Shown here piece after piece: positions 1-64,000 of a stretch of 64,000 nucleotides of DNA. The notes below the pieces were generated by a model. The model had not been told where the DNA came from and did no database searches. It was given only the letters and a program-made list of their open reading frames with translations. The translations under genes were made by a program, and so were the position numbers. Positions within the stretch are counted from its first letter, which is position 1; every line of letters begins with the position of its first letter. Origin of the DNA: Bacteroidota bacterium (GTDB lineage: Bacteria; Bacteroidota; Bacteroidia; Chitinophagales; BACL12); contig JADKAC010000002.1 in the NCBI GenBank assembly GCA_016715425.1, positions 377,351 to 441,350 on the forward strand. The letters run 5' to 3'.

Positions 1-779
1 TTACTACCACCTTTATATTTCAAATCCGGATCACCAAGAATTTGTCTTTCAATAGCCCATTTTACACCGAAGCCATTCCAGTAAGATCCCGGTTCAGAAA
101 CCACATCATAAAATGTTTTGATAGGATCTGCATATCCACCATAAACAGAACTCGTAATAAAAACCAATTTCAAATTTGGAAATTTTGCTTGCAGAACTCC
201 CATCAGTATTTCATACTTATCTGCAATAGCTGATGGATGAAGAGGGAATTCCATAATGGTATCCACCTTAGAAGCTGTCTTAATCCAAACCACCTGCACT
301 TGTGCCTGCGAAGAATTTTTACTTGCCAGTTTAGGAATAATCTCATCATCCCAATACCAGTTATTATAAGTAGTATCAATCATCATTTCAATTCCCTTAG
401 CGCCAAGACATGCATTATTTAATGTTAAATAGGGGTTTACATTAGAAAGCGTATCAAAAATTTCCATAAAATGATTCCATGTATTACCAGCTGTGGATGC
501 ACCCATTCCAATAAAAAGTACTTTACCATTTACCCAATCTTCATTACCTAAAGAATCTAAAGGGACAATTGATCTTGCCATTTTTCTACCCGCCTTTAAA
601 TGAGAGGAAGGCATTGTATTTTGTCCACCGGGATATAATCCACCCTGCTCTCCAAGATAAGTACCCGCACCTAAATCAGTAAGTGGAATATTTCCTGTTG
701 AATCATTATCGCATTGAACTTGTGCTTGCGCTAAACTTATAGCTGCTAAAAAAAGTAGTGTTAAATAGAGACTTTTCAT
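1..779 (-). CDS. hypothetical secreted protein, C-terminus outside the window
   Basis: Manual minus-strand translation from ATG (779-777) is open to the window edge. N-terminus MKSLYLTLLFLAAISLAQAQ is a signal peptide. Conserved-looking blocks FIGMGAS and QVQVVWIK; family not recognised. Confidence 0.7.
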   Translation of the reverse strand, partial: MKSLYLTLLFLAAISLAQAQVQCDNDSTGNIPLTDLGAGTYLGEQGGLYPGGQNTMPSSHLKAGRKMARSIVPLDSLGNEDWVNGKVLFIGMGASTAGNTWNHFMEIFDTLSNVNPYLTLNNACLGAKGIEMMIDTTYNNWYWDDEIIPKLASKNSSQAQVQVVWIKTASKVDTIMEFPLHPSAIADKYEILMGVLQAKFPNLKLVFITSSVYGGYADPIKTFYDVVSEPGSYWNGFGVKWAIERQILGDPDLKYKGGS

Positions 780-884
780 GTTTTTTATTTATGATTGTTG
801 TAATTATGTTTTATGAGGCGCTAAAGTTATCAATAAATCGGTTTGTAATAAATCGTCTGTTTATTTTAGTCGGCTCTGTGATAT

Positions 885-1928
885 TTGCATTTTTTAAATT
901 CACAATTTTTAATCAATCTATTTGTGACCAATAAGGAAAAAATAAAGGCTTACTTCAAGTGGCTATATCTTAATAAATGGTATGCATTCATTGGTGTATT
1001 TATAATATTGTTTTCTATTCTACTGGTTTTGCAACCCAATTTTATCGCAGGGGCCTTAGATGCATTACGCATTCCTTATGCAGTAGGTCTTACAATTGTA
1101 ACAGTATTCTTTTTTATTCGGGGTAAAAAAATACTATCTACTTGCTGCGCAATTGCACTTTTAATATTAGCTCCCGGTGTATGGCCTTACTTCAAACCGG
1201 GGCAGGCGCCAATGGCAAACACTAAACAGGAACTCAGAAAAATTGAAGAAGTGAAATCAGATTTTAGTGTGGCCCACTTTAATGTAAAAGAAAATAATAA
1301 ACGTATTGGAGCTGTTACAAGAAATGCATTGGAAACGAATGCGGATTTTATTTCTTTTCAGGAAATAAAAACCATTACTCTTGATTCAATAGATTTAATA
1401 CTGAAAGAAACTTATCCCTATTCCATTTCCGATTTAAGTATTCCCGGATTTGGTATGGCGGTTTATTCTAAATATCCTATTAAAGAAAGTGAAGTAATTA
1501 TTCAACGTGATTTTCCGATATTATATGGAGTGGTTAACATTAAAAACCGTCAGGTACATTTTATTTCTGCAACCACTTCAACACCAACAAGTGAAAAGGG
1601 ATATACAAATCAGATAAAACAATTTAAATTAATTGCAGAATATAGTAATTCAATTGACTCTGCATTGGTGGTAATGGGCGATATGAATGCTGTGCCCTGG
1701 AGTACGCAAATTACGGAGTTTCTTAAATCAACGGATTTACTTGATAGCAGAAAAGATTTGAGTGGCACATTTCCTGCGCAATCTGTTTTTGTAAAAATTC
1801 CAATTGATTATATTTTTCACTCACCTGAATTATTTTGTCCCGGTTTTGCAACCACCGGAAATACATCAAGCAATCATTTGGGTATAATTGGTTTTTATAC
1901 TTTTAAGAAAGTAAAAAGACCAGTATAA
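885..1928 (+). CDS. membrane-anchored endonuclease/exonuclease/phosphatase (EEP) family protein
   Basis: N-terminal TM helices followed by EEP-like blocks (FISFQEI, VVMGDMNAVPWS, C-terminal SNHLGI). No ATG precedes the TM region, so the start is non-ATG (TTG at 885). Confidence 0.75.
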   Translation: MHFLNSQFLINLFVTNKEKIKAYFKWLYLNKWYAFIGVFIILFSILLVLQPNFIAGALDALRIPYAVGLTIVTVFFFIRGKKILSTCCAIALLILAPGVWPYFKPGQAPMANTKQELRKIEEVKSDFSVAHFNVKENNKRIGAVTRNALETNADFISFQEIKTITLDSIDLILKETYPYSISDLSIPGFGMAVYSKYPIKESEVIIQRDFPILYGVVNIKNRQVHFISATTSTPTSEKGYTNQIKQFKLIAEYSNSIDSALVVMGDMNAVPWSTQITEFLKSTDLLDSRKDLSGTFPAQSVFVKIPIDYIFHSPELFCPGFATTGNTSSNHLGIIGFYTFKKVKRPV

Positions 1929-1940
1929 TTTCACAATCAT

Positions 1941-2312
1941 ATGAAGAAATTTATTCGCAAAGAACAAAAAAGATTTAGTGATGCCGCTAAAGGATTGTTG
2001 GTATTTTTAAGTTCAGCAGAACACGCCATTTTTCATAGTTTCGCTGCATGCATTACAATTATTGCAGCATGGTATTTTTGTGTAAGTACGATTGAATGGT
2101 TGTTAATAATTCTATGTATTGGGTTCGTATTTTTTGCAGAGGCAGTGAATGAAAGTATTGAATGTCTTGCAGATTTTATTTATAAGGAGCAACATCCGGA
2201 TATCGGAAAAATAAAAGATATTGCCGCTGGTGCAGTATTAGTGGCAGCAATTACATCTGCAGTTATTGGAATTATTATTTTTCTCCCAAAAATTATTGAA
2301 CAATTAAATTAA
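1941..2312 (+). CDS. dgkA: diacylglycerol kinase family protein
   Basis: 123 aa with 3 TM segments. Motif AEAVNESIECLADF...KDIAAGAVLVAAI matches the DgkA E-x-x-N-x-x-IE / KD-x-x-AAAV pattern. Confidence 0.85.
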   Translation: MKKFIRKEQKRFSDAAKGLLVFLSSAEHAIFHSFAACITIIAAWYFCVSTIEWLLIILCIGFVFFAEAVNESIECLADFIYKEQHPDIGKIKDIAAGAVLVAAITSAVIGIIIFLPKIIEQLN

Positions 2313-3446
2313 ACGCAAGGCCTCTTCCACATCCTGCAACAATACATCTGTTTGTTCAATGCCTGTATAAAATCTGATAAAATTTATAGGATACTGTGTA
2401 TGAGCAGAAGCACATGCAGGAAACACTAACGATTCATGACCACCCCAGGAAACTGCTAACAGAAATCGCTTTAATGCATTACAAAACAATTCTATTTTTT
2501 GCTGATCATTTGTTTTTAATAACATAGAAAATAATCCGCTGCTGTTTTTCATTTGTTGCAAAGCAAGTGTATGTTGGTCATGCGATGGATGATGCGGATA
2601 AATTATTTTTTCAACTTTAGGATGTTGTGCAAGATAATGCGTTAAGGCTTTCGCATTGGCAGCACTCCTTTCTAAACGCAATTCAAGTGTGCGCAATCCT
2701 CGTAATAATAACCAGGCATCATGTGGTGAAGGAATGGCACCAAAACACATAAATTCATTTTTAAATATTGCAGCAATAGTTTCTTTATCAGCACATAAAA
2801 CTCCTGCCACTACATCACTATGACCTGCAAGATATTTTGTGGCTGTATGCATCACAATATCTACTCCTAATACATGTGGATTTTGAAATAATGGTGTTGT
2901 ATAACTATTGTCAATTATAGTTCTGATCTTTTTTGCTTTTGCAAGTGATGTTACTGCTTTTATATCTTGCAATTCCAAAAGAAAAGTATTGGGACTTTCT
3001 AAAAAAATAAGTGTGGTATTTTTTTGAATTGCATGTTCAAAATTTTTTGTTTCTCTGCCATCCACATACGTTATTGTAATTCCAAATCGCACTAATATTT
3101 CATCTAATAAATACTTTGTCCAACTATATGGATTTCTTACACAAACCACATGATCGCCTTGCTTTACCACATGCATAACAGCAGCCGCAACAGCAGCTAC
3201 TCCGCTGGAAAATAATAATGCATCTTCCGTTTGTTCCAATGCGGCAATTTTTTTTCTTACAATTTCTACTGTCGGATTATTTCCTCTAGTATATAAATGC
3301 GAAGTCATTTCCTGTTGCATTGCATTGCGCAAATCCTCAACTGTCGGAAATGCGAAATTGCTGGTTTGCACAATTGGTGGAGTTACTGCATTAAAATAAT
3401 TACTGCGTTCTTCTCCCAAAGAATTTATTATATACGAAATATCCAT
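2304..3446 (-). CDS. Cys/Met-metabolism PLP-dependent enzyme (cystathionine beta-lyase/gamma-synthase family)
   Basis: 380 aa. PLP-lysine motif HTATKYLAGHSDVVAGV and overall family-like N-terminus. Exact specificity cannot be told from sequence. Confidence 0.85.
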   Translation of the reverse strand: MDISYIINSLGEERSNYFNAVTPPIVQTSNFAFPTVEDLRNAMQQEMTSHLYTRGNNPTVEIVRKKIAALEQTEDALLFSSGVAAVAAAVMHVVKQGDHVVCVRNPYSWTKYLLDEILVRFGITITYVDGRETKNFEHAIQKNTTLIFLESPNTFLLELQDIKAVTSLAKAKKIRTIIDNSYTTPLFQNPHVLGVDIVMHTATKYLAGHSDVVAGVLCADKETIAAIFKNEFMCFGAIPSPHDAWLLLRGLRTLELRLERSAANAKALTHYLAQHPKVEKIIYPHHPSHDQHTLALQQMKNSSGLFSMLLKTNDQQKIELFCNALKRFLLAVSWGGHESLVFPACASAHTQYPINFIRFYTGIEQTDVLLQDVEEALRLI

Positions 3447-3459
3447 AGTAGATTTTTTT

Positions 3460-3467
3460 CAAATGTA
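3460..3467 (-). promoter_or_regulatory. candidate Bacteroidota -7 promoter box (TACATTTG) for the PLP-enzyme gene
   Basis: Exact TAnnTTTG on the minus strand, 13 nt upstream of the ATG at 3446. Confidence 0.45.
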
Positions 3468-3482
3468 ATACTGCAAACATTT

Positions 3483-3517
3483 AAAAAAAGAATCCCGCTC
3501 CCTAACAGGAGCGGGAT
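3483..3517 (-). terminator. intrinsic terminator downstream of the meaB/small-ORF unit
   Basis: Perfect 10-bp stem (ATCCCGCTCC / GGAGCGGGAT) with a 6-nt loop, followed on the minus strand by TCTTTTTTT. Confidence 0.8.
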
Positions 3518-3585
3518 CAGGCATACTCAAAGAAAGACAACCGTAATTGGTTTCGTTGCTCAAACTTTTTAGGTTTGAAATAAGC

Positions 3586-3771
3586 TTATGTCCTCTTTTT
3601 AGTAAACCTTTGTTTAATGGGAGACCAACCTAAAATTGATTCCATGAATATATACATCATAGGTATCATTATCCAAAATTGTCTTGTTGCTCCCGCAATA
3701 ATTCCCAATACTATCATAATGCCATAGCGCATAATGATTTCATCGAATTTAAGATTGTTTTCAAATTTCAT
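3586..3771 (-). CDS. small two-TM membrane protein (DUF2892/YgaP-like)
   Basis: 61-aa ORF with two hydrophobic helices and a WSPIKQ tail resembling DUF2892. Same strand as meaB and upstream of the terminator. Confidence 0.55.
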   Translation of the reverse strand: MKFENNLKFDEIIMRYGIMIVLGIIAGATRQFWIMIPMMYIFMESILGWSPIKQRFTKKRT

Positions 3772-3861
3772 AATATGCCCTTTTTAATTTGATTACGATT
3801 CAAAGATTAAATAATTATTTAAAAAAACTAGTGACTTTACTCATCTTAATAGTGCTGATAT

Positions 3862-4851
3862 TTATAAACCGGATTTCAACAAAATAGTTGAGAGCCTTCG
3901 TGCAGCTATGGATGGCACAGATGTTCCGTCATTAATAGCAGATAAATAATTTTCTTTCAATTGTAAATTTTTTGTATTTGCTAATAATGAAAGCACAATT
4001 TCATTTTGCAATGTAGCATTAAACCACTCTATGCGTTGTTGTTTTCTATTATTATTAAAATATCCGTTGGTCTTGGTAATTGTTTCAAATTCCTGAATCA
4101 AATTCCATATTGTTTCAATACCTGTATTTTCCAAAGCAGAACAAGTAGTAACTTTTGGAATCCATCCTGACTCACTTGCAGAAAATAAATGCAAAGCACG
4201 TTTCATATCCATTCTGCTTAATTCGGCATTTTGCAAATTTTTTCCATCAGCTTTATTTATAGCAACCAAATCTGCCATTTCCATAATACCTCTTTTAATT
4301 CCCTGCAATTCATCACCTGCTCCTGAAATCATCAGCAATAAAAAAAAATCTGTCATGGAATGCACAGCCACTTCACTCTGACCAACACCAACAGTTTCCA
4401 CTAATATCACATTATAACCTGCCGCTTCCAGCAACAGAATTGTTTCTCTGGTTTTTGCTGCAACACCTCCTTGTGTTATACCCGAAGGCGTTGGACGAAT
4501 AAATACATCAGGATGTGCAGATAATTTTTCCATCCTTGTTTTATCACCCAAAATACTGCCTTTACTTTTTTGACTGCTCGGATCTATCGCCAATACAGCA
4601 ATGCGTTTATCTTGTTGTAAAATAATATTTCCCAATGCTTCAATAAATGTGCTTTTACCCGCACCGGGCACACCGGTAATTCCAATGCGCAAAGAATTAC
4701 CCGCATGTGGTAAACAACCAGTTAGAATTTCTTCGGCTAATAATTGATGTTTTGATGAATGACTTTCTATCAGCGTAATTGCACGAGCTAACACAGATTT
4801 ATTCCCTGAAATAATATTTTGTACAAAATCTTTTGCTGATAAATTTTCCAT
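3862..4851 (-). CDS. meaB: methylmalonyl-CoA mutase-associated GTPase MeaB/ArgK
   Basis: P-loop GITGVPGAGKSTFIEALG, DPSS, VETVGVGQSE and NKAD motifs typical of MeaB G3E GTPases. Confidence 0.9.
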   Translation of the reverse strand: MENLSAKDFVQNIISGNKSVLARAITLIESHSSKHQLLAEEILTGCLPHAGNSLRIGITGVPGAGKSTFIEALGNIILQQDKRIAVLAIDPSSQKSKGSILGDKTRMEKLSAHPDVFIRPTPSGITQGGVAAKTRETILLLEAAGYNVILVETVGVGQSEVAVHSMTDFFLLLMISGAGDELQGIKRGIMEMADLVAINKADGKNLQNAELSRMDMKRALHLFSASESGWIPKVTTCSALENTGIETIWNLIQEFETITKTNGYFNNNRKQQRIEWFNATLQNEIVLSLLANTKNLQLKENYLSAINDGTSVPSIAARRLSTILLKSGL

Positions 4852-4870
4852 ACTTGAAAAACAATTTGCT

Positions 4871-4909
4871 AAAATAAAAATCCCTTCGCCAATTTCTTGT
4901 GAAGGGATT
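4871..4909 (-). terminator. intrinsic terminator after the OM beta-barrel gene
   Basis: 9-bp stem AATCCCTTC / GAAGGGATT followed on the minus strand by TTTTTATTTT. Confidence 0.7.
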
Positions 4910-4929
4910 CGTATATTTTATTTTAAAAA

Positions 4930-5628
4930 TTAGAATGGATTAAAAGAAACACCAATTTCCATTGGGAAACCGGTTGGTCCTTCGCCCTCATTAAATAATT
5001 CACTTAATCCATAAAATGCCTGAATATTTACAGCACCATAACCAATTCTCAATGTAGGTCCATATCTAAACATATTAAGTGCTTCATAGCGGAAAATTTT
5101 TACTTTAACATCTGTTGGTCCATTAAAAATAATATCATCTCCCACATATTTTGTTTTGTTTGTAAACTGCCAACCGCCTTTAAATCCGGCAGCAATTTTA
5201 AAACTATTGCCTTTACTATCCGGCAAGGAACGATAACGGAATTCGATAGGCACTTCCAACAATCCTAATGCAATTTTATTTTTCTTCACATTTACAAATT
5301 CATCTATTATACTCACTTGCACCACATCGGTACTATCTTCTACAAATAATGCATTGTTATAATAATTAGAAGTTGAATAACCTACGCCTGGAGCAAAGCT
5401 GAACTGATTATTTTTATCTAGAGGAATATCATAAAAAAAGTGAAATCCTATACCGCTGGAAAATGCATTTATTTTTAATGAATCAGCGTGATTGAGCCAA
5501 CCATCCCAATGGATATTAAAAACTAAACGATCACGATCAATATCCGGACGATTACTCGCATCAATCTCTTGTGCCACAAGTGGTGTTGCAAAGGCACAAA
5601 TCAAAATAGGTATCAAAAATCTTTTCAT
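4930..5628 (-). CDS. outer-membrane beta-barrel protein (porin-like)
   Basis: Start moved to the internal ATG giving signal peptide MKRFLIPILICAFATPLVAQE. Alternating beta-strand pattern and C-terminal aromatic (..SFNPF). Confidence 0.75.
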   Translation of the reverse strand: MKRFLIPILICAFATPLVAQEIDASNRPDIDRDRLVFNIHWDGWLNHADSLKINAFSSGIGFHFFYDIPLDKNNQFSFAPGVGYSTSNYYNNALFVEDSTDVVQVSIIDEFVNVKKNKIALGLLEVPIEFRYRSLPDSKGNSFKIAAGFKGGWQFTNKTKYVGDDIIFNGPTDVKVKIFRYEALNMFRYGPTLRIGYGAVNIQAFYGLSELFNEGEGPTGFPMEIGVSFNPF

Positions 5629-5834
5629 TATGAATAGCATTTTTTTTGGTAATGCGTAAAAATAGGGATTAAACAAGTAAATCGGCAATATAGTGTCTCT
5701 TAACATTGAATAGAATTTTTGAACAATTAAAACAAAATTCAGTTTGTATTTAATCACTACTAAAAAAGTTTTTATCATTGCGAATAAATTTTTCTTAATA
5801 ACATACTATTATTTAACTTTCAAAATATATTTTT

Positions 5835-6725
5835 ATGAAGAGGCATATCCTAATAATTTCCGGTTGTTGCATCATTCTAACTTCCTGCGTTTCTCAAAAG
5901 AAATATGGCGGTTTGGAAACTCAATATCGGGATACACAAACATTACTTATCGCCGCAAATGATCAACTCAGTTCGACAACTGCAGATCTGAATGCATGTT
6001 TATCAGAAAAATCCCAATTGTCGAGCAATATAAATTTATTGAACGATCAGATAGTTTATCTCAAGTCCTCCAATCAGGATTTGATAATACAAATTGGAAA
6101 TATGACCACCCTAACAACCAAAGGAGCAGAGAATCTTGAAAAATCTTTGGAAAGTATGCGTGAAAAAGATTTAACTATTATGCGCCTTCAGGATGCAGTA
6201 AATAGAAAAGATTCTGTAACGCTTGCTTTAGTTACAAGTCTGAAAGGTGTTTTGGGAAATATGAATGATGAAGATATTGTAATCAATGTGGAGAAAGGTG
6301 TGGTATTTATTTCTATTTCCGACAAATTATTGTTTGAAAGTGGAAGTTATAAAGTAACCGATAAAGCCAAAGAAGTATTAGGTAAAGTAGCAACAGTAGT
6401 AAACAATAAACCGGAATTTGAATTTATGGTGGAAGGCCATACAGATGATGTGCCTATTAGTAAACCGGGTATTCAGGATAACTGGGATTTGAGTGTACTA
6501 CGTGCAACTGCAGTAGTTCGGATTTTGCAAGAACAGTATAACGTAAACCCTGCACGTATGACTGCCGCCGGAAGAAGTTACTATGTACCCGTTGCTGAAA
6601 ACGATACACCGGAAAATAAAAGTCTTAATCGCAGAACACGCATTGTTATATTACCAAAACTCGATCAGTTTTATTCAATGATTGAGGAAGGTCTTGATGA
6701 AATGTCCACGAAAACAGATGAGTAA
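5835..6725 (+). CDS. OmpA/MotB-family lipoprotein with coiled-coil N-domain
   Basis: Lipobox LTSC. C-terminal OmpA-like domain (GHTDDVPI, NWDLSVLRA, NRRTRIVILP). Confidence 0.9.
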   Translation: MKRHILIISGCCIILTSCVSQKKYGGLETQYRDTQTLLIAANDQLSSTTADLNACLSEKSQLSSNINLLNDQIVYLKSSNQDLIIQIGNMTTLTTKGAENLEKSLESMREKDLTIMRLQDAVNRKDSVTLALVTSLKGVLGNMNDEDIVINVEKGVVFISISDKLLFESGSYKVTDKAKEVLGKVATVVNNKPEFEFMVEGHTDDVPISKPGIQDNWDLSVLRATAVVRILQEQYNVNPARMTAAGRSYYVPVAENDTPENKSLNRRTRIVILPKLDQFYSMIEEGLDEMSTKTDE

Positions 6726-6754
6726 TTTTTGATAGAAAAAATTTTAGTAGAAAA

Positions 6755-6785
6755 ACACTTGAGAAAATCTTAAGTGTTTTTTTTT
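6755..6785 (+). terminator. intrinsic terminator after the OmpA-family gene
   Basis: Stem ACACTTGAG / CTTAAGTGT with one mismatch, followed by a 9-T run. Confidence 0.7.
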
Positions 6786-6794
6786 GGATTGAAG

Positions 6795-6868
6795 TGGGCC
6801 CACCTGGGATCGAACCAGGGACCACCTGATTATGAGTCAGGTGCTCTAACCGTCTGAGCTATAGGCCC
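6795..6868 (-). tRNA. tRNA with CAU anticodon (Met by anticodon; acceptor stem suggests tRNA-Ile2/lysidine type)
   Basis: Hand-folded cloverleaf: acceptor GGGCCTA/TGGGCCC, D arm GCTC..GAGC, anticodon stem CCTGA/TCAGG with loop CTCATAA, T arm CCTGG-TTCGATC-CCAGG, discriminator A. CCA is not encoded. Confidence 0.9.
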
Positions 6869-6906
6869 TCCTGTTTTAGCAGGACTGCAAATGTAAAACG
6901 AAAAAA

Positions 6907-7506
6907 TTATTTGTTGTGCATTTGCACTACATCTTCAATCGGATGCCTTGGAACATCATGCATTTCAGTATCAGTATTTCCAACATATAACAATCCCATG
7001 CATAAGTCTTTTTCATCAAGTCCCATAAAATCTTTTATACTCGCATGATTCAGCATACCGCCTGTACTCCAAAAAGTGGCAACGCCATAAGCGAAGGCTG
7101 TTAACTGCATATTTTGTACTGCACAACTTACAGCGGCAATTTCTTCCCACTCCGGAATTTTTTCTGTCGGCTGCCGATGCATACCAATTAAAATAACATA
7201 ATTAGAATCCAAAACTTGCTCAGATAATTTATTGAATTTATTCTCATTAAATTTTTCAGGCGGAGTTGATTCTTTATATAATTGTTCTCGCAGTGTTGCA
7301 AATTTTTGTAATGCCTCTCCACTTAAAACCACAAATCTCCATGGCTGTGTAAGTGCATGTGTGGGTGCCCATCGTGCATTCTCCAACATTTGTTGAATTA
7401 TTTCCGGCGACACAGTTGTTTTGTTAAATGCTGCGGGTTTAATTGTGCGACGGTGTCGAATCAAATGGTTAATCATTTCTGTATTGTATTGCATTGTTCC
7501 TTTCAT
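6907..7506 (-). CDS. nitroreductase family protein
   Basis: RRTIKP...ARWAPTHALTQPWRFVVL nitroreductase signature. Start set at the ATG giving MKGTMQ, because a TACATTTG box lies inside the longer ORF extension. Confidence 0.85.
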   Translation of the reverse strand: MKGTMQYNTEMINHLIRHRRTIKPAAFNKTTVSPEIIQQMLENARWAPTHALTQPWRFVVLSGEALQKFATLREQLYKESTPPEKFNENKFNKLSEQVLDSNYVILIGMHRQPTEKIPEWEEIAAVSCAVQNMQLTAFAYGVATFWSTGGMLNHASIKDFMGLDEKDLCMGLLYVGNTDTEMHDVPRHPIEDVVQMHNK

Positions 7507-7508
7507 TT

Positions 7509-7516
7509 TATCTTTG
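7509..7516 (+). promoter_or_regulatory. candidate -7 box (TATCTTTG) for the DUF3179 gene
   Basis: Exact TAnnTTTG, 6 nt upstream of the ATG at 7523. Confidence 0.4.
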
Positions 7517-7519
7517 AAG

Positions 7520-7527
7520 CAAATGTA
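7520..7527 (-). promoter_or_regulatory. candidate -7 box (TACATTTG) for the nitroreductase gene
   Basis: Exact TAnnTTTG on the minus strand, 13 nt upstream of the ATG at 7506. Confidence 0.4.
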
Positions 7528-8605
7528 TTCAAACAAAAATATGTATAGCGCACTATTTTGTCTGCTGACGATAATAGTATCCGGTTGTAAAAACCAAACA
7601 CAATCACAACAGGAAGAAGAGCCTGAAGAATATAAATACTATGCTGATTGGTCTATTGATTTGGAGTATATGGAATCAGGATGCAACGGTGGTTATGATT
7701 GTATTAAATCTTTAGATCATCCAAAATTTATTAGTGTAGATAAAGTAGATTTTATTCAAGATGATGATTTGGTAATCGGATTAAAAATGGGTAATGAAGT
7801 GCGTTGTTATCCGCATGCAATTTTAGACTGGCATGAAATAGTAAATGATAATATTGCTGCAATTGATTTTAGTATTAATTATTGTCCGCTCACAGGTTCG
7901 GGTATGGCATGGGACAGAATGATAAATGGTAAGCTCACTGAATTTGGTGTTTCAGGTTTGTTATATAATAGCAATGTAATTCCATACGACAGAGAAACAG
8001 GATCGCATTGGAGTCAGATGGAACAGAAATGTGTGAACGGAGAATTGTATAAACAAAAAGCAAAAACATATCCTGTTATTGAAACCAGTTGGAAAACATG
8101 GAAAGCATTATATCCGGATAGCAAAGTTGTTTCTACTGAAACGGGTTTTACAAGAGACTATGGCGAATATCCCTATTATGATTATAGAGAAAATACAGAT
8201 GTTTTTTTTCCTACGGAATTTGAAAATGATACCTTACATCCTAAAGAAAGAGTGTATGGTGTTCTTGAAAATGACGATGCTGTTGTTTACAGATTTTCTG
8301 ATTTTAAAAATGGAATGGAAATTAAAATGGATACACTTTCCGACAAACCAGTAATTGTTGTTGGAAGTACTGATGATAATTTTATTGTTGTGTTTGAAAA
8401 TACAATTAATGGAAAAAGTATTTCTCCAAAAATTGCAAAAAATAAATTACCCGGAATTATAGAAGACAATGATGGAAATGTATTTGATATTTTTGGTTTT
8501 TGTATTAGTGGACCTGCAAAAGGCAGCAGACTTCAACCGATGAATGGATTTATAGCTTACTGGTTTGCATGGGCAGCTTTTTATCCGGAGGTAGAAATAA
8601 AATAA
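7523..8605 (+). CDS. DUF3179 domain-containing lipoprotein
   Basis: Lipobox IVSGC. Blocks CYPHAILDWHEIVND, NYCPLTGSG and FAWAAFYPE resemble DUF3179. The start could also be 7541. Confidence 0.75.
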   Translation: MYSNKNMYSALFCLLTIIVSGCKNQTQSQQEEEPEEYKYYADWSIDLEYMESGCNGGYDCIKSLDHPKFISVDKVDFIQDDDLVIGLKMGNEVRCYPHAILDWHEIVNDNIAAIDFSINYCPLTGSGMAWDRMINGKLTEFGVSGLLYNSNVIPYDRETGSHWSQMEQKCVNGELYKQKAKTYPVIETSWKTWKALYPDSKVVSTETGFTRDYGEYPYYDYRENTDVFFPTEFENDTLHPKERVYGVLENDDAVVYRFSDFKNGMEIKMDTLSDKPVIVVGSTDDNFIVVFENTINGKSISPKIAKNKLPGIIEDNDGNVFDIFGFCISGPAKGSRLQPMNGFIAYWFAWAAFYPEVEIK

Positions 8606-8630
8606 TTTTCGCTTTTTAAAATTATATTTT

Positions 8631-8825
8631 ATGTTTGTTTCTAAATTCTTCAATATGAAAACATGCATTTCTCTTTTTACAATTTATTCTACCTTAGGCA
8701 ATAAGATAAAAGAAGGCATTTTAATTGGTAATGAAATTGATGTAGCAAATTTACCTTCAGGTTCATATTCTATAAAACTTACTACACACACTGATTTAAT
8801 TACGCTTCAATTTATAAAGCTATGA
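8631..8825 (+). pseudogene. orphan T9SS C-terminal sorting domain fragment (64-aa ORF, no cargo domain)
   Basis: FTIYSTLGNKIKEGIL...IDVANLPSGSYSIKLTT...LQFIKL matches only the distal strands of a Por/T9SS CTD. No upstream ORF lies in frame. ATGA overlap with the next gene. Confidence 0.4.
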
Positions 8826-9703
8826 GCCGACTTCACCAATATAGTATGGCTGCTGTTTGTTTTCTGGGAGTTAATAAATTGATAGGGCAAGTTATCTATC
8901 AGGATATAGAACCTGATATTGTAGTAGATAAATTTAGTGATATTCAATATCTTGATATTAATGCAGATGGTGTGGATGATTTTGAAGTAACTTGGGGACA
9001 ATTGGATTATTATTTGGGAACAGGAACAATTTATATTTATCAAAGAGGCCCTGGAATTATAGCAAATAATTTTCCTTATAATGAAGTTGCCGGAAATGTA
9101 TTTACAAACTCAGTTGCAGTTCATGGCTATGCATTCAAATTATATGAAGAAAGTTTAATTGATGAAGGTGTAGCAATGGCAGAAGGTGATGCAATGTTTC
9201 TATGTGGCAGAGAGTATTGGATTAATTATACACCTTCATGGTTTAAAAGCGAAATAGGTTATTGGGCTGGCGAGGTGCACGATAAATACCTTGGCTTTCG
9301 GTTTACAGATGAAGAAGAACAATTACATTACGGCTGGATGCGCTGCGATGCACCCGACAGCGGAAGAGTTTTTATTATTAAAGATTTTGCTTATGAGTTG
9401 CAGAATGGCGTAGGTATTATCGCAGGAGATACAGTGGGTGTTACACAAATATTTTCTCCGCAATTAATTAGCTTTTCTATTTATCCGAATCCAGTAAATG
9501 ATGTATTTATATTGAAACATTATTCTGCTGAAAATTATGTTTTGGAAATTATAGATTTTACCGGGCGCATTGTATTAAAAACAATTATTTCAGAACCTGA
9601 AAGTGAAATTAAAGTTGAAAATTTTTCATCAGGTTCTTACGCTGTTATATTGAGAAATAAAGAAAATGAAATTATCGGCACAAGAAAACTCTTTAAATTA
9701 TAA
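8822..9703 (+). CDS. T9SS C-terminal-domain (type A sorting) secreted protein, function unknown
   Basis: C-terminus FSIYPNPVNDVFIL...VENFSSGSYAVILRN...RKLFKL is a typical T9SS CTD. Confidence 0.8.
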   Translation: MSRLHQYSMAAVCFLGVNKLIGQVIYQDIEPDIVVDKFSDIQYLDINADGVDDFEVTWGQLDYYLGTGTIYIYQRGPGIIANNFPYNEVAGNVFTNSVAVHGYAFKLYEESLIDEGVAMAEGDAMFLCGREYWINYTPSWFKSEIGYWAGEVHDKYLGFRFTDEEEQLHYGWMRCDAPDSGRVFIIKDFAYELQNGVGIIAGDTVGVTQIFSPQLISFSIYPNPVNDVFILKHYSAENYVLEIIDFTGRIVLKTIISEPESEIKVENFSSGSYAVILRNKENEIIGTRKLFKL

Positions 9704-9809
9704 TATCATTTTTGATCTGCAATTTATTAATGATATCTCAAATATTTTTCAGACAGATTTCTGAATAATATTTTTTAAGAAAATGAAATTTAATATATAG
9801 AGTAATCAA

Positions 9810-10334
9810 TTATTCCACCGTTCTTCCACCCACAGTTTTTGAAGTAGTTTCACTTTCATCAATTTGTTGCAGATTAATTAAAAGCGTTGCAACTGATGCA
9901 CCTTCAGAAGTATAAAAATCACTTCCTGCATATTGCACAATTCCATTGCGTCCATCCCAATCTTTTGCCATCAAAGTATATTGACCGCCATAACCGGGGT
10001 TAGGTGCAAATCGTAAAAAACTACCATCGGCATCAAAACTTATCATTATCTGATTGCCCTCTCTTCCAACTGCAACACCCGGTGTACCACTTTCAATAAT
10101 TACTTCTTCTGCTCTGCGTCCATCAATAATTTTTATTTCACCGCCTACCACATCCACAGTCGCATTATCCAGATAGTGATATAAAATAATATCGTTGGAA
10201 ACATAAAACTGAATTTTTTTTATTTGCTCATTTAGCTGCGCATCTTTGGCAAGGCTTTGTGTATAAGGAATTAAATCGGATGTGCAGGAAGCAAGAATAA
10301 GGGTGATAATTGAAAGTAAAAAAGATGTTTTCAT
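9810..10334 (-). CDS. hypothetical lipoprotein
   Basis: MKTSFLLSIITLILASC lipoprotein signal. No recognised domain. Confidence 0.65.
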   Translation of the reverse strand: MKTSFLLSIITLILASCTSDLIPYTQSLAKDAQLNEQIKKIQFYVSNDIILYHYLDNATVDVVGGEIKIIDGRRAEEVIIESGTPGVAVGREGNQIMISFDADGSFLRFAPNPGYGGQYTLMAKDWDGRNGIVQYAGSDFYTSEGASVATLLINLQQIDESETTSKTVGGRTVE

Positions 10335-10446
10335 ATAAAATTGTTTTCTGCGCAAAGGACAAGAATAATGCCATCCAACTTATCAACCCAAACCATTTTT
10401 AAATTGCGCTGTTTGATAAGCCGTTAATTACTTTCAACTTTACGCA

Positions 10447-11694
10447 ATGAATAAAAACGAGCGGCTCATCGTATTCCTGTTAGCGGCAATCAACTTCACA
10501 CATATATTAGACTTTATGATTATGATGCCGCTCGGTCCGCAACTGATGCGCATCTTTGATTTATCTCCTGCACAATTCGCTGTGCTCGTTTCAGCTTATA
10601 CCTTCAGTGCATTCTTCTCAGGATTAATTGCGGCATTTTTTGTTGATCGCTTTGATAGAAAAAAAGTGTTGTTGTTTGGATATAGCGGATTTATAATCGG
10701 CACCTTGGGATGTGCAATTGCACCTGATTATTTTTCATTAATGGCTGCTCGTGTTATGGCCGGTTTATTCGGTGGATTAATAGGCGCACAAGTGTTGAGT
10801 ATTATCGGCGATACATTTCCATTTCAGCGTCGGGGTGCCGCAATGGGATCATTAACTGCGGCATTTTCTTTAGCATCTGTTTTGGGTGTTCCCTTCGGTT
10901 TATTTCTTGCAAACATTACAAGCTGGCATGCGCCATTTTATTTAGTTGGAGCATTAGCATTTATTGTTTTAATTTTTGTTTGGAAATTCATTCCGCCAAT
11001 GGCGTCGCACTTGGAAAATTATACGCAGAAAAAATTCTTTCATGTATATACAAATATTATTGCAGACAAAAATCAACAACGTGCTATATTGCTGAGTATC
11101 ATAATGATGTTTGGGCATTTCAGTATCATTCCTTTCCTTGCAAAATATATGGTGAGTAATGTGGGATTCTCTGAACAGGAAATTACTTATATCTATCTAA
11201 TCGGTGGCGGATTAACCATTTTTACTGCACCACTTATCGGCAGACTATCTGATCGCAAAGGCAAGTTTCCAATATTCGCATTGTTTTGTTTACTAACTCT
11301 AATTCCTGTTTTTGTAATTACCAATATGCCACCATTACCATTGGCACTTGCATTAGTTGCCACTTCTATTTTCTTTGTATTTGTAAGTGGTAGAATGGTG
11401 CCAATGCAGGCAATGATTACCAGTGTAGTTCCCAACAAACAACGTGGTGGATTTATGAGTATTAATTCTTCTATTGTGCAATTAGGTTCCGGATTGGCAT
11501 CACTCATGGCAGGATTAATAATTGTTGAAAATGGCGATGGCAGTTTGCGCTATTATAATATTGTAGGATACATTGCAATTGCTTTTACTTTCGTTGCAAT
11601 TATTATTGCTAAAAAATTAAAACCAGTGAATGAACATTTAAAACCGGAAGAAATTTTACCGCCAAGTTTACAGGAAATTACAGAGCCGATTTGA
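10447..11694 (+). CDS. MFS transporter
   Basis: About 12 TM segments. The DRFDRKKV loop between TM2 and TM3 is typical of the MFS motif A. Confidence 0.9.
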   Translation: MNKNERLIVFLLAAINFTHILDFMIMMPLGPQLMRIFDLSPAQFAVLVSAYTFSAFFSGLIAAFFVDRFDRKKVLLFGYSGFIIGTLGCAIAPDYFSLMAARVMAGLFGGLIGAQVLSIIGDTFPFQRRGAAMGSLTAAFSLASVLGVPFGLFLANITSWHAPFYLVGALAFIVLIFVWKFIPPMASHLENYTQKKFFHVYTNIIADKNQQRAILLSIIMMFGHFSIIPFLAKYMVSNVGFSEQEITYIYLIGGGLTIFTAPLIGRLSDRKGKFPIFALFCLLTLIPVFVITNMPPLPLALALVATSIFFVFVSGRMVPMQAMITSVVPNKQRGGFMSINSSIVQLGSGLASLMAGLIIVENGDGSLRYYNIVGYIAIAFTFVAIIIAKKLKPVNEHLKPEEILPPSLQEITEPI

Positions 11695-11724
11695 TAACCG
11701 GATTACAATTCACATTTTTTATTA

Positions 11725-12246
11725 CACGTAGAACTACGGAGTTTTTACACTGAGAAGCACGAAGTTTTTTTACACTGAGAAGCACGGAGGTTTACTCGGA
11801 GAACCACGGAGATTAAATTTTTTCTCAGTTATACTCAATGATTTCTTTGTGTTATTCCTATGTTTAATTTTTTACTTTTTACACAGAGGAGCACGGAGGT
11901 TATCTGGGGGTGTTTGAGACCACGGAGGTTATTTTTTCTTTGTGTAACTCAGTGTTATCTCTGTGTTGCTCTGTGTAATTCTTTTTTATTTACACGGAGG
12001 ATCACGAAGTTTTTCACGGAGGACCATGGAGTATATATTTTTTCTCTGTTTAACTCAGTGATATCTCTGTGTAGGGGCGCATGGAGTATATATTTTTTCT
12101 CTGTTTAACTCAGTGATATCTCTGTGTTGCTCTGTGTAATTTTTTTTATTTACACGGAGGATCACGAAGTTTTTCACGAAGGACCATGGAGTATATATTT
12201 TTTCTCTGTGTAACTCAGTAATATCTCTGTGTTGCTCTGTGTAATT
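11725..12246 (+). repeat. block of composite hairpin-forming repeat units (head TTACACnGAGnAnCACGGAG, tail CTCAGTGATATCTCTGTGTTGCTCTGTGTAAT)
   Basis: About 10 head half-sites and 5 tail modules. Near-identical long copies start at 11991 and 12151 (160-bp offset), with an internal duplication at 12028/12074. Tails are reverse complements of heads if G.T pairs are allowed. Confidence 0.9.
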
Positions 12247-12249
12247 TTT

Positions 12250-13383
12250 TCAACCCTCCCCAAACTCCACCAACTTTTCTTTTAAAAACTCTTTTGAATT
12301 ATCAATTACAATTTCTGCCCACACAGGATAATGATCCGACATCTGATTTTTGCGCCATGTGTTTTTAAAATATTTTTTTTGATTCTCTGCTACTGTTAAA
12401 TCTGTACTTCCTCCGTACACCTTTTGCATTTCAAGAACATATTTAGAAAAACTCTCTTCTCTATAAATATGATTAAAGAAATTAAAAACTCCACCGCTAT
12501 CCTGTTGTTCAGTATTTTTTACAAAATGAAAATATTTATTTATATAAAAAAACAAACGATCATACATTTGTGTGCCCGTTGCATTCGTATCCTTTCCTAT
12601 CAACGATTCTAATTCAATAAAACCATTGCTGCTAAATAATTCCACTGTTGGTTTATCATTCAGATTATTTCCAATCGGATGATATAAATTCATATCGCCG
12701 GTTATAATAATATTATCCGACCACAAATGTTTGCTCTTTATTTTATGCGCAATTGCCTGTAACAATAAAGACACTTCTTCCAATCGCCATATTTTATCGT
12801 CTTCACCATCACCCGGATGCAAATGCAAATTCACGATTTCAAATTGTTTCCATCCACTTATAAATCCTGTGATATAAGGAGTGCGTTTCAGTTGTTTAAT
12901 TGCACTGTTTTTTGTAAGGTCATCCCACAATATTATTTCGCCTGCCAATCCTGATAGCTGCACTCTTTTTTTATTATAGATATATCCCGATCTTTCACTA
13001 TTGCCATCTCTGCCTTCTGTAATATCATTAATCATATACGCCCAATCTTTGCCGAGTAGTCGCATAATTATTTCCAGATCTTTCAACGTAGATTTTATTT
13101 CCTGAATAGCGACTATATCAAAGCGATTAATTATTTCAGCAATATAAAAATAGGACTCGGGCAGTCGCTGAGTAGTATGTCCAAACTCCTTTAAATTCCA
13201 GGTGCCAATAATTAAATTAGATTCAGTTCTTCGAGTTGGAAACTCTTTATCTAATGCTTCAATTAATATTAAAAGATTTTCGATACAGCGCATTTTTTCT
13301 ATATAAGTCATTTCAGGAAAAACCAATGCAAAATTTTTCTTTTTATCATCACTGATAGGACGCAGATCATTATACCAAGGCAT
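12250..13383 (-). CDS. endonuclease/exonuclease/phosphatase (DNase I-like) family protein, cytoplasmic
   Basis: GTWNLKEFG, DIVAIQEI, ITGDMNL and C-terminal SDHYPVWAEI are EEP catalytic blocks. No signal peptide. Confidence 0.85.
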   Translation of the reverse strand: MPWYNDLRPISDDKKKNFALVFPEMTYIEKMRCIENLLILIEALDKEFPTRRTESNLIIGTWNLKEFGHTTQRLPESYFYIAEIINRFDIVAIQEIKSTLKDLEIIMRLLGKDWAYMINDITEGRDGNSERSGYIYNKKRVQLSGLAGEIILWDDLTKNSAIKQLKRTPYITGFISGWKQFEIVNLHLHPGDGEDDKIWRLEEVSLLLQAIAHKIKSKHLWSDNIIITGDMNLYHPIGNNLNDKPTVELFSSNGFIELESLIGKDTNATGTQMYDRLFFYINKYFHFVKNTEQQDSGGVFNFFNHIYREESFSKYVLEMQKVYGGSTDLTVAENQKKYFKNTWRKNQMSDHYPVWAEIVIDNSKEFLKEKLVEFGEG

Positions 13384-13501
13384 AACAAATAATTTTTGTG
13401 TTAACTGAATTGCAACACAAGGTAAAAGATATTTTTGATAATGAATTTAAACTATCATGATAGACACAATGCAAAGCTCAATAACAACAATGCTTTTTCC
13501 C

Positions 13502-13509
13502 TAACTTTG
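13502..13509 (+). promoter_or_regulatory. candidate -7 box (TAACTTTG) for the LUD-domain gene
   Basis: Exact TAnnTTTG, 5 nt upstream of the ATG at 13515. Confidence 0.4.
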
Positions 13510-13514
13510 TGCTG

Positions 13515-14177
13515 ATGGCACGCAACATATCCAGTAAAGAAGCAATGCTCACCAATATCAGGAAGGCATTGTTATCCCCTACCAAGGCTCCCTTCTCGTT
13601 GAATGAACCTATGGATCCGGCATATCCGGTAAGTGAAGAACCATTGGAAATTCAATTTGCTCAGGAGTTAATAAAAGTGAATGGTGAATTTATTTTTTGC
13701 GAAACAGAAAAAGAATGTGTGGATTCATTGAAAGAATTAATTGCGCAAAAAGGATGGAAAAAAATAAGTTGTGTAGATAAATCTTTACTTACACTTTTTG
13801 ATCGCAATGTATTTACCGATTACGAAACTGATAAAAATATTATACAAACAGAAGTGAGTTTAACACCTTGCGAAGCGTTAGTTGCCCGCACCGGAAGTGT
13901 ATTGTTTTCCAGCCGATTGGCATTAGGCCGCACATTACCTGTATTTCCTCCTTACAATATTGTTATTGCCAGCACCAATCAATTAGTACTTGATATTTCA
14001 GATGCATTTGCATTAGTGCGAAAAAAATATGATGGCAGTATGCCGAGTATGGTAAATCTTGCAACAGGACCAAGCCGCACTGCAGATATTGAAAAAACTT
14101 TGGTGTTGGGTGCACACGGTCCAAGGGCAGTATATGTTTTCCTGATTGATAATTGGGTAACAGAAACAGGAGAATGA
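13515..14177 (+). CDS. LUD-domain protein (LutC/YkgG lactate-utilisation family)
   Basis: ATGPSRTADIEKTLVLGAHGP signature of the LUD domain. The ORF track begins at GTG 13509; the ATG at 13515 is preferred. Confidence 0.8.
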   Translation: MARNISSKEAMLTNIRKALLSPTKAPFSLNEPMDPAYPVSEEPLEIQFAQELIKVNGEFIFCETEKECVDSLKELIAQKGWKKISCVDKSLLTLFDRNVFTDYETDKNIIQTEVSLTPCEALVARTGSVLFSSRLALGRTLPVFPPYNIVIASTNQLVLDISDAFALVRKKYDGSMPSMVNLATGPSRTADIEKTLVLGAHGPRAVYVFLIDNWVTETGE

Positions 14178-14911
14178 AAAAAATTTATTTCGCATCCGAC
14201 TTTCATCTCGGCATTCCCGATCATGCACAAAGTTTAGAAAGAGAAAAAAAAATTGTGCGTTGGCTTCACAGCATAAAACATGATGCTGCAAAAATTTATT
14301 TACTCGGCGATATTTTTGATTTTTGGTTTGAATACAAACATGTTTCTCCAAAAGGTCATGTCAGATTATTGGGAACACTTGCCGAATTGCAGGATAGTGG
14401 AATAGAAATAGAAGTATTTATCGGCAATCACGATATGTGGATGTTCGGATATTTTCAACAAGAACTTGGCATTCCAGTACATCATGATTCCATACAATTT
14501 GAATGGGGAGGAAAGAAATTTTTTGTTGGACATGGTGATGGAATCGGACCCGGAGATCATGGTTATAAGTTTATTAAAAAAGTATTTCGCAATAAATTTA
14601 ATCAACAATTATTTGGATTGCTGCATCCTACAATTGCTTTTTCAATGGCTCGTTATTGGTCGGGAAGAAGTAGAAATAAGAATGAAGAAGCTGCATACTT
14701 AGGTGAGGATAAAGAGTGGCAGATTATTTATGCCAAAGAAATTTTAGAAAAAGAACATTTTGATTATTTCATTTTTGGTCACCGACATATTGTTTTAGAA
14801 GTGCCACTAAAAAATAACAGTACTTTTTATAACTTAGGAGATTGGATAACACATTTCACTTACCTTGTGTTTGATGGTGAAAAAGCAAGTTTATTATATT
14901 TTGAAAAGTAA
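14174..14911 (+). CDS. lpxH: UDP-2,3-diacylglucosamine diphosphatase
   Basis: MKKIYFASDFHLG, LLGDIFDFWFEY, GNHD and GHGD metallophosphoesterase motifs in LpxH order. ATGA overlap with the upstream gene. Confidence 0.88.
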   Translation: MKKIYFASDFHLGIPDHAQSLEREKKIVRWLHSIKHDAAKIYLLGDIFDFWFEYKHVSPKGHVRLLGTLAELQDSGIEIEVFIGNHDMWMFGYFQQELGIPVHHDSIQFEWGGKKFFVGHGDGIGPGDHGYKFIKKVFRNKFNQQLFGLLHPTIAFSMARYWSGRSRNKNEEAAYLGEDKEWQIIYAKEILEKEHFDYFIFGHRHIVLEVPLKNNSTFYNLGDWITHFTYLVFDGEKASLLYFEK

Positions 14912-15701
14912 TTGTTTCATACTGTTTTTATGTATTTCCTTCAGTGTTTCTGCAACGGATAGCTTATTGTATTCTGTCGATTTAACAAGTAGTTATTTTA
15001 CAACAGACCATCTGCAAAATTTATATTATATCAATGGGAAAAATGAAGTGATAAAATATGAATTCAATTCCGGAATTGAATATACATTCAGCGACAAACG
15101 ATTAGGCAAACCCACATATATTGATGCAAGTAATCCGATGCGAGTACTTGTATTTTTCCCTGATTTTTATACAGTAGTAATTATGGATAATACTTGTTCG
15201 GCGATGAATATTATTAACCTCACTTCTACTTCCGATAAAAATTCTTATCTCCCTTATGTGGTCTGCTCACAAGCGGATGATAATTACTTTTGGATTTACG
15301 ATCAATTGAGTCGCAAGCTTGTGAAATTAGATGAACGTGGAAATAAGGTGTTAGAAAGTGAAGCATTTGATGCATTGTTTAGTGATGTTGTTCTTCCATC
15401 GCAAATTATTTATTACAATCAAAGTGTGTATCTGCTTGATAAAAATTATCGTGTGTTGCTATTTGATTTATACGGTTCTTTTTACAATGAAATACGAACT
15501 CAGACTATTGGATATATTCAAGTAGTAAATAACAACTTTGTGTTTTTACAAGACAACGAAATGCAGATGATTGACAATACGTTATTGTCCAGAAAAAATT
15601 ATCCGCTTCCTTTACCAGATGTATTGCAAGTTCGCATACATCCCAACAGATTATTTCTGCGTACTGCTTCGCAGATTGGAGTGTATTCTGTTGAATATTA
15701 G
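14874..15701 (+). CDS. hypothetical secreted protein
   Basis: Start at the ATG giving signal peptide ...FILFLCISFSVSA. No recognised domain. Confidence 0.6.
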   Translation: MVKKQVYYILKSNCFILFLCISFSVSATDSLLYSVDLTSSYFTTDHLQNLYYINGKNEVIKYEFNSGIEYTFSDKRLGKPTYIDASNPMRVLVFFPDFYTVVIMDNTCSAMNIINLTSTSDKNSYLPYVVCSQADDNYFWIYDQLSRKLVKLDERGNKVLESEAFDALFSDVVLPSQIIYYNQSVYLLDKNYRVLLFDLYGSFYNEIRTQTIGYIQVVNNNFVFLQDNEMQMIDNTLLSRKNYPLPLPDVLQVRIHPNRLFLRTASQIGVYSVEY

Positions 15702-15738
15702 CTTATTTATTTTATAGTAAAACAAACAACTTCACGCT

Positions 15739-16815
15739 ATGCAATTGATTGCGAAACTTCAGGCGATTAAAGAAAAATGGATGCTTATTCAAGAACAACT
15801 CAGCGACCCCGAGTTGATAAAAGATATGAAGCGTTTCAAACAATTAAATAAAGAATATAAAGACATGAGTCCAGTGGTGCAGGCATTTGATAAATATCAA
15901 TTGGTGGTGAGCAATGCAGAAAATTGTAAGCTATTAATCAATACAGAAAAAGATGCAGAACTATGGGCAATGGCAAAAGAAGAACTGGTATTATTAGAAG
16001 ATGAAAAAGAACAATTGGAAGAAAAAATAAAACTGTTGTTAGTACCGAAAGATGCGGAAGATGAGAAAAATGCTATTCTCGAAATTCGTGCAGGAACAGG
16101 AGGTGATGAAGCAGGCATTTTTGCCGGAGATTTGTATAAAATGTATAGCCGTTATTTTGAAAAGAAGGGATGGAAAACAGAAGTGATAAACATGAATGAA
16201 AGTGAGAAAGGCGGCTATAAAGAAATTGTAATGGAAGTGGAAGGACAAGATGTGTACGGCAAACTGAAATATGAATCAGGTGTGCATCGTGTGCAGCGTG
16301 TTCCCGAAACAGAAAGTCAGGGAAGAGTGCATACTTCCGCAGCAACAGTTGCGGTATTGCCGGAAGCTGAAGAAGTGGATGTAGATATTAATATGAACGA
16401 TGTAAAGATTGATACCTTTCGTGCATCGGGTGCAGGTGGACAGCACGTAAACAAAACAGAGAGTGCAATTCGCATGACACATATTCCTACAGGTATTGTA
16501 GTGGAATGTCAGGATGAAAGATCGCAGATGAAAAACAAAGCCAAAGCATTAAAAGTGCTGCGTACACGCATTTATGAAAAAGCATATAATGAGCACATGG
16601 CAATAATTTCCAAACACAGAAAAACATTGGTGAGCACAGGTGATCGTTCAGCAAAAATTCGCACTTATAATTTTCCGCAAGGAAGAGTAACTGATCATCG
16701 CATCAATTTCACGATGTATAATTTACCCGAAGTAATGAATGGCAATATTGACGAATTAATGGATGCATTGCAAATAGCAGAAAATGCAGAGAAAATGAAA
16801 GCAGGTGGATTGTGA
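15739..16815 (+). CDS. prfA: peptide chain release factor 1
   Basis: GGQ motif ([14 protein letters not shown]) and RF1-type tripeptide region [16 protein letters not shown]. Confidence 0.95.
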
Positions 16816-17040
16816 GGGGTAGTGGGTATCAGGTAGTGAGTAGTGAGTAGTGAGTGAAAAAAAATTAACAATAAGCAATTAGCATTAGGCAAAATGCAAT
16901 TGTAAATTATAAAGGTAAATGGTAAATGAAATCATGAGTGGTGAGTGAAAAAAAATTAGCAATAGGCAAAATGCAATTATAATTTATAAATGGTAAATGG
17001 TAAATGAAAAAATGAATGATGAGTGATGAGTTTTTTTATT
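16816..17040 (+). repeat. word-stutter repeat block (GTAGTGA heptamers, GGTAAAT words, about 91-bp higher-order unit x2)
   Basis: Starts at the base after the prfA stop. GTGAGTG + A8 + TTAnCAATA..GGCAAAATGCAATT..GGTAAATGGTAAATGAAA occurs twice. Ends in a T-run. Confidence 0.85.
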
Positions 17041-17108
17041 TTCAATTTAAAAAATCAATGGTTAATGTTAAATTGTGTAAGTAGATAGTGTATAAAAATA
17101 ATTCAGTT

Positions 17109-17116
17109 TACATTTG
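17109..17116 (+). promoter_or_regulatory. candidate -7 box (TACATTTG) for the beta-barrel gene
   Basis: Exact TAnnTTTG, 18 nt upstream of the ATG at 17135. Confidence 0.4.
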
Positions 17117-17134
17117 GTTAATAAATTTCACAAT

Positions 17135-17797
17135 ATGGAAACTATAAATATTAAAAGCGCAGTTTTAATTACTCTGCTATTTTGCTTCAGCATACCAATG
17201 TACGCACAGTTTGCTATTGGAATTAACGGAGGTTATACAAATGCAAAAGAAGACTATGGGGATGTAATTCTTCCGGAGAATGCAGAAACTACTGTAAACC
17301 GTTTTAATATACATGCAACAACATACTATATCATCGATACATATTTTAGTGTGGGAGTAGAACCAGGCTATACAGGTCGTGGCGCTGCTTGTGTCCCCGG
17401 CTTTTTTATACCGGTGTTTGACACAAAATATCTTTTGAATTATGCCGAATTACCCATTTTATTTAAAGGAAGTTTACCACTATTTAAAAATAAAATAGCC
17501 TTGTTTGGCAAAGTAGGAATTGGTACTTCATTTCTAGTAGCTGCTTATGAAGAACAAGATGATTTGTTTGGAGATTTACCAACGGCAAGAATGAAAATGC
17601 CTTTAGATAATAATGGTGTATTAAATAGATGGGATTATGGAATATATAATGGTGCAGGATTAAGTTATAACTTATCTAAAAGTCAAATCTATTTTGCATT
17701 TGATTACTACTATGGCTTAGCAGATGCTGAAAAATATAATACATCTAAAAACAGGAGTTTTAATTTTAATCTAGGTTATAGCATTTTTTTAAAATAA
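17135..17797 (+). CDS. outer-membrane beta-barrel (porin family) protein
   Basis: Signal peptide ...FCFSIPMYAQ, alternating beta pattern, C-terminal aromatic-rich strand (LGYSIFLK). Confidence 0.7.
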   Translation: METINIKSAVLITLLFCFSIPMYAQFAIGINGGYTNAKEDYGDVILPENAETTVNRFNIHATTYYIIDTYFSVGVEPGYTGRGAACVPGFFIPVFDTKYLLNYAELPILFKGSLPLFKNKIALFGKVGIGTSFLVAAYEEQDDLFGDLPTARMKMPLDNNGVLNRWDYGIYNGAGLSYNLSKSQIYFAFDYYYGLADAEKYNTSKNRSFNFNLGYSIFLK

Positions 17798-17837
17798 AAT
17801 CAGAGGATAATTGGTAAAGCAATTTACCATACAAAAC

Positions 17838-17870
17838 AAAAAAAAGTTGCTTAAAAAAAGCAACCTTTTT
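17838..17870. terminator. bidirectional intrinsic terminator between convergent genes
   Basis: Stem GTTGCTT / AAGCAAC flanked by an A-run upstream and a T-run downstream. Confidence 0.65.
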
Positions 17871-17889
17871 AAATATTGAAAATCGTATT

Positions 17890-18357
17890 TTAGGAAAGCG
17901 CTTTATGCACATCTCTCAATCCTTTAATAATATCATGGGATCTTTTCAGTTTATCTTTTTGATCAGATACTAACTTTCTGGCTGAGTGATCGGTAAGATC
18001 TTCATCTTTTAAAGCTTCGTTATAAGCTTTTTGCGCAGCATCTTCTCCAAACTCACAATTATTTAAAGCGGTCTGGCGATCGTTGCCAGTAAAGGTGGCT
18101 TTAACATCCATCCATGCTCTGTAGATTTTACCCGAATTAGTTGTGCCATCGGCCACATCTCCTCCCAATTTACCTACTTCAGCAACAAGATCTTGTTTTA
18201 ATCCACGGCTTTGATCCACCATTTGATTAAATGTTGCCTTTAAATCAATACTGCCATCACCAAGGTTTTTAATGGCTTTTTCATATCCCTCAATTCTATC
18301 ATTATTGATCAGAATTAAATCGTTTAGGATATCGCTTACTTCTTTGTTTGTTGTCAT
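17890..18357 (-). CDS. PA2169-family four-helix-bundle (ferritin-like, DUF2383) protein
   Basis: LNDLILINNDRIEGYEKA ... CEFGEDAAQKAY ... HDIIKGLRD pattern typical of this family. Confidence 0.75.
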   Translation of the reverse strand: MTTNKEVSDILNDLILINNDRIEGYEKAIKNLGDGSIDLKATFNQMVDQSRGLKQDLVAEVGKLGGDVADGTTNSGKIYRAWMDVKATFTGNDRQTALNNCEFGEDAAQKAYNEALKDEDLTDHSARKLVSDQKDKLKRSHDIIKGLRDVHKALS

Positions 18358-18463
18358 AATTTCAATTTTTAAATGTTTATTAATAATACGTGGTCTTTAA
18401 ATTTACTTTATCCATTTGTCGAATCGTTATTTCAGAATTTATAGATCGTTTTGAAAATTACGA

Positions 18464-18913
18464 TTATAGTACTTTCTTATTCAACACCATACCGTTTTCA
18501 CTAAACAAAATTCTTATTGTCTCACTATCTTTTTTCAACTTCACCTGATAACATTCACCATGTTGTTGGTTGTCCACTTTGCGATAGTCCTCTGCATTAT
18601 AAGCAGCAAATTCATTTTCCACTACCAGTGAAATTGATTGCGGTAATTCCGATTTTTCTATTTTCTGTTCTGTTTCTATCCATTCACCATTTTCTCTATA
18701 ATCCACAAACATTTCTGTATCATTTAATTTAAACTCTGCTTCATAAATACCAGTGTCAATCATTGCCCATTTTTCATTTTTTACATCCGGGAACCTTTCC
18801 TTGAATGGTACTTTAACCTTATCAGGTACATTTTTATATGAAACAGATTTTTTATTGCATGCTGTCAAACTTATGAGGCCAACACACATTATTAAGAATA
18901 CTATTTTTTTCAT
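18464..18913 (-). CDS. PepSY-like (DUF2874) lipoprotein
   Basis: Lipobox LTAC. Repeated PepSY-like beta-lactamase-inhibitor-like modules (VPDKVKVPFKERFPDVKNEKW). Confidence 0.65.
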   Translation of the reverse strand: MKKIVFLIMCVGLISLTACNKKSVSYKNVPDKVKVPFKERFPDVKNEKWAMIDTGIYEAEFKLNDTEMFVDYRENGEWIETEQKIEKSELPQSISLVVENEFAAYNAEDYRKVDNQQHGECYQVKLKKDSETIRILFSENGMVLNKKVL

Positions 18914-19190
18914 TGGTTTAATATTTTTATAATGTAAAATATATCTTGATTAAAAAATTCAGGATATATAAACATTCTTAATTTCTAAAGTGCTTCGTGG
19001 GTTTTAAAGTAAAAAATAGTAATCATTTTTGATTCCCGATTTTAATACTTTCGATATAATTAGTAACACATAAGATTTAAAATTGTTGAGACAATATGTG
19101 CTTCTCTAATTGAAAATTTTTAAAAAGCTTTAAAATTAATAGGATAATAAAAGTAGTAAAAAACAGGAAATAGGTTTAAGCAATATCCGG

Positions 19191-19610
19191 TTATAATGCC
19201 TCCGTGTAACTTTTAAAATTATCCAATATAGATTGCCAACCAGATTTTTGAAATTCCAATGGATGTTCATCTTCTGCTTCAAAGGCTTCTGTTATTTCTG
19301 TGCTGTTTCCTACTTCTTTAAAATCAATACGCACATTTCTGCCATCACCAAGTACATATTGAATTAATTTATTTTTTTCAATTGCTTCATACACACCTTC
19401 AAAATCAAAACCCATACTGCCGTCTTTCGCTTCCATCCTGCTTTTAAATGCACCGCCCACATGTAAATTATTTTCTGCTGCTGTTGTATGCCAGGATACA
19501 TCTGCATTATTCCATTGCATAATATGTTGTGGAGTTGTCCAGCTTTCCCAAACTTTATCTATGGGTGCATTTACGATTGTTTGAATTGAAATTGTTGCTC
19601 TTGGTTCCAT
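19191..19610 (-). CDS. SRPBCC/AHSA1 (activator of Hsp90 ATPase-like) family protein
   Basis: IVNAPIDKVWESWTTPQHIMQWN start and 139-aa size fit the AHSA1/START-like fold family. Confidence 0.75.
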   Translation of the reverse strand: MEPRATISIQTIVNAPIDKVWESWTTPQHIMQWNNADVSWHTTAAENNLHVGGAFKSRMEAKDGSMGFDFEGVYEAIEKNKLIQYVLGDGRNVRIDFKEVGNSTEITEAFEAEDEHPLEFQKSGWQSILDNFKSYTEAL

Positions 19611-19687
19611 TGCAATTTGTTTTTATAAAAATATTTATTCCGCAATTTTAGAGATGTATTTAATAACAACATTTAACGGTTTACTTT

Positions 19688-21145
19688 TTAATTCTTTACA
19701 GGAATCCTCTGTAATGTTTCTAATAAATATTTCCAAAATTTTTGTACGCTTGAAATTTGCACTCGCTCATCCGGTGAATGTGCGCCACGAATATTTGGGC
19801 CGAATGAAATCATATCCATATCGGGATAATTTCTGCCGAGGATTCCGCATTCTAATCCTGCATGACATGCATTTACATGTGCATCACCTTTAAATAATTC
19901 GGTATATAAATCAGACATGATAGTAACAATTTCCGAATGTGGCGCAGGTGGCCAACCGGGATAAGAACCCCCTGTTGAAACTGTGCAATCCGCCAATTCA
20001 AATGCACTTGTAATTGCTATTGCGGCATCTTCTTTTTCAGAATTTACTGAGCTCCGACATAGGCATTGAATAGATGCATTGCCATTTTTAATTTCAACTC
20101 TTGCTACATTGTTAGATGTTTGCACAAGATCAGGAATATCAGGACTCATTCTATAAATTCCATTCGGACATGCATAGATTGCACGGAGTATTTTTTTCTG
20201 AAAATCGTCTTCCATTACTTTAGCAGGTGCATCCGCTTTTTCTAATTCAATTTGTAATCCTTTATCGGTTGAGGCATATTCAATTTTTAATATAGATGTT
20301 TGTTCAGCTATAAATTTTTCTAATGATACAGTATCATTTTTCTCTACACCAATTATTGCAAAGCTCTCTCGTGGAATTGCATTGCGCAAGCCACCACCAT
20401 CAATGCTATTTATATAAATGTTGAATTTATTATCAGCAAACAATAACAAGCGATTCATAATTTTATTTGCATTGCCCAACCCTTTATGAATTTCCATTCC
20501 GCTATGTCCACCGCTTAATCCCTTTACACTGAGTTTATAAAAAGAAACAGTGGAAGGTGTTTTTATTTCAGTGTATTTTGTAGTTGCAGTTACATCCGCT
20601 CCACCCGCACATCCTATTGTAAGTTCATCATCATCTTCGGTGTCAAGATTTAATAAAATATCCGCATCTAATAATCCGCCTTTTAATTCAAGTGCACCTG
20701 TCATACCCGTTTCTTCATCAATAGTAAATAATGCTTCCAAGGGTGGATGCGGAATAGAATCTGATTCTAAAATTGACATGATTGCAGCTACACCAATTCC
20801 ATTATCTGCACCTAATGTGGTACCATCTGCTTTCACCCAATCATCCTGCACCAACATTTTAATTCCTTCCGTATTGAAATCAAATTTTGTATCTGCATTT
20901 TTTTGATGCACCATATCCAAATGACTTTGCAAAACAACAGTCTTTCGATTTTCCATTCCCTTGGTTGCAGGTTTTTTTATTATCACATTGCCAACTGCAT
21001 CTTTAGTAGTTGGCAAACCGAGTTTATTTCCGAATGCTTCAATAAAAGCAATTACTTTTTCTTCTTTTTTACTCGGCCGAGGTACGGCATTTAATGCAGC
21101 GAAATTCTTCCAGATATTTGCGGGTTCTAATTTTGATAAATCCAT
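19688..21145 (-). CDS. pepD: aminoacyl-histidine dipeptidase (M20 family PepD)
   Basis: LEPANIWKNFAALNAVPRPSKKE, LQSHLDMVHQKN, GADNGIGVA and IDEETGMTGA blocks. Confidence 0.9.
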   Translation of the reverse strand: MDLSKLEPANIWKNFAALNAVPRPSKKEEKVIAFIEAFGNKLGLPTTKDAVGNVIIKKPATKGMENRKTVVLQSHLDMVHQKNADTKFDFNTEGIKMLVQDDWVKADGTTLGADNGIGVAAIMSILESDSIPHPPLEALFTIDEETGMTGALELKGGLLDADILLNLDTEDDDELTIGCAGGADVTATTKYTEIKTPSTVSFYKLSVKGLSGGHSGMEIHKGLGNANKIMNRLLLFADNKFNIYINSIDGGGLRNAIPRESFAIIGVEKNDTVSLEKFIAEQTSILKIEYASTDKGLQIELEKADAPAKVMEDDFQKKILRAIYACPNGIYRMSPDIPDLVQTSNNVARVEIKNGNASIQCLCRSSVNSEKEDAAIAITSAFELADCTVSTGGSYPGWPPAPHSEIVTIMSDLYTELFKGDAHVNACHAGLECGILGRNYPDMDMISFGPNIRGAHSPDERVQISSVQKFWKYLLETLQRIPVKN

Positions 21146-21183
21146 TATGTTGTATTTATTTTTTAATTGTGTAGAGTTTGAAA

Positions 21184-21633
21184 TTAAGAATTTTTAAGCA
21201 ATTCTAAACCATATACTTTTTGTTCTTTTAATTCATTAAATCCTAATTTTTTATAAAACAGATGTGATTCTTTGCGCATCACATTACTGCGCACCCGTAT
21301 ATGATTACAATGTTTGTTAAGCGACCAACTATATATTTTTTCTACAAGCAATTTTCCAACGCCTTGTTGCCTGAATTGTTCGTTCACCACCAATCCGCCA
21401 ATCTCAACAAATGCATCAGATTCAACTCTCAAAGCAATGAATCCATGAATCCAACCGATTAACTGTTGATTATAAATTGCAGCAGAAACACATTGATTTG
21501 AATCCTGAAATATTACATGCAGCCGTTGTTGGATTGCTGCTTCAGAACTTGTGTATCCTAATTGATCAGAAAGAGATGCAATCGCTTTTGCATCTGTAAT
21601 TTTTGCTTGTTGGATTTCTATTTTAATTTGCAT
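21184..21633 (-). CDS. GNAT family N-acetyltransferase
   Basis: Acetyl-CoA motif FRQQGVGKLLVE; 149 aa. Confidence 0.85.
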   Translation of the reverse strand: MQIKIEIQQAKITDAKAIASLSDQLGYTSSEAAIQQRLHVIFQDSNQCVSAAIYNQQLIGWIHGFIALRVESDAFVEIGGLVVNEQFRQQGVGKLLVEKIYSWSLNKHCNHIRVRSNVMRKESHLFYKKLGFNELKEQKVYGLELLKNS

Positions 21634-21679
21634 TATTCAGCATTAAAAATAGATAATAAATCTACATGATGAAATCTAG

Positions 21680-21714
21680 GCTATTTTACTTTCGATAGCT
21701 TAAAGTAAAATAGC
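21680..21714. promoter_or_regulatory. perfect 13-bp inverted repeat (GCTATTTTACTTT N9 AAAGTAAAATAGC), candidate operator
   Basis: Read directly. A third, direct copy of the arm (TTATTTTACTTTA) follows at about 21722-21734. It lies 47 nt upstream of the GNAT start. Confidence 0.35.
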
Positions 21715-21775
21715 AAGAATCTTATTTTACTTTATTTAGCTTGTACTTTTAAGGTAAATTGATTGGATGAGAATA

Positions 21776-21818
21776 AAATAAAAAGGTTGAAACAATGTAA
21801 AATTGATTCAACCTTTTT
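21776..21818. terminator. intrinsic terminator downstream of the TonB-C gene
   Basis: Stem GGTTGAA / TTCAACC flanked by an A-run and a T-run. Confidence 0.6.
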
Positions 21819-21853
21819 AACTCTGACCAAGAAAATTGTAATCAGAAAAACAA

Positions 21854-22273
21854 TTACTTCAATTTAAAATAAATAGGTACTACATATTCCACTTTCACTT
21901 TCTTGCCATCTTGTTCACCTGGAGTCCATTGCGGCATTGCATTTACAACACGTAATGCTTCTGCATTTAATGTTGCCGAAACACCTCGCTTAACAACTGC
22001 ATCTGTAACATTTCCCTTTTCATCAATTACAAAACCGACATACACTTTTCCTTGCTCTCCTTTTTCTTTTGCATCTGCCGGGTATTGAATTGATTCAGAA
22101 AGATATTTCATCATTGCATCATCACCACCTTTGAAAGTGGGCATCACCTCTGCTTGTTTTAATGGCATATCATCGGCGCTTTGCGCTGAAGCTGTTTCTG
22201 AAATAAATGTGAGAGAAAGAATACATAAAAGTGTTGCAACACTTTTTAAAGCTGTGTTTTTAAAATGATTCAT
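21854..22273 (-). CDS. TonB C-terminal domain protein (energy transducer TonB family)
   Basis: Start at MNHFKNTALKS with a signal/anchor segment. C-terminal TonB fold blocks (YPADAKEKGEQGKVYVGFVIDEKGNV, KVKVEYVVPIYFKL). Confidence 0.8.
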   Translation of the reverse strand: MNHFKNTALKSVATLLCILSLTFISETASAQSADDMPLKQAEVMPTFKGGDDAMMKYLSESIQYPADAKEKGEQGKVYVGFVIDEKGNVTDAVVKRGVSATLNAEALRVVNAMPQWTPGEQDGKKVKVEYVVPIYFKLK

Positions 22274-22367
22274 AATGTTTGGTTTTAGTGTGAAATAATA
22301 TCCATCAAATGCGACGGCTGTTGGTTGATGCAAACCATCGGATTATTCCATAAATATATTGTAAAAA

Positions 22368-25300
22368 TTATTGCAACAGAATAAATGCTGACCAATAGTA
22401 AGGGCCATATCGCTTACTCATTGTTTGTTGTGCCAAGCGAAATGCAGAATTCAATTCCATTCCTTTCAATAAATTCCCATAAAAATATTCCATGAACAAA
22501 GCAGTTTCTTTATCACTTACTTTCCACAAACTCATCACTATATTTTCAACTCCGGCTAATTTAAAAGCACGTTGTAAACCGAACACACCTTCATCACTGC
22601 GCACAGTTCCCAAACCTGTTTCACATGCAGATAAAACGGCAAGACGACATTTACTCAAATCCATATAACTCACTTCGGCTGCAGTGAGAATACCATCATT
22701 TAAATCCGCAGGCAATTTTTCTCCTTTCCAACTGCGATTTCCACCTGCAAGCAATAATCCCGAACGATACATTGCATCTGAATTGGAAACTGCGTTGCCG
22801 GGTAATTGATCTACAAAAAATCCATGTGTAGAAATATGCATTATCTCCGGTGCGTTGCCACTAAAATTTTTAAACATATCTTCCGATGCTTTGCTGCCGG
22901 TAAACATTTCTGTTTTGTTTTTACTTGTTTGCAATAACAGATCTATACTTTTCACTTCTTGTAAAGTACCGGGTAAATAATTCCATTCACCACCACGGGT
23001 ATTCACTGCATTTCTGCTATCATTTAATACAAGTAATTCATTTGCATTCTGCAATGTATTTTCAGATTGCATTGCAGCATATAATTTATCATCACTCGAC
23101 ATATAATCCACACCACCAATCATTGCAATTTCACCTGATTTAAATGTATCTGCTTTTTTAATCTTTTCAAGATCAGCCGAATTTCCAATCTGCGAAATAT
23201 TGTAATTAAATCCTGCATAGGTATTAAATGCAATTGGAATTGCAGCAACATTAATTGTATTTATTACACCGGAAACAGTGATATATATATTTCCATTTAC
23301 AGTGAGATATTTTTGTAATGGTTGCCAAAGTAATTGATATAAATGTTGACCATCATAATAAGCTTCTTCCTCATCATATTCAGGAAAACCATATAAACGA
23401 GATGCATAGGCTGCATCTGTTTCATCTTTTCTTTTTGCGATTATTTGAAGTAAAATATCCTCGCTGCAAAGCATTACTAACTCCGGCTCTTGCATAGTTC
23501 CGGTAAGTATCATTGCCGCATACCATTCACCTTGATGTTGCTTATCAGAATAACTATATATCTGTAAAAATTCGATTACCGCATCTGTTGCTTGTAATTG
23601 TTTTTTTACATCTGTCCATTTTTCATTTACAACATAACTGATATTGCTACCGCTTTTTAAATTTAATTGTTTTTCATAATTATCTGCTGCAATCTTTAAT
23701 GAATCCACATACGATTTATCGGCATCTGTTTGCGATTCTAATTTCGCAACATATTGTTTTGTATGTAACCATTCGGTGTAAACATTTCTGATTTCCGCAT
23801 CAGGTGATTGTTCAAAATTGCGACGTGCATTGGTGGATGAATACAATAACATTGCACGATTTGCCAATTGATAATTATACATATCTCCTGCAATTCCCGG
23901 CAGTTGAGAATGGGCAAAAACAAAATCATTAAATACATCAAATTGATAGCGGAAAGTAGATAGAAATGCTTCTTGCTCTGCAGCATTCATCACACTAAAA
24001 TTTGTATTCAGTTGTTCCAATTGTAAATCTAAATTCCGCACATATAAATCTCTCGCCAGTTCGGGTTTATTTAATGCATCATAAATACTTGCAAGGCGCC
24101 GATAACTTGCGAGTACTAATGGATCAGTTTCATTATAATTATTTTTCCTGTAATCCAACACTTCTTCTGCAATTGCAAGCGCATCATCATATCTTTCCAT
24201 TCGAATATATAATTCAGAAACATTATCCCGCCATGTTTGATAATTAATATTGAGATCACCCAAATATTTTTCGCTTAATGCCAAAGCGGAAGCATATAAT
24301 TCTTCCGACTCCAAATATTTTTCCTGATCCATTGCAACACCTGCGAGTGCGGCAGTTGCATTTATATAATTGAAAGAGCTGTCGCCTTCTTCTGCTAATG
24401 CAAAATCAAATGCTTGTCTATAATATATTTCTGCCGATTCCATTTTATTCGCACTCTCATAAATGCGACCCATCGCCATAAGCTGCGCATTGAAATTACT
24501 TTTCAATAAATCACCAGTTAGAAAATCAAAAAAAGTATTTGTATTGTTTTGCAATTCACGAGTGCGAAACATAGTAACATCCTCTGCGAGAGGAATTGCT
24601 TGCTGATATCTACCTACTCTTACATAAAAATCTGCGATATCCATCATGCGGTTAAAATAATCTGAACTATCTGATTGCAAATAATTTTTTGATACTGCAA
24701 TTGATTCAAGATATAATTTTTCAGCAGCAGAATAATTTCCCGTTCCTGTATAATAGTTTGCAAGATCACGCACTACGTCCAAATGCAAAACAGTATCCGA
24801 TTGTGCTATTCTGAAATTATCATACACAATTTTATAATCTGCAAGACCATCTTCCACCCTGTTCAAATCAATTTTAGATTTTCCTTTTGCATACAGCACA
24901 TTGTAATCTAATCCTGTTCCTGCAGCCATTTTTTCAACTCTATTTAATGTAGCAAGCGCTTGCTCAGAATTAAAAGTTGCATTTAAATAAGAAGCATATT
25001 CCAATCCGTAATTGGTGCAATCATACATCATGGAGTCAGGCATATTGTCGCAGATATTCAAGATGGTATCATACACTGCAAAACCCTCATCATAATTATC
25101 AATAGTAATTTGCAAACCAGCCATACGGTTTAAATATTCCAATGTAGTTGCTGTAGGTTCACCATGTAATCTGCTGCGATCAATTGCCTTTTGCGAAGCT
25201 TCCAACGCAAGGTCATATTCGCCGTAAGTAGAAAAAATTAAACTGAATAAATGCCATCCATCCGCAGTAGGTTCATCTTTTGTACCGATAGCTTTTATAT

Positions 25301-26249
25301 CAATTGCATACGTTTTTAAAGTCCAGGGTAAACCATTTTCTTTATCGCCATTTAAAAAATATAATTGCGACAAAAATCCTGTTGCAAATCCGTAGAGTAC
25401 ATTTTCTTCACCATAGGTATATCGGAAATATTCCTCCATAATAAATCCTTTTGTAAATGCTTCCTCACTTGCATCACCCAATGCAATCATCATTGCAGTG
25501 GAACCGATCAGATCGTATAAATCAAGAATAGCGTCCTGATAATACATCACACATTTTCCTACTTCACCAGTGGTGTTATAGTATTTTATCACTCCTGTCA
25601 GCATATCATTTTCGTAAGGAAAAACAGAAGTTAACAATCCAGAAGAATCATAATTTTTTGTTATGCCAATGCGCAAATCATTTTCATAGGTTGTAGATTT
25701 TTCTATCACACCTGTACTTCTATAAAAATTAAATACGCCATTCTTTTTCCCCAGAGTAACAGAACCACTTCGCATTACATTTCCATTCTCATAATACTCT
25801 GTATAATTGCCATCAGGTAAATCGTCGGTATAATTACATCTCCATTGTATGTTTCCGGAAGGATAAAATTGTTCGGCCAATCCTTGCATTAATCCATCCT
25901 GATAATTGTAGATATATTTTTTATTGTTGTTTTTGTAATACAAAATTGCAATACCATTCAGCGTATCTGGAAACATAGATTTGTATTGTGCTGAATAGAC
26001 GAGATTATTATTCTCAATGGAATATTCATTTACAAATCCGACAGGTATATTTTTTTTAAATTTTGCAGTGTTATACCAATCTGCATTTACAGCATCTTTT
26101 AATAAATTATTGTCAACGTCATAAAAGAAAATCCATTTACCAGTGCGCAATCCATTTTTATCTGTTTTATTGGGAGCAGTTAATTGGGTAAATGCGATGG
26201 ATTGTGTTGCAATCAAAAAGAAAAAAAAGAATACTGTTTTTATCTGCAT
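22368..26249 (-). CDS. secreted MORN-variant repeat / TPR / CHAT-domain protein (1293 aa)
   Basis: Signal peptide MQIKTVFFFFFLIATQSIAFTQ. About 8 YwqK/MORN-variant repeats in the first ~240 aa, then a long TPR-like helical region. C-terminal CHAT domain has His in MHISTHGFF (codon 22824-22826) and Cys in LSACETG (22623-22625). Confidence 0.85.
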   Translation of the reverse strand: MQIKTVFFFFFLIATQSIAFTQLTAPNKTDKNGLRTGKWIFFYDVDNNLLKDAVNADWYNTAKFKKNIPVGFVNEYSIENNNLVYSAQYKSMFPDTLNGIAILYYKNNNKKYIYNYQDGLMQGLAEQFYPSGNIQWRCNYTDDLPDGNYTEYYENGNVMRSGSVTLGKKNGVFNFYRSTGVIEKSTTYENDLRIGITKNYDSSGLLTSVFPYENDMLTGVIKYYNTTGEVGKCVMYYQDAILDLYDLIGSTAMMIALGDASEEAFTKGFIMEEYFRYTYGEENVLYGFATGFLSQLYFLNGDKENGLPWTLKTYAIDIKAIGTKDEPTADGWHLFSLIFSTYGEYDLALEASQKAIDRSRLHGEPTATTLEYLNRMAGLQITIDNYDEGFAVYDTILNICDNMPDSMMYDCTNYGLEYASYLNATFNSEQALATLNRVEKMAAGTGLDYNVLYAKGKSKIDLNRVEDGLADYKIVYDNFRIAQSDTVLHLDVVRDLANYYTGTGNYSAAEKLYLESIAVSKNYLQSDSSDYFNRMMDIADFYVRVGRYQQAIPLAEDVTMFRTRELQNNTNTFFDFLTGDLLKSNFNAQLMAMGRIYESANKMESAEIYYRQAFDFALAEEGDSSFNYINATAALAGVAMDQEKYLESEELYASALALSEKYLGDLNINYQTWRDNVSELYIRMERYDDALAIAEEVLDYRKNNYNETDPLVLASYRRLASIYDALNKPELARDLYVRNLDLQLEQLNTNFSVMNAAEQEAFLSTFRYQFDVFNDFVFAHSQLPGIAGDMYNYQLANRAMLLYSSTNARRNFEQSPDAEIRNVYTEWLHTKQYVAKLESQTDADKSYVDSLKIAADNYEKQLNLKSGSNISYVVNEKWTDVKKQLQATDAVIEFLQIYSYSDKQHQGEWYAAMILTGTMQEPELVMLCSEDILLQIIAKRKDETDAAYASRLYGFPEYDEEEAYYDGQHLYQLLWQPLQKYLTVNGNIYITVSGVINTINVAAIPIAFNTYAGFNYNISQIGNSADLEKIKKADTFKSGEIAMIGGVDYMSSDDKLYAAMQSENTLQNANELLVLNDSRNAVNTRGGEWNYLPGTLQEVKSIDLLLQTSKNKTEMFTGSKASEDMFKNFSGNAPEIMHISTHGFFVDQLPGNAVSNSDAMYRSGLLLAGGNRSWKGEKLPADLNDGILTAAEVSYMDLSKCRLAVLSACETGLGTVRSDEGVFGLQRAFKLAGVENIVMSLWKVSDKETALFMEYFYGNLLKGMELNSAFRLAQQTMSKRYGPYYWSAFILLQ

Positions 26250-26290
26250 AGTGTGTAGATGCTATTGTAAAGAAATTCGTTACAAACATG

Positions 26291-26327
26291 AAAAAAAAAT
26301 CCCGCAACAATTGAATTGAAGCGGGAT
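26291..26327 (-). terminator. intrinsic terminator after cysN
   Basis: Stem ATCCCGC / GCGGGAT followed on the minus strand by a 9-T run. Confidence 0.75.
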
Positions 26328-26350
26328 TGAAATAAGCATAAATATGTTAT

Positions 26351-27649
26351 TTATTTAATAATCATACCGGCAGCTACCGTTTCATTTGTTCCTTCATCAA
26401 TAAAAATGATAGAACCTGTGATACGGTTTTGTCTGTATTCATCATAGAACAAAGGCACTGTGGTGCGGATACGAATTCGTCCGATTTCATTAAGACCAAA
26501 TGTTTTTACATCTGGATCTCTATGCAGGGTATTTACATCCACTTTATAAAGTATTTCTTTTACAATACATCTTGCATCTCTGGTAGTATGTTTAATTGCA
26601 TACTTACCGTTCAACAGCAATTGTTTTTTGTCGCTCATCCAACAAATCATCACATCTATGTCCTGGCCAGTTTCCGGAATATTATTTTCACGCACCAACA
26701 TATCACCACGGCTGATATCAATTTCATCTTCCAATAAAATAGTAACGCTTTGAGGAGGATGTGCGAATTCTAATTCGCCATCAATAGTAGTAATGGCTTT
26801 TATTTTTGAAGTTAATCCGGAGGGCAAATGCATCACTAAATCTCCCGGTTTAAAAACACCACCTGACACTCGACCTGCATATCCACGATAATCATGATAT
26901 TCATCGCTCATTGGGCGCACAACATATTGCACAGGAAAACGGCAATCAATCATATTATGATCACCACCGATATGCACTGTTTCCAAAGTATATAATAAGG
27001 TAGGTCCCTGATACCAATCCATCTTTGTGCTGCGGTCAACCACGTTATCGCCTTTCAATGCACTGATAGGAATAAAGCGCACATCCTGCACATCTAATTT
27101 TGATGAAAAGTTTTTGAATTGATCTACCACTTTATCATAAGCCTCTTGCTTAAAATCAACAAGATCCATTTTATTAATACAAATAACAATATGTGGTATC
27201 TGTAACAGCGAAGCAATAAATGCATGGCGATGTGTTTGCTCAACAACACCATGACGTGCATCCACTAAAATGATGGCGAGGTTCGCAGTACTAGCACCGG
27301 TAACCATATTTCTTGTGTATTGAATATGGCCGGGTGTATCAGCAATAATAAATTTGCGTTTTGGTGTAGCAAAATATCTGTATGCCACATCAATAGTAAT
27401 TCCCTGCTCACGTTCTGCACGTAAACCATCAGTAAGCAAAGCAAGATTTACATAATCTTCACCTCTTTGTAATGATGATTTTTCAATAGCTTCCAACTGA
27501 TCTTGAAAAATTGATTTCGAATCATATAACATTCTACCTATCAATGTAGATTTTCCATCGTCAACACTTCCTGCAGTGGTAAACCGCAGTAATTCCATAT
27601 TGAGATAACCGTTGTGATCGAATTTTCCGTCTTCTAATAAATGCTCCAT
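26351..27649 (-). CDS. cysN: sulfate adenylyltransferase subunit 1 (GTPase)
   Basis: G-domain motifs GSVDDGKST, DTPGH and NKMD, plus EF-Tu-like domains. No fused APS kinase domain. Confidence 0.93.
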   Translation of the reverse strand: MEHLLEDGKFDHNGYLNMELLRFTTAGSVDDGKSTLIGRMLYDSKSIFQDQLEAIEKSSLQRGEDYVNLALLTDGLRAEREQGITIDVAYRYFATPKRKFIIADTPGHIQYTRNMVTGASTANLAIILVDARHGVVEQTHRHAFIASLLQIPHIVICINKMDLVDFKQEAYDKVVDQFKNFSSKLDVQDVRFIPISALKGDNVVDRSTKMDWYQGPTLLYTLETVHIGGDHNMIDCRFPVQYVVRPMSDEYHDYRGYAGRVSGGVFKPGDLVMHLPSGLTSKIKAITTIDGELEFAHPPQSVTILLEDEIDISRGDMLVRENNIPETGQDIDVMICWMSDKKQLLLNGKYAIKHTTRDARCIVKEILYKVDVNTLHRDPDVKTFGLNEIGRIRIRTTVPLFYDEYRQNRITGSIIFIDEGTNETVAAGMIIK

Positions 27650-27698
27650 TATATTTTCTTCTGTTCTGTTTGCGATAAATAAATTGATGATTTTTTGA

Positions 27699-28604
27699 TC
27701 AGAAATATCCTTGTTTTTTTCTGTCTTCCATAGATGTTTCGGAACGTTTGTCGTCCGAGCGATTTCCTCTTTCAGTAATACGTGTTGTAGCTACTTCGTA
27801 AATAATTTTTTCTACCGTATCTGCATCACTTGCAACTGCGCCTGTAATAGGAAGATCACCACAAGTACGGAAACGCACCTGACGAACTTCAGGCTTTTCA
27901 TTGCCACGCAATTTCACCCATTTTGGATGGGTAGATATATATGTTCCATCACGTTCAATTACTTCCCGCATATGAGAAAAATATAATGTAGGTAATGGAA
28001 TATTTTCCTGAAGAATATATTGCCATACATCCATCTCAGTCCAGTTACTGATTGGGAATACACGGAAGTGTTCACCAAGATGTTTTTTCCCGTTGAAGAT
28101 GTTCCATAATTCCGGACGTTGATTTTTTGGATCCCATTGACCGAACTCATCACGATGACTGAAGAATCTTTCTTTGGCTCTGGCTTTTTCTTCATCTCTT
28201 CTTGCGCCACCCATACATGCATCAAACTTGTTGTTCTCTATTGTTTCCAAAAGAGTTACCGTTTGCAAAGCATTACGGGAAGCATTTATTCCTTGCTCTT
28301 CCACAGCGGTACCTTTAGAAATAGAATCTTCTACCTCGCCAACGATTAATCGGGCACCGGTTTCTTTCACCAACCAATCACGGTATTCAATTGTCTCCGG
28401 AAAATTATGACCCGTATCAATATGAACTAATGGAAATGGAATTTTCGCAGGCCAAAAAGCCTTACGTGCCAGATAAACCATCAGGATAGAATCTTTTCCA
28501 CCCGAGAATAATAAGGCAGGGTTCTGAAATTGTGCCGCCACTTCCCGCATAATAAAAATGCTCTCGGCTTCCAGTTCTTTTAAATGTGTTAAACTATAAG
28601 ACAT
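27699..28604 (-). CDS. cysD: sulfate adenylyltransferase subunit 2
   Basis: PAPS-reductase-fold PP-loop FSGGKDS. CysD-length 301 aa. Immediately upstream of cysN. Confidence 0.93.
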   Translation of the reverse strand: MSYSLTHLKELEAESIFIMREVAAQFQNPALLFSGGKDSILMVYLARKAFWPAKIPFPLVHIDTGHNFPETIEYRDWLVKETGARLIVGEVEDSISKGTAVEEQGINASRNALQTVTLLETIENNKFDACMGGARRDEEKARAKERFFSHRDEFGQWDPKNQRPELWNIFNGKKHLGEHFRVFPISNWTEMDVWQYILQENIPLPTLYFSHMREVIERDGTYISTHPKWVKLRGNEKPEVRQVRFRTCGDLPITGAVASDADTVEKIIYEVATTRITERGNRSDDKRSETSMEDRKKQGYF

Positions 28605-28610
28605 GATATT

Positions 28611-29222
28611 TTAAACTTGATATTTAATAATAGGTAATATAAAATTGTATAATTGATCTACGCTTTCTTCAATACTTAATTTATCGGTGGGGATTTCCAT
28701 TGCAGGATTCTCAGGTGCTTCAAAGGGAGAAGTGATACCGGTAAAATCAGGAATTTCGCCACGTCTTGCTTTTGCATATAATCCTTTCACATCTCTTGCT
28801 TCACATACTTCTAACGGCGCATTGATATATATTTCTAAAAAATTCTCTTCGCCAATTATTTGCTTTGCCATGGTGCGAATTTCATTTGTAGGACTTACAA
28901 AACTGTTCATGGTAATGATACCGCAATTCAGAAATAATTTGCTGACTTCTGCAATCCGGCGGATATTTTCAATACGGTCTGCATCACTGAAACTTAAATT
29001 TTTATTTATTCCACTGCGAATATTATCGCCATCCAATAACATGGTGAGAAAACTATCAGTATGTAGTTTCTTTTCGAGCGCTTCTGCAATTGTGCTTTTT
29101 CCGGAGCCTGATAAACCCGTTAGCCATAGCACACGGGCATTCTGTTTCAGAAAGGCCTCTTTATCGGCCCGCTGCAATAAGCGGTGGAATATTGGGTGAA
29201 TGTTATCCTGCACTGTAGTCAT
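28611..29222 (-). CDS. cysC: adenylylsulfate (APS) kinase
   Basis: P-loop GLSGSGKSTIA and the LDGDNIR motif. Start set at ATG 29222 because a TAACTTTG box lies inside the longer ORF extension. Confidence 0.92.
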   Translation of the reverse strand: MTTVQDNIHPIFHRLLQRADKEAFLKQNARVLWLTGLSGSGKSTIAEALEKKLHTDSFLTMLLDGDNIRSGINKNLSFSDADRIENIRRIAEVSKLFLNCGIITMNSFVSPTNEIRTMAKQIIGEENFLEIYINAPLEVCEARDVKGLYAKARRGEIPDFTGITSPFEAPENPAMEIPTDKLSIEESVDQLYNFILPIIKYQV

Positions 29223-29251
29223 TTTCTGCAATCTCAGGCCAAACGGCGGCG

Positions 29252-29259
29252 CAAAGTTA
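29252..29259 (-). promoter_or_regulatory. candidate -7 box (TAACTTTG) for the cysCDN operon
   Basis: Exact TAnnTTTG on the minus strand, 29 nt upstream of the ATG at 29222. Confidence 0.45.
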
Positions 29260-29337
29260 GGCAATTACAATGGTTTTAAGGATGAATGATTTAGAAAAAT
29301 GGTTGTCTGATTGATGTGATTAATGTGCGGATGTGCA

Positions 29338-29528
29338 GATTAGCCGATTAGCTGATTAGCCGATTAGCCGATTAAGATGATTAGCAAATTAGTTGACTAG
29401 CCGATGAGGAAATTTGTAATTGGAAAAGGCGATGAGTTGATTTGATTAAAACTCGAAACCCGAAACTCGTAACTTTTTTGCCAACTGCCAATGGCAAACG
29501 GCCAATAGCCAGTAAGCCAATGGTCAAC
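29338..29528. repeat. word-stutter repeat block (GATTAGCC octamers; CGAAAC words; CCAATnGC words)
   Basis: GATTAGCC/GATTAGCT repeated head-to-tail from 29338 and degenerating by about 29407. AAACTCGAAACCCGAAACTCG at 29449-29470. GCCAACTGCCAATGGCAAACGGCCAATAGCCAGTAAGCCAATGG at 29480-29523. Abuts the GH92 stop. Confidence 0.85.
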
Positions 29529-29537
29529 GTTCCCCAA

Positions 29538-32426
29538 CTACTCCACAATTATTTCATCGCAAAATAACCAAGCCTTTCCACCTGCACCTAAATGAGTTGG
29601 TGGAAGTTCACCATAACTTTTTGCAAGCACTTTTATATAGCGGATTGCTGTTGTACCAAATTTTAAATTATAATCTTCAGTAAACGGAATTAAATTATTT
29701 GCATCCACTTTTTTAATAATCGGATTAAATTTTTTAAAGTGTATTCCATCTACAGAAATTTCTATAGTTACTTCGGTTGGTAATAAAATCCAACTTTTAC
29801 TGTCTTGTAAAAATCCAATACTTACTTTGCTCGCACTATAAACATCACCTAAATCTAAAAGCACTTCCATATCATTTCCCCACCAGCCTTGCCATACACC
29901 AGTTCTAAATTCTTCAGCGCCACGCAATCCATCAATTAATGCATTGGCACCACCTCCTGTATATTGCGGATCGTATTCCGTAATGTATTCTATTGTTTTA
30001 TGTTGATCCAACGATTTATATTTTGCTGTACTCACCGAACTGAAAGTACCAATTGAATTATAAGCAACTGCTTTTAATTCAACCGTATTATCAATTCTAA
30101 ATGGTGCATAATACGGTTGATCACCGGGTGTAGGATCTTTCTTTGTATCGTTGAATAAAATATTTGTTTCGGGTGATAAGGAATAGATTGAAACAATTTG
30201 TGTTCCGTTGAAAGAAGTATTTGTAGGTTCAAAAACCGGAGCCGGCACAAAATCTCTTTCCATAAATACATCTGCAAATTTTCCAAAGTTTTTATTTAGT
30301 GTAGCACTCATATCAAATTCAAGTGTACTTCCATTCATGATATCATTATGATCAATTTGCGGTTCAGTAATCGGCATTGCATTTAATGCAGCAGTGCGTA
30401 CATATTTATTTTCTATGCTATAATTTGTTGCAGTGATTTTAAAATCATTTCCATTTTCTAAATGCACTTTTACAGAATCAAAAACCGGCGAACCCAAAAT
30501 ATATTTTGTAGAACCCGGCGCAACAGGATAGAAACCCATTGCACTCAACACATACCATGCACTCATTTGTCCGCAATCTTCATTACCCGAAAGTCCATCC
30601 GGTGCATCGTGATATAATTCATCCATAATTTGCCGAACACGTTCTTCAGTTTTATAAGATGCGTCGGCATACGCATATAAATATGCTACATGATGACTGG
30701 GCTCATTACCATGTGCATACTGACCGATTAAACCTGTAATATCTGATTGTTCTCTACCCGTAGTTTCAGAATTAGTTGTAAATAAACTATCTAATTTTTC
30801 TTCTAAGAATTGTTTTGAAGTGAGATTATTTGTAAAATACATCACATCATGCGGGAAGAAAAAATTATACTGCCAAGCATTAGCTTCTGTATAATTAAAA
30901 TTCACTTCTCTTGGATCAAAAGGTTCTAAAAAACCACCATTAAATCTCGGACGAATAAATTCTCCATCGAATAAATTTAGATAATTCATACTGCGATAAA
31001 AGTATTTCCAGTAGTCACCATTTTTTCCGTGAATAATATTTCCCATTTGTGCAATACACCAATCATCATAAGCATATTCCAAAGTGCGACTTACAGATTC
31101 ACCTTCTTCATTGCTTTCGATAAATCCTTTGTCGTTATAATATTTCAAACCAAACAGATTTGTGTTTGCAGAATGTTGCATTGCAGTATAAGCAAGTTGC
31201 ATATCATAATCTCTGATTCCTTTAACAGCCGCATCGGCAATTACACTCACACTGTGATAACCGATCATACATTCTGTTTCATTGGCAGCTAATTCCCAAA
31301 CTGGTAATCTTCCACCTTGTTGATATTGAAATAAAAATGTTTGAATAAAATCATTGGTGCGTTTCTGATCAATAATTGTGAGCAAAGGATGTAGAGCTCG
31401 AAAAGTATCCCACAAAGAAAATACAGTGTAATAATTATGTCCCTCGATTGTATGTATCTGCATATCATGACCACGATATTTTCCATCTGCATCATTATAA
31501 ATATTAGGTGCTAACATGCAGTGATATAATGCAGAATAAAATACTTTTTTTCGATTGATATCCGCAGTGCTCACTTCTATTTTTGAGAGTTCAGTATTCC
31601 AAATAGTTTTTGAATCAGATTTCACTTTTTCAAAATCCCAATCAGGTATTTCTACATTCATATTATTCCATGCACCTTCTGTTGAAACAGCAGAGATTGC
31701 ACATTTCACTACTACTGCTTTTTTATTTGAAGTAGAAAAATGCATTGCATATTGCATACTATCCGATGATGCAACAACAGATTCAAAAGGCTGAGAAAAT
31801 TGAATTGCAAAATACACCCATTGATCGGCAGCCCAACCTGTTGATCTGCGCAATCCTTCAATTTTATCCGGTGCAATTATTTTAATGTAAGAACCTTCTA
31901 ATAATTGATCACGATGTGTGAGATCTAATATCACTTGAGCATCTTTTGATTTCGGAAATGTATAGCGATGCATTCCCACTCTTGCAGTTGTTGTAAGCTC
32001 AACAAATATATTTTCATCATCTAAAAGCACACTATAAAAACCGGGAGAAGCAAATTCATTTGCATGTGAAAATTCTGATGGATAACCTGCAATGCTTTTA
32101 TTGTTTTGCATTGCATTTAAAGGCTTATCAGAAATCATTGGCATCAACAAAATATCACAATAATCTGGAACTCCTGTACCACTTAAATGTGTATGAGAGA
32201 AACCATAAATAACCGAATCGCTGTAATGATATCCGCTGCAACCATCCCAACCTTCCAAACGAGTATCCGGACTTAACTGCACCATACCAAAAGGCAGTGT
32301 AGCGCCGGGATAAGTATGACCATGACCACCTGTGCCAATAAATGGATTTACATATTGTGTAACATCATTTTGTGCGCTGATATTTAACAGTGAAATGCAA
32401 AACAGAAAATTAAATAGTTGTCTCAT
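29538..32426 (-). CDS. GH92 family alpha-mannosidase-like glycoside hydrolase with C-terminal discoidin (F5/8 type C)-like domain
   Basis: Signal peptide. GH92 N-terminal signature GTGGHGHTYPGATLPFGMVQLSPDT and the later GNEPSHH block. About 150 aa of extra C-terminal beta-rich domain. Confidence 0.9.
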   Translation of the reverse strand: MRQLFNFLFCISLLNISAQNDVTQYVNPFIGTGGHGHTYPGATLPFGMVQLSPDTRLEGWDGCSGYHYSDSVIYGFSHTHLSGTGVPDYCDILLMPMISDKPLNAMQNNKSIAGYPSEFSHANEFASPGFYSVLLDDENIFVELTTTARVGMHRYTFPKSKDAQVILDLTHRDQLLEGSYIKIIAPDKIEGLRRSTGWAADQWVYFAIQFSQPFESVVASSDSMQYAMHFSTSNKKAVVVKCAISAVSTEGAWNNMNVEIPDWDFEKVKSDSKTIWNTELSKIEVSTADINRKKVFYSALYHCMLAPNIYNDADGKYRGHDMQIHTIEGHNYYTVFSLWDTFRALHPLLTIIDQKRTNDFIQTFLFQYQQGGRLPVWELAANETECMIGYHSVSVIADAAVKGIRDYDMQLAYTAMQHSANTNLFGLKYYNDKGFIESNEEGESVSRTLEYAYDDWCIAQMGNIIHGKNGDYWKYFYRSMNYLNLFDGEFIRPRFNGGFLEPFDPREVNFNYTEANAWQYNFFFPHDVMYFTNNLTSKQFLEEKLDSLFTTNSETTGREQSDITGLIGQYAHGNEPSHHVAYLYAYADASYKTEERVRQIMDELYHDAPDGLSGNEDCGQMSAWYVLSAMGFYPVAPGSTKYILGSPVFDSVKVHLENGNDFKITATNYSIENKYVRTAALNAMPITEPQIDHNDIMNGSTLEFDMSATLNKNFGKFADVFMERDFVPAPVFEPTNTSFNGTQIVSIYSLSPETNILFNDTKKDPTPGDQPYYAPFRIDNTVELKAVAYNSIGTFSSVSTAKYKSLDQHKTIEYITEYDPQYTGGGANALIDGLRGAEEFRTGVWQGWWGNDMEVLLDLGDVYSASKVSIGFLQDSKSWILLPTEVTIEISVDGIHFKKFNPIIKKVDANNLIPFTEDYNLKFGTTAIRYIKVLAKSYGELPPTHLGAGGKAWLFCDEIIVE

Positions 32427-32463
32427 GTATTTAAACTAATAGGCTTGTGAAGAATTTGCAATA

Positions 32464-33423
32464 TTACTTTTTTTTATTGCGTGGCATTTCTTTCCAGATT
32501 AATGAAGCGGCACCTAAAATAGCAGCTTCACTTTCTTTTAATCCGCTGGGAAGAATTTGAATTTTCCCTTCGTAAATACGCAAGAGATTTTCATTAAAAC
32601 TTTGAATGGTTGGTTCAAATAATAAATCTCCTGCTTGAGCAAGTCCGCCGAATAAAAATATTTTTTCCGGACGTGTGTAGCAAACACTATTTGCCAAAGC
32701 AAAACCTAAAATTTCGCCAGTCCTTTTAAATGAATCAATAGCTATTTCATCGCCCGCTTTTGCTTTTTTATAAATTGCCTCAGCATCAATCATGTTACCA
32801 AGACTCATACGAAAATCATCAATACTTTTTGTGCGAAGCAATTCATAATATGTTTTTACAATTCCTGTTGCAGAAGCGTATTGTTCCAGACATCCTTTGC
32901 GTCCACAACCACATTCACGACCATTGCGATGCACAATTATATGACCTAATTCCCCTGCAAGGCTATCGTATCCATACACTAATTTTCCATTCACGATAAT
33001 ACCACTACCCAAACCGGTTCCAAGTGTAATAAAAATATAATGCTTGCATCCTTTACCGGCACCGTATTGCATTTCGCCAAGGGCAGCAGCTTTTGCATCA
33101 TTGGTTAATGCAACAGGTAGATTAAATGTGTTTTGAAAATATTCTTTTAAAGGCACTAAATTTTTCCAGGGCAAGTTGGGTGCATTATCAATTGTACCTG
33201 TAAAATAATTTCCATTGGGAGTGCCGATACCAATTCCTCGCAGCGTTAAATCTTTTTCTTTCAATACAGCACCAATTCTTTTCTTTAAGTCTTCAGGTAA
33301 TTTTTCAGGTTTGGGATATGCTTTTGTTTTTACTTTATCAGTATATAGAATTTTTCCCCGCTTAGTAACTAAACCGAATTTAATTCCGGTACCGCCAATA
33401 TCAACTCCTAAAACAACATCCAT
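32464..33423 (-). CDS. ROK family sugar kinase (glucokinase-like)
   Basis: GVDIGGTGIKFG ATP-binding start and the zinc motif GHIIV..RECGCGRKGCLEQYAS. Confidence 0.9.
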   Translation of the reverse strand: MDVVLGVDIGGTGIKFGLVTKRGKILYTDKVKTKAYPKPEKLPEDLKKRIGAVLKEKDLTLRGIGIGTPNGNYFTGTIDNAPNLPWKNLVPLKEYFQNTFNLPVALTNDAKAAALGEMQYGAGKGCKHYIFITLGTGLGSGIIVNGKLVYGYDSLAGELGHIIVHRNGRECGCGRKGCLEQYASATGIVKTYYELLRTKSIDDFRMSLGNMIDAEAIYKKAKAGDEIAIDSFKRTGEILGFALANSVCYTRPEKIFLFGGLAQAGDLLFEPTIQSFNENLLRIYEGKIQILPSGLKESEAAILGAASLIWKEMPRNKKK

Positions 33424-33476
33424 AGTTATAAAAAATTTATTAAGTGTTACAAAGGAAATATATCCTGAATTAAAAA

Positions 33477-33920
33477 TTATTTCCCAATCAAACGCCTGTG
33501 ATAATTTATCTGACCGAGATGATAATTGAGATGTACCGCAATTATCATGAGTGCATAATGATTGCTGCGGTTCTCACCGAAAGTTTGTAATGGGAATATT
33601 GCATTATAAAAATCTGCATCTTGCTTCGAAATAAATTCCTCCATCATTGTTTTGGTTGTATTCAATTCCGAAATCATTTTTTCTCTTGAAATATTTTTAT
33701 CTGAAAACTCTGCATCCCTATTGCGCACATAGCCATTATTAGCCATCACAGCACCAATAAAATAATTGATACTTCCCGTAAGATGAAATGCAAGATTCCC
33801 TGCGGAGTTTTTTATTTCTCCTTCAATATTCCAAATATCAGTTTCGTTTTCATATTGTTGTAATTCCGTAATGATGGAATTAATACCATTACCTAAAATG
33901 GTTGTAAAATCAGAATTCAT
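33477..33920 (-). CDS. DinB-superfamily (DUF1572-like) protein
   Basis: 147-aa four-helix pattern with spaced His residues (HLTGS.., HLNYHLGQINYH). Confidence 0.7.
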   Translation of the reverse strand: MNSDFTTILGNGINSIITELQQYENETDIWNIEGEIKNSAGNLAFHLTGSINYFIGAVMANNGYVRNRDAEFSDKNISREKMISELNTTKTMMEEFISKQDADFYNAIFPLQTFGENRSNHYALMIIAVHLNYHLGQINYHRRLIGK

Positions 33921-33931
33921 ATTATTCGTTT

Positions 33932-34768
33932 TTATTTTTTTTCATATTCCATTTCCACACTAAAGCCTAAACCAATTGGTACCTTTTGCCAGGCATCCTG
34001 ACTTGTTTTTCTATAACAGGTAGATGCACCGAACATGCCTGCACAAAACATCAGTGAACTTGGCTTATCCGGTAGATCATCTAACCATTCCAGCGCAATT
34101 AAAAAATCACTTTCCACAGTAATATTATAGGGTTCAAGATCAACATACAAATAGCGTTGTTCATTTTTTACTTTCAGATAAATAGGCACTGCTTGCAAAA
34201 AATTTCCGGGCTTTCCATTTTGATAATCATATAAATTCATGCGAAATAAAATACTGTCGTACTTACACCATGCAATATTTATTTGCACGTTTTTTATAAA
34301 ATAGGTTGTGCCTTTTTTTACATTTATTATTGTACCTAATTCACCACCAAGATCATCGCTTTTCCAACCTGCGGCAAATGATTTATTATCAAATGTATTT
34401 CCTTTAATTACTGAAATCACTTTCACCGGTTTAATTATTACAGTCTGCAATTCGGTTAGAGATTCAGCCATTAAAATTTCAGCACTGGTTTCATTAAACT
34501 GAGTTTTATAATCCTTAACAAGATAGCTTACACTTTCAAGTCCAATCATCGAAAAACGCAGTGTGTCATTATCGTACTCTGCTTCAAGATTTAAATGAAA
34601 ACTGCCATCACCAAGAGAAACCGTGCCCACACCCTTATTGACAATACCAATATTTACGTAGGGAATAATTTCACCACTTTTAGAATTTACCACCTTGCCA
34701 CTGTATTGCTGTGCATTTAGCAATGAGGAATATATCAGCACTAGAAATAAAAAATATTTTTGCATCAT
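33932..34768 (-). CDS. carboxypeptidase-regulatory-like domain protein (secreted)
   Basis: Signal peptide, then GKVVNSKSGEIIPYVNIGIVNKGVGTVSLGDGSF, a CarboxypepD_reg-like start. Confidence 0.7.
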   Translation of the reverse strand: MMQKYFLFLVLIYSSLLNAQQYSGKVVNSKSGEIIPYVNIGIVNKGVGTVSLGDGSFHLNLEAEYDNDTLRFSMIGLESVSYLVKDYKTQFNETSAEILMAESLTELQTVIIKPVKVISVIKGNTFDNKSFAAGWKSDDLGGELGTIINVKKGTTYFIKNVQINIAWCKYDSILFRMNLYDYQNGKPGNFLQAVPIYLKVKNEQRYLYVDLEPYNITVESDFLIALEWLDDLPDKPSSLMFCAGMFGASTCYRKTSQDAWQKVPIGLGFSVEMEYEKK

Positions 34769-34843
34769 AATAAATCAAAAATACCCCAAGCATTTTGCAT
34801 TCTATTTTAAATATCTGAATTTTGCCTTCCAAAAATTTTATAA

Positions 34844-35593
34844 ATGGACTTTTCAATATTTGCCACTGCTGATGCGTGGATTGCTTTGCTGACACTTACA
34901 CTTCTTGAAATTGTGTTGGGAATTGACAATATCATTTTCATTTCCATACTTTCAGGAAAACTGCCTGAGCATCAGCAAAAAAAAGCAAGACGACTCGGCC
35001 TTTCGTTGGCTTTGATCACACGTATTTTATTGTTGATGTCGTTGAGTTGGATTGTGAGTATGCAGGAAACATTATTTACACTTTGGGGTAAAGGGTTTTC
35101 CGGAAGAGATTTGGTGCTACTTATAGGAGGCTTATTCTTGATTTACAAAGCAACAGTTGAAATCCATGATAAAATTGATGGCGATGAAGAACACGAAACA
35201 ACTTTAAAAGCAAAATCTTTTGCTTCAGTAATCCTACAGATATTAGTCTTAGATATTGTGTTCTCATTAGATTCTGTAATTACAGCTGTTGGAATGGCAA
35301 GTGATTTAATCATTATGGTGATGGCGGTTATTATTGCAATAGTTATTATGTTATTTGCCGCTGAGTCTGTCAGCAGTTTTGTAAACAAACGACCTACAGT
35401 AAAGATGTTAGCACTTTCTTTTTTAGTCATGATTGGAGCATCATTAATTGTAGAAGGTTGGGGAGGTCATATTGAAAAAGGATATCTCTATTTTGCAATG
35501 GGATTTTCTGTAATGGTAGAAGTGCTGAATCTGCGGGTGGCAAGCTTGAAACATCGTTTGAATGTTACTCAAAAAACTAAGCGGCATTCCTAA
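34844..35593 (+). CDS. TerC family integral membrane protein
   Basis: LLEIVLGIDNIIFISI and DIVFSLDSVITAVGM, the paired TerC DN/DS motifs. 7 TM segments. Confidence 0.88.
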   Translation: MDFSIFATADAWIALLTLTLLEIVLGIDNIIFISILSGKLPEHQQKKARRLGLSLALITRILLLMSLSWIVSMQETLFTLWGKGFSGRDLVLLIGGLFLIYKATVEIHDKIDGDEEHETTLKAKSFASVILQILVLDIVFSLDSVITAVGMASDLIIMVMAVIIAIVIMLFAAESVSSFVNKRPTVKMLALSFLVMIGASLIVEGWGGHIEKGYLYFAMGFSVMVEVLNLRVASLKHRLNVTQKTKRHS

Positions 35594-36824
35594 ACATCCA
35601 TTTTTGCCGGGATGCTAAGTGAGCAGGTAAGTATGCTGCAATTGCACCAATTATCAAAATGGTTATCGCTACCAGAATAAAATCAATAAGATGCATACTG
35701 ATAGGATAAGCAGTAACCACAAAACTATCAGAACCGGGAATGGTAATTACATTAAAATAAATTTGTATTGAGCAAAGAATAATTGCAATAGTAAATCCAA
35801 TCATAATACTCACAATTGTTTGTAATAATCCTTGAAAGAAAAAAATATTTCGGATACTTCTTTCCGTTGCGCCGAGAGATCGCAATACACCAATATCTTT
35901 TCGTTTATCAATTACCAGCATTGCAATAGAGCCTATCATATTGAAAGTAGCAATGATGATTATGAAAGTAAGAATCAGATAAACTACCCACCGTTCGTTG
36001 CGCATAATTTTATATAAAAATTCATTTTGCATAAAACGATCTTTCACATAAAATTCATCACCCACAATTTTCTGTATTTCTTTTATTGCTGATTTTGTAT
36101 TTGCATTTTTTTTGAGTTGAATTTCCATCGTACTTATTTCACCATTATTATATTCCAGTAAATCCTGAACAAAATCTAATGACGTAAATATATACTTGCT
36201 GTCGAACTCTTGTTGCAAACTAAAAATGCCCACCGGCTGCACACTTTTTTGTATAAAAGAATTGCGTGGATCTAAAGTTGAGTGAATTCCTCTGCGAGGT
36301 ACAAACACTTGTATTGAAGGATAACCTGTTCCGAGCGCCACATTTAAGGTAGATGCAATTCCGGCACCTAATACTGCGCATTGCACACGCAAATTATCGT
36401 AGTAATAATAAAATAAATAATCACCCACAAACACGCTGTCGTCCACTGCAGTAACTTTTGCAAAATTGCTGTCAACACCTTTTATGGTTGCAATATGCTC
36501 ATCCTTATTATAAGCAAGCAACACATTTTCCTGTAATGTTTTTGAAATATTTTCAATGGCATCTAAAGATTCAAGTTTATTGTATTGCAAATTGGTGAGT
36601 GTAAATACTTTTCCTTCTTTTGGAGAAACTGCCACTTCGGAATAAAATGAACTGTAAAGATTTACTACAAGGTCACCAAAACCATTGAAAGCAGAAAGCA
36701 CAATGATAAGAGCAGCAGAACCTATAACAATTCCCGACATGGTAATACCTGAAATGATATTAATAACATTAGTTGATTTTTTGGAAAAAATATACCGCCA
36801 GGCAACTTTTAAAGTAAAACGCAT
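35577..36824 (-). CDS. FtsX/LolE-like ABC transporter permease
   Basis: N-terminal TM, large periplasmic domain, and C-terminal FtsX module with the DKRKDIGVLRSLGA motif. Confidence 0.88.
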   Translation of the reverse strand: MRFTLKVAWRYIFSKKSTNVINIISGITMSGIVIGSAALIIVLSAFNGFGDLVVNLYSSFYSEVAVSPKEGKVFTLTNLQYNKLESLDAIENISKTLQENVLLAYNKDEHIATIKGVDSNFAKVTAVDDSVFVGDYLFYYYYDNLRVQCAVLGAGIASTLNVALGTGYPSIQVFVPRRGIHSTLDPRNSFIQKSVQPVGIFSLQQEFDSKYIFTSLDFVQDLLEYNNGEISTMEIQLKKNANTKSAIKEIQKIVGDEFYVKDRFMQNEFLYKIMRNERWVVYLILTFIIIIATFNMIGSIAMLVIDKRKDIGVLRSLGATERSIRNIFFFQGLLQTIVSIMIGFTIAIILCSIQIYFNVITIPGSDSFVVTAYPISMHLIDFILVAITILIIGAIAAYLPAHLASRQKWMFRNAA

Positions 36825-36845
36825 GAGGACGGTTTTATTAAATGG

Positions 36846-37190
36846 TTATTTAAGATCATTTAAAAGTTGCTCCAGCTTAAAGACATTGTCGAGAGTATCA
36901 TCTAAAATAAATTCTAATTCCGGAATTATTCGCAAATCCCCACGCATGATATTGCCAAAACGTTTGCGAATATCTTTGATATGTGCATTCAATCTATCTA
37001 CCGTTTGTTGCGGCGTTGCTACATTAAATACACTTACATAAATTCTGCACAGATGCATATCGGGTGTAATCCTTACATCTGTTACGGTTACAAATTGAGT
37101 CCCGTAATAATTAGATCCTTCCCGTTGCAGAAATTTACTCATTTCCTCCTTTATCAATACCTGCATTTTCTGTTGTCGCCTCGTTTCCAT
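36846..37190 (-). CDS. rbfA: ribosome-binding factor A
   Basis: 114 aa; RRQQKMQVLIKEEMSKFL ... VTVTDVRITPDMHLCRIYVSV pattern of RbfA. Confidence 0.9.
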   Translation of the reverse strand: METRRQQKMQVLIKEEMSKFLQREGSNYYGTQFVTVTDVRITPDMHLCRIYVSVFNVATPQQTVDRLNAHIKDIRKRFGNIMRGDLRIIPELEFILDDTLDNVFKLEQLLNDLK

Positions 37191-37278
37191 ACCCTTAAAA
37201 TTAAAAAATTAACTGTATCTGTTCCGAATGCAATACAACAGAGGTGAGTGCGTCTTTGTTTTGGTAAATTTACCGCCA

Positions 37279-39099
37279 ATGAAAAGTTATCTACGGATAT
37301 TAAAAATAGCTGTGCGCTACAGACGATATGCATTTTTGAATTTGATGTTTAATATTCTTTACGCCATTTTCAATTTATTTTCTATCCTTTCTATTATTCC
37401 GTTTTTACAGGTAATTTTTAAAACAGTACAAATACCTGAACAAGAACCAACGCTCACCTGGAATGTGAAATCTGCACTCAATTTTTTTAATTACAAATTC
37501 GGAAATTATGTAGCTGAAAATGGAGAAGCGTCAGGACTGATAATTATATGTACTTTCATAATTATCATTTTTCTACTGAAGAATATTTGCCGCTATATGG
37601 CTTTATATTTTATTGCCCCATTGCGCAATGGTGTAGTCCGTGATCTGCGTCAAAGCATTTATGATAAAGTAATTTTATTACCTCTTGCTTTTTTCAGCGA
37701 AAAGAAAAAAGGCGACATCATTGCTCGCATGACAACGGATGTGAATGAAATTGAATGGAGCATTATGAGTACAATTGAATCCACTTTTCGGGATCCGATA
37801 ACGATGATATTCTTTTTTATCGCAATGATTTTATTGAGTTTTCAATTAACCATTTTTGTAATTATCCTATTACCGATTACCGCTTTAATAATTGGTGTAA
37901 TTGGTAAATCATTGAAACGTAAATCAAAGAAATCGCAGGATCAACTTGGGTTGTTACTATCTATTATTGAAGAAACACTTGGTGGATTAAGAATTATAAA
38001 AGCATTTAATGCAGAACGCTATCAAAAGGGAAAGTTTTTAAGGGAGAATCGTTTGTATGCAAATTTGCAAACGTCGGTGTTTAACAGACGGGATTTATCA
38101 TCGCCACTTTCAGAGGTATTGGCAATTATTGTAGTGGCAGTGATTTTATGGTTTGGTGGACAAATGGTTTTGGATGGTGAAAATAATCTTAGCGGTGAAA
38201 TGTTTATCGGCTACATATTGATATTTGCCAACTTAATTAATCCTGCAAAATCTCTTGCAAATACTTATTATCATATTCAACGTGGTATCGCTTCTTTGGA
38301 GAGAGTAGAAACAATTCTGGATGCGCCGCTTGATATTAAAGAGAATATTGATGCGGTGAGTTTAAAAAGTTTTAATGGCGATATAATTTATAATGATGTG
38401 GGGTTTTGTTATGATAATGATGTGGCAGTTTTAAAGAATATCAATTTTAAAATAACAAAGGGTAGCATGACGGCAATAGTGGGACCATCGGGTTCGGGTA
38501 AATCTACGTTGGTGGATTTGTTGCCACGATTTCATGATGCTACTTCAGGAGAGATTTTAATTGATGGACATAACTTAAAAAACATTCGAATTTCGAGTAT
38601 CCGGAATCTATTGGGGATAGTAACTCAAGAGTCAATTTTATTTAATGATACTGTATTTAATAATATTGCTTTTGGAGTTGACAATCCGGATTCGGAGGCG
38701 GTAATACGGGCGGCGAAGGTGGCGAATGCCTACGATTTTATTATGCGATTAGAGAATGGTTTCGATAGCATAATTGGTGATAGGGGAAGTAAACTGAGTG
38801 GTGGTGAGCGGCAGCGATTAACTATTGCAAGGGCGATATTTAAAAACCCACCAATTCTAATTTTGGATGAGGCTACTTCTTCATTAGATACGGAATCAGA
38901 AAAGTTAGTGCAGGATGCACTGTTTAAACTGATGCGCAACCGCACTTCTATTGTAATTGCACACAGACTTTCTACTATTCAATATGCGGATGATATAATA
39001 GTGATGCAGGAAGGGAGGATAGTGGAACGAGGAAATCATCATGCGCTAATAGGTAAAAATGGGCTGTATGCAAGATTGGTAGAGATGCAGGCTTTTTGA
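37279..39099 (+). CDS. ABC transporter permease/ATPase fusion (MsbA-like exporter)
   Basis: Six-TM domain, then Walker A GPSGSGKST, signature LSGGERQR and Walker B ILILDEATS. Start at ATG 37279 (MKSYLRILK). Confidence 0.92.
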   Translation: MKSYLRILKIAVRYRRYAFLNLMFNILYAIFNLFSILSIIPFLQVIFKTVQIPEQEPTLTWNVKSALNFFNYKFGNYVAENGEASGLIIICTFIIIIFLLKNICRYMALYFIAPLRNGVVRDLRQSIYDKVILLPLAFFSEKKKGDIIARMTTDVNEIEWSIMSTIESTFRDPITMIFFFIAMILLSFQLTIFVIILLPITALIIGVIGKSLKRKSKKSQDQLGLLLSIIEETLGGLRIIKAFNAERYQKGKFLRENRLYANLQTSVFNRRDLSSPLSEVLAIIVVAVILWFGGQMVLDGENNLSGEMFIGYILIFANLINPAKSLANTYYHIQRGIASLERVETILDAPLDIKENIDAVSLKSFNGDIIYNDVGFCYDNDVAVLKNINFKITKGSMTAIVGPSGSGKSTLVDLLPRFHDATSGEILIDGHNLKNIRISSIRNLLGIVTQESILFNDTVFNNIAFGVDNPDSEAVIRAAKVANAYDFIMRLENGFDSIIGDRGSKLSGGERQRLTIARAIFKNPPILILDEATSSLDTESEKLVQDALFKLMRNRTSIVIAHRLSTIQYADDIIVMQEGRIVERGNHHALIGKNGLYARLVEMQAF

Positions 39100-39201
39100 A
39101 TGTTCACATTGATACTACTACAAAGAATCTTTTTTCTCTTAAAGAATAAGAGGAGTTAGAAAAAACTTTTTAATCTTTCAATTATTTTCTACATTCGAAG
39201 T

Positions 39202-39909
39202 GTGAACTTCCCCTTAAAAGTATTTATACCGATTCGTGATCTTATGTATCCGCATTTATGCATGGCATGCGATAATTTATTAAGTGCGGGAGAAGAATTT
39301 ATTTGCATTGCCTGCCGGATGCAATTACCTAAAACAGATTACCATACTTTTTTTGATAATCCGGTTGCAAAACATTTTATGGGAAAATTTCCATTTGAAG
39401 GAGCCACCGGAATGTTTCATTTTAATAAGTCGAGCCATATTCAAAAATTACTACATAATCTAAAGTATAAACATCAGCCGGAAGTAGGTAAAGTGTTAGG
39501 GCAGATTATGGGTAATGCATTCATTACAACATCGCCTTATAATACAATTGATTTTATTATTCCAGTTCCACTGCATCCAATGAAACAAGAACAAAGAGGA
39601 TATAATCAAAGTACAATGATAGCGATGGGTATTGCAGATGTGATGCATATCCCGGTATTAGAAAATGCTTTGCTGCGCACTGCATATACCGGCACACAAA
39701 CCAAAAAAAGCAGAATGGAGCGATGGGAAAATGTGAAAGAAAAATTTGCAGCGAATCCAAAATATATAGCAGAGTTAAGCAGCAAACATTTATTGTTAAT
39801 TGATGATGTGATTACTACCGGCTCAACTCTGGAATCATGTGCAATGCAATTATTGCGAATACCGGAAATTAAAATCAGCATTGCTGCCGCCGCACATGCA
39901 GAATATTAA
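39202..39909 (+). CDS. ComF family phosphoribosyltransferase-domain protein
   Basis: N-terminal Cys pairs (CMAC..CIAC) and PRPP motif LLLIDDVITTGSTLE. Confidence 0.85.
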   Translation: MNFPLKVFIPIRDLMYPHLCMACDNLLSAGEEFICIACRMQLPKTDYHTFFDNPVAKHFMGKFPFEGATGMFHFNKSSHIQKLLHNLKYKHQPEVGKVLGQIMGNAFITTSPYNTIDFIIPVPLHPMKQEQRGYNQSTMIAMGIADVMHIPVLENALLRTAYTGTQTKKSRMERWENVKEKFAANPKYIAELSSKHLLLIDDVITTGSTLESCAMQLLRIPEIKISIAAAAHAEY

Positions 39910-39983
39910 ACACATGCAGAATATTAAAGAAGTATTAAATTTAAGTTTAGAAGTCAATTAATTAACCGTAAAAAAAACCTGTT

Positions 39984-40559
39984 ATGAAAAAATTAAAAGT
40001 GTTATTAGTAATGTTAAGCTTAAGCCTTGGGATAAACACATTTGCCCAACAACCTACAGAAGCTGAAATGGCCACAATGATGGAAAATATTTCGCCGGGT
40101 GATGTACAAAAATTTATGGCGAAAAGTGTGGGGGAATGGACGGCAATAATGAAAATGTATATGGACCCTTCGCAACCGCCGATGGAATCCACTACAAAAA
40201 TTAAAGAAGAACTGATTTTGGGCGGTAGATATCTTGTTGGAAAATATACTGGCAACATGATGGGGATGCCTTTTGAAGGAATGAGTACAATGGCGTATGA
40301 TAATGGTGTTAACAAGTTTTATAGTTCATGGATAGATAACATGAGTACTGGTATGACACAAATGCAAGGCTATTGGAAAGTACCCAATAAAGTGATTGAA
40401 CTATTTGGAGTAAGTCAGGACCCAATGCAAGGAACGGAAATTACTATGCGACAAACCATTGAGTTTGTAGATGATAATACGCAAAAGATGACGATGTATA
40501 TGGTGCACGACGGTATCGAAATGAAAAGTATTGAAATAGTGGCTACTCGCATTAAGTAG
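39984..40559 (+). CDS. DUF1579-like secreted protein
   Basis: Signal peptide. Met-rich lipocalin-like pattern (GEWTAIMKMYMDP..., ELILGGRYLVGKYTG) resembling DUF1579. Confidence 0.65.
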   Translation: MKKLKVLLVMLSLSLGINTFAQQPTEAEMATMMENISPGDVQKFMAKSVGEWTAIMKMYMDPSQPPMESTTKIKEELILGGRYLVGKYTGNMMGMPFEGMSTMAYDNGVNKFYSSWIDNMSTGMTQMQGYWKVPNKVIELFGVSQDPMQGTEITMRQTIEFVDDNTQKMTMYMVHDGIEMKSIEIVATRIK

Positions 40560-40578
40560 TGAATTGAACAAGAAAATG

Positions 40579-40610
40579 AAAACCTGTATTAATGAATGCA
40601 GGTTTTTTTT
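40579..40610 (+). terminator. intrinsic terminator after the DUF1579 gene
   Basis: Stem AACCTGTA / TGCAGGTT (one G.T pair) followed by an 8-T run. Confidence 0.7.
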
Positions 40611-40645
40611 GGCTATAAAACTTATTTAGAATCGGTCTTGTTAAG

Positions 40646-40653
40646 TAACTTTG
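40646..40653 (+). promoter_or_regulatory. candidate -7 box (TAACTTTG) for the nfu gene
   Basis: Exact TAnnTTTG, 20 nt upstream of the ATG at 40674. Confidence 0.45.
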
Positions 40654-40673
40654 AAACAATAAATAATCATAAG

Positions 40674-41255
40674 ATGAGCAATGCAATAATAAGTATCTAT
40701 ACGGAAGCGACACCGAATCCGGACAGTTTGAAGTTTGTAATGAATAAAATGCTGCTAAGTGGACGGAGTGCAGATTTTGAAAGAGGCGATGATGTGTCGT
40801 ACGCACCCTTGGCGGAAGCGATGTTTAATGAATTTGATTATGTGAAGGGTGTGTTTGTGATGAACAACTTTGTAACAGTGCGCAAGAATATGGAAATGGA
40901 ATGGTTTGAGATAAAGAGCAAGGTGAGTGAATTTATCCGCAACTGGGTGGTGGAAGGCAAGGAAGTGGTGGGAGAAATTCCGGTGGCTGAAGCAACTGGT
41001 GAACCTATGGAAAGCGATGCAGTAATAGAAAAGATTAAACTGATGCTGGATCAATATGTGAAGCCGGCTGTGGAAATGGATGGCGGTGCAATTCAATTTA
41101 AATCGTTTGATGCGGGTGTGGTAACGCTGATGTTGCAAGGTTCATGTAGTGGATGCCCTTCGAGCAGCATTACATTAAAGTCGGGGATTGAGGGGTTATT
41201 AAAACGGATGGTTCCGGAAGTGAAAGAAGTGGTGGCGATGGATGAGATGATGTGA
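40674..41255 (+). CDS. NifU/Nfu-type Fe-S cluster assembly protein (Nfu_N + NifU C-domain)
   Basis: TEATPNPDSLKF N-domain and the C-domain motif GSCSGCPSS. Confidence 0.88.
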   Translation: MSNAIISIYTEATPNPDSLKFVMNKMLLSGRSADFERGDDVSYAPLAEAMFNEFDYVKGVFVMNNFVTVRKNMEMEWFEIKSKVSEFIRNWVVEGKEVVGEIPVAEATGEPMESDAVIEKIKLMLDQYVKPAVEMDGGAIQFKSFDAGVVTLMLQGSCSGCPSSSITLKSGIEGLLKRMVPEVKEVVAMDEMM

Positions 41256-41284
41256 GTTAATTTTTAAAAAAAATATAATTAGAG

Positions 41285-41315
41285 ATGCTGCACAATTGAG
41301 TGCGGCATTTTTTTA
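41285..41315 (+). terminator. intrinsic terminator after nfu
   Basis: Stem ATGCTGCA / TGCGGCAT (one G.T pair) plus a T-run that overlaps the rlmN stop codon. Confidence 0.65.
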
Positions 41316-42350
41316 TCTATTCGCCAATTGCCCGCAAGCGGCATCAATATCTTTACCTCTGCTGCGGCGCACTCTGGCTACGATATCGTGCTTTTCTAAA
41401 TAGGCAATAAATCGTTCCCGCTGCTCTTCTTTTGATTTGTGATAATCGGCTTGTGCAATCGGATTGTATTCAATGATATTTACTTTGGCAGGAACACGGC
41501 GACAAAGTTTTACAAGATTTTTTGCATCTTCCATTGTTTCATTTATGCCATCGAATAAAATATATTCAAACGTGATTTTATTTTTCGTTTTCGAATAGAA
41601 ATAATTTAATGCTTCAATCAGTGTTGCTAAATTATTTGCATCATTAATCGGCATCAGCGCACTGCGTTTTATATCGTCGGGTGCATGTAGTGAAAGTGCA
41701 AGATTAAATTTCACATTATCATCACCTAATTTCTTAATCATTTTTGCAAGACCTGCTGTGCTGACAGTAATCCGTTTCGGCGACATTGCCAATCCATTTT
41801 CTGCAGTAATGCGTTCTACAGAATCAATTACATTTTTATAATTCAACAGCGGTTCACCCATTCCCATATACACAATATTGCTCAGCGGTTTTGCATGATG
41901 CTCCATTGCTTTTTGATGCATGGCAACTACCTGATCATAAATTTCATAATGCTCCAGATTGCGTTTCATTTTCATAAATCCTGTTGCACAAAATTTACAT
42001 CCGAGATTACAACCCACCTGACTGGATACGCATGCAGTCATTCTTTCATCGGCAGGAATTAAAACACTTTCAATAAAATGTCCGTCGTGCAATTTAAATC
42101 TGCACTTCACTGTTCCATCTGCACTTTTTTGTTCCAGATCAAGAGTTATTGGAAAAATTGAAAAATCATTTTCCAACTTTTCTCTCAGTGCTTTTGGAAT
42201 ATTACTCATCGCATCAAAGGTGTGTGCAAATTTTTGCCAGAGCCAACTATACACCTGCCCTGCTCTATACTTAGGTTGTCTCCATTCTGCAAATAATGTT
42301 TCCATTTCTGCTAATGATAAATTGCGAATTGCTTGTTTAGTGTCGGACAT
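41313..42350 (-). CDS. rlmN: 23S rRNA/tRNA adenine-C2 methyltransferase (radical SAM)
   Basis: Radical SAM motif CNLGCKFCATG, MGMGEPL and the C-terminal GKDIDAACGQL. Start at ATG 42350 (MSDTKQ). Confidence 0.93.
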   Translation of the reverse strand: MSDTKQAIRNLSLAEMETLFAEWRQPKYRAGQVYSWLWQKFAHTFDAMSNIPKALREKLENDFSIFPITLDLEQKSADGTVKCRFKLHDGHFIESVLIPADERMTACVSSQVGCNLGCKFCATGFMKMKRNLEHYEIYDQVVAMHQKAMEHHAKPLSNIVYMGMGEPLLNYKNVIDSVERITAENGLAMSPKRITVSTAGLAKMIKKLGDDNVKFNLALSLHAPDDIKRSALMPINDANNLATLIEALNYFYSKTKNKITFEYILFDGINETMEDAKNLVKLCRRVPAKVNIIEYNPIAQADYHKSKEEQRERFIAYLEKHDIVARVRRSRGKDIDAACGQLANR

Positions 42351-42355
42351 CTTTG

Positions 42356-42363
42356 CAAAGATA
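42356..42363 (-). promoter_or_regulatory. candidate -7 box (TATCTTTG) for rlmN
   Basis: Exact TAnnTTTG on the minus strand, only 5 nt upstream of the ATG. Embedded in the palindrome CTTTGCAAAG. Confidence 0.4.
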
Positions 42364-42401
42364 CATTGGAGGAGGTGGCTACAACTACAATTGTTTTTTA
42401 T

Positions 42402-42409
42402 TACTTTTG
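42402..42409 (+). promoter_or_regulatory. candidate -7 box (TACTTTTG) for the porP/sprF-family gene
   Basis: Exact TAnnTTTG, 36 nt upstream of the ATG at 42446. Confidence 0.4.
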
Positions 42410-42445
42410 GTAGGCAAACCCGAAACAAAAATAAAATGATACAGC

Positions 42446-43477
42446 ATGAAGAAAATCTTTACTCTCTTTATTTCTATCGGTATTTTGATTTCAGTTAAAG
42501 CGCAGGATATTCACTTTTCGCAATTCTATGCTTCGCCTCTCACATTAAATCCCGCAAACGTGGGAGTGTTTAATGGCAACATTCGTGGCGTATTAAATTA
42601 TCGCAGTCAATGGACATCTTTTGCACCTTTCAATACGTTTGCAGGCTCTGTGGATATGAACTTTGGTCAGAATATTTTGAATGATGATCTATTTGGTTTT
42701 GGTGTAAACTTTTTTTCTGATAAAGCAGGTGATGCCGATTTTTCTACGCAACAGGTAAATGTTTCATTCGGTTATATCAAAACATTGGGTAAACGATTTT
42801 CAAGAAGTTATTTATCCATGGGATTTCAGGGTGGTATTGCACAACGCAGTCTTGATTATGCAGCACTTACTTTCGGAAGTCAATACAATGGTTATGAATA
42901 TGATCCTTCAATGCCGAATGGTGAAACAATTGGTTTTGATAGTTTTTCATTCTTAGATCTATCCGGCGGTGTTTCTTATTTGTTTGTTCCGAAGGACAGA
43001 TTAAATCTGTTGATGGGAATTGCATTCTATCATGTGAATACACCCAACATGTCTTTTAGTGGTTCCGATAAGGATAATTTGTACATGAAGATTTCAGGAA
43101 ATATCGGCGCACAAATTCCTGTAGCTGATGCAATAGATATTATACCTTCTGTCTTAGTTTTAAATCAGGGTCCACACAATGAATATAATTTCGGAGTAAG
43201 TTTTAAATATTATTTGAATGAGAAAAGTGTGAATCCTACCTCCTTTTCTTTAGGTGCAATGCAACGGATGGGTAATAGCTCCGGCGGATTAAATTCTGAT
43301 GCTACAATTATTACTGCCCGTTTCGATTATTTAGGTTTTTCTGCAGGACTCAGTTATGATATCAATGTATCTGATTTGCGCAATGCAAGTAATTCATTTG
43401 GTGGACCTGAATTATCAATAGTTTATACAAGTCCGCTACCACATCGTGATCGCAAAGTGGATTGCCCGAGATTTTAA
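42446..43477 (+). CDS. PorP/SprF family type IX secretion system membrane protein
   Basis: Signal peptide, then the hallmark AQDIHFSQFYASPLTLNPA. About 340-aa beta-barrel. Confidence 0.9.
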   Translation: MKKIFTLFISIGILISVKAQDIHFSQFYASPLTLNPANVGVFNGNIRGVLNYRSQWTSFAPFNTFAGSVDMNFGQNILNDDLFGFGVNFFSDKAGDADFSTQQVNVSFGYIKTLGKRFSRSYLSMGFQGGIAQRSLDYAALTFGSQYNGYEYDPSMPNGETIGFDSFSFLDLSGGVSYLFVPKDRLNLLMGIAFYHVNTPNMSFSGSDKDNLYMKISGNIGAQIPVADAIDIIPSVLVLNQGPHNEYNFGVSFKYYLNEKSVNPTSFSLGAMQRMGNSSGGLNSDATIITARFDYLGFSAGLSYDINVSDLRNASNSFGGPELSIVYTSPLPHRDRKVDCPRF

Positions 43478-43506
43478 TTTAGTGTTCCCCCTGAAAATTT
43501 ATATGT

Positions 43507-44184
43507 ATGCATTTTCCCCTGTTTACATTTTTGTTAATAATAAATCTTTCGCTTGCCGCACAAGTGGAATCCACGCAAATCAATAAATTGCCAGGCAATA
43601 ATTTTTTACAGTCGGATTACAGATATCAAAACGGAGAAGAATTGCCGGATACTTATAAAAAAGTTTATACCACTTTTGAAAATGGAGATTCAGTAAAATA
43701 TCTTGAAAAATATCGCTACGATAAAATATGGAGTGTAACCAGATATTTAATCGAGAATGATAAAAATGTATTAAGCGGCTGGCAATGTTTTTTTAATATG
43801 GATGGCACCTTGGAATATGAATTGTTTTGTGAAAATGGAAAAAAGAATTGCAAAAAAATGAGGCGTTATGCATGGTATCCCGGTGGACAATTATTGGCAA
43901 TCGGCAATTATTATAAAAGTAAACCGGAAGGTTCGTATTACTATTATTATTCTAACGGACAGATGCGTCAGCATGCGTTTTATGAAAAAGGAAAATTTAT
44001 GGAAGTACTCGCTTATTATGATCAGGATGGAAATGCAGTAGATGCAGGAACAATTTGTAATGGCGAAGGTATGGCAAATGTGTATTCCGTAGATGGAGTA
44101 TTAATTCAGGTAAAATCTTTTTCTAATGGTAAAATACGTAAAACTGTAACGCTTGGTACTCCGGAAAATCAAAACATACATTGA
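43507..44184 (+). CDS. secreted MORN-variant (YwqK-like) repeat protein
   Basis: Signal peptide. Repeats of the form Y..NG.....Y..G (YYYSNGQMRQHAFYEKGKFMEVLAYYDQDGN). Confidence 0.65.
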   Translation: MHFPLFTFLLIINLSLAAQVESTQINKLPGNNFLQSDYRYQNGEELPDTYKKVYTTFENGDSVKYLEKYRYDKIWSVTRYLIENDKNVLSGWQCFFNMDGTLEYELFCENGKKNCKKMRRYAWYPGGQLLAIGNYYKSKPEGSYYYYYSNGQMRQHAFYEKGKFMEVLAYYDQDGNAVDAGTICNGEGMANVYSVDGVLIQVKSFSNGKIRKTVTLGTPENQNIH

Positions 44185-44951
44185 TTGCCATTTTTCTCTA
44201 ACCATTTTTCTGCTTTCGAATAATCAGGTTTTACAGACTCTACTAATTTCCAAAATTTATCTGAATGATTATGCTCTACCAAATGTGCTAATTCATGAAT
44301 TAAAATATAATCCATAACGTCTTGTGGTGCGAATAATAAACGGGATGAAATACTGATATGTCCGTCATAAGAACAACTGCCCCAGTTAGTCGCATTATTG
44401 CGGAGCGTAACACGTTTTATTTTTTTTCCGAAAAATTCATTATTTAATTCATGTAAGCGCTTTTCTATAATTGGAGTAAATGCATTGCCTATCAACCGTG
44501 CTACCAAATATGATTTATGTCGCATTTCTCCAATCGGTTTCATTCCTTCAGATAGCTGCATATGAATAACACCATTTTTTAAATGTGCCGAGCTGCTTTC
44601 CTTCTCGTGATATTCAATTTTAATTTTAAATTCATGACCGGCAATGGAGAAAATATCATCGTTATTATATTGTCGAAATTGGGGAGTTTTAATGTAGAGT
44701 TTATTTTCAACAATATATTTTCTTGCCCATTCAATCAGTGTTTCATATTCCTGCTCACGACGTTTTATATTTAAGTATGCTGCAATACGAATATGAATTC
44801 CTTTAGCGCCAATAGATGCTCTGCAATCATAGCGTTTTTCCAAATAGACAAACACACGGAATTTCTGACCAACAACAGTGATCACCTCTTCCCTTTCCAG
44901 GACTGAATTTGTGCTAACAGATCTACGCCGGTACATTATACACCTCTGCAT
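44169..44951 (-). CDS. YgjP-like (DUF45/M48-type) metal-dependent hydrolase
   Basis: C-terminal HELAHLVEHNHS zinc motif. Overlaps the upstream pepF-type gene end. Confidence 0.8.
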   Translation of the reverse strand: MQRCIMYRRRSVSTNSVLEREEVITVVGQKFRVFVYLEKRYDCRASIGAKGIHIRIAAYLNIKRREQEYETLIEWARKYIVENKLYIKTPQFRQYNNDDIFSIAGHEFKIKIEYHEKESSSAHLKNGVIHMQLSEGMKPIGEMRHKSYLVARLIGNAFTPIIEKRLHELNNEFFGKKIKRVTLRNNATNWGSCSYDGHISISSRLLFAPQDVMDYILIHELAHLVEHNHSDKFWKLVESVKPDYSKAEKWLEKNGNQCMF

Positions 44952-46629
44952 TTACAGCTTTTAACCATTGTGTTACATCATGCATAACCTCTTCCATCAC
45001 CCCGGTTGCAAACGGTGATTTCAGGTCTGCTAATTCTACTAATTCAAGAAATGATTTACTGCCACCTGCTTTACATAATTGCAAGTAATCTGCAAATGCA
45101 TTTTCATGATTTGTGCGTGCTTTTTTCCAGAATTGAAAAGCGCATATTTGTGCTAATGTGTAATCAATATAATAGAATGGTGATTGGAAAATATGGGCTT
45201 GTGTTTGCCACCATCCACCAGTTTCCAAATACGCATTATTTTCATATTTACGCATTGGTAAATATTTTTTTTCAATTGACGTCCATACGTTCTTGCGCTC
45301 TGCAGGAGATAACTCGGGATTGCTGTAAACTACATGCTGAAATTCATCTACCGAAACACCATAGGGTAAAAAGAGAACAGCATCCGCCAAATGCGCATAG
45401 CGATATTTATCCGCTTGTTCTTCAAAAAATAAATCCATCCACGGATAGGTAAAATATTCCATACTCATAGAATGAATTTCCGCAGCATCAGAAGTAGGCC
45501 AATGATATTCATTCACTTCAAAATCACGACAACTAAATACTTGAAATGCATGCCCAACTTCATGAGTCAGTACATCTATATCCGCAGCAGTACCATTAAA
45601 ATTTGAAAATATAAATGGTGCTTTATGATTGGCAATATAGGTGCAATATCCGCCGCCGGCTTTTCCTTTTTTTGCCACAAGATCTAACAATTGATGATTC
45701 ACCATAAATTGCATAAAAGTATTTGTGGCTTCACCTAATTCTGCATACATCTGTTGACCATTTTTTAAAATCCATTGTGCATCTCCTTTAGGTTTTGCAT
45801 TGCCGGATTCAAATACCAAAGCTTCATCGTAGTACATTAAAGATTCTACACCTAATCGCTCCTCTTGTTCTTTGCGCAACATTATTGAAATAGGTACTAC
45901 AAATTGCTGCACTGCTTTGCGGTAATCTTCTACCATCTTCGCATTATAATCTGTACGCAACATTCTGTCGTAACCTAATTGAACAAAATTTTTATAACCC
46001 AATTTTTTTGCAATAGCAGTTCGGATTTTCACCATATCATCAAAAATAGAATCCAAGACATCTGCATTATCTTTTAAAAATCCCCAACGTGCTTCACTGG
46101 CATTTTTACGCATTGCTCTATCTGTTGATCGCATAAAAGGTGCAAGCTCCGATAAGTTTCTTTCTTTCCCTTCAAATAGAATGGAAGCAGATGCCATCAA
46201 CTGCTGATATTTAGTACTTAAAGTATTTTCTTTTATAAGGTCTTCAATAATTGCAGGTGAAAATATTTTTAATGAAAGTGTTGCCAACCGAAATAATTGT
46301 TCTCCAAAAATTTTCTCCAATTCATTTTTAAAATTGGAATTCAATAAGGTTGTATAATAATTATGAATCAGGTTTTCAAAAAGAGGTGAGTGTGTATCAA
46401 AATATTCCTGCTCTGATTTATAAAATTCATCAGTGGTATTTATGGAATGTCGGATGCCACATATTTGCGCCATGCTGTTAAAGCTATTATGCAAAATATA
46501 TACTTTTTTTATTACTGTTGCGGCAGTGTCGGCGCTATCCGCATTTTGCAATTTTTCAAGTAATGTCGTATGCTCGAATTCAATCTGTTTTAAGTCCGGG
46601 CGGTGATAAGGAAATTCTGTGAATGTCAT
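44923..46629 (-). CDS. M3 family oligoendopeptidase (PepF-like)
   Basis: HEVGHAF zinc motif with a downstream Glu region. 568 aa. Confidence 0.88.
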   Translation of the reverse strand: MTFTEFPYHRPDLKQIEFEHTTLLEKLQNADSADTAATVIKKVYILHNSFNSMAQICGIRHSINTTDEFYKSEQEYFDTHSPLFENLIHNYYTTLLNSNFKNELEKIFGEQLFRLATLSLKIFSPAIIEDLIKENTLSTKYQQLMASASILFEGKERNLSELAPFMRSTDRAMRKNASEARWGFLKDNADVLDSIFDDMVKIRTAIAKKLGYKNFVQLGYDRMLRTDYNAKMVEDYRKAVQQFVVPISIMLRKEQEERLGVESLMYYDEALVFESGNAKPKGDAQWILKNGQQMYAELGEATNTFMQFMVNHQLLDLVAKKGKAGGGYCTYIANHKAPFIFSNFNGTAADIDVLTHEVGHAFQVFSCRDFEVNEYHWPTSDAAEIHSMSMEYFTYPWMDLFFEEQADKYRYAHLADAVLFLPYGVSVDEFQHVVYSNPELSPAERKNVWTSIEKKYLPMRKYENNAYLETGGWWQTQAHIFQSPFYYIDYTLAQICAFQFWKKARTNHENAFADYLQLCKAGGSKSFLELVELADLKSPFATGVMEEVMHDVTQWLKAVNAEVYNVPA

Positions 46630-46745
46630 GTGTGTTTATTCAAATAAAGTGTTATGCAAAAATATAATTGAAACCGCATACTAACGCATTTTTATAGCAA
46701 GCATTTTATTGAATTGTATTTAAAAGTTTGCTTAATGCCATTTAG

Positions 46746-46753
46746 TACCTTTG
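46746..46753 (+). promoter_or_regulatory. candidate -7 box (TACCTTTG) for the mevalonate operon
   Basis: Exact TAnnTTTG. It overlaps the TTG at 46751 used by the ORF track, which argues for a downstream start. Confidence 0.4.
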
Positions 46754-46774
46754 CCACTAAATAATTGTATCATT

Positions 46775-47788
46775 TTGAGCGACCCAAATGCAGAAAACAG
46801 AAAAGCCGATCACATTTCTTTAGCCTTTGAAAGTCAGGTACAGGCAATAGAAAAGGACAATAGATTTTATTATGAACCTATGTTGGCTTCGCACCCTCAG
46901 GGAAATACACTAGCAACCACTTTTTTGGGAAAGCACATGCAAGCACCAATATGGGTTGGCAGCATGACTGGCGGAACTGCATTAGCCGGAAAAATAAATC
47001 GCAATCTGGCTGAGGTATGTGCTGAGTTCGGATTAGGCATGGGCTTGGGCTCTTGCCGCAGCCTGTTAGAAAGTAATCAGTTTTTTGAAGATTTTAATAT
47101 GCGCCCAATCATTGGAGATACATTACCTTTTTATGCAAACCTTGGCGTAGCTCAAGTGGAAAAATTGCTTCAGGATGGCAAGTCTGACTTAATCCAACAT
47201 CTAATGCAATCGCTTAAAGCAGATGGCTTAATAATTCATGTGAATCCTTTGCAAGAATGGCTTCAGCCTGAAGGTGACCGTTTTACAAAACCTCCTCTTG
47301 ACACAATAGTTGAACTCCTTGATATTTTAGAATATCCACTGATTGTAAAAGAAGTTGGACAGGGCTTTGGGCCTGCGAGTATCAAAGCACTTTTACAATT
47401 GCCGATAGCCGGAATTGAGTTCGGCGCATTAGGTGGAACAAACTTTTCAAAACTAGAGTTGTTACGTACTTCATCTTCTCGTGCTAAGAGTTATGAGATG
47501 TTGGTAAAAGTAGGACATACCGCAGAAGAGATGGTGGAATTTATAAATGCAGCATCCATGAATTTAGGAGTCAAAGTGAAGTGTAAAGAAATTATCGTTT
47601 CCGGCGGTATCACAGGCTTTCTGGATGGTTACTATTGCTTGGAAAAATTACAATTTAATGCTGTGTATGCGCAGGCTTCGGCATTTTTGAAATACGCCAA
47701 AGAGGATATAGAGCAGTTGAGAGAATATGTGAAAACACAGGTTGATGGATTAGCTTTGTGTAAAAATTATTTAACCGTTCGTTCATAA
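46775..47788 (+). CDS. fni: type 2 isopentenyl-diphosphate delta-isomerase (FMN-dependent)
   Basis: NRKADHISLA start block, GSMTGG and IVKEVGQGFG blocks typical of IDI-2. No in-frame ATG near the N-terminus; TTG at 46775 (or 46751) is the likely start. Confidence 0.85.
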   Translation: MSDPNAENRKADHISLAFESQVQAIEKDNRFYYEPMLASHPQGNTLATTFLGKHMQAPIWVGSMTGGTALAGKINRNLAEVCAEFGLGMGLGSCRSLLESNQFFEDFNMRPIIGDTLPFYANLGVAQVEKLLQDGKSDLIQHLMQSLKADGLIIHVNPLQEWLQPEGDRFTKPPLDTIVELLDILEYPLIVKEVGQGFGPASIKALLQLPIAGIEFGALGGTNFSKLELLRTSSSRAKSYEMLVKVGHTAEEMVEFINAASMNLGVKVKCKEIIVSGGITGFLDGYYCLEKLQFNAVYAQASAFLKYAKEDIEQLREYVKTQVDGLALCKNYLTVRS

Positions 47789-47841
47789 TGCTAATATATT
47801 TCTGTTCTATTCAATACTAATCGAAACAATAACGTAACGCA

Positions 47842-49185
47842 ATGTCCACAATAAAAGGATTTTCCAAATTAAATAAAACTGAAAAAATAACTTGGCTCGC
47901 CAAGCATTTTCTCACCAGCAATCCATTGGATATTGCAAGGGAATTTTCCAGCTATATGCATGCAAATACAGAATTGCAAAAAGTGTTTGACGGTATTAGT
48001 GAAAACACTCTTACTAATTTTTATTTACCCTATGGTATAGCTCCCAACTTTGTAATCAATGGGATGAGTTATGCAGTACCAATGGTGATTGAGGAAAGTT
48101 CTGTTGTTGCTGCGGCATCTAGTGCAGCTAAATTTTGGAGCGACAGAGGCGGGTTTCATGCAGAAGTTATTTCTACAACTAAAGTTGGTCATGTACATTT
48201 TTTATGGCGTGGTGATGCAGAAAAACTGATGCAGTTTTATTCTGAAATAGAACCTATTCTTAAGGCAGAAGTATTACCCCTTACAAAAAATATGGAAGCT
48301 CGTGGAGGTGGATTGCGAAGTTTAGAATTAGTGGACTGCAGTCATATTGAACCGGATTATTATCAATTAAAGGCAACTTTCGAAACTGCGGATGCAATGG
48401 GTGCCAATTTTATCAATTCTATTCTTGAGCAATTTGCGCAATGTCTTACTGAAGAAATTGCGGTATATAAATATTTCACCGGTGCAGAAAAAAAGGTGGA
48501 GATAGTAATGAGCATTCTGAGCAATTACACTCCGGATTGTCTTGTAAAAGTTTGGGTAGAATGTGATGTAAAAGATCTTGGCGAATTTCCTGAAGCAAAT
48601 TTGGATGCAATGCAGTTTGCAAAGAAATTCAGAACAGCCGTTAACATTGCCTGCAATGATGTATATCGTGCAACAACACATAACAAAGGAATTTTTAATG
48701 GTATTGATGCAGTGATATTAGCCACCGGAAATGATTTCCGTGCTATTGAAGCATGTGGTCATGCTTATGCCGGTCGCAGCGGCACATATTCAAGTTTAAG
48801 CAATTGCACAATTGAAAACGGGAAATTTAAATTCTGGTTAGAAATGCCATTGGCGGTTGGTACTATCGGTGGGCTAACCCGTCTGCATCCTTTAGCAAAA
48901 AGATCATTAGAAATATTGGGAAATCCAGGTGCAAAGGAATTAATGAAAATAATTACCAGTGTAGGATTAGCGCAAAACTTTGCTGCAATAAAAGCATTGG
49001 TAACTTCCGGCATTCAAAAAGGACACATGAAAATGCATCTCACTAATATGTTGAGTCATTTTGGTGCCTCAGAAACCGAGATAGAAAAAGCACTTGCATA
49101 TTTTGCAGATAAAACAATTTCCTTCCATAATGTGCGGGATTTCTTAAACAGCTACAGAAAACAGAACTTAGCACCTGAGAATTAA
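47842..49185 (+). CDS. mvaA: class II hydroxymethylglutaryl-CoA reductase
   Basis: EESSVVAAAS, DAMGANFINS, and the GTIGG / flap-domain His region (KGHMKMHL). Confidence 0.9.
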   Translation: MSTIKGFSKLNKTEKITWLAKHFLTSNPLDIAREFSSYMHANTELQKVFDGISENTLTNFYLPYGIAPNFVINGMSYAVPMVIEESSVVAAASSAAKFWSDRGGFHAEVISTTKVGHVHFLWRGDAEKLMQFYSEIEPILKAEVLPLTKNMEARGGGLRSLELVDCSHIEPDYYQLKATFETADAMGANFINSILEQFAQCLTEEIAVYKYFTGAEKKVEIVMSILSNYTPDCLVKVWVECDVKDLGEFPEANLDAMQFAKKFRTAVNIACNDVYRATTHNKGIFNGIDAVILATGNDFRAIEACGHAYAGRSGTYSSLSNCTIENGKFKFWLEMPLAVGTIGGLTRLHPLAKRSLEILGNPGAKELMKIITSVGLAQNFAAIKALVTSGIQKGHMKMHLTNMLSHFGASETEIEKALAYFADKTISFHNVRDFLNSYRKQNLAPEN

Positions 49186-49190
49186 TTACG

Positions 49191-50102
49191 GTGCAATCAT
49201 TTTCAGCAAACGGCAAATTACTTTTATCAGGTGAATACCTTGTTTTGCAAGGTGCACTTGCATTGGCAACTCCATGCAAGTTTGGGCAAGATTTGAAAAT
49301 TGAAAAAACAAATACATCCTCATTGATTTGGCAAAGTCTAAAACAAGATGGTAGCATTTGGATACAAGAAGAATTCAGCAAAACAATATTGCTATCCAAA
49401 ATAAAATCTGAGGATAGTATACTAATGCAAACTCTTAAATATGCACTTTCAGCGAACCCTGATTTTATACAAGAATTGCTGAATAAAAAAGTTACTACTC
49501 AATTACAATTTCCATCGGATTGGGGTTTGGGAAGCAGTTCCACATTAATATATCTTATTGCAAAGTGGAGTAATACAAATGCGATTGATATAAATACAAA
49601 AGTTACAGGAGGTTCAGGTTATGATATTGCATGTGCTGAATCACATCGCCCTATTTTATTTCGTAAAGATGAAGAAGGTGCAGTTTGGGATATGGTAAAT
49701 TTTAATCCGCCCGCACAGGAACAATTATTTTTTATTCATCTGAATAAAAAAAGCAACTCGAAAGAAGCAGTGAAAAAATTTATTGCTGAGAAAAAAGAGT
49801 TTAAAGAAGAAGTAGAAACCATTTCTGAAATTTCTGAAGCATTATTATTTTGCGATGTGTTTGAAGATTTTATAGTGTTGTTGCAAGAACATGAAGAGGT
49901 AATGCAATATGTTTTACAAGAAGAAAAAATGCAGTCAACAATGTTTGCAGATTTTCCGGGAGTGGTAAAATCGTTGGGAGCATGGGGTGGCGATTTTATT
50001 TTAGCTGCAGCGAATATTGCGCCGACAGAAATAAGAAGTTATTTTCACAAAAAAGGATTTGATACAATTTTGAGTTATAACGAAATGGTATTGTTCACAT
50101 GA
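49191..50102 (+). CDS. GYDIA-motif GHMP-family kinase (mevalonate-pathway kinase, step unassigned)
   Basis: GKLLLSGEYLVLQGA N-terminus, GLGSSST motif II and the literal GSGYDIACAE motif. GTG start. ATGA overlap with the decarboxylase gene. Confidence 0.8.
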   Translation: MQSFSANGKLLLSGEYLVLQGALALATPCKFGQDLKIEKTNTSSLIWQSLKQDGSIWIQEEFSKTILLSKIKSEDSILMQTLKYALSANPDFIQELLNKKVTTQLQFPSDWGLGSSSTLIYLIAKWSNTNAIDINTKVTGGSGYDIACAESHRPILFRKDEEGAVWDMVNFNPPAQEQLFFIHLNKKSNSKEAVKKFIAEKKEFKEEVETISEISEALLFCDVFEDFIVLLQEHEEVMQYVLQEEKMQSTMFADFPGVVKSLGAWGGDFILAAANIAPTEIRSYFHKKGFDTILSYNEMVLFT

Positions 50103-51142
50103 TGCAAGTAACATGGCGTAGCCCATCAAATATCGCTTTAATAAAATACTGGGGAAAGCATGGCAATCAGTTGCCGAATAATGCATCCTTATCACTTACA
50201 TTGCATGAAGCATATACTCAAACCAGTGTGGAATTATTGCCAAAGAAAAAAGAAACCTCTTTGGAAATAGACTTTAAGTTTGAGGGAAAAAGAAATGCAG
50301 CATTTGCAAAAAAAATAAATACTTATCTCAGCAAGCTCGCAAATGATTTTCCGTGGTTAAAGAATTATAAAATAAAAATTATAACTGAAAATTCATTTCC
50401 GCATTCAGCAGGTATAGCTTCCAGCGCATCTTCAATGTCGGCACTTGCCTTATGCATTTGTTCGTTGGATTTATTTCAAGAAGAAAGAACTATTCAGGTA
50501 AAGAAATTTTATGAGCAAGCCTCGCATTATGCACGCATCGGATCGGGCAGTGCATCTCGCAGTGTAATAGGCGAATTTTCGGTGTGGGGAAACTCGGCAC
50601 TTGTTAAAAAAGCAAATGATTTATATGCAATAAAACATCCTATAAAATTTCATACAGCGTTTAATGAAATTCAAGATACAATACTCATTGTAAATAACGA
50701 AGCAAAAAGTGTTACAAGCAGCGCAGGTCACGCACTGATGCAAGACCATCCTTCTGCCGCTTTGCGATATAATAATGCAGCGTTAAGAATGAAACGTATT
50801 TTGCAAGCATTGCAAAAAGGAAATTGGAATGTATTCGGAAAAGTTATTGAAGAAGAAGCATTGGAATTACATGCATTAATGATGACGTCCGATCCTTCAT
50901 ATATTTTAATGCAGCCCGGCACATTAAGTATTATTGAAAAGATCAGAAAATTTAGAGAAAAAACTCAGCTACCTGTGTATTTTACTTTAGATGCCGGACC
51001 TAATGTACATGTGTTATATCCATACTATGAAAAAAAAGCAGTGCGCAATTTTATCCAATCTGAACTATTAAAATTCTGTTCAACACCATCACCAATTTAT
51101 GATTACATGGGCAACGGGCCAATACAGGTTATTGAAGAATAA
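50099..51142 (+). CDS. mvaD: diphosphomevalonate decarboxylase
   Basis: SNIALIKYWGK, AGIASSASS and FTLDAGPNVHV blocks. Confidence 0.9.
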   Translation: MMQVTWRSPSNIALIKYWGKHGNQLPNNASLSLTLHEAYTQTSVELLPKKKETSLEIDFKFEGKRNAAFAKKINTYLSKLANDFPWLKNYKIKIITENSFPHSAGIASSASSMSALALCICSLDLFQEERTIQVKKFYEQASHYARIGSGSASRSVIGEFSVWGNSALVKKANDLYAIKHPIKFHTAFNEIQDTILIVNNEAKSVTSSAGHALMQDHPSAALRYNNAALRMKRILQALQKGNWNVFGKVIEEEALELHALMMTSDPSYILMQPGTLSIIEKIRKFREKTQLPVYFTLDAGPNVHVLYPYYEKKAVRNFIQSELLKFCSTPSPIYDYMGNGPIQVIEE

Positions 51143-51972
51143 TGCGTAAAAAATATCCTTCTAAAATATTATTATTTGGAGAATATGCTATCCTATTAAA
51201 GGGTGAAGCATTGGCTGTTCCCTATCCAAAATTTACTGCATACTGGGTGGAGAAAACAGAATCAGATTCCGCATTTAAACCTTACTTACTACAATATGCA
51301 GATTATCTTTTTTCAGAAAATTATTTTCTGGAAATAATTGATGTTACTGCATTTAAAAATGCACTTGAATCCGGATTGGATATTAAATCAAATATTCCGA
51401 TTGGTTATGGTGCGGGTAGTTCAGGTGCTTTGGTGGCTGCTGTGTACGAGAGGTTTGCAAAAGCTCCAATTGATAAAAATGATTTTCTTGCATTGAAAAA
51501 TGTATTAGGTCGCATGGAAGATTTTTTTCATAGCAAAAGTTCTGGTTTTGATCCGCTGGTTTGTTATTTAAATAAACCATTACATATACATGCAGATGGT
51601 AGTATTCATAGTATTGAGAAAGAAATTCCATTGCTGGAACACATGCAATTATTTAATACTGCAATCAATCGTTTTACAAATCAATTGGTGGAAACTTTTC
51701 AGGAACGTATGAAAGATGAAGATTATCGCACTGAAATTTTTGAAACTCTTTTACAACTCAATAGCGATTGTATATCATATTTGTTATCGGATAACAGAAA
51801 CATGTTTTTTGAAACATTGCGCAAACTATCTGAATTTCAATTGAAGTATTTCAATTTTGCAATTCCACCAATCATACAGGGAATTTGGAAAAATAAACTC
51901 ACACACGATACTTTAATTATGAAATTATGCGGAGCCGGTGGTGGTGGATTTATGATTGAATTTAAAGAGTAA
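51142..51972 (+). CDS. GHMP-family kinase (mevalonate or phosphomevalonate kinase)
   Basis: SKILLFGEYAILLKG, IGYGAGSSGA and CGAGGGGF motifs. TAATG overlap with mvaD. Confidence 0.8.
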   Translation: MRKKYPSKILLFGEYAILLKGEALAVPYPKFTAYWVEKTESDSAFKPYLLQYADYLFSENYFLEIIDVTAFKNALESGLDIKSNIPIGYGAGSSGALVAAVYERFAKAPIDKNDFLALKNVLGRMEDFFHSKSSGFDPLVCYLNKPLHIHADGSIHSIEKEIPLLEHMQLFNTAINRFTNQLVETFQERMKDEDYRTEIFETLLQLNSDCISYLLSDNRNMFFETLRKLSEFQLKYFNFAIPPIIQGIWKNKLTHDTLIMKLCGAGGGGFMIEFKE

Positions 51973-52998
51973 TTATCTCACTTGCATTTCCATATAAATA
52001 GGAAAATGGTCGCTGTAACCACCATGATACATTTCGCCGCTATAAGTTCGGTTTGGTAGGTAGCCGTATTTTTTATTGTTATATAATTGAAAATCATTTT
52101 TTACAATCTGCGCACTTTTGGTTTGTACATAAGGTTTTGCATTTTGTAATAATACCTCGGAAACAATAAATTGATCGAGCACCTGCCAGCCACCATCATA
52201 AAAGTAACTGCCTTCATTTGCCTGTTCTATATCCGTCATCAGATTTACTAAACATTCATCACAATAATTACTTCTCAATTTATTCGTCTGCAATACTTCC
52301 GTTATACTTTCATCCGAAGGTGTATCATTAAAATCTCCCATAATGATAATAGCGGGATCTGTAAGTTTTGCATTCAAAGAATCAATAGTATTCTTCAAAG
52401 TATTTGCAGCAATAGCTCTTCGCATTTTTGTTTCTACACTTCCTCCAGAACGTGATGGCCAATGATTTACAAAAATGTATATATCCTTTTTTGTTTGCTT
52501 CAACTTCACCTGTACAAATAATATATCACGTGTAGCGCCACCATTATTATCCGGCAGCCTTACATAAATAGGTTTTGAATCAATAATTGTGATAATATCC
52601 TTTTTATAAAGTAATGCAACATCAATTCCCCGTTCATCGGGTGAGTCGAAATGTACAATTGCATAACCGGCATTTTTAATTGCATTCTGCTTGATAAGAT
52701 CTTCCAGCACATTTTTATTTTCTACTTCAGCCAATCCTACAATGGATGGCGAACCCATAGAAGCAATTACAAGTGCAAGATGATTTAATTTAGTTTGATA
52801 GCGTTCTGTATTCCATTCCTTCTTTGAGTCGGGAGTAAATTCTTCATCAATAGTATTTGGTGAATTAATGGTGTCGAATAAATTTTCGACATTGTAAAAC
52901 ATAACTCCGATAGATTCTTTTTGACCTGCGCAGGAAACGCCGCATAACAACATAATGCAAACAGCAAAAACAGAAATTGTATTTATGCGAATTTTCAA
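51973..52998 (-). CDS. endonuclease/exonuclease/phosphatase family lipoprotein
   Basis: TTG start gives lipoprotein signal [26 protein letters not shown] blocks [24 protein letters not shown] and [10 protein letters not shown]. Confidence 0.85.
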
Positions 52999-54254
52999 AT
53001 GTCCAATAATAATTTAATTGGATCAGCACCAAATATTAATTGCTCCGGATTTTCAAGTTGTTCTTTCACTCGCACTAAAAAACTCACTGAATTTTTTCCA
53101 TCGATAATGCGATGATCATAACTTAATGCGAGATACATCATCGGACGAATTACTACTTGACCATTTATAGCAACAGGACGTTCCTGAATTTTATGCATTC
53201 CAAGTATTGCACTTTGCGGTGCATTAATAATTGGTGTACTCATCATAGAACCAAAAACACCACCATTGGTAATTGTAAAAGTACCGCCCTGCATTTCTTC
53301 TAAGGTTAGAGTGCCATCTCTGCCTTTTACAGCAAGATCTTTTATTGTCAATTCCACTTCTGCCATACTTTTACTTTCTGCATTGCGAATAACAGGTACC
53401 ACTAATCCTTTCGGTGTGGAAACAGCTATGGAGATATCACAATATGCATGATGCAATATTTGGTCTTCATTCCAATAGGCATTTACCATTGGAAATTCGA
53501 GCAGTGCATTACAACATGCTTTTACAAAAAAGCTCATGAAGCCAAGACCAATTCCATGTTGCTTTTCGAATGCGGATTTATATTTTTCCCGTATAGCCAT
53601 CACTGCACTCATGTCCGCTTCATTAAATGTAGTAAGAATTGCAGCTTCATTTTTCACACTCACTAATCTGCTTGCAATTGTTTTGCGCAGTCTGCTTACT
53701 TTTTCAGTATGCTCATCACGGCTATTGCGTTTCATGGATTGTGCAATTTCTTTCGGATGCATTCCATTATTTAATGCTTGTAACACATCTTCTTTTGTAA
53801 TTCTTCCACCGATTCCTGTGCCAATAAGATTAGCAATATCTACTTTATTTTCTTTGGCAATTGTTTCTGCAAGAGGTGTAATATGCACAGCAGGTTTCTC
53901 CGCAGTTTTCTCAATTGCTTTTTCAATAGTTGCCGGTTTTTTTTCTGGTTGAATTGCTTCTTGTTTGGAAGAAGTTTTTTCCAGTTTCGTAACTTCTTGT
54001 TTTTTTGCAGGAGCTTTTGCAGAGGTATCTAAAGTTGCTATCACTGCTCCAATTTTCAATTCACTTCCTTCTTCTGCCTTAATTGTTATTACTCCAGATT
54101 TTTCCGCAGGAAATTCTAATGTAGCCTTATCACTATCAAATTCACAAAGGGATTGATCTGTTTCTACATAATCTCCATCTTTCACTAACCATTTGCTCAA
54201 TGTTACTTCGTTAATAGATTCTCCTATTGTAGGTACTTTCAATTCTATTGCCAT
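52995..54254 (-). CDS. sucB: 2-oxoglutarate dehydrogenase E2 (dihydrolipoyllysine succinyltransferase)
   Basis: Lipoyl motif [11 protein letters not shown]3-binding linker region, catalytic SYDHRIIDG. Confidence 0.93.
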
Positions 54255-54310
54255 GCGTTGTAAATTATATAACCTGAATGATTGTATTTTTAAAATTAAA
54301 GAAAAGTATA

Positions 54311-57022
54311 TTATGCAAATGCAGATTTTATAAGTTCTTGTTGTTCTTGTTTATGCACTTTTGAAAATCCGGTTGCAGGGGATGCCGATGGTTTTCGTGC
54401 AATAGATTTAATTCCATTACCACACATCCTATTTAAAATATAATACCAGGCACCCATATTTAATGGTTCTTCTTGCACCCAAAATAATTCATCCTGCTTA
54501 TATTTTTTAAAAACAGTTGTTAATTGATGTTCCGGAAAAGGATACAATTGCTCCAAACGAATAATTGCAATATCCTTAATTTTATTTTTTTGCTGATACT
54601 CCAATAAATCATAAAATACTTTTCCGCTACATAATAAAACACGTTTCACTTTTTTTGCATCTACATAATTATCGTCCATCACTTCATGAAATTTCCCTTC
54701 GCTTAATTCGCTCACATCACTTTGAACTAAGGGATGACGCAATAAAGATTTAGGACTCATCACAACCAATGGTCTTCTGAAATCCCATTCCATTTGACGA
54801 CGTAAAACGTGAAAGAAATTTGCAGGTGTAGTGCAATTCACAACTATGATATTAAGCTCTGCGCATGAAGATAAAAATCTTTCGAGACGTGCGCTGCTGT
54901 GTTCCGGCCCTTGTCCTTCATAGCCATGTGGTAATAATAAAACAATGCCACTCATACGCTGCCATTTACTAAATGAAGCAGAGATGAATTGATCAATAAT
55001 TGTTTGAGCCCCATTTGCAAAATCACCAAACTGAGCCTCCCAAACAACTAATGTTTGAGGGTTTGCAAGAGAATAACCAAATTCAAAACCTAACACTGCA
55101 AATTCACTCAGCAATGAATTATAGATATAAAATTTACCTTGGTCTTTATCAATATATTCCAAGCGATAAATTTCTTCATCCGTATTTACATCACGTATTG
55201 CTGCATGCCGGTGACTGAATGTTCCACGCTTTACATCTTGCCCACTGATGCGTACAGAATTTTTATCAAGCAGCAAAGAACCGTAGGCTGCAAGTTCTGC
55301 AATTGCCCAATCCACTTTTCCGGATTTTAATAATTCCTGATTTGATTCAAATAATTTTTTAATCTTAGGTAAGGGTTCAAATCCTTCAGGAAGAAAATAA
55401 ATATTTTCTAATACTTGTTTCAAATGCTTCTTACCGATTCCAGTTTCAGGAGATGATTCAAAATCCTTCTTTGTAATATCCTTGCGCAATTGCCTCCATG
55501 CTTCTTCCGGTGCCTGAAGAATATAAGGCAATGGTTTTTCTTTTACTAAATCCAATCTTGCCTGCAAATCATTCCAGAATTCTTTTTCAATTCTTTCTGC
55601 AATAGCAGTATCAAAATCTTCTGACTCTATTAATTTTTTAATATAAATTTCTCTTGGGTTTGGATGGTTGCCAATCAACTTATATAAATGTGGTTGCGTG
55701 TATTTAGGATCATCGCCTTCATTGTGTCCATACTTACGATAGCATACCATATCTACAAAAAAATCTTTATGAAATTTCTGGCGATATTCTACTGCTATTT
55801 CCACAGCAAATACCACGGCATCCGGATCATCACCATTCACATGAATTACTGGAGCTTCAATGGTAGTGGCAATGGAAGTACAATAATTACTGGAACGTGC
55901 ATCCACAAAATCTGTAGTAAACCCAATTTGATTATTAATTACAAAATGAATTGTACCCCCGGTGCGATATCCTCTCAGCTTACTCATTTGTAATACTTCA
56001 TACACTACACCTTGCCCTGCAACAGCTGCATCACCATGAATAGTTACAGGAACAATCTGATCCCAATTTTTTTCATATAACACATCTGCTTTTGCTCTTA
56101 CAAATCCTTGCATAACAGGATTTACTGCTTCCAGATGAGATGGGTTTGGCGAAAGTTTTAAATGTACTTTTTTACCGCTATCGGTAGTTACCTGACTGGA
56201 ATATCCAAGATGATATTTCACATCGCCATCACCCATTGTAAGATCAGGAACTACGTTACCTTCAAATTCATTAAAAATATGTTCGTAGGTTTTTCCCATG
56301 ATGTTTGCAAGCATATTTAAACGACCACGATGCGCCATGCAAAACACAAATTCTTCTACACCTAATTCAGCACCTTTTTGAATGATTGCATCCAGTGCCG
56401 GAATGGTAGTTTCACCACCTTCTAAACCAAACCGTTTTTGACCTACATATTTTTTTTCTAAAAACTGTTCTAATACTGTTGTTTGATTTAGCTTGCGCAG
56501 AATGCGTTTGCGCTTTTCTGTGGAGAGTTGAATATTTCTTCCTTCCTGTTCAATTTTTTGCAACAGCCATTGTCTTTCTTCAGGATCCAATACATAATCA
56601 AATTCATAACCGAGAGTGCCGCAATATATTTTATGAAGCATTGCAATAATCTCTCGCAATGTTGCATGTTCTAAACCGATAAATTTAGAAGCATAAAATT
56701 TTTTATCGAGGTCAGATTCTGAAAATCCGAGTTGCTCTAATTTTAATTGTGCATTTCTGTCTTTACGTGGTCGTATAGGATTTGTATCAGCAATCAAATG
56801 TCCTTTTTCACGATACGCTAAAATCAGATTATACACTTTAAATTCATCGGCACTTATGCTTTGACCATTGCCATTAGAAGAAAAATTAGCTTGTGCAAAG
56901 TCAAATCCTTCAAAAAATTTGGCCCATTCCGGGTCCACCTCAAGTGGATTATTCTGGTAATTCTCATATAATTGTTCCAGGTAACCCGACTCCGCATTGC
57001 TGATATAGGAAAATTTATCCAT
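54311..57022 (-). CDS. sucA: 2-oxoglutarate dehydrogenase E1 component
   Basis: 903 aa. ThDP-binding region ([21 protein letters not shown]) and SucA-type N-terminus. Confidence 0.93.
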
Positions 57023-57229
57023 TTCGATTGAATTTCAGAAAATAAAACAGATTTAATTATGGTAAGTTTTTGGACTGCAAATATCGGGAGATTTTCATGG
57101 TTATCCTTGTTTTATTGGAGAATAACTGCTTTGCATGATGTAATCATAAATTATAAGTGAATTACTTAATGCAAAATTTCTATTTTCGCTAAACGAACCG
57201 TAGATATAATACAACTGTTAGAACGCAAT

Positions 57230-57931
57230 ATGCAATTTAAAAATAGCTCGTCCACAGCAATTTTATTTTTTTCCCGCAGTGCAGAAGAGGAAGCACGGGT
57301 AAAACATTTTATTGCAGGCGATACCGCTGCATCTCAGCAAGTGGCAAATTGCATGATAAATCATTCCTTAGCAATAATCAGAAAAACAGGATTGCCGTAT
57401 TATATTATTAATTCCGAATATCAAAAAGGTGAAAATTTTGGTGAACGTTATTCAAATGCATTTGCAGATATTTTTAATTTGGGTTTTCAAAAAATTATTT
57501 CAATTGGCAACGATTGTGCATCATTGTCGCATAATGATATTATAAATGCATCTGCACAATTAAATAACTATGATTTTGTAACCGGCCCTGATCAAAAAGG
57601 TGGTTTATATTTAATAGCAATGCATCGCAAAGATTTTAATAAAAAACGCTTTGCATTATTGCCATGGGGAACAGGGAATCTTGCTGAAGTAATTACTCGA
57701 TTTTGCAATCTAAATGGTTTATCATTATTTAAAACGACCATTAAAAGAGATATTCATACAAGAGGAGATTTAGCCTTACTATTAAATTCTCAAACGTTTT
57801 TATTCCGCCTAAAACAATTAGCAGGAAATTTACTTAACAGGTATCAAAATGCAATTTTTAAAAATGGCATTCATTTTATTTCTGCATTACTACCCACTTC
57901 TATTTCTCTGAAGTCTCCACCTGCATTATAA
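57230..57931 (+). CDS. divergent DUF2064-like (GT-A-like) protein, first member of the organoarsenical locus
   Basis: Shares the central IGNDC....GPDQKGGLYLIAM block with the paralog at 59472 (IGADCY....GPAKDGGYYLIGM). Lacks the N-terminal KGKVKTRL motif. Confidence 0.7.
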   Translation: MQFKNSSSTAILFFSRSAEEEARVKHFIAGDTAASQQVANCMINHSLAIIRKTGLPYYIINSEYQKGENFGERYSNAFADIFNLGFQKIISIGNDCASLSHNDIINASAQLNNYDFVTGPDQKGGLYLIAMHRKDFNKKRFALLPWGTGNLAEVITRFCNLNGLSLFKTTIKRDIHTRGDLALLLNSQTFLFRLKQLAGNLLNRYQNAIFKNGIHFISALLPTSISLKSPPAL

Positions 57932-58020
57932 TACTTGCAACTTACTGAATTACCCAACAGCAATTACAATAATTGCTGAAATCATTTTTATACAATCACT
58001 TAAATATTAAAACTCCAATT

Positions 58021-58359
58021 ATGGAAAGAGAAAATTATTATCACGCAAAAGACTTAAAAAAATTCGGAAATATCTCAGATTGGGATAAAGAATTAGGAAA
58101 AGCATTTTTCGATTATTATGGAAAAGTATTTGAAGAAGGCGCACTCACCCAACGTGAAAAATCATTAATTGCTTTAGCAGTTGCACACGCTATTCAATGT
58201 CCGTATTGCATTGATGCTTATACAGTGGATAGTTTAGAAAAAGGTGTTGATGAAGAACAAATGATGGAAGCGGTGCATGTTGCCGCTGCAATCCGAGGAG
58301 GCGCATCTTTAGTGCACAGCACACAAATGATGAATCGCTTTAAAGAAGTAACAATGTAG
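58021..58359 (+). CDS. AhpD/carboxymuconolactone decarboxylase-like protein (arsenosugar-associated peroxidase-like family)
   Basis: 112 aa from ATG 58021. AhpD-like core REKSLIALAVAHAIQCPYCIDAY with a CxxC motif. Confidence 0.8.
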   Translation: MERENYYHAKDLKKFGNISDWDKELGKAFFDYYGKVFEEGALTQREKSLIALAVAHAIQCPYCIDAYTVDSLEKGVDEEQMMEAVHVAAAIRGGASLVHSTQMMNRFKEVTM

Positions 58360-58416
58360 GTAAATGAATTACAGACGTATTAAAATTTTCTTTTTTTATT
58401 AAAAATTTCATATCGC

Positions 58417-59475
58417 ATGTCTATACAAAAATCATTGCATAAACAACATCATAAGCTTGCAGATAATGCATATCAATTAAAAGTGCTGGATACACATGAA
58501 GTACTTACCATTGATCTCCCAAAATTTGAAAGCAAACTAAAAGAGCATCAGATATTTCCATTGACACCTGTAAGAACAGAAATTTTTCAAGTGAATGTTG
58601 GATACATGTGCAATCAAACCTGTGCGCATTGCCATGTAGATGCAGGTCCTGATCGCAAGGAAATTATGACACGAGAAACAATGCAGCAATGTATAGATGT
58701 GTTGGCTGCAACGGATATTCCCACAGTTGATTTAACTGGTGGTGCTCCAGAAATGAATCCTGATTTCAGATGGTTTGTTGAAGAAATTTCTAAGCTTAAC
58801 AGGAAAATTTTAGTGCGATGTAATCTCACAATTATTCTTGCAAATAAAAAATATCATGATCTGCCGGAATTTTTTAAACTGCACAAAGTTGAAGTGATTT
58901 CATCCTTACCTTATTACAATAAATCAAGAACGGATAGCCAACGTGGTGATGGTGTTTTTGAAGCGAGTATTCAGGCATTACAAATGTTGAATAACATAGG
59001 TTATGGCAAACCGGATTCTGATTTAATATTAAACTTAGTGTATAATCCGGGCGGTGCATTTTTACCCGGTTCACAATTAATGTTAGAACAACAATTTAAA
59101 AAAGAGCTGAAGAAAAATTTTGATATAGAGTTTAATAGTTTGTTTTGTATGACCAATTTGCCTATTAGTAGATATTTAGATTATCTGATTGAATCGGGCA
59201 ACTATGAATCTTATATGGAAAAATTAGTGAATGCATTTAATCCCGGTGCTGCATTAAATGTAATGTGTCGCAATACAATTTCTGTTGGTTGGGAAGGAAC
59301 AATTTACGATTGTGATTTTAATCAAATGTTAGGTCTTAAAGTAGATGCAAATGCTCCTCAGCACATTAATGAATTTGATATTGAAAAGTTAAAGAATCGT
59401 CAAATCGTTTTTAATCAACATTGTTATGGATGCACTGCAGGTGCAGGTTCCAGTTGTGGAGGAGCCGTTGCATGA
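58417..59475 (+). CDS. arsS: radical SAM / Cys-rich domain protein, ArsS-type
   Basis: Cluster motif CNQTCAHC (58609-58632) and Cys-rich C-terminal tail CYGCTAGAGSSCGG (within 59422-59472). Flanked by DUF2064, AhpD-like and arsM genes. Confidence 0.85.
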   Translation: MSIQKSLHKQHHKLADNAYQLKVLDTHEVLTIDLPKFESKLKEHQIFPLTPVRTEIFQVNVGYMCNQTCAHCHVDAGPDRKEIMTRETMQQCIDVLAATDIPTVDLTGGAPEMNPDFRWFVEEISKLNRKILVRCNLTIILANKKYHDLPEFFKLHKVEVISSLPYYNKSRTDSQRGDGVFEASIQALQMLNNIGYGKPDSDLILNLVYNPGGAFLPGSQLMLEQQFKKELKKNFDIEFNSLFCMTNLPISRYLDYLIESGNYESYMEKLVNAFNPGAALNVMCRNTISVGWEGTIYDCDFNQMLGLKVDANAPQHINEFDIEKLKNRQIVFNQHCYGCTAGAGSSCGGAVA

Positions 59476-60083
59476 CACATAAGAATGCATTGATTATTAT
59501 GATAAAAAATCCGGTGAAAGGGAAAGTAAAAACCCGTTTAACTAAAGACATCGGAGAGGAACAAGCATTGTTTGTTTACAATAAATTATTGCAGCATACT
59601 TGTAAAGTTGCTTCAGAGATTCAGGTTGATCGTTTTGTTTTTTACAGTGATATAATTGATAGAAAGGATCAGTTTATTAATGATGGATTTAAAAAATATG
59701 TGCAGTGTGATGGCGATTTAGGTGTGCGCATGGAATACGCATTTTCAATTCCATTTAAAAATGAATATCATAAAGTTGTAATGATAGGTGCAGATTGTTA
59801 TGATCTCACATCATTACAAATTCAAAATGCGTTTGATGCATTAGACAACAATGATTTTGTAATCGGGCCTGCAAAAGATGGTGGCTATTATCTGATCGGT
59901 ATGAAAAAATGGAACCGTTGGATTTTTAGAGACAAACCATGGAGTACAGAAAAACTTTTAGCAGAAACAAGAAATGCTATTCAGGAAAATAACGGAAAGC
60001 TATTTTTGTTAGATCCTCTCACCGATATTGATACAATTACTGAATTAAATAACTACCCGGAACTAACAAAACCTACCTCATAA
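59472..60083 (+). CDS. DUF2064 family protein (arsenosugar-associated glycosyltransferase-like family)
   Basis: ALIIMIKNPVKGKVKTRL N-terminus and GPAKDGGYYLIGM. ATGA overlap with the arsS stop. Confidence 0.85.
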   Translation: MTHKNALIIMIKNPVKGKVKTRLTKDIGEEQALFVYNKLLQHTCKVASEIQVDRFVFYSDIIDRKDQFINDGFKKYVQCDGDLGVRMEYAFSIPFKNEYHKVVMIGADCYDLTSLQIQNAFDALDNNDFVIGPAKDGGYYLIGMKKWNRWIFRDKPWSTEKLLAETRNAIQENNGKLFLLDPLTDIDTITELNNYPELTKPTS

Positions 60084-60089
60084 TTATAT

Positions 60090-61169
60090 ATGGAAATTCT
60101 TCTAATTATTAGTGCACTATTTCTCGCATATTCAAATGGTGCAAATGATAATTTCAAAGGAGTTTCCACATTGTTTGGAAGTGGTACAAGTAATTTTATT
60201 ATTTCAATTGGCTGGGGCACTATCAGTACTTTACTCGGAAGCATATTTGCAATTTATTTAGCACATGGTCTTATGCAGAATTTTTCTGGCAAGGGATTAA
60301 TTCCTGATGAATCGTTAAAGGACCCCGCTATTGCCACTGCCGTAGCTCTTGGTGCAGCAGTAACTGTTTTCTTTGCAACAAAAATTGGTCTTCCAATTTC
60401 AACAACTCATGCCATAGTTGGTGCTTTGGTAGGTGCAGGTTTTATGGCCGTTGGCAACGCATTAAATTTAAGTCAACTTACATATACTTTTTTACTTCCG
60501 CTATTAGTAAGTCCTTTTATTGCTTGTTTTGCGAGTATATTTCTCTATTTATTATTTCGCCGATTGCGTTTGTTTTTGAAGATTGATAAAGACACACATT
60601 TTATTGCCAATCCACCAATAAAAAATGTAAATCAATTTATGGCTCCTGGAGTTTCTGTTCAACAAATTGAAGTAGAAAAATACACCGGCGATATAGTCGG
60701 TATTTCTGCACAAAAATTATTAGATGCATTTCATTTTATTTCAGCAGGTGCTGTAGGTTTTGCCCGAGGCATGAATGATGCACCAAAAATTGCAGGTTTA
60801 CTATTGCTAATTCATTTTTTTAGTGTACCATTAATTATTGTACTCGTTGCTGTTGCTATGGCAATTGGAGGTTTATTACATGCAAAGAAAGTAGCTATTA
60901 CTATGAGTAAGAAAATTACAAGTATGAATGCTGGTCAGGGCTTTACATCAAACTTAGTTACAGCAGTTTTAGTTTGGACAGCAAGTATTAGTGGGATGCC
61001 TGTTTCAACAACTCATGTATCTGTAGGTGGAATTTTTGGAATAGGCATATCAAATAAAAAAGTGGATTATAAAATGGTTGGTAAGATAATAGGTTCATGG
61101 GTAATTACATTACCATTAGCCGCAATTCTTTCTGCTATAATTTATTTATGCATTCAATTTATCTTTTAA
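60090..61169 (+). CDS. PiT (PHO4) family inorganic phosphate/arsenate-type transporter
   Basis: Duplicated signature GANDNFKG (N-half) and GMNDAPKI (C-half). About 10 TM segments. Starts 6 nt after the DUF2064 gene. Confidence 0.85.
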   Translation: MEILLIISALFLAYSNGANDNFKGVSTLFGSGTSNFIISIGWGTISTLLGSIFAIYLAHGLMQNFSGKGLIPDESLKDPAIATAVALGAAVTVFFATKIGLPISTTHAIVGALVGAGFMAVGNALNLSQLTYTFLLPLLVSPFIACFASIFLYLLFRRLRLFLKIDKDTHFIANPPIKNVNQFMAPGVSVQQIEVEKYTGDIVGISAQKLLDAFHFISAGAVGFARGMNDAPKIAGLLLLIHFFSVPLIIVLVAVAMAIGGLLHAKKVAITMSKKITSMNAGQGFTSNLVTAVLVWTASISGMPVSTTHVSVGGIFGIGISNKKVDYKMVGKIIGSWVITLPLAAILSAIIYLCIQFIF

Positions 61170-61204
61170 TCAATTTAAAATACTTTTATTTAAATACATT
61201 CAAA

Positions 61205-62179
61205 ATGTCAACAACATATTTAGAAACCACAAGAAATGTTTACAAAGAAGCAGCCGAAAATCCACAGAAAGGATTGTGTTGCACAACAACACCAGTATGG
61301 CAATTGCCGGAATTAGTGATTCCTCAAAAAATGCTCGAAATGAATTATGGATGTGGCAGCACGGTAAATCCAAGAGATTTAATAAATAATCCAACAATCA
61401 TGTATGTAGGTGTTGGAGGCGGAATGGAGTTACTACAATTTGCTTATTTCAATCGCAAAAATGGTGGCGTGATAGGAATAGATGTAGTAGAAGAAATGCT
61501 TTCTGTTTGCGATGAAAATTTAATTGAAGCAGAAAAACTCAATCCATGGTTTAAACGTGAATTTGTTGAATTGCGAAAAGGAGATGCATTTAAATTACCC
61601 GTTGTAGAAAATTCAATAGATATCGCAGCACAAAATTGTTTGTTCAATATTTTTACTGATATGGATTTAAATAAAGCGTTGGGAGAAATGTACCGAGTAT
61701 TAAAAAAACATGGCAGATTAGTAATGAGTGATCCAATCTGTGAGCAGTCAATACCAAATAATTTGCGTGACGATGAAAAACTAAGGGCCTTATGTTTAAG
61801 TGGTTCTTTGCCATTGAATGAATATATTAATCGAATCACATCTATTGGATTTGGAACAATTGAAGTGCGAGCTAAAAGACCTTATCGCATTCTTGATCCT
61901 GGCCATTATAATACACCTGAATTAATTTATATTGAGAGTGCAGAAATTTGCGCTATAAAAGATCCAATGCTAAATGACGGCCCCTGTGTTTTTACAGGTA
62001 AAACAGCAATTTATTTTGGTGATGCAGATTATTTTGACGACAAGAAAGGACACATCTTAATGCCAAATCAACCATTATCTATTTGTGATAAAACTGCCTT
62101 GCAATTTCAAACTTTGGATCGAAAAGATATTTTCATTTCAGAATCTACATGGTTCTATGACGGTGGTGGTGGTTGTTAA
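61205..62179 (+). CDS. arsM: SAM-dependent methyltransferase, ArsM-type arsenite methyltransferase
   Basis: N-terminal GLCC pair, YGCGS, SAM motif I VGVGGGMEL, further Cys residues (CLSGS, GPC) and a C-terminal GGGGC. Start at ATG 61205. Confidence 0.8.
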   Translation: MSTTYLETTRNVYKEAAENPQKGLCCTTTPVWQLPELVIPQKMLEMNYGCGSTVNPRDLINNPTIMYVGVGGGMELLQFAYFNRKNGGVIGIDVVEEMLSVCDENLIEAEKLNPWFKREFVELRKGDAFKLPVVENSIDIAAQNCLFNIFTDMDLNKALGEMYRVLKKHGRLVMSDPICEQSIPNNLRDDEKLRALCLSGSLPLNEYINRITSIGFGTIEVRAKRPYRILDPGHYNTPELIYIESAEICAIKDPMLNDGPCVFTGKTAIYFGDADYFDDKKGHILMPNQPLSICDKTALQFQTLDRKDIFISESTWFYDGGGGC

Positions 62180-62232
62180 TATTTACCAATTTGAATTGCA
62201 CATCTTAACTTCGGCCTTCAATTAATTATGCA

Positions 62233-63345
62233 TTGAATAAAGGAGTATTTACTTATCGAAATATTTTAAGTGCTATTGGCATTGCTTTCGGCATCTGGTT
62301 TATTTGGAATTTTTATGTCATCATCAGTTATTTTTTAATGGCTGCGGTGGTTTCACTTTTGGGAAAGCGCATTGTAAGACTATTAGATAAAATACATTTT
62401 GGAAAATATAAATTACCAAGATGGCTTTCTGCTTTATTTGCATTGGCAGTTATTATTGCAGGTATCGTTGGAATACAAATGCTTTTTATACCACTTATTA
62501 TTGAACAGGCGCAAGTAATTGGAAGTATAGACACACAAGAAGTTGCTGCCGGTTTAGGTCCCTGGTTTCATCAACTTGAAGATTTTATTTTGCAATTTCA
62601 AAATAATCCTGACACCACTTATACCTCCTTAATAGATATGTTGTCTGCACAACTTAATGCTTGGATAACCATGACTTCAGTATCAAATATTTTTAGCAAC
62701 ATCTTAGTAAGTCTGGGAAGTATTATTACGGCAATATTCTCTGTCGCCTTTATATCTTTTTTCTTTTTGAGTGATGATAAATTATTTTCTAAGATTCTAA
62801 TCGGTATTACACCCACTCGTTTTGAAGAAAAAGCAATTCGCATAATGAACCGCAGCGAAAAAACATTAACCCGTTATTTTACAGGACTTATTATACAATC
62901 CACAATAGTTTTTATATTAATTATTATAGGATTTTCGATTGCCGGATATAAATACGCAATGCTTATAGCCTTCTTTTGTGCTATTGTAAATATCATTCCT
63001 TATCTGGGTCCGATTATAGGAACCCTGTTTGCTTTGCTTGTCACCACCACCAGTCAATTTGCGACGAATCCAGATGCCAATTTGGGGGGTATAATTGTTA
63101 CAATTGTGGCAATTTGCCAAGGTGTTCAATTGATTGATAATTATATTTCTCAACCATTAATTTTTTCAAATAGTCTAAATACACACCCTCTGGAAATATT
63201 TACCATCGTACTTATTTTCGGATCCATGGCAGGTATCATTGGGATGATAATAGCAGTGCCTGCTTACATTTTCATACGAATTATTGCCCGTGAATTTTTC
63301 AGCGAAATTAAAATTGTTAAGAATTTAACACAGGGCATGGAATAA
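62233..63345 (+). CDS. AI-2E family (PerM-like) transporter
   Basis: 8 TM segments. NIIPYLGPIIG motif typical of AI-2E/UPF0118. TTG start. Confidence 0.85.
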   Translation: MNKGVFTYRNILSAIGIAFGIWFIWNFYVIISYFLMAAVVSLLGKRIVRLLDKIHFGKYKLPRWLSALFALAVIIAGIVGIQMLFIPLIIEQAQVIGSIDTQEVAAGLGPWFHQLEDFILQFQNNPDTTYTSLIDMLSAQLNAWITMTSVSNIFSNILVSLGSIITAIFSVAFISFFFLSDDKLFSKILIGITPTRFEEKAIRIMNRSEKTLTRYFTGLIIQSTIVFILIIIGFSIAGYKYAMLIAFFCAIVNIIPYLGPIIGTLFALLVTTTSQFATNPDANLGGIIVTIVAICQGVQLIDNYISQPLIFSNSLNTHPLEIFTIVLIFGSMAGIIGMIIAVPAYIFIRIIAREFFSEIKIVKNLTQGME

Positions 63346-63362
63346 ATGTGAATAAGAAAAAA

Positions 63363-63390
63363 TACATTTGCACGGCTGCAAATATATTTG
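63363..63390 (+). promoter_or_regulatory. two tandem candidate -7 boxes (TACATTTG at 63363-63370, TATATTTG at 63383-63390)
   Basis: Both exact TAnnTTTG, 20 bp apart, about 120-140 nt upstream of the ATG at 63513. Confidence 0.35.
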
Positions 63391-63512
63391 CCGCCTTCTC
63401 CTCGTCACACCACACAAATTTAAGAGAGTACCCAAATTAAGTAAGACTATAGTTTTACAAAACCTTATTGGACACACGCACAATATTGCTTAACCCTAAA
63501 TATTGATTAATT

Positions 63513-64000
63513 ATGTCTAGCCAGTTTTTTGTAAAATGCGCAATGTATCTATGTAGTTTTTTAATTATAACCAACATTGCAGCTCAATCATCAGAAATTA
63601 TTAAACCTGTTGCTCGGGAAATTTCCGAAAGCAAACTCAAAAAAGATTTCAGTAAAATAGAAATCTTTAATCCATTTACTCCTTCCACCGAACGAGTAAT
63701 GCAAACCGATGCATTTGCAACTAATATCACCTTCACTACTGTGGATGCAGGTGTTCTTGAATCATTATATAATGAAAAGAAAGATGCAATATCATTGTCA
63801 ATACCTTATAGAGATGAAGTATTGGAATTAGAGCTTATACAAGTGCATATATTGTCTTCGGGATTTAAAGTAACAAGTGCCTTAGGTGGTGACGAAGCTT
63901 ATAACCCGGGAATTTATTATAGAGGGATAATAAAAGATGATCCCAATTCTATAGTAGCAATTAGTATTTTCCAAAATGAAATTTTTGGAGTTGCCTCTTC
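63513..64000 (+). CDS. hypothetical secreted protein, N-terminal part only (runs off the window)
   Basis: ATG at 63513. Signal peptide ...LIITNIAAQS. Open frame to the window end. Possibly the propeptide region of a secreted metalloprotease, but not supportable from this fragment. Confidence 0.6.
   Translation, partial: MSSQFFVKCAMYLCSFLIITNIAAQSSEIIKPVAREISESKLKKDFSKIEIFNPFTPSTERVMQTDAFATNITFTTVDAGVLESLYNEKKDAISLSIPYRDEVLELELIQVHILSSGFKVTSALGGDEAYNPGIYYRGIIKDDPNSIVAISIFQNEIFGVAS

What the first reader, a model, noticed from the sequence alone, without database searches (positions are those of the whole stretch)
22368..26249. 1293-aa secreted MORN-variant / TPR / CHAT protease-like protein, followed by a TonB-C protein
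Seen: a cleavable-looking signal peptide, about 8 YwqK/MORN-variant repeats, roughly 700 aa of TPR-like helical repeats, then a CHAT domain. The caspase-like dyad is intact (His in MHISTHGFF at 22824-22826, Cys in LSACETG at 22623-22625). A TonB C-terminal-domain gene starts 94 bp downstream on the same strand, with no terminator between them. Established: CHAT domains are caspase-fold proteases. They are usually discussed in intracellular conflict, signalling and CRISPR-associated contexts. Inference: the signal peptide places this one outside the cytoplasm, an atypical setting. The TPR array may be a ligand sensor gating the protease. A second MORN-variant protein lies at 43507-44184.
Basis: partly seen in the sequence, partly recalled or inferred. 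Interest (0 to 1): 0.55.

Follow-up and report, generated by a model that had tools for sequence, protein, structure and literature searches.

The report
Exported MORN–TPR–CHAT caspase-like protease gene
This is a real 1293-residue caspase-like (CHAT) protease gene from a Chitinophagales bacterium that is probably exported to the periplasm, but export turns out to be the norm for its large, uncharacterised Bacteroidota clade, so it is an ordinary member of a poorly studied family.

Summary
ORF 22368-26249(-) encodes a 1293-aa protein with four parts: a signal peptide, eight MORN-type beta-hairpins, about 640 aa of TPR/helical solenoid, and a C-terminal CHAT domain (Pfam 180 bits). His1142 and Cys1209 are invariant. 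A 139-aa exported TonB_C protein follows 94 nt downstream, and intrinsic terminators bracket the pair.

Export is not atypical. At least 76% of the 113 nearest full-length CHAT relatives, and nearly all relatives in named Bacteroidota genomes, carry signal peptides ending in AQ/SQ. A periplasmic TPR-CHAT, Myxococcus DdvA, has a solved structure.

TonB_C linkage is variable even within this lineage: adjacent in three orthologous loci, nearby in two, absent in two. A tighter synteny, cysC-cysD-cysN upstream, went unnoticed, but a conserved terminator separates it from the CHAT gene. There is no defence-system context.

Both proteins are already in GenBank as "CHAT domain-containing protein" and "energy transducer TonB". 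Most likely this is a Sec-exported periplasmic cysteine protease whose MORN/TPR scaffold controls the active site. Its substrate is unknown. Verdict: new member of a known kind, modest interest.

The parts
26351..29264 (-). cysC (28611-29264), cysD (27699-28604) and cysN (26351-27649): a sulfate-activation block directly upstream on the same strand. It is context, not part of the transcription unit.
   Evidence: Pfam APS_kinase 206 bits, PAPS_reduct 145 bits, GTP_EFTU 155 bits. The same block lies upstream of every MORN-TPR-CHAT orthologue (L001-L006), while the outer flanks differ.
26289..26328 (-). Intrinsic-terminator-like hairpin (8-bp G+C-rich stem) followed by U9, just after the cysN stop codon
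   Evidence: MFE -15.7 kcal/mol, z -4.37, 0 of 200 shuffles fold as well. An equivalent hairpin plus T-run is present in L001, L003 and L004.
26257..26284 (-). Conserved promoter-like motif TGTAAC-N16-GCATCT, ending 7 nt before the ATG
   Evidence: Conserved in the window, L001, L003 and L005. Exact matches occur only at this position in the window and in L001, L002, L003 and L005. Its function is not shown.
22368..26249 (-). Gene for the 1293-aa MORN-TPR-CHAT protein (GenBank MBK8680985.1, 'CHAT domain-containing protein')
26187..26249 (-). Signal peptide, aa 1-21 (MQIKTVFFFFFLIATQSIAFT|Q)
   Evidence: Has the positive-end / hydrophobic-core / cleavage-region layout of a signal peptide (max KD10 2.76). 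Gln22 is invariant in the orthologues. Q-rule: PMC5837995, PMC10653852. The cleavage site is inferred.
25521..26183 (-). MORN-type beta-hairpin repeat domain, aa 23-243 (8 repeats of about 23-24 aa)
   Evidence: AF2 pLDDT 86.9 with 16 strands. Foldseek hits MORN1 6t69 (E 2e-8) and junctophilin. Pfam MORN_2 falls below its cut-off.
23583..25520 (-). Helical/TPR solenoid, aa 244-889 (TPR supported by HMMs over aa 484-745)
   Evidence: TPR_12 99.4 bits, TPR_10 49.5 bits. Kinesin light chain TPR hits. AF2 shows helices at both ends of the region. The stretch aa 331-744 was not modelled.
22371..23582 (-). CHAT caspase-fold domain, aa 890-1293 (Pfam CHAT covers 967-1291)
   Evidence: Pfam 180 bits. 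AF2 pLDDT 80.9, pTM 0.84. Foldseek hits Craspase Csx29 (7.6e-12), DdvA (2.5e-10), separase (4e-9) and gingipain RgpB (6e-5).
22824..22826 (-). Codon of catalytic His1142 (in HISTHGFF)
   Evidence: Invariant.
22623..22625 (-). Codon of catalytic Cys1209 (in LSACETG)
   Evidence: Invariant.
22302..22317 (-). Weak hairpin plus T-rich tail inside the 94-nt spacer (a possible partial attenuator, not a convincing terminator)
   Evidence: 6 pairs, two of them G-U. The whole spacer has z -1.19. Small hairpin plus T-run features sit at similar positions in L001 and L003 (by eye).
21854..22273 (-). Gene for a 139-aa exported TonB_C-domain protein (GenBank 'energy transducer TonB', annotated from the TTG at 22333 as 159 aa)
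   Evidence: Pfam TonB_C 74.5 bits and TIGR01352 51.7 bits. Signal peptide ...ETASA|QS. Orthologues are 139 and 137 aa. GenBank name.
21770..21847 (-). Double hairpin plus U-run terminator after the TonB_C gene
   Evidence: MFE -23.2 kcal/mol, z -5.44. Equivalent terminators in L001 and L003.

Best explanation
The gene encodes a Sec-exported, probably soluble periplasmic, regulated cysteine protease of the TPR-CHAT type.

Proposed steps:
1. Signal peptidase I cleaves before the invariant Gln22. This is inferred from the sequence and the Bacteroidetes Q-rule.
2. The mature protein is elongated. An N-terminal single-layer beta-sheet of eight MORN-type hairpins (modelled) serves as a docking or oligomerisation module. 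About 640 aa of TPR/helical solenoid acts as a protein-binding scaffold.
3. By analogy with separase, Craspase and DdvA, the scaffold holds the C-terminal CHAT domain in a resting state until a protein ligand binds. This step is inferred.
4. The His1142/Cys1209 dyad (shown to be intact and invariant) then makes site-specific cuts in one or a few envelope proteins. The substrate is unknown.

The gene forms its own transcription unit with a small exported TonB_C-domain protein, bracketed by terminators. That protein is a candidate adaptor or substrate in this lineage, but not an obligate partner.

The protein belongs to a very large Bacteroidota clade of signal-peptide-bearing TPR-CHAT proteins. 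It is not part of a cytoplasmic defence system.
For: Architecture and dyad.

Export: a conserved signal-peptide layout with invariant Gln22. 86 of 113 nearest CHAT relatives pass the signal-peptide heuristic, and 55 of them carry a small-x-small-Q motif. CHAT ORFs in named Bacteroidota genomes begin with a signal peptide. Q-rule literature: PMC5837995, PMC10653852.

Periplasmic TPR-CHAT precedent: DdvA (8rot_A) is a Foldseek hit at E 2.5e-10, and its paper describes the periplasmic domain.

Transcription unit: terminators after cysN and after the TonB_C gene, and none of significance between the two genes. The same layout is seen in orthologous loci.

No defence context: no PADLOC hits and housekeeping neighbours.

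Conservation is highest in the CHAT domain: 79/73/70/48% identity, against 64/61/58/32% for MORN.
Against: - No dedicated signal-peptide predictor was available, so the export call rests on a hydrophobicity/charge heuristic and the Q-rule. An uncleaved signal anchor cannot be excluded.
- Protease activity, substrate and regulation by the TPR region are all inferred by analogy.
- A CHAT-only sequence profile finds no solved CHAT protease even at E<=1. The tie to Craspase, DdvA and separase is therefore fold-level only, with TM-scores of about 0.45.
- The TonB_C partner is absent in two orthologous loci.
- The His-Cys geometry in the model could not be measured, because no coordinates are exposed.
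Confidence: 0.6

Rival explanations
1. It is a cytoplasmic conflict or defence effector like Craspase Csx29, CBASS SAVED-CHAT or STAND-associated CHAT proteins, and the hydrophobic N-terminus is incidental.
For: The best structural matches are Craspase TPR-CHAT chains. CHAT domains are widely discussed as defence effectors (PMC10907252).
Against: The signal-peptide-like N-terminus with invariant Gln22 is conserved down to 38% identity and across the wider clade. There are no PADLOC matches. No cas, CD-NTase, SAVED, NTPase or ECF sigma genes lie nearby, and the neighbours are cysCDN, GH92, GNAT and an M20 peptidase.
Confidence: 0.05
2. It is an inner-membrane-anchored periplasmic sensor protease. 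The N-terminal hydrophobic segment is an uncleaved signal anchor, and the protein works like the periplasmic module of the anti-sigma factor DdvA, relaying an envelope signal.
For: DdvA is a structural hit and is periplasmic. The residue at -1 of the putative cleavage site is Thr, which is less favourable than Ala, Ser or Gly.
Against: Only 4 residues precede the hydrophobic core, so there is no cytoplasmic output domain. The core is about 16 residues, short for a transmembrane helix. Orthologues have canonical A-Q or S-Q cleavage sites. No ECF sigma or anti-sigma domain is present in the protein, and none is in the neighbours examined.
Confidence: 0.15
3. It is a non-catalytic scaffold: a TPR/MORN adaptor whose CHAT domain serves only as a binding module.
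For: No activity data exist. DdvA's CHAT has an incomplete active site and is captured in a resting state. The loops next to the catalytic His (aa 1148-1155) and at aa 1068-1084 are low-confidence in the model.
Against: His1142, Cys1209 and the surrounding motifs (THGFF, LSACETG, GVFGLQRAF) are invariant or nearly so in 12-20 divergent homologues. CHAT is the most conserved region of the protein.
Confidence: 0.1
4. It is a protease released across the outer membrane, either extracellular or surface-attached, with a nutritional or antagonistic role analogous to the gingipains.
For: Gingipain RgpB, an extracellular caspase-fold protease of Bacteroidota, is a fold hit (1cvr, E 6e-5). T9SS cargo genes lie near some orthologues.
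Against: There is no Por_Secre_tail/CTD hit, and the conserved C-terminus is the CHAT domain itself (...PYYWSAFILLQ). There is no lipobox cysteine. Long TPR solenoids are typical of regulated, substrate-specific proteases rather than bulk degradative ones.
Confidence: 0.07

Closest known systems
DdvA periplasmic TPR-CHAT domain (Myxococcus xanthus anti-sigma factor; PDB 8rot; PMC11506125)
   Same: A TPR solenoid followed by a C-terminal CHAT domain with a His-Cys dyad, located in the periplasm. It is a Foldseek hit at E 2.5e-10. The proposed logic, in which TPR-mediated sensing switches on a resting CHAT protease, is the same.
   Different: DdvA has a cytoplasmic zinc-binding anti-sigma domain, a transmembrane helix and an ECF sigma partner, and it sits in a CBASS/CRISPR island. 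It also lacks a three-helix motif at its active site. The window protein instead has a cleavable-looking signal peptide, an N-terminal MORN domain, no output domain and housekeeping neighbours. The model shows three helices (aa 1246-1286) after the catalytic Cys. Whether these correspond to the motif DdvA lacks was not tested.
Craspase protease Csx29 (TPR-CHAT of type III-E CRISPR-Cas; e.g. PDB 8d9f, 8eey)
   Same: It is the best structural match (E 7.6e-12). Both have a TPR region followed by CHAT, with a His-Cys dyad.
   Different: Csx29 is cytoplasmic, binds Cas7-11 (gRAMP) and is activated by target RNA. No cas genes are present here, there is no PADLOC hit, and there is no detectable sequence-profile similarity.
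HetF (Anabaena CHAT protease; PMC9457339)
   Same: It is the founding CHAT family member, a Cys-dependent protease with a specific substrate (PatU3), and it also has TPRs.
   Different: HetF has the opposite topology: cytoplasmic CHAT, a transmembrane segment, then periplasmic TPRs. It has no MORN domain.
Separase (eukaryotic; e.g. PDB 9hma, 5u1t)
   Same: A helical solenoid followed by a caspase-fold protease domain. Foldseek E 4e-9.
   Different: Separase is eukaryotic and nuclear/cytoplasmic, is regulated by securin, and is much larger. The resemblance is at fold level only (about 10% identity).
Exported Bacteroidota proteins named 'CHAT domain-containing (tetratricopeptide repeat) protein' by NCBI
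   Same: This is the clade the protein belongs to: signal peptide, then TPR, then C-terminal CHAT, with 36-49% identity in the CHAT domain. The exact protein is already deposited as MBK8680985.1.
   Different: Most members lack the eight-repeat MORN domain. The MORN-TPR-CHAT form of about 1290 aa was found only in a narrow set of Chitinophagales MAGs (P0002-P0007, L005, L006; P0045, P0047 and P0049 judged from their N-termini only) plus one 2029-aa relative, P0009.

Membership tests
CHAT domain (Pfam PF12770; caspase-hemoglobinase fold peptidases) | Match to the CHAT profile above the curated threshold | tested here: met
   180 bits against a cut-off of 24, aa 967-1291, profile positions 4-286 of 289.
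CHAT domain (Pfam PF12770; caspase-hemoglobinase fold peptidases) | Caspase-type alpha/beta fold | tested here: met
   AF2 pLDDT 80.9, pTM 0.84. Foldseek probability 1.00 to Csx29, DdvA, separase and RgpB. The TM-score of about 0.45 is limited by the multi-domain query.
CHAT domain (Pfam PF12770; caspase-hemoglobinase fold peptidases) | Conserved His (His-Gly) and Cys catalytic dyad | tested here: met
   H1142-G and C1209 are invariant in alignments A1, A2 and A5. The 3D distance could not be measured.
CHAT domain (Pfam PF12770; caspase-hemoglobinase fold peptidases) | Proteolytic activity | not testable with these tools
   Needs biochemistry.
Craspase / type III-E Csx29 | Genomic and physical association with Cas7-11 (gRAMP), a CRISPR array, and Csx30/Csx31/RpoE | tested here: not met
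   No PADLOC hit. Neighbours are cysCDN, GH92, GNAT, an M20 peptidase and TonB_C. Rfam finds no CRISPR-related RNA in the window.
DdvA-type transmembrane anti-sigma factor | N-terminal cytoplasmic zinc-binding anti-sigma domain plus a transmembrane helix, with an adjacent ECF sigma gene | tested here: not met
   Only 4 residues precede the hydrophobic segment. There is no anti-sigma domain in the Pfam scan. No ECF sigma is among the neighbours examined.
DdvA-type transmembrane anti-sigma factor | Periplasmic TPR-CHAT module | tested here: inconclusive
   The architecture and fold match. Periplasmic location is predicted from the signal peptide only.
Sec/SPI-exported Bacteroidota protein (Q-rule) | A signal peptide with a positively charged start, a hydrophobic core and a cleavage region, with Gln at +1 | tested here: met
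   K4, a hydrophobic core over aa 5-20, then A-F-T|Q22. Gln22 is invariant in the orthologues. The rule is described in PMC5837995 and PMC10653852. This is a heuristic call; SignalP was not available.
MORN repeat proteins (Pfam MORN_2 / YwqK-like) | MORN_2 profile match above the gathering score | tested here: not met
   18.5 bits against 29.6. Orthologues carry only 'faint' precomputed MORN_2 hits.
MORN repeat proteins (Pfam MORN_2 / YwqK-like) | Tandem beta-hairpins of about 23 aa forming an elongated single-layer antiparallel sheet | tested here: met
   16 strands at pLDDT above 90 over most of aa 35-237. Foldseek hits MORN1 6t69, 6t68 and 6t4d (E 2e-8 to 9e-7) and junctophilin.
TonB energy transducer (for the downstream gene) | C-terminal TonB_C domain | tested here: met
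   Pfam 74.5 bits and TIGR01352 51.7 bits, both above their cut-offs.
TonB energy transducer (for the downstream gene) | N-terminal membrane anchor that couples to ExbB/ExbD, plus a long Pro-rich periplasmic spacer | tested here: not met
   The protein is 139 aa with a cleavable-looking signal peptide (...TASA|QS) and a short non-Pro-rich linker. Full-length TonB models score far below their cut-offs (e.g. 22.5 bits against 418). It is a TonB_C-domain protein, not a bona fide TonB, despite its GenBank name.
T9SS cargo | C-terminal Por_Secre_tail / CTD | tested here: not met
   No such Pfam hit. The C-terminus is the conserved end of the CHAT domain.

The most novel reading that the evidence does not exclude
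Soluble periplasmic TPR-CHAT proteins may form a pervasive, unrecognised envelope-surveillance protease system in Bacteroidota. In this reading the variable MORN/TPR modules recognise foreign or damaged proteins in the periplasm, and the CHAT domain then cleaves TonB_C-domain proteins. These could be the free ones, or the sensor domains of BlaR1/M56-TonB_C transducers like the one next to the L006 orthologue. The cleavage would trigger a transcriptional or transport response. The tandem paralogue arrays in rumen Bacteroidales would reflect diversification of the recognition modules.
Probability: 0.08. Interest if true: 0.65.

Novelty: new member of a known kind. Interest (0 to 1): 0.3.

Why it matters
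CHAT proteases are currently studied almost entirely as cytoplasmic effectors (Craspase, CBASS, separase, HetF). The only characterised periplasmic example is DdvA, from 2024. This locus is one ordinary representative of a very large, functionally untouched Bacteroidota clade in which the caspase-like domain is exported. The CHAT query matched 7,976 50%-identity clusters at E<=1e-30, and the nearest of these mostly carry signal peptides.

The value of the finding is as a pointer to that clade, and as a correction of the idea that export is unusual for CHAT proteins. The individual gene is not a discovery. It is already annotated in GenBank, has no defence-system context and has no identifiable substrate.

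Tried and rejected
1. Profile of 20 TPR-CHAT homologues (A2) against PDB sequences. The output was swamped by TPR proteins, and no CHAT hit appeared among the 60 hits shown.
2. CHAT-only profile (A5) against PDB sequences. No hits even at E<=1, so no residue-level sequence alignment to Csx29, DdvA or separase could be obtained.
4. Model coordinates are not exposed, so the His-Cys distance and the presence of the three-helix motif could not be measured.
5. PADLOC scan of both proteins. No hits, so the defence-system reading was rejected.
6. Sigma-70 promoter scan. It found 41 sites against 36.7 expected. This is uninformative, and the consensus does not suit Bacteroidota anyway.
7. A regulon search with TGTAAC-N16-GCATCT. 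There is no second convincing site in the window or in unrelated loci.
8. TonB_C as a general partner of exported TPR-CHAT proteins. Rejected: tblastn finds it only in the Chitinophagales MORN lineage, and not in all members. Neighbour clustering of the other loci yields only further TPR(-CHAT) paralogues.
9. cysCDN co-transcription with the CHAT gene. Considered unlikely because of a conserved terminator.
10. Literature searches for functional work on exported Bacteroidota CHAT proteins. These returned only incidental mentions.
11. Rfam and tRNA scans. Nothing lies near the locus.

Full report
**1. What is there**

The minus-strand ORF 22368..26249 encodes 1293 aa. Its parts, from N- to C-terminus:

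| Region | Residues | Evidence |
|---|---|---|
| Signal peptide | 1-21 | hydrophobic core, invariant Gln22 |
| MORN-type repeats | 23-243 | AF2 model and MORN1 fold hits |
| Helical/TPR solenoid | 244-889 | TPR_12 99.4 bits, TPR_10 49.5 bits over aa 484-745; AF2 helices at both ends |
| CHAT domain | 890-1293 | Pfam CHAT 180 bits, cut-off 24, over aa 967-1291 |

Pfam MORN_2 reaches only 18.5 bits, below its 29.6 cut-off. An AlphaFold2 model of aa 23-330, built on seven orthologues (pLDDT 86.9), nevertheless shows 16 beta-strands, i.e. eight hairpins, followed by helices from about aa 244. Its best PDB matches are MORN1 crystal structures (6t69, E 2e-8; also 6t68 and 6t4d) and junctophilin.

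A second model, of aa 745-1293 (pLDDT 80.9, pTM 0.84), has a helical linker and then an alpha/beta domain starting near aa 890. Foldseek matches it to several proteins:
- Craspase TPR-CHAT/Csx29 (8d9f_A, E 7.6e-12)
- the anti-sigma factor DdvA (8rot_A, E 2.5e-10)
- separase (9hma, E 4e-9)
- gingipain RgpB (1cvr, E 6e-5)
- SAVED-CHAT (8tl0)

The helical region totals about 640 aa. Residues 331-744 were not modelled.

Both are invariant in five full-length orthologues, in 20 divergent TPR-CHAT homologues and in 12 CHAT-only relatives.

**2. Export**

The N-terminus is MQIK, then a 16-residue hydrophobic core, then A-F-T|Q22. Orthologues at 71, 67, 62 and 38% identity have equivalent N-termini ending in A-Q or S-Q, and Gln22 is invariant. 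In Bacteroidetes most signal peptidase I substrates expose Gln at +1, the "Q-rule" (PMC5837995, PMC10653852).

With only four residues ahead of a short hydrophobic core, there is no room for a cytoplasmic domain, and the bulk of the protein must lie outside the inner membrane. There is no lipobox and no T9SS C-terminal domain, since the conserved C-terminus is the CHAT domain itself. The most likely location is therefore the periplasm. No dedicated signal-peptide predictor was available, so cleavage remains an inference.

**3. Is export atypical? No**

An exhaustive HMMER search with the CHAT region alone found 85,751 50%-identity clusters at E<=1e-3 and 7,976 at E<=1e-30.
- Of the 113 best representatives that are at least 800 aa and start with Met, 86 (76%) pass a strict signal-peptide heuristic. 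Of these, 55 have a small-x-small-Q motif. Several that fail, such as P0045, P0046, P0138 and P0171, plainly have mis-called upstream starts.
- By my reading of the N-termini listed, about 30 of the 36 more distant homologues from the word-indexed search have signal-peptide-like or lipoprotein-like N-termini.
- A scan of species-representative genomes returned 46 loci. Nearly all are Bacteroidota MAGs (Chitinophagales, Lacibacter, Saprospiraceae, Lewinellaceae, rumen Bacteroidales, Aquirufa), with single Ignavibacteria and Crocosphaera loci and two unclassified MAGs. Almost every CHAT ORF in them starts with a signal peptide ending in AQ or SQ.

The literature already holds one solved periplasmic TPR-CHAT, the Myxococcus anti-sigma factor DdvA. 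Its authors note that "little is known" about TPR-CHAT proteins (PMC11506125). HetF, the family's namesake, has the opposite topology: cytoplasmic CHAT and periplasmic TPRs (PMC9457339). My literature searches found no functional study of the exported Bacteroidota clade.

**4. Neighbourhood and transcription**

The downstream gene (ATG at 22273, 139 aa) has a TonB_C domain (74.5 bits; TIGR01352 51.7 bits) and its own signal peptide...TASA|QS. It lacks the membrane anchor and Pro-rich spacer of a true TonB.

The spacer folds no better than shuffled sequence (z -1.2) and contains only a weak 6-bp hairpin. Significant hairpin plus U-run terminators follow cysN (-15.7 kcal/mol, z -4.4) and the TonB_C gene (-23.2 kcal/mol, z -5.4). 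The simple scanner had missed both because their loops exceed 8 nt. The same layout recurs in orthologous loci. The CHAT and TonB_C genes thus look like a two-gene unit.

TonB_C is not a fixed partner, however:

| Loci | TonB_C downstream of the CHAT gene |
|---|---|
| L001/L002, L003 (67% and 62% orthologues) | directly adjacent |
| L006 (41%) | follows a BlaI repressor as the C-terminal domain of a BlaR1/M56 protein, then again as a small exported protein |
| L007 (partial orthologue, about 45% identity) | a two-domain TonB_C protein lies beyond a convergent gene |
| L005 (71%), L004 (38%) | absent |

It is also absent from the distant MORN-TPR-CHAT relative P0009 and from the roughly 40 other Bacteroidota TPR-CHAT loci. 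In those loci the only recurrent neighbour is another TPR(-CHAT) paralogue.

It is present in all six complete orthologous loci while the outer flanks differ. The conserved terminator argues against co-transcription with the CHAT gene.

Between that terminator and the ATG lies a motif, TGTAAC-N16-GCATCT. It is conserved in the window, L001-L003 and L005, and is found nowhere else in the sequences held. It is promoter-like and ends 7 nt before the start codon. Its function is untested.

Neither protein matches a PADLOC defence model, and the neighbours are housekeeping genes.

**5. Mechanism**

Shown here: the domain architecture, the fold, the invariant dyad, the conserved export signal, and the terminators that bracket the unit.

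Inferred:
- The protein is exported through Sec and cleaved before Gln22.
- The MORN sheet and TPR solenoid bind partner proteins and keep the CHAT domain resting until a ligand arrives, as in separase, Craspase and DdvA.
- The protease then makes specific cuts in envelope proteins.
- The TonB_C protein is a candidate adaptor or substrate in part of the lineage.

Identity to the window protein rises modestly from the MORN region (64/61/58/32%) to the CHAT domain (79/73/70/48%) across P0002, P0003, P0004 and P0007. This fits a conserved catalytic module paired with more variable recognition modules.

**6. Comparison and novelty**

The protein is a bona fide CHAT-domain protein of the TPR-CHAT kind. 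It is not a Craspase component and not a DdvA-type anti-sigma factor, because defining features of both were tested and not met. The downstream gene is a TonB_C-domain protein, not a TonB.

Both proteins are already in GenBank: MBK8680985.1, "CHAT domain-containing protein [Chitinophagales bacterium]", and MBK8680984.1, "energy transducer TonB".

The N-terminal MORN addition is confined to a narrow set of Chitinophagales MAGs plus one larger relative.

Verdict: a new member of a known kind. Interest is modest (0.3), mainly as a pointer to a large exported caspase-like protease clade that nobody has characterised.

Noticed in passing
window 26351-29264 (-); L001-L006: cysC-cysD-cysN (sulfate activation to PAPS) lies immediately upstream of the MORN-TPR-CHAT gene in every complete orthologous locus, including those at 38% and 41% identity. 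The genes beyond the block differ on both sides. A conserved hairpin plus U-run terminator separates cysN from the CHAT gene, so this is synteny without obvious co-transcription. No functional link is apparent.
   Followed up: partly
window 26257-26284 (-); L001 7966-7993, L002 2222-2249, L003 7965-7992, L005 5966-5993: A conserved TGTAAC-N16-GCATCT element ends about 7 nt before the CHAT start codon. It does not fit the Bacteroidota sigma-A consensus (TTTG ... TAnnTTTG) and resembles an alternative/ECF-type promoter driving a near-leaderless mRNA. It is absent in the two most divergent loci, L004 and L006.
   Followed up: partly
L006 7763-9862: Directly downstream of the 41%-identity MORN-TPR-CHAT orthologue lie three genes: a BlaI/Penicillinase_R repressor (106 bits), a BlaR1 peptidase_M56 protein whose C-terminal sensor position is occupied by a TonB_C domain, and a small exported TonB_C protein. 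The window's TonB_C protein is about 39-42% identical to that BlaR1 C-terminal domain.
   Followed up: partly
L012, L015-L017, L022, L025, L027-L032 (rumen and gut Bacteroidales, Saprospiraceae): Exported TPR(-CHAT) genes often sit next to another large exported TPR(-CHAT) paralogue (15 loci). Single MAGs carry 2-3 separate loci, for example RGIG7873 with L014, L024 and L026. The family is expanded and arrayed in tandem in some lineages.
   Followed up: no
window 22302-22317 (-); L001 and L003 CHAT-TonB_C spacers: A small hairpin followed by a T-rich run sits about 30-45 nt upstream of the TonB_C start in three loci. It could be a partial attenuator that sets the ratio of the two products. It is not statistically distinguishable from shuffled sequence in the window.
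   Followed up: partly
window 21854-22333 (-): GenBank annotates the TonB_C gene from the upstream TTG (159 aa). Orthologues (139 and 137 aa) and the position of the signal peptide favour the ATG at 22273 (139 aa).
   Followed up: yes
window 43507-44184 (+): The 225-aa 'second MORN-variant' protein also has a signal peptide (...LSLAA|Q). Its domain hits are all below threshold (MORN_2 17.6 bits, SH3_3 17 bits), and it is only 25% identical over 95 aa to the MORN region of the CHAT protein.
   Followed up: partly
window 22368-26249 (-), aa 1068-1084 and 1148-1155: Two loops in the CHAT domain are modelled with pLDDT below 50. One directly follows the catalytic His-Gly-Phe-Phe strand. The other precedes the invariant RGGxWxxLPGT motif. 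They are candidate flexible regulatory or substrate-binding loops.
   Followed up: no
window 6794-6868 (-): A single tRNA-Met (CAT) is the only Rfam/ARAGORN hit in the 64-kb window.
   Followed up: no

Follow-up and report, generated by a model that had tools for sequence, protein, structure and literature searches.

The seven co-directional genes at positions 57230-63345 of the analysed DNA, a 64,000-nucleotide stretch from a Chitinophagales (Bacteroidota) sludge metagenome-assembled genome (hereafter the window), probably form one operon, a compact, lineage-specific variant of a widespread Bacteroidota ArsS system that would make an adenosyl-derived organoarsenical. The main new feature of the locus is its PiT permease, which belongs to a clade almost confined to ArsS/ArsM loci.

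Gene organization and family assignment

The ORF check returned seven tightly spaced ORFs on the + strand, with junctions from g1 to g7 of 89, 57, -4, 6, 35 and 53 nt, in agreement with the sequence-only reading, which had described spacings from a 4-nt overlap to about 90 nt. All the motifs it quoted were likewise found (QCPYC, CNQTCAHC, CYGCTAGAGSSCGG, KGKVKTRL, GPAKDGGYYLIGM, the CC pair, YGCGS and VGVGGG), and the Bacteroidota host it proposed matches the source genome, which encodes T9SS-tagged proteins. Profile searches with each ORF bore out its ArsM, ArsS, AhpD-like and DUF2064 assignments, and four of the seven genes (g2, g3, g4 and g6) clear the NCBI curated cut-offs for arsenosugar-associated families. 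It was also right that most of the seven genes are without demonstrated biochemistry.

The AhpD-like CxxC protein g2 (QCPYC, 112 aa, 58021..58359, +), whose ATG start is internal to a TTG ORF beginning at 57973, scores 185.3 bits against TIGR04169 (cut-off 120). The following gene, g3 (352 aa, 58417..59475, +), encodes a radical SAM protein with a Cys-rich DUF3641 (PF12345) tail and matches the ArsS model TIGR04167 at 453.7 bits (cut-off 300); the Cys columns of both the radical SAM motif and the tail are invariant in the alignment. NCBI annotation calls the identical g3 protein ArsS, and the enzymatic core is thus already known; indeed, the whole gene set already carries NCBI model names, which places the novelty of the locus below the earlier estimate. 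Transfer of a 5'-deoxyadenosyl group onto arsenic by ArsS, to give 5'-deoxy-5'-dimethylarsinoyl-adenosine (DDMAA), has been shown in vitro (PMC13598754, PMC8552651), and g3 is predicted to adenosylate DMAs(III) to the same product.

The arsenosugar-type As(III) SAM methyltransferase ArsM, g6 (324 aa, 61205..62179, +), reaches 540.1 bits against NF038099, AsSugarArsM (cut-off 400); the profile searches took its start as 61202, one codon upstream, with no effect. Aligned to CmArsM (4FR0), g6 keeps the cysteines of YGCGS, NC(L/V)xN and (E/L)CL(G/S)G, and additionally has an N-terminal CC pair. As judged from family membership, dimethylarsenic and DDMAA are well supported as output of the locus. 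It is highly improbable that the ArsS-type system of these heterotrophs instead acts on something other than arsenic, for instance antimony, selenium or a nucleophile derived from a phosphorus/sulfur oxyanion, with the arsenic names carried over by homology to cyanobacterial enzymes. The family models were admittedly first defined on neighbourhood and selenoprotein content (rSAM_SeCys, perox_w_seleSAM), only the Synechocystis enzymes are known to have been characterized, the weak best match of the PiT permease is a sulfate-permease model, and sulfate-activation genes are present elsewhere in the window. However, g3 and g6 lie far above curated cut-offs built around characterized enzymes, the As(III)-binding thiol triad of CmArsM is conserved in g6, and nothing positive points to a different substrate.

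Two DUF2064 paralogues flank the AhpD-like/ArsS pair. The canonical protein, g4 (203 aa, 59472..60083, +), is coupled to g3 through an ATGA overlap, carries the KGKVKTRL motif and scores 199.4 bits against TIGR04282 (cut-off 134); together with weak CofC profile matches and a match to PDB 3CGX (E=1e-20), this suggests a CofC-like nucleotidyltransferase. The subfamily B paralogue, g1 (233 aa, 57230..57931, +), passes the Pfam DUF2064 model at 65 bits and falls under the TIGR04282 cut-off at 79.3 bits. In an alignment of its subfamily, which is a large family in the representative library, g1 lacks the GK-x-KTRL motif, and it ends in a C-terminal extension of ~45 aa with PP as the final residues. 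The AF2 model of g1 (pLDDT 90) has a nucleotidyltransferase-like fold, with 3CGX as top fold match, followed by CofC/FbiD/3-phosphoglycerate guanylyltransferases. CofC/FbiD and the 3-phospho-D-glycerate guanylyltransferases (PDB 2I5E, 6BWH, 7P97) are the nearest characterized folds to the DUF2064 proteins, and g4 shares with CofC/FbiD a comparable N-terminal Lys/Arg nucleotide-binding motif, but sequence identity to these enzymes is only 11-14%, and the motif is missing from g1. The only DUF2064 structure, 3CGX, is of structural genomics origin, and to our knowledge no member of the family has been assigned a substrate.

Conservation of the block and its transporters

The same seven-gene order is repeated in four divergent relatives (L090 and L170-L172), and the arrangement is therefore not due to chance. 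In all four the upstream genes differ while the block is intact. Core proteins are 76-85% identical across the relatives (82-85% for g6), as compared to 68-69% for the housekeeping protein sucA, and g1 evolves fastest in the block (34-38% identity). The comparison was extended to 80 other Bacteroidota loci, across which only the AhpD-like/ArsS pair is near-universal: of 47 full-context loci, 46 have the AhpD-like gene immediately before ArsS. The expectation that the seven families would recur as a conserved set was not borne out, as PiT occurs in just one of these 47 loci and AI-2E in one lineage.

The PiT/PHO4 permease g5 (359 aa, 60090..61169, +) scores 212 bits against PF01384 and is far under the PitA and CysP cut-offs. 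It aligns to TmPiT (6L85) with both the GAND-like and the P-x-STTH repeats intact. The closest metagenome relatives of g5 are overwhelmingly encoded within ArsS/ArsM loci (20 of 23 with flanks of at least 3 kb, 14 of 14 with at least 5 kb), and the linkage of the clade extends to distant loci whose ArsS is only 42-55% identical. The earlier proposal of built-in transporters thus stands for PiT. The AI-2E family permease g7 (370 aa, 62233..63345, +; 157 bits against PF01594) closes the block and is tied to it in one lineage only: outside that lineage the gene is absent from the Bacteroidota ArsS loci compared. The g7 clade spans 44-93% identity, followed by a sharp fall to 41% or less; it includes the proteins closing the same block in the relatives (three at 46-52%, L090 at 45%), and an outgroup at 37% identity is not linked to an ArsS block. 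Among NCBIfam models, g7 matches CxpE efflux best, though far under the cut-off of that model, and g7 is a candidate exporter.

These data also bear on whether the neighbourhood is simply inherited within the lineage, with only g2-g3 (plus g4 and g6) cooperating and PiT, AI-2E and g1 as bystanders. The restricted distribution of AI-2E would fit such a reading, as would the fast evolution of g1 and g7 (34-52% identity) and the fact that a T9SS protease adjoining the block downstream, surely unrelated to it, is as syntenic as the AI-2E gene. Overall it appears quite improbable: PiT linkage arises independently in distant lineages, g1-type paralogues are immediate neighbours of the AhpD/ArsS pair at 11 further loci, which belong to different families, and the block stays whole while the upstream neighbourhood changes.

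Proposed pathway and end product

For the favoured reading, a single operon making an adenosyl-derived organoarsenical, the following sequence of events can be proposed. The PiT permease would import an oxyanion feedstock, with arsenate favoured as a phosphate analogue and phosphate as the alternative; no arsenate reductase was found in the window, and arsenate reduction would be performed by a function encoded outside the block. ArsM, with its As(III)-binding cysteines kept, would methylate As(III) twice to DMAs(III), and ArsS would then move the 5'-deoxyadenosyl moiety from SAM onto arsenic, yielding DDMAA. The AhpD-like protein could act as a thiol-disulfide reductant, either holding dimethylarsenic in the trivalent state or recycling the enzymes, and might itself be fed by a Pyr_redox_2/NapH-like pair located just beyond the window end, a few kb downstream of the block. 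This pair is recurrent in ArsS loci of several lineages, and the locus probably extends beyond the window end to include it. Since it has the GK-x-KTRL motif and the fold seen in CofC/FbiD-type nucleotidyltransferases, g4 may activate a phosphorylated intermediate with NTP, with g1, which is without the motif, as a partner or an enzyme of altered specificity. Finally, g7 may export the product. The ArsM and ArsS steps follow from membership of characterized families; the remaining steps we infer from fold, motifs and gene neighbourhood.

The fullest Bacteroidota operons point to how such an intermediate could arise. The full Flavobacteriaceae ArsS operon comprises AhpD-like, ArsS, rhodanese (NF045521), DUF2064/TIGR04282, purine nucleoside phosphorylase, ArsM, fatty-acid-hydroxylase-like, DUF547 and TIGR04283 glycosyltransferase genes, sometimes with Pyr_redox_2/NapH-like genes. 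DUF2064 is found in all 18 loci carrying a linked purine nucleoside phosphorylase, and the substrate of g4-type proteins could there be arsenoribose-1-phosphate supplied by the phosphorylase, the product passing to the TIGR04283 glycosyltransferase. The present locus shares the AhpD-like/ArsS core, DUF2064, ArsM and the downstream Pyr_redox_2/NapH-like pair, and gains the DUF2064-B paralogue, PiT and AI-2E. Conversely, none of the phosphorylase, TIGR04283, rhodanese, DUF547 and hydroxylase genes was found within ~10 kb; a neighbouring 229-aa GT2 was rejected as TIGR04283 (37 bits, cut-off 182). Consequently, it is less certain here than in the fuller operons that the pathway ends in an arsenosugar, and of the complex organoarsenical originally claimed, DDMAA is well supported by homology while the arsenosugar is unproven. 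The searched literature contained no report of an organoarsenical measured from this or any other Bacteroidota carrier of the ArsS system.

The same gap would suit a mainly detoxifying role, in which leaked-in arsenic is methylated, adenosylated to a less reactive pentavalent form and expelled by AI-2E, with PiT as a phosphate-selective carrier guarding phosphate supply under arsenate stress. ArsM-type methylation is widely regarded as detoxification (PMC12159101), and the block closes with an efflux-associated permease family. Such a role is considered unlikely, since a dedicated phosphate/arsenate-family importer inside the operon would be unexpected, and two DUF2064 proteins with a strongly conserved AhpD-like partner imply processing past DDMAA. 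It nonetheless overlaps with the organoarsenical-producing operon preferred here rather than excluding it, because the same enzymes act in both. No ArsR, ArsC, ArsB, Acr3, ArsA or ArsD Pfam families occur among the called genes of the window and ~10 kb downstream, so that the reported lack of arsR, arsC, arsB and acr3 holds. The conclusion drawn from it, biosynthesis rather than detoxification, does not follow, as the window covers 64 kb of a ~3.8 Mb genome.

Comparison with characterized arsenic systems

Both enzyme families of the Synechocystis sp. PCC 6803 ArsM/ArsS arsenosugar pathway (Xue et al. 2019; Cheng et al. 2021, cited through PMC8552651, PMC12159101 and PMC13598754) are common to the locus, above NCBI curated cut-offs. 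The present host, however, is a non-photosynthetic Chitinophagales, and its operon adds the AhpD-like protein, two DUF2064 paralogues, PiT and the AI-2E permease. Compared to classical ars operons (arsRBC, acr3, arsA/D), which also handle arsenic and whose families are absent from the window, the locus has an importer-type carrier instead of ArsB/Acr3. The arsinothricin cluster arsQML of Burkholderia gladioli (PMC8552651) likewise combines a radical SAM enzyme, ArsM and a permease in an organoarsenical cluster, but its ArsL moves a 3-amino-3-carboxypropyl group whereas ArsS moves adenosyl (PMC8552651), its permease family differs from those of the locus, and g6 scores only 90 bits against the arsinothricin ArsM model (cut-off 500).

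Organization and conservation of the seven-gene block

The seven plus-strand open reading frames proposed by the sequence-only reading at 57230-63345 are present as described, and all of the motifs that it listed were found in the translations of the corresponding genes, g1 to g7. The block opens with a divergent DUF2064 paralogue (g1, 57230-57931, 233 aa), followed by an AhpD-like protein (g2, 58021-58359, 112 aa, with its ATG located within a TTG-initiated reading frame that starts at 57973), the radical SAM enzyme ArsS (g3, 58417-59475, 352 aa), a canonical DUF2064 protein (g4, 59472-60083, 203 aa), a PiT permease (g5, 60090-61169, 359 aa), the methyltransferase ArsM (g6, 61205-62179, 324 aa) and an AI-2E permease (g7, 62233-63345, 370 aa). 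The junctions measure, in order, 89, 57, -4, 6, 35 and 53 nt, the negative value reflecting an ATGA overlap between g3 and g4. Public gene calls differ on the start of g4, placing it either at 59472 (203 aa) or at 59499 (194 aa). In the 203-aa form the alignment to the family profile starts at residue 7, and the first β-strand would be lost with the shorter call. Consequently, the ATGA-coupled start at 59472 is the better call.

A scan of 56900-63700 against Rfam gave no family match and no riboswitch or leader RNA. Likewise, counts of σ70 promoters and terminators did not exceed those expected from shuffled sequence, in a scan that does not cover Bacteroidota promoters. A hairpin with a 9-bp stem and a 3-nt loop (CAGCAATTACAATAATTGCTG) is found at 57958-57978, within the 89-nt junction of g1 and g2, with a T-rich stretch after it, and could serve as an attenuator or partial terminator that sets g1 apart from g2 to g7.

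Upstream, and divergent from g1, lie sucB and sucA on the minus strand (52995-57022), encoding the E2 and E1 components of 2-oxoglutarate dehydrogenase. A lipoylated E2 protein serves as the reductant of AhpD in mycobacteria, and the position of these genes beside a block with an AhpD-like protein is therefore suggestive, yet it is probably a coincidence, since other genes intervene in three relatives with the same seven-gene order (L170-L172). Downstream, a Reprolysin-like protease with a type IX secretion (T9SS) tag begins at 63513, 167 nt past g7, and runs off the window. The GC content is flat at ~34% throughout the window and thus gives no sign of a recently acquired island. The DNA of the window is matched by a Chitinophagales MAG (GCA_049289115.1, contig JBAQIZ010000139.1), and several other assemblies, including one contig of 3.78 Mb, encode identical proteins.

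The order g1 to g7 is retained in a metagenome contig (L090) as well as in the three assemblies L170-L172, with upstream genes that differ from those of the window. Identity to the window proteins is highest for ArsM (82-85%), the AhpD-like protein (76-83%) and ArsS (76-78%), followed by PiT (69-73%) and g4 (62-66%), and falls to 45-52% for the AI-2E permease and 34-38% for g1; for comparison, the housekeeping protein SucA is 68-69% identical and the downstream protease 48-53%. The core of the block is under strong constraint, and g1 and g7 are fast-evolving.

Profile searches assign g7 to the AI-2E family. Its homologues form a clade at 44-93% identity, after which identity drops to ≤41%; three clade members at 46-52% identity close the same block, and a 37% outgroup is unlinked to it. 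As the unrelated neighbouring protease is equally syntenic, this linkage amounts to lineage-level synteny and carries little functional weight. Export of the product by g7 is at most a reasonable guess.

The ArsM, ArsS and AhpD-like core

Four of the proteins, g6, g3, g2 and g4, exceed the curated NCBI cut-offs for their arsenosugar-associated families. The full length of the TIGR04167 ArsS profile is matched by g3 with 453.7 bits (cut-off 300). Its radical SAM CX3CX2C motif reads CNQTCAHC (C65, C69 and C72), and its C-terminal Cys-rich DUF3641 domain scores 187 bits against PF12345, with C284, C299, C336, C339 and C347 invariant among 19 sequences. No relative of solved structure was detectable for ArsS by sequence. 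For g6, the score against the arsenosugar-type ArsM model NF038099 is 540.1 bits (cut-off 400). The cysteines of its YGCGS, AQNCLFN and ALCLSG segments align with those of YGCGS, SNCVCN and ECLGG in the crystallised CmArsM (4FR0), so that the As(III)-binding cysteines of ArsM are conserved; a CC pair is also present at the N-terminus. In contrast, g6 fails the models of the arsinothricin (ArsL/ArsM) cluster, with 89.9 bits against 500 for NF040538 and 68.7 against 240 for NF040539. The AhpD-like g2, which carries the CxxC motif QCPYC and lies 57 nt upstream of g3, passes TIGR04169 with 185.3 bits (cut-off 120). An NCBI protein identical to g3 is already named "arsenosugar biosynthesis radical SAM (seleno)protein ArsS". 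The identification of the core is thus correct, and was already public knowledge.

ArsM and ArsS of Synechocystis are reported to catalyse the first arsenosugar steps (PMC8552651). In vitro, ArsS converts DMAs(III) to 5'-deoxy-5'-dimethylarsinoyl-adenosine (DDMAA) in a redox-neutral radical adenosylation (PMC13598754), a reaction also attributed to Cheng et al. 2021 as cited in PMC12159101. This adenosylation is known for the cyanobacterial ArsS only, and the same activity is a prediction for g3. In the literature searched, no description was found of the function of DUF2064, of the AhpD-like partner or of the later steps; no paper there named DUF2064, and the TIGR accession numbers received incidental mentions only.

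Composition of ArsS loci across Bacteroidota

At least 600 stretches were matched when species-representative genomes were scanned by alignment, and the best 80 loci were kept; almost all of these are from Bacteroidota, with an ArsS 60-70% identical to that of the window. These loci were analysed by tblastn and de novo ORF clustering, cluster representatives being annotated with NCBIfam, and linkage was counted in the 47 that have at least 7 kb on each side of ArsS. The AhpD-like gene is linked to ArsS in 46 of the 47 and DUF2064 in 33, followed by ArsM and the TIGR04283 glycosyltransferase (19 each), a purine nucleoside phosphorylase (18), a DUF547-like gene (17), the rhodanese NF045521 (16), a fatty-acid-hydroxylase-like gene (11), Pyr_redox_2 (4), a NapH-like ferredoxin (2) and PiT (1). 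Nine loci hold a bare AhpD-like/ArsS pair and nothing else, and this pair is the invariant unit of ArsS loci. The seven families of the block consequently do not constitute a conserved Bacteroidota set; the window locus is of unusual composition.

The fullest operon is typical of Flavobacteriaceae and comprises nine genes: AhpD-like, ArsS, rhodanese, DUF2064, phosphorylase, ArsM, hydroxylase, DUF547 and TIGR04283. It recurs among the loci L003-L082 (e.g. L076, 9599-16700) and sometimes ends with Pyr_redox_2 and NapH-like genes. Its rhodanese is of a lipoprotein type, and the hydroxylase is a fatty-acid-hydroxylase-like membrane protein.

In contrast to this full operon, the window locus has no linked phosphorylase or TIGR04283, and neither these nor the rhodanese, DUF547 or hydroxylase genes were found in the window or the 10 kb downstream of it. 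The sequence-only reading of an arsenosugar-type locus therefore holds in part: there are good grounds for an ArsM/ArsS organoarsenical operon, but an arsenosugar as end product is uncertain, because the genes usual for the later steps are absent nearby. The same reading had taken the absence of ars genes from 64 kb as a mark of biosynthesis rather than detoxification. Pfam families of arsR, arsC, arsB/acr3 and arsA/D are indeed lacking among the called genes of the window and the 10 kb downstream, and, unlike in ars resistance operons, such genes do not stand beside the methyltransferase; still, the argument fails without the whole genome.

In the sequence that extends beyond the window end (L086), the protease gene is followed at 13912-16651 by genes for a 444-aa Pyr_redox_2 flavoprotein and a 464-aa NapH-like membrane ferredoxin. 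This pair recurs beside ArsS in further lineages, a Verrucomicrobiota MAG (L039) among them, and in one relative a DUF547 gene directly precedes it. In combination, these observations indicate that the system probably extends past g7 and past the window end, with the protease gene interrupting it. The redox pair may supply electrons to the AhpD-like protein or to ArsS. It is followed at 16725-20228 of L086 by a 229-aa GT2, a 497-aa processive-type GT2 and a GT87/MptB-like membrane protein, a three-gene set conserved in L170. The 229-aa GT2 was ruled out as the missing TIGR04283 (37.5 bits, cut-off 182) and looks like a polyprenyl-phosphate glycosyltransferase.

Two DUF2064 proteins and a candidate later route

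Full-length g4 passes TIGR04282, the "arsenosugar biosynthesis glycosyltransferase" model, with 199.4 bits (cut-off 134). Conversely, g1 reaches 79.3 bits over profile positions 70-189 only, the C-terminal two-thirds, and fails the same model, while passing Pfam DUF2064. In place of GK-x-KTRL it carries S-x-x-x-E-x-x-x-K, and it belongs to a distinct sister subfamily. Of 81 loci, 12 encode a member of this subfamily, in every case immediately adjacent to the AhpD-like/ArsS pair. Relative to canonical proteins, these members lack GK-x-KTRL and an insert of ~16 residues, retain the G-x-x-FGER, G-N-D, GP-x-x-DGG-x-YL-x-G and DID motifs, and bear an extra tail of ~45 residues with an invariant terminal PP. 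Owing to fast evolution, a word-indexed homologue search returned only four relatives of g1, and an exhaustive HMMER search was required; it retrieved 95 full-length cluster representatives of 225-240 aa below E = 1e-30, revealing a large family.

An AlphaFold model of g1 built from four sequences (pLDDT 55) was discarded in favour of one built from 45 sequences (pLDDT 90). The nearest fold to the latter is 3CGX, an uncharacterised DUF2064 protein, and then come CofC/FbiD and 3-phosphoglycerate guanylyltransferases, with MobA-like proteins, KdsB and GlmU further away. As g4 also weakly matches CofC profiles, DUF2064 proteins look like nucleotidyltransferases acting on phosphorylated substrates, rather than the Leloir glycosyltransferases implied by the curated name.

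This fold, together with the presence of DUF2064 in all 18 of the 18 loci with a linked phosphorylase, suggests a later route for the full operons. We infer that the phosphorylase would phosphorolyse DDMAA to arsenoribose-1-phosphate, which DUF2064 would activate to a nucleotide sugar for transfer by TIGR04283. Were the window locus to follow this route, its phosphorylase and transferase would need to be supplied by genes located elsewhere, or by substitutes.

A PiT clade associated with ArsS loci

The PiT permease g5 passed a single model, the general PHO4 Pfam family (212 bits), and aligns with the Thermotoga PiT structure with both halves of the repeat signature intact. Assignment to PitA (72 bits, cut-off 800) or CysP (81.5, cut-off 400) was rejected. 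A metagenome scan for its nearest relatives was carried out, retaining the best 80 loci (46-71% identity), and their flanks were searched for genes of the system. Within these 80, a gene of the ArsS system was found near PiT in 20 of the 23 loci flanked by 3 kb or more on each side, and in all 14 flanked by 5 kb or more. Typically ArsM lies directly upstream of PiT on the same strand. The PiT clade is thus almost confined to ArsS loci, though most ArsS loci have no PiT, and g5 is a genuine component of the system. The clade passes no NCBIfam model. PiT proteins at 48-50% identity are paired with an ArsS of 42-55% identity and with a different ArsM-like methyltransferase of 25-30% identity, and partners this distant indicate that the PiT/ArsS association spans lineages. 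Metagenome loci with the same PiT clade and a distant ArsS (L125-L128, L145, L149 and L152) suggest that other phyla hold a second branch of the system that is still uncharacterised.

Carriers of the PiT family import phosphate, one branch carries sulfate, and arsenate is a known phosphate mimic. It is conceivable, albeit improbable, that the clade is a dedicated arsenate importer by which heterotrophic Bacteroidota and their relatives deliberately acquire arsenic, the two DUF2064 proteins then forming a nucleotide-activated arsenical that glycosyltransferases build into a lipid or envelope glycoconjugate, distinct from the classical algal arsenosugars. The receiving enzymes would in that case possibly be the polyprenyl-phosphate-type glycosyltransferase cluster just downstream. 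A PiT inside arsenosugar clusters was not addressed in the literature searched on arsenosugars, phosphate transporters and arsM.

Significance and further features of the window

The locus represents a variant of a system already known and annotated, and to a specialist it will come as no great surprise. Its value resides in its compactness, the dedicated PiT clade, the g1-type paralogue and a testable pathway drawn from comparison; the most useful new result is the near-confinement of the PiT clade to ArsS loci. The steps past DDMAA have been open since the arsenosugar pathway was first proposed, with only ArsM and ArsS characterised, and the candidates offered here are a phosphorylase always accompanied by DUF2064, the nucleotidyltransferase-like fold of DUF2064, a near-obligatory AhpD-like redox partner and the PiT clade. 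If PiT does import arsenate, arsenic use by common heterotrophs of sludge, soil and sea would look like deliberate metabolism and not detoxification alone, which would matter for how arsenic cycles and for where the organoarsenicals of food webs originate. With only seven genes, the block is compact enough to be expressed in a heterologous host.

Elsewhere in the window, a minus-strand sulfate-activation cluster at 26351-29264 encodes an APS kinase, a CysD-like protein of the PAPS_reduct family and a CysN-like GTPase, and is adjoined by genes for a GH92 mannosidase (962 aa) and a ROK kinase. A 1293-aa protein with TPR repeats and a caspase-like CHAT domain is encoded on the minus strand at 22368-26249. 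Mevalonate genes stand in a row at 47842-51972, encoding HMG-CoA reductase, an unannotated 303-aa protein, a diphosphomevalonate decarboxylase-like protein and a GHMP kinase.
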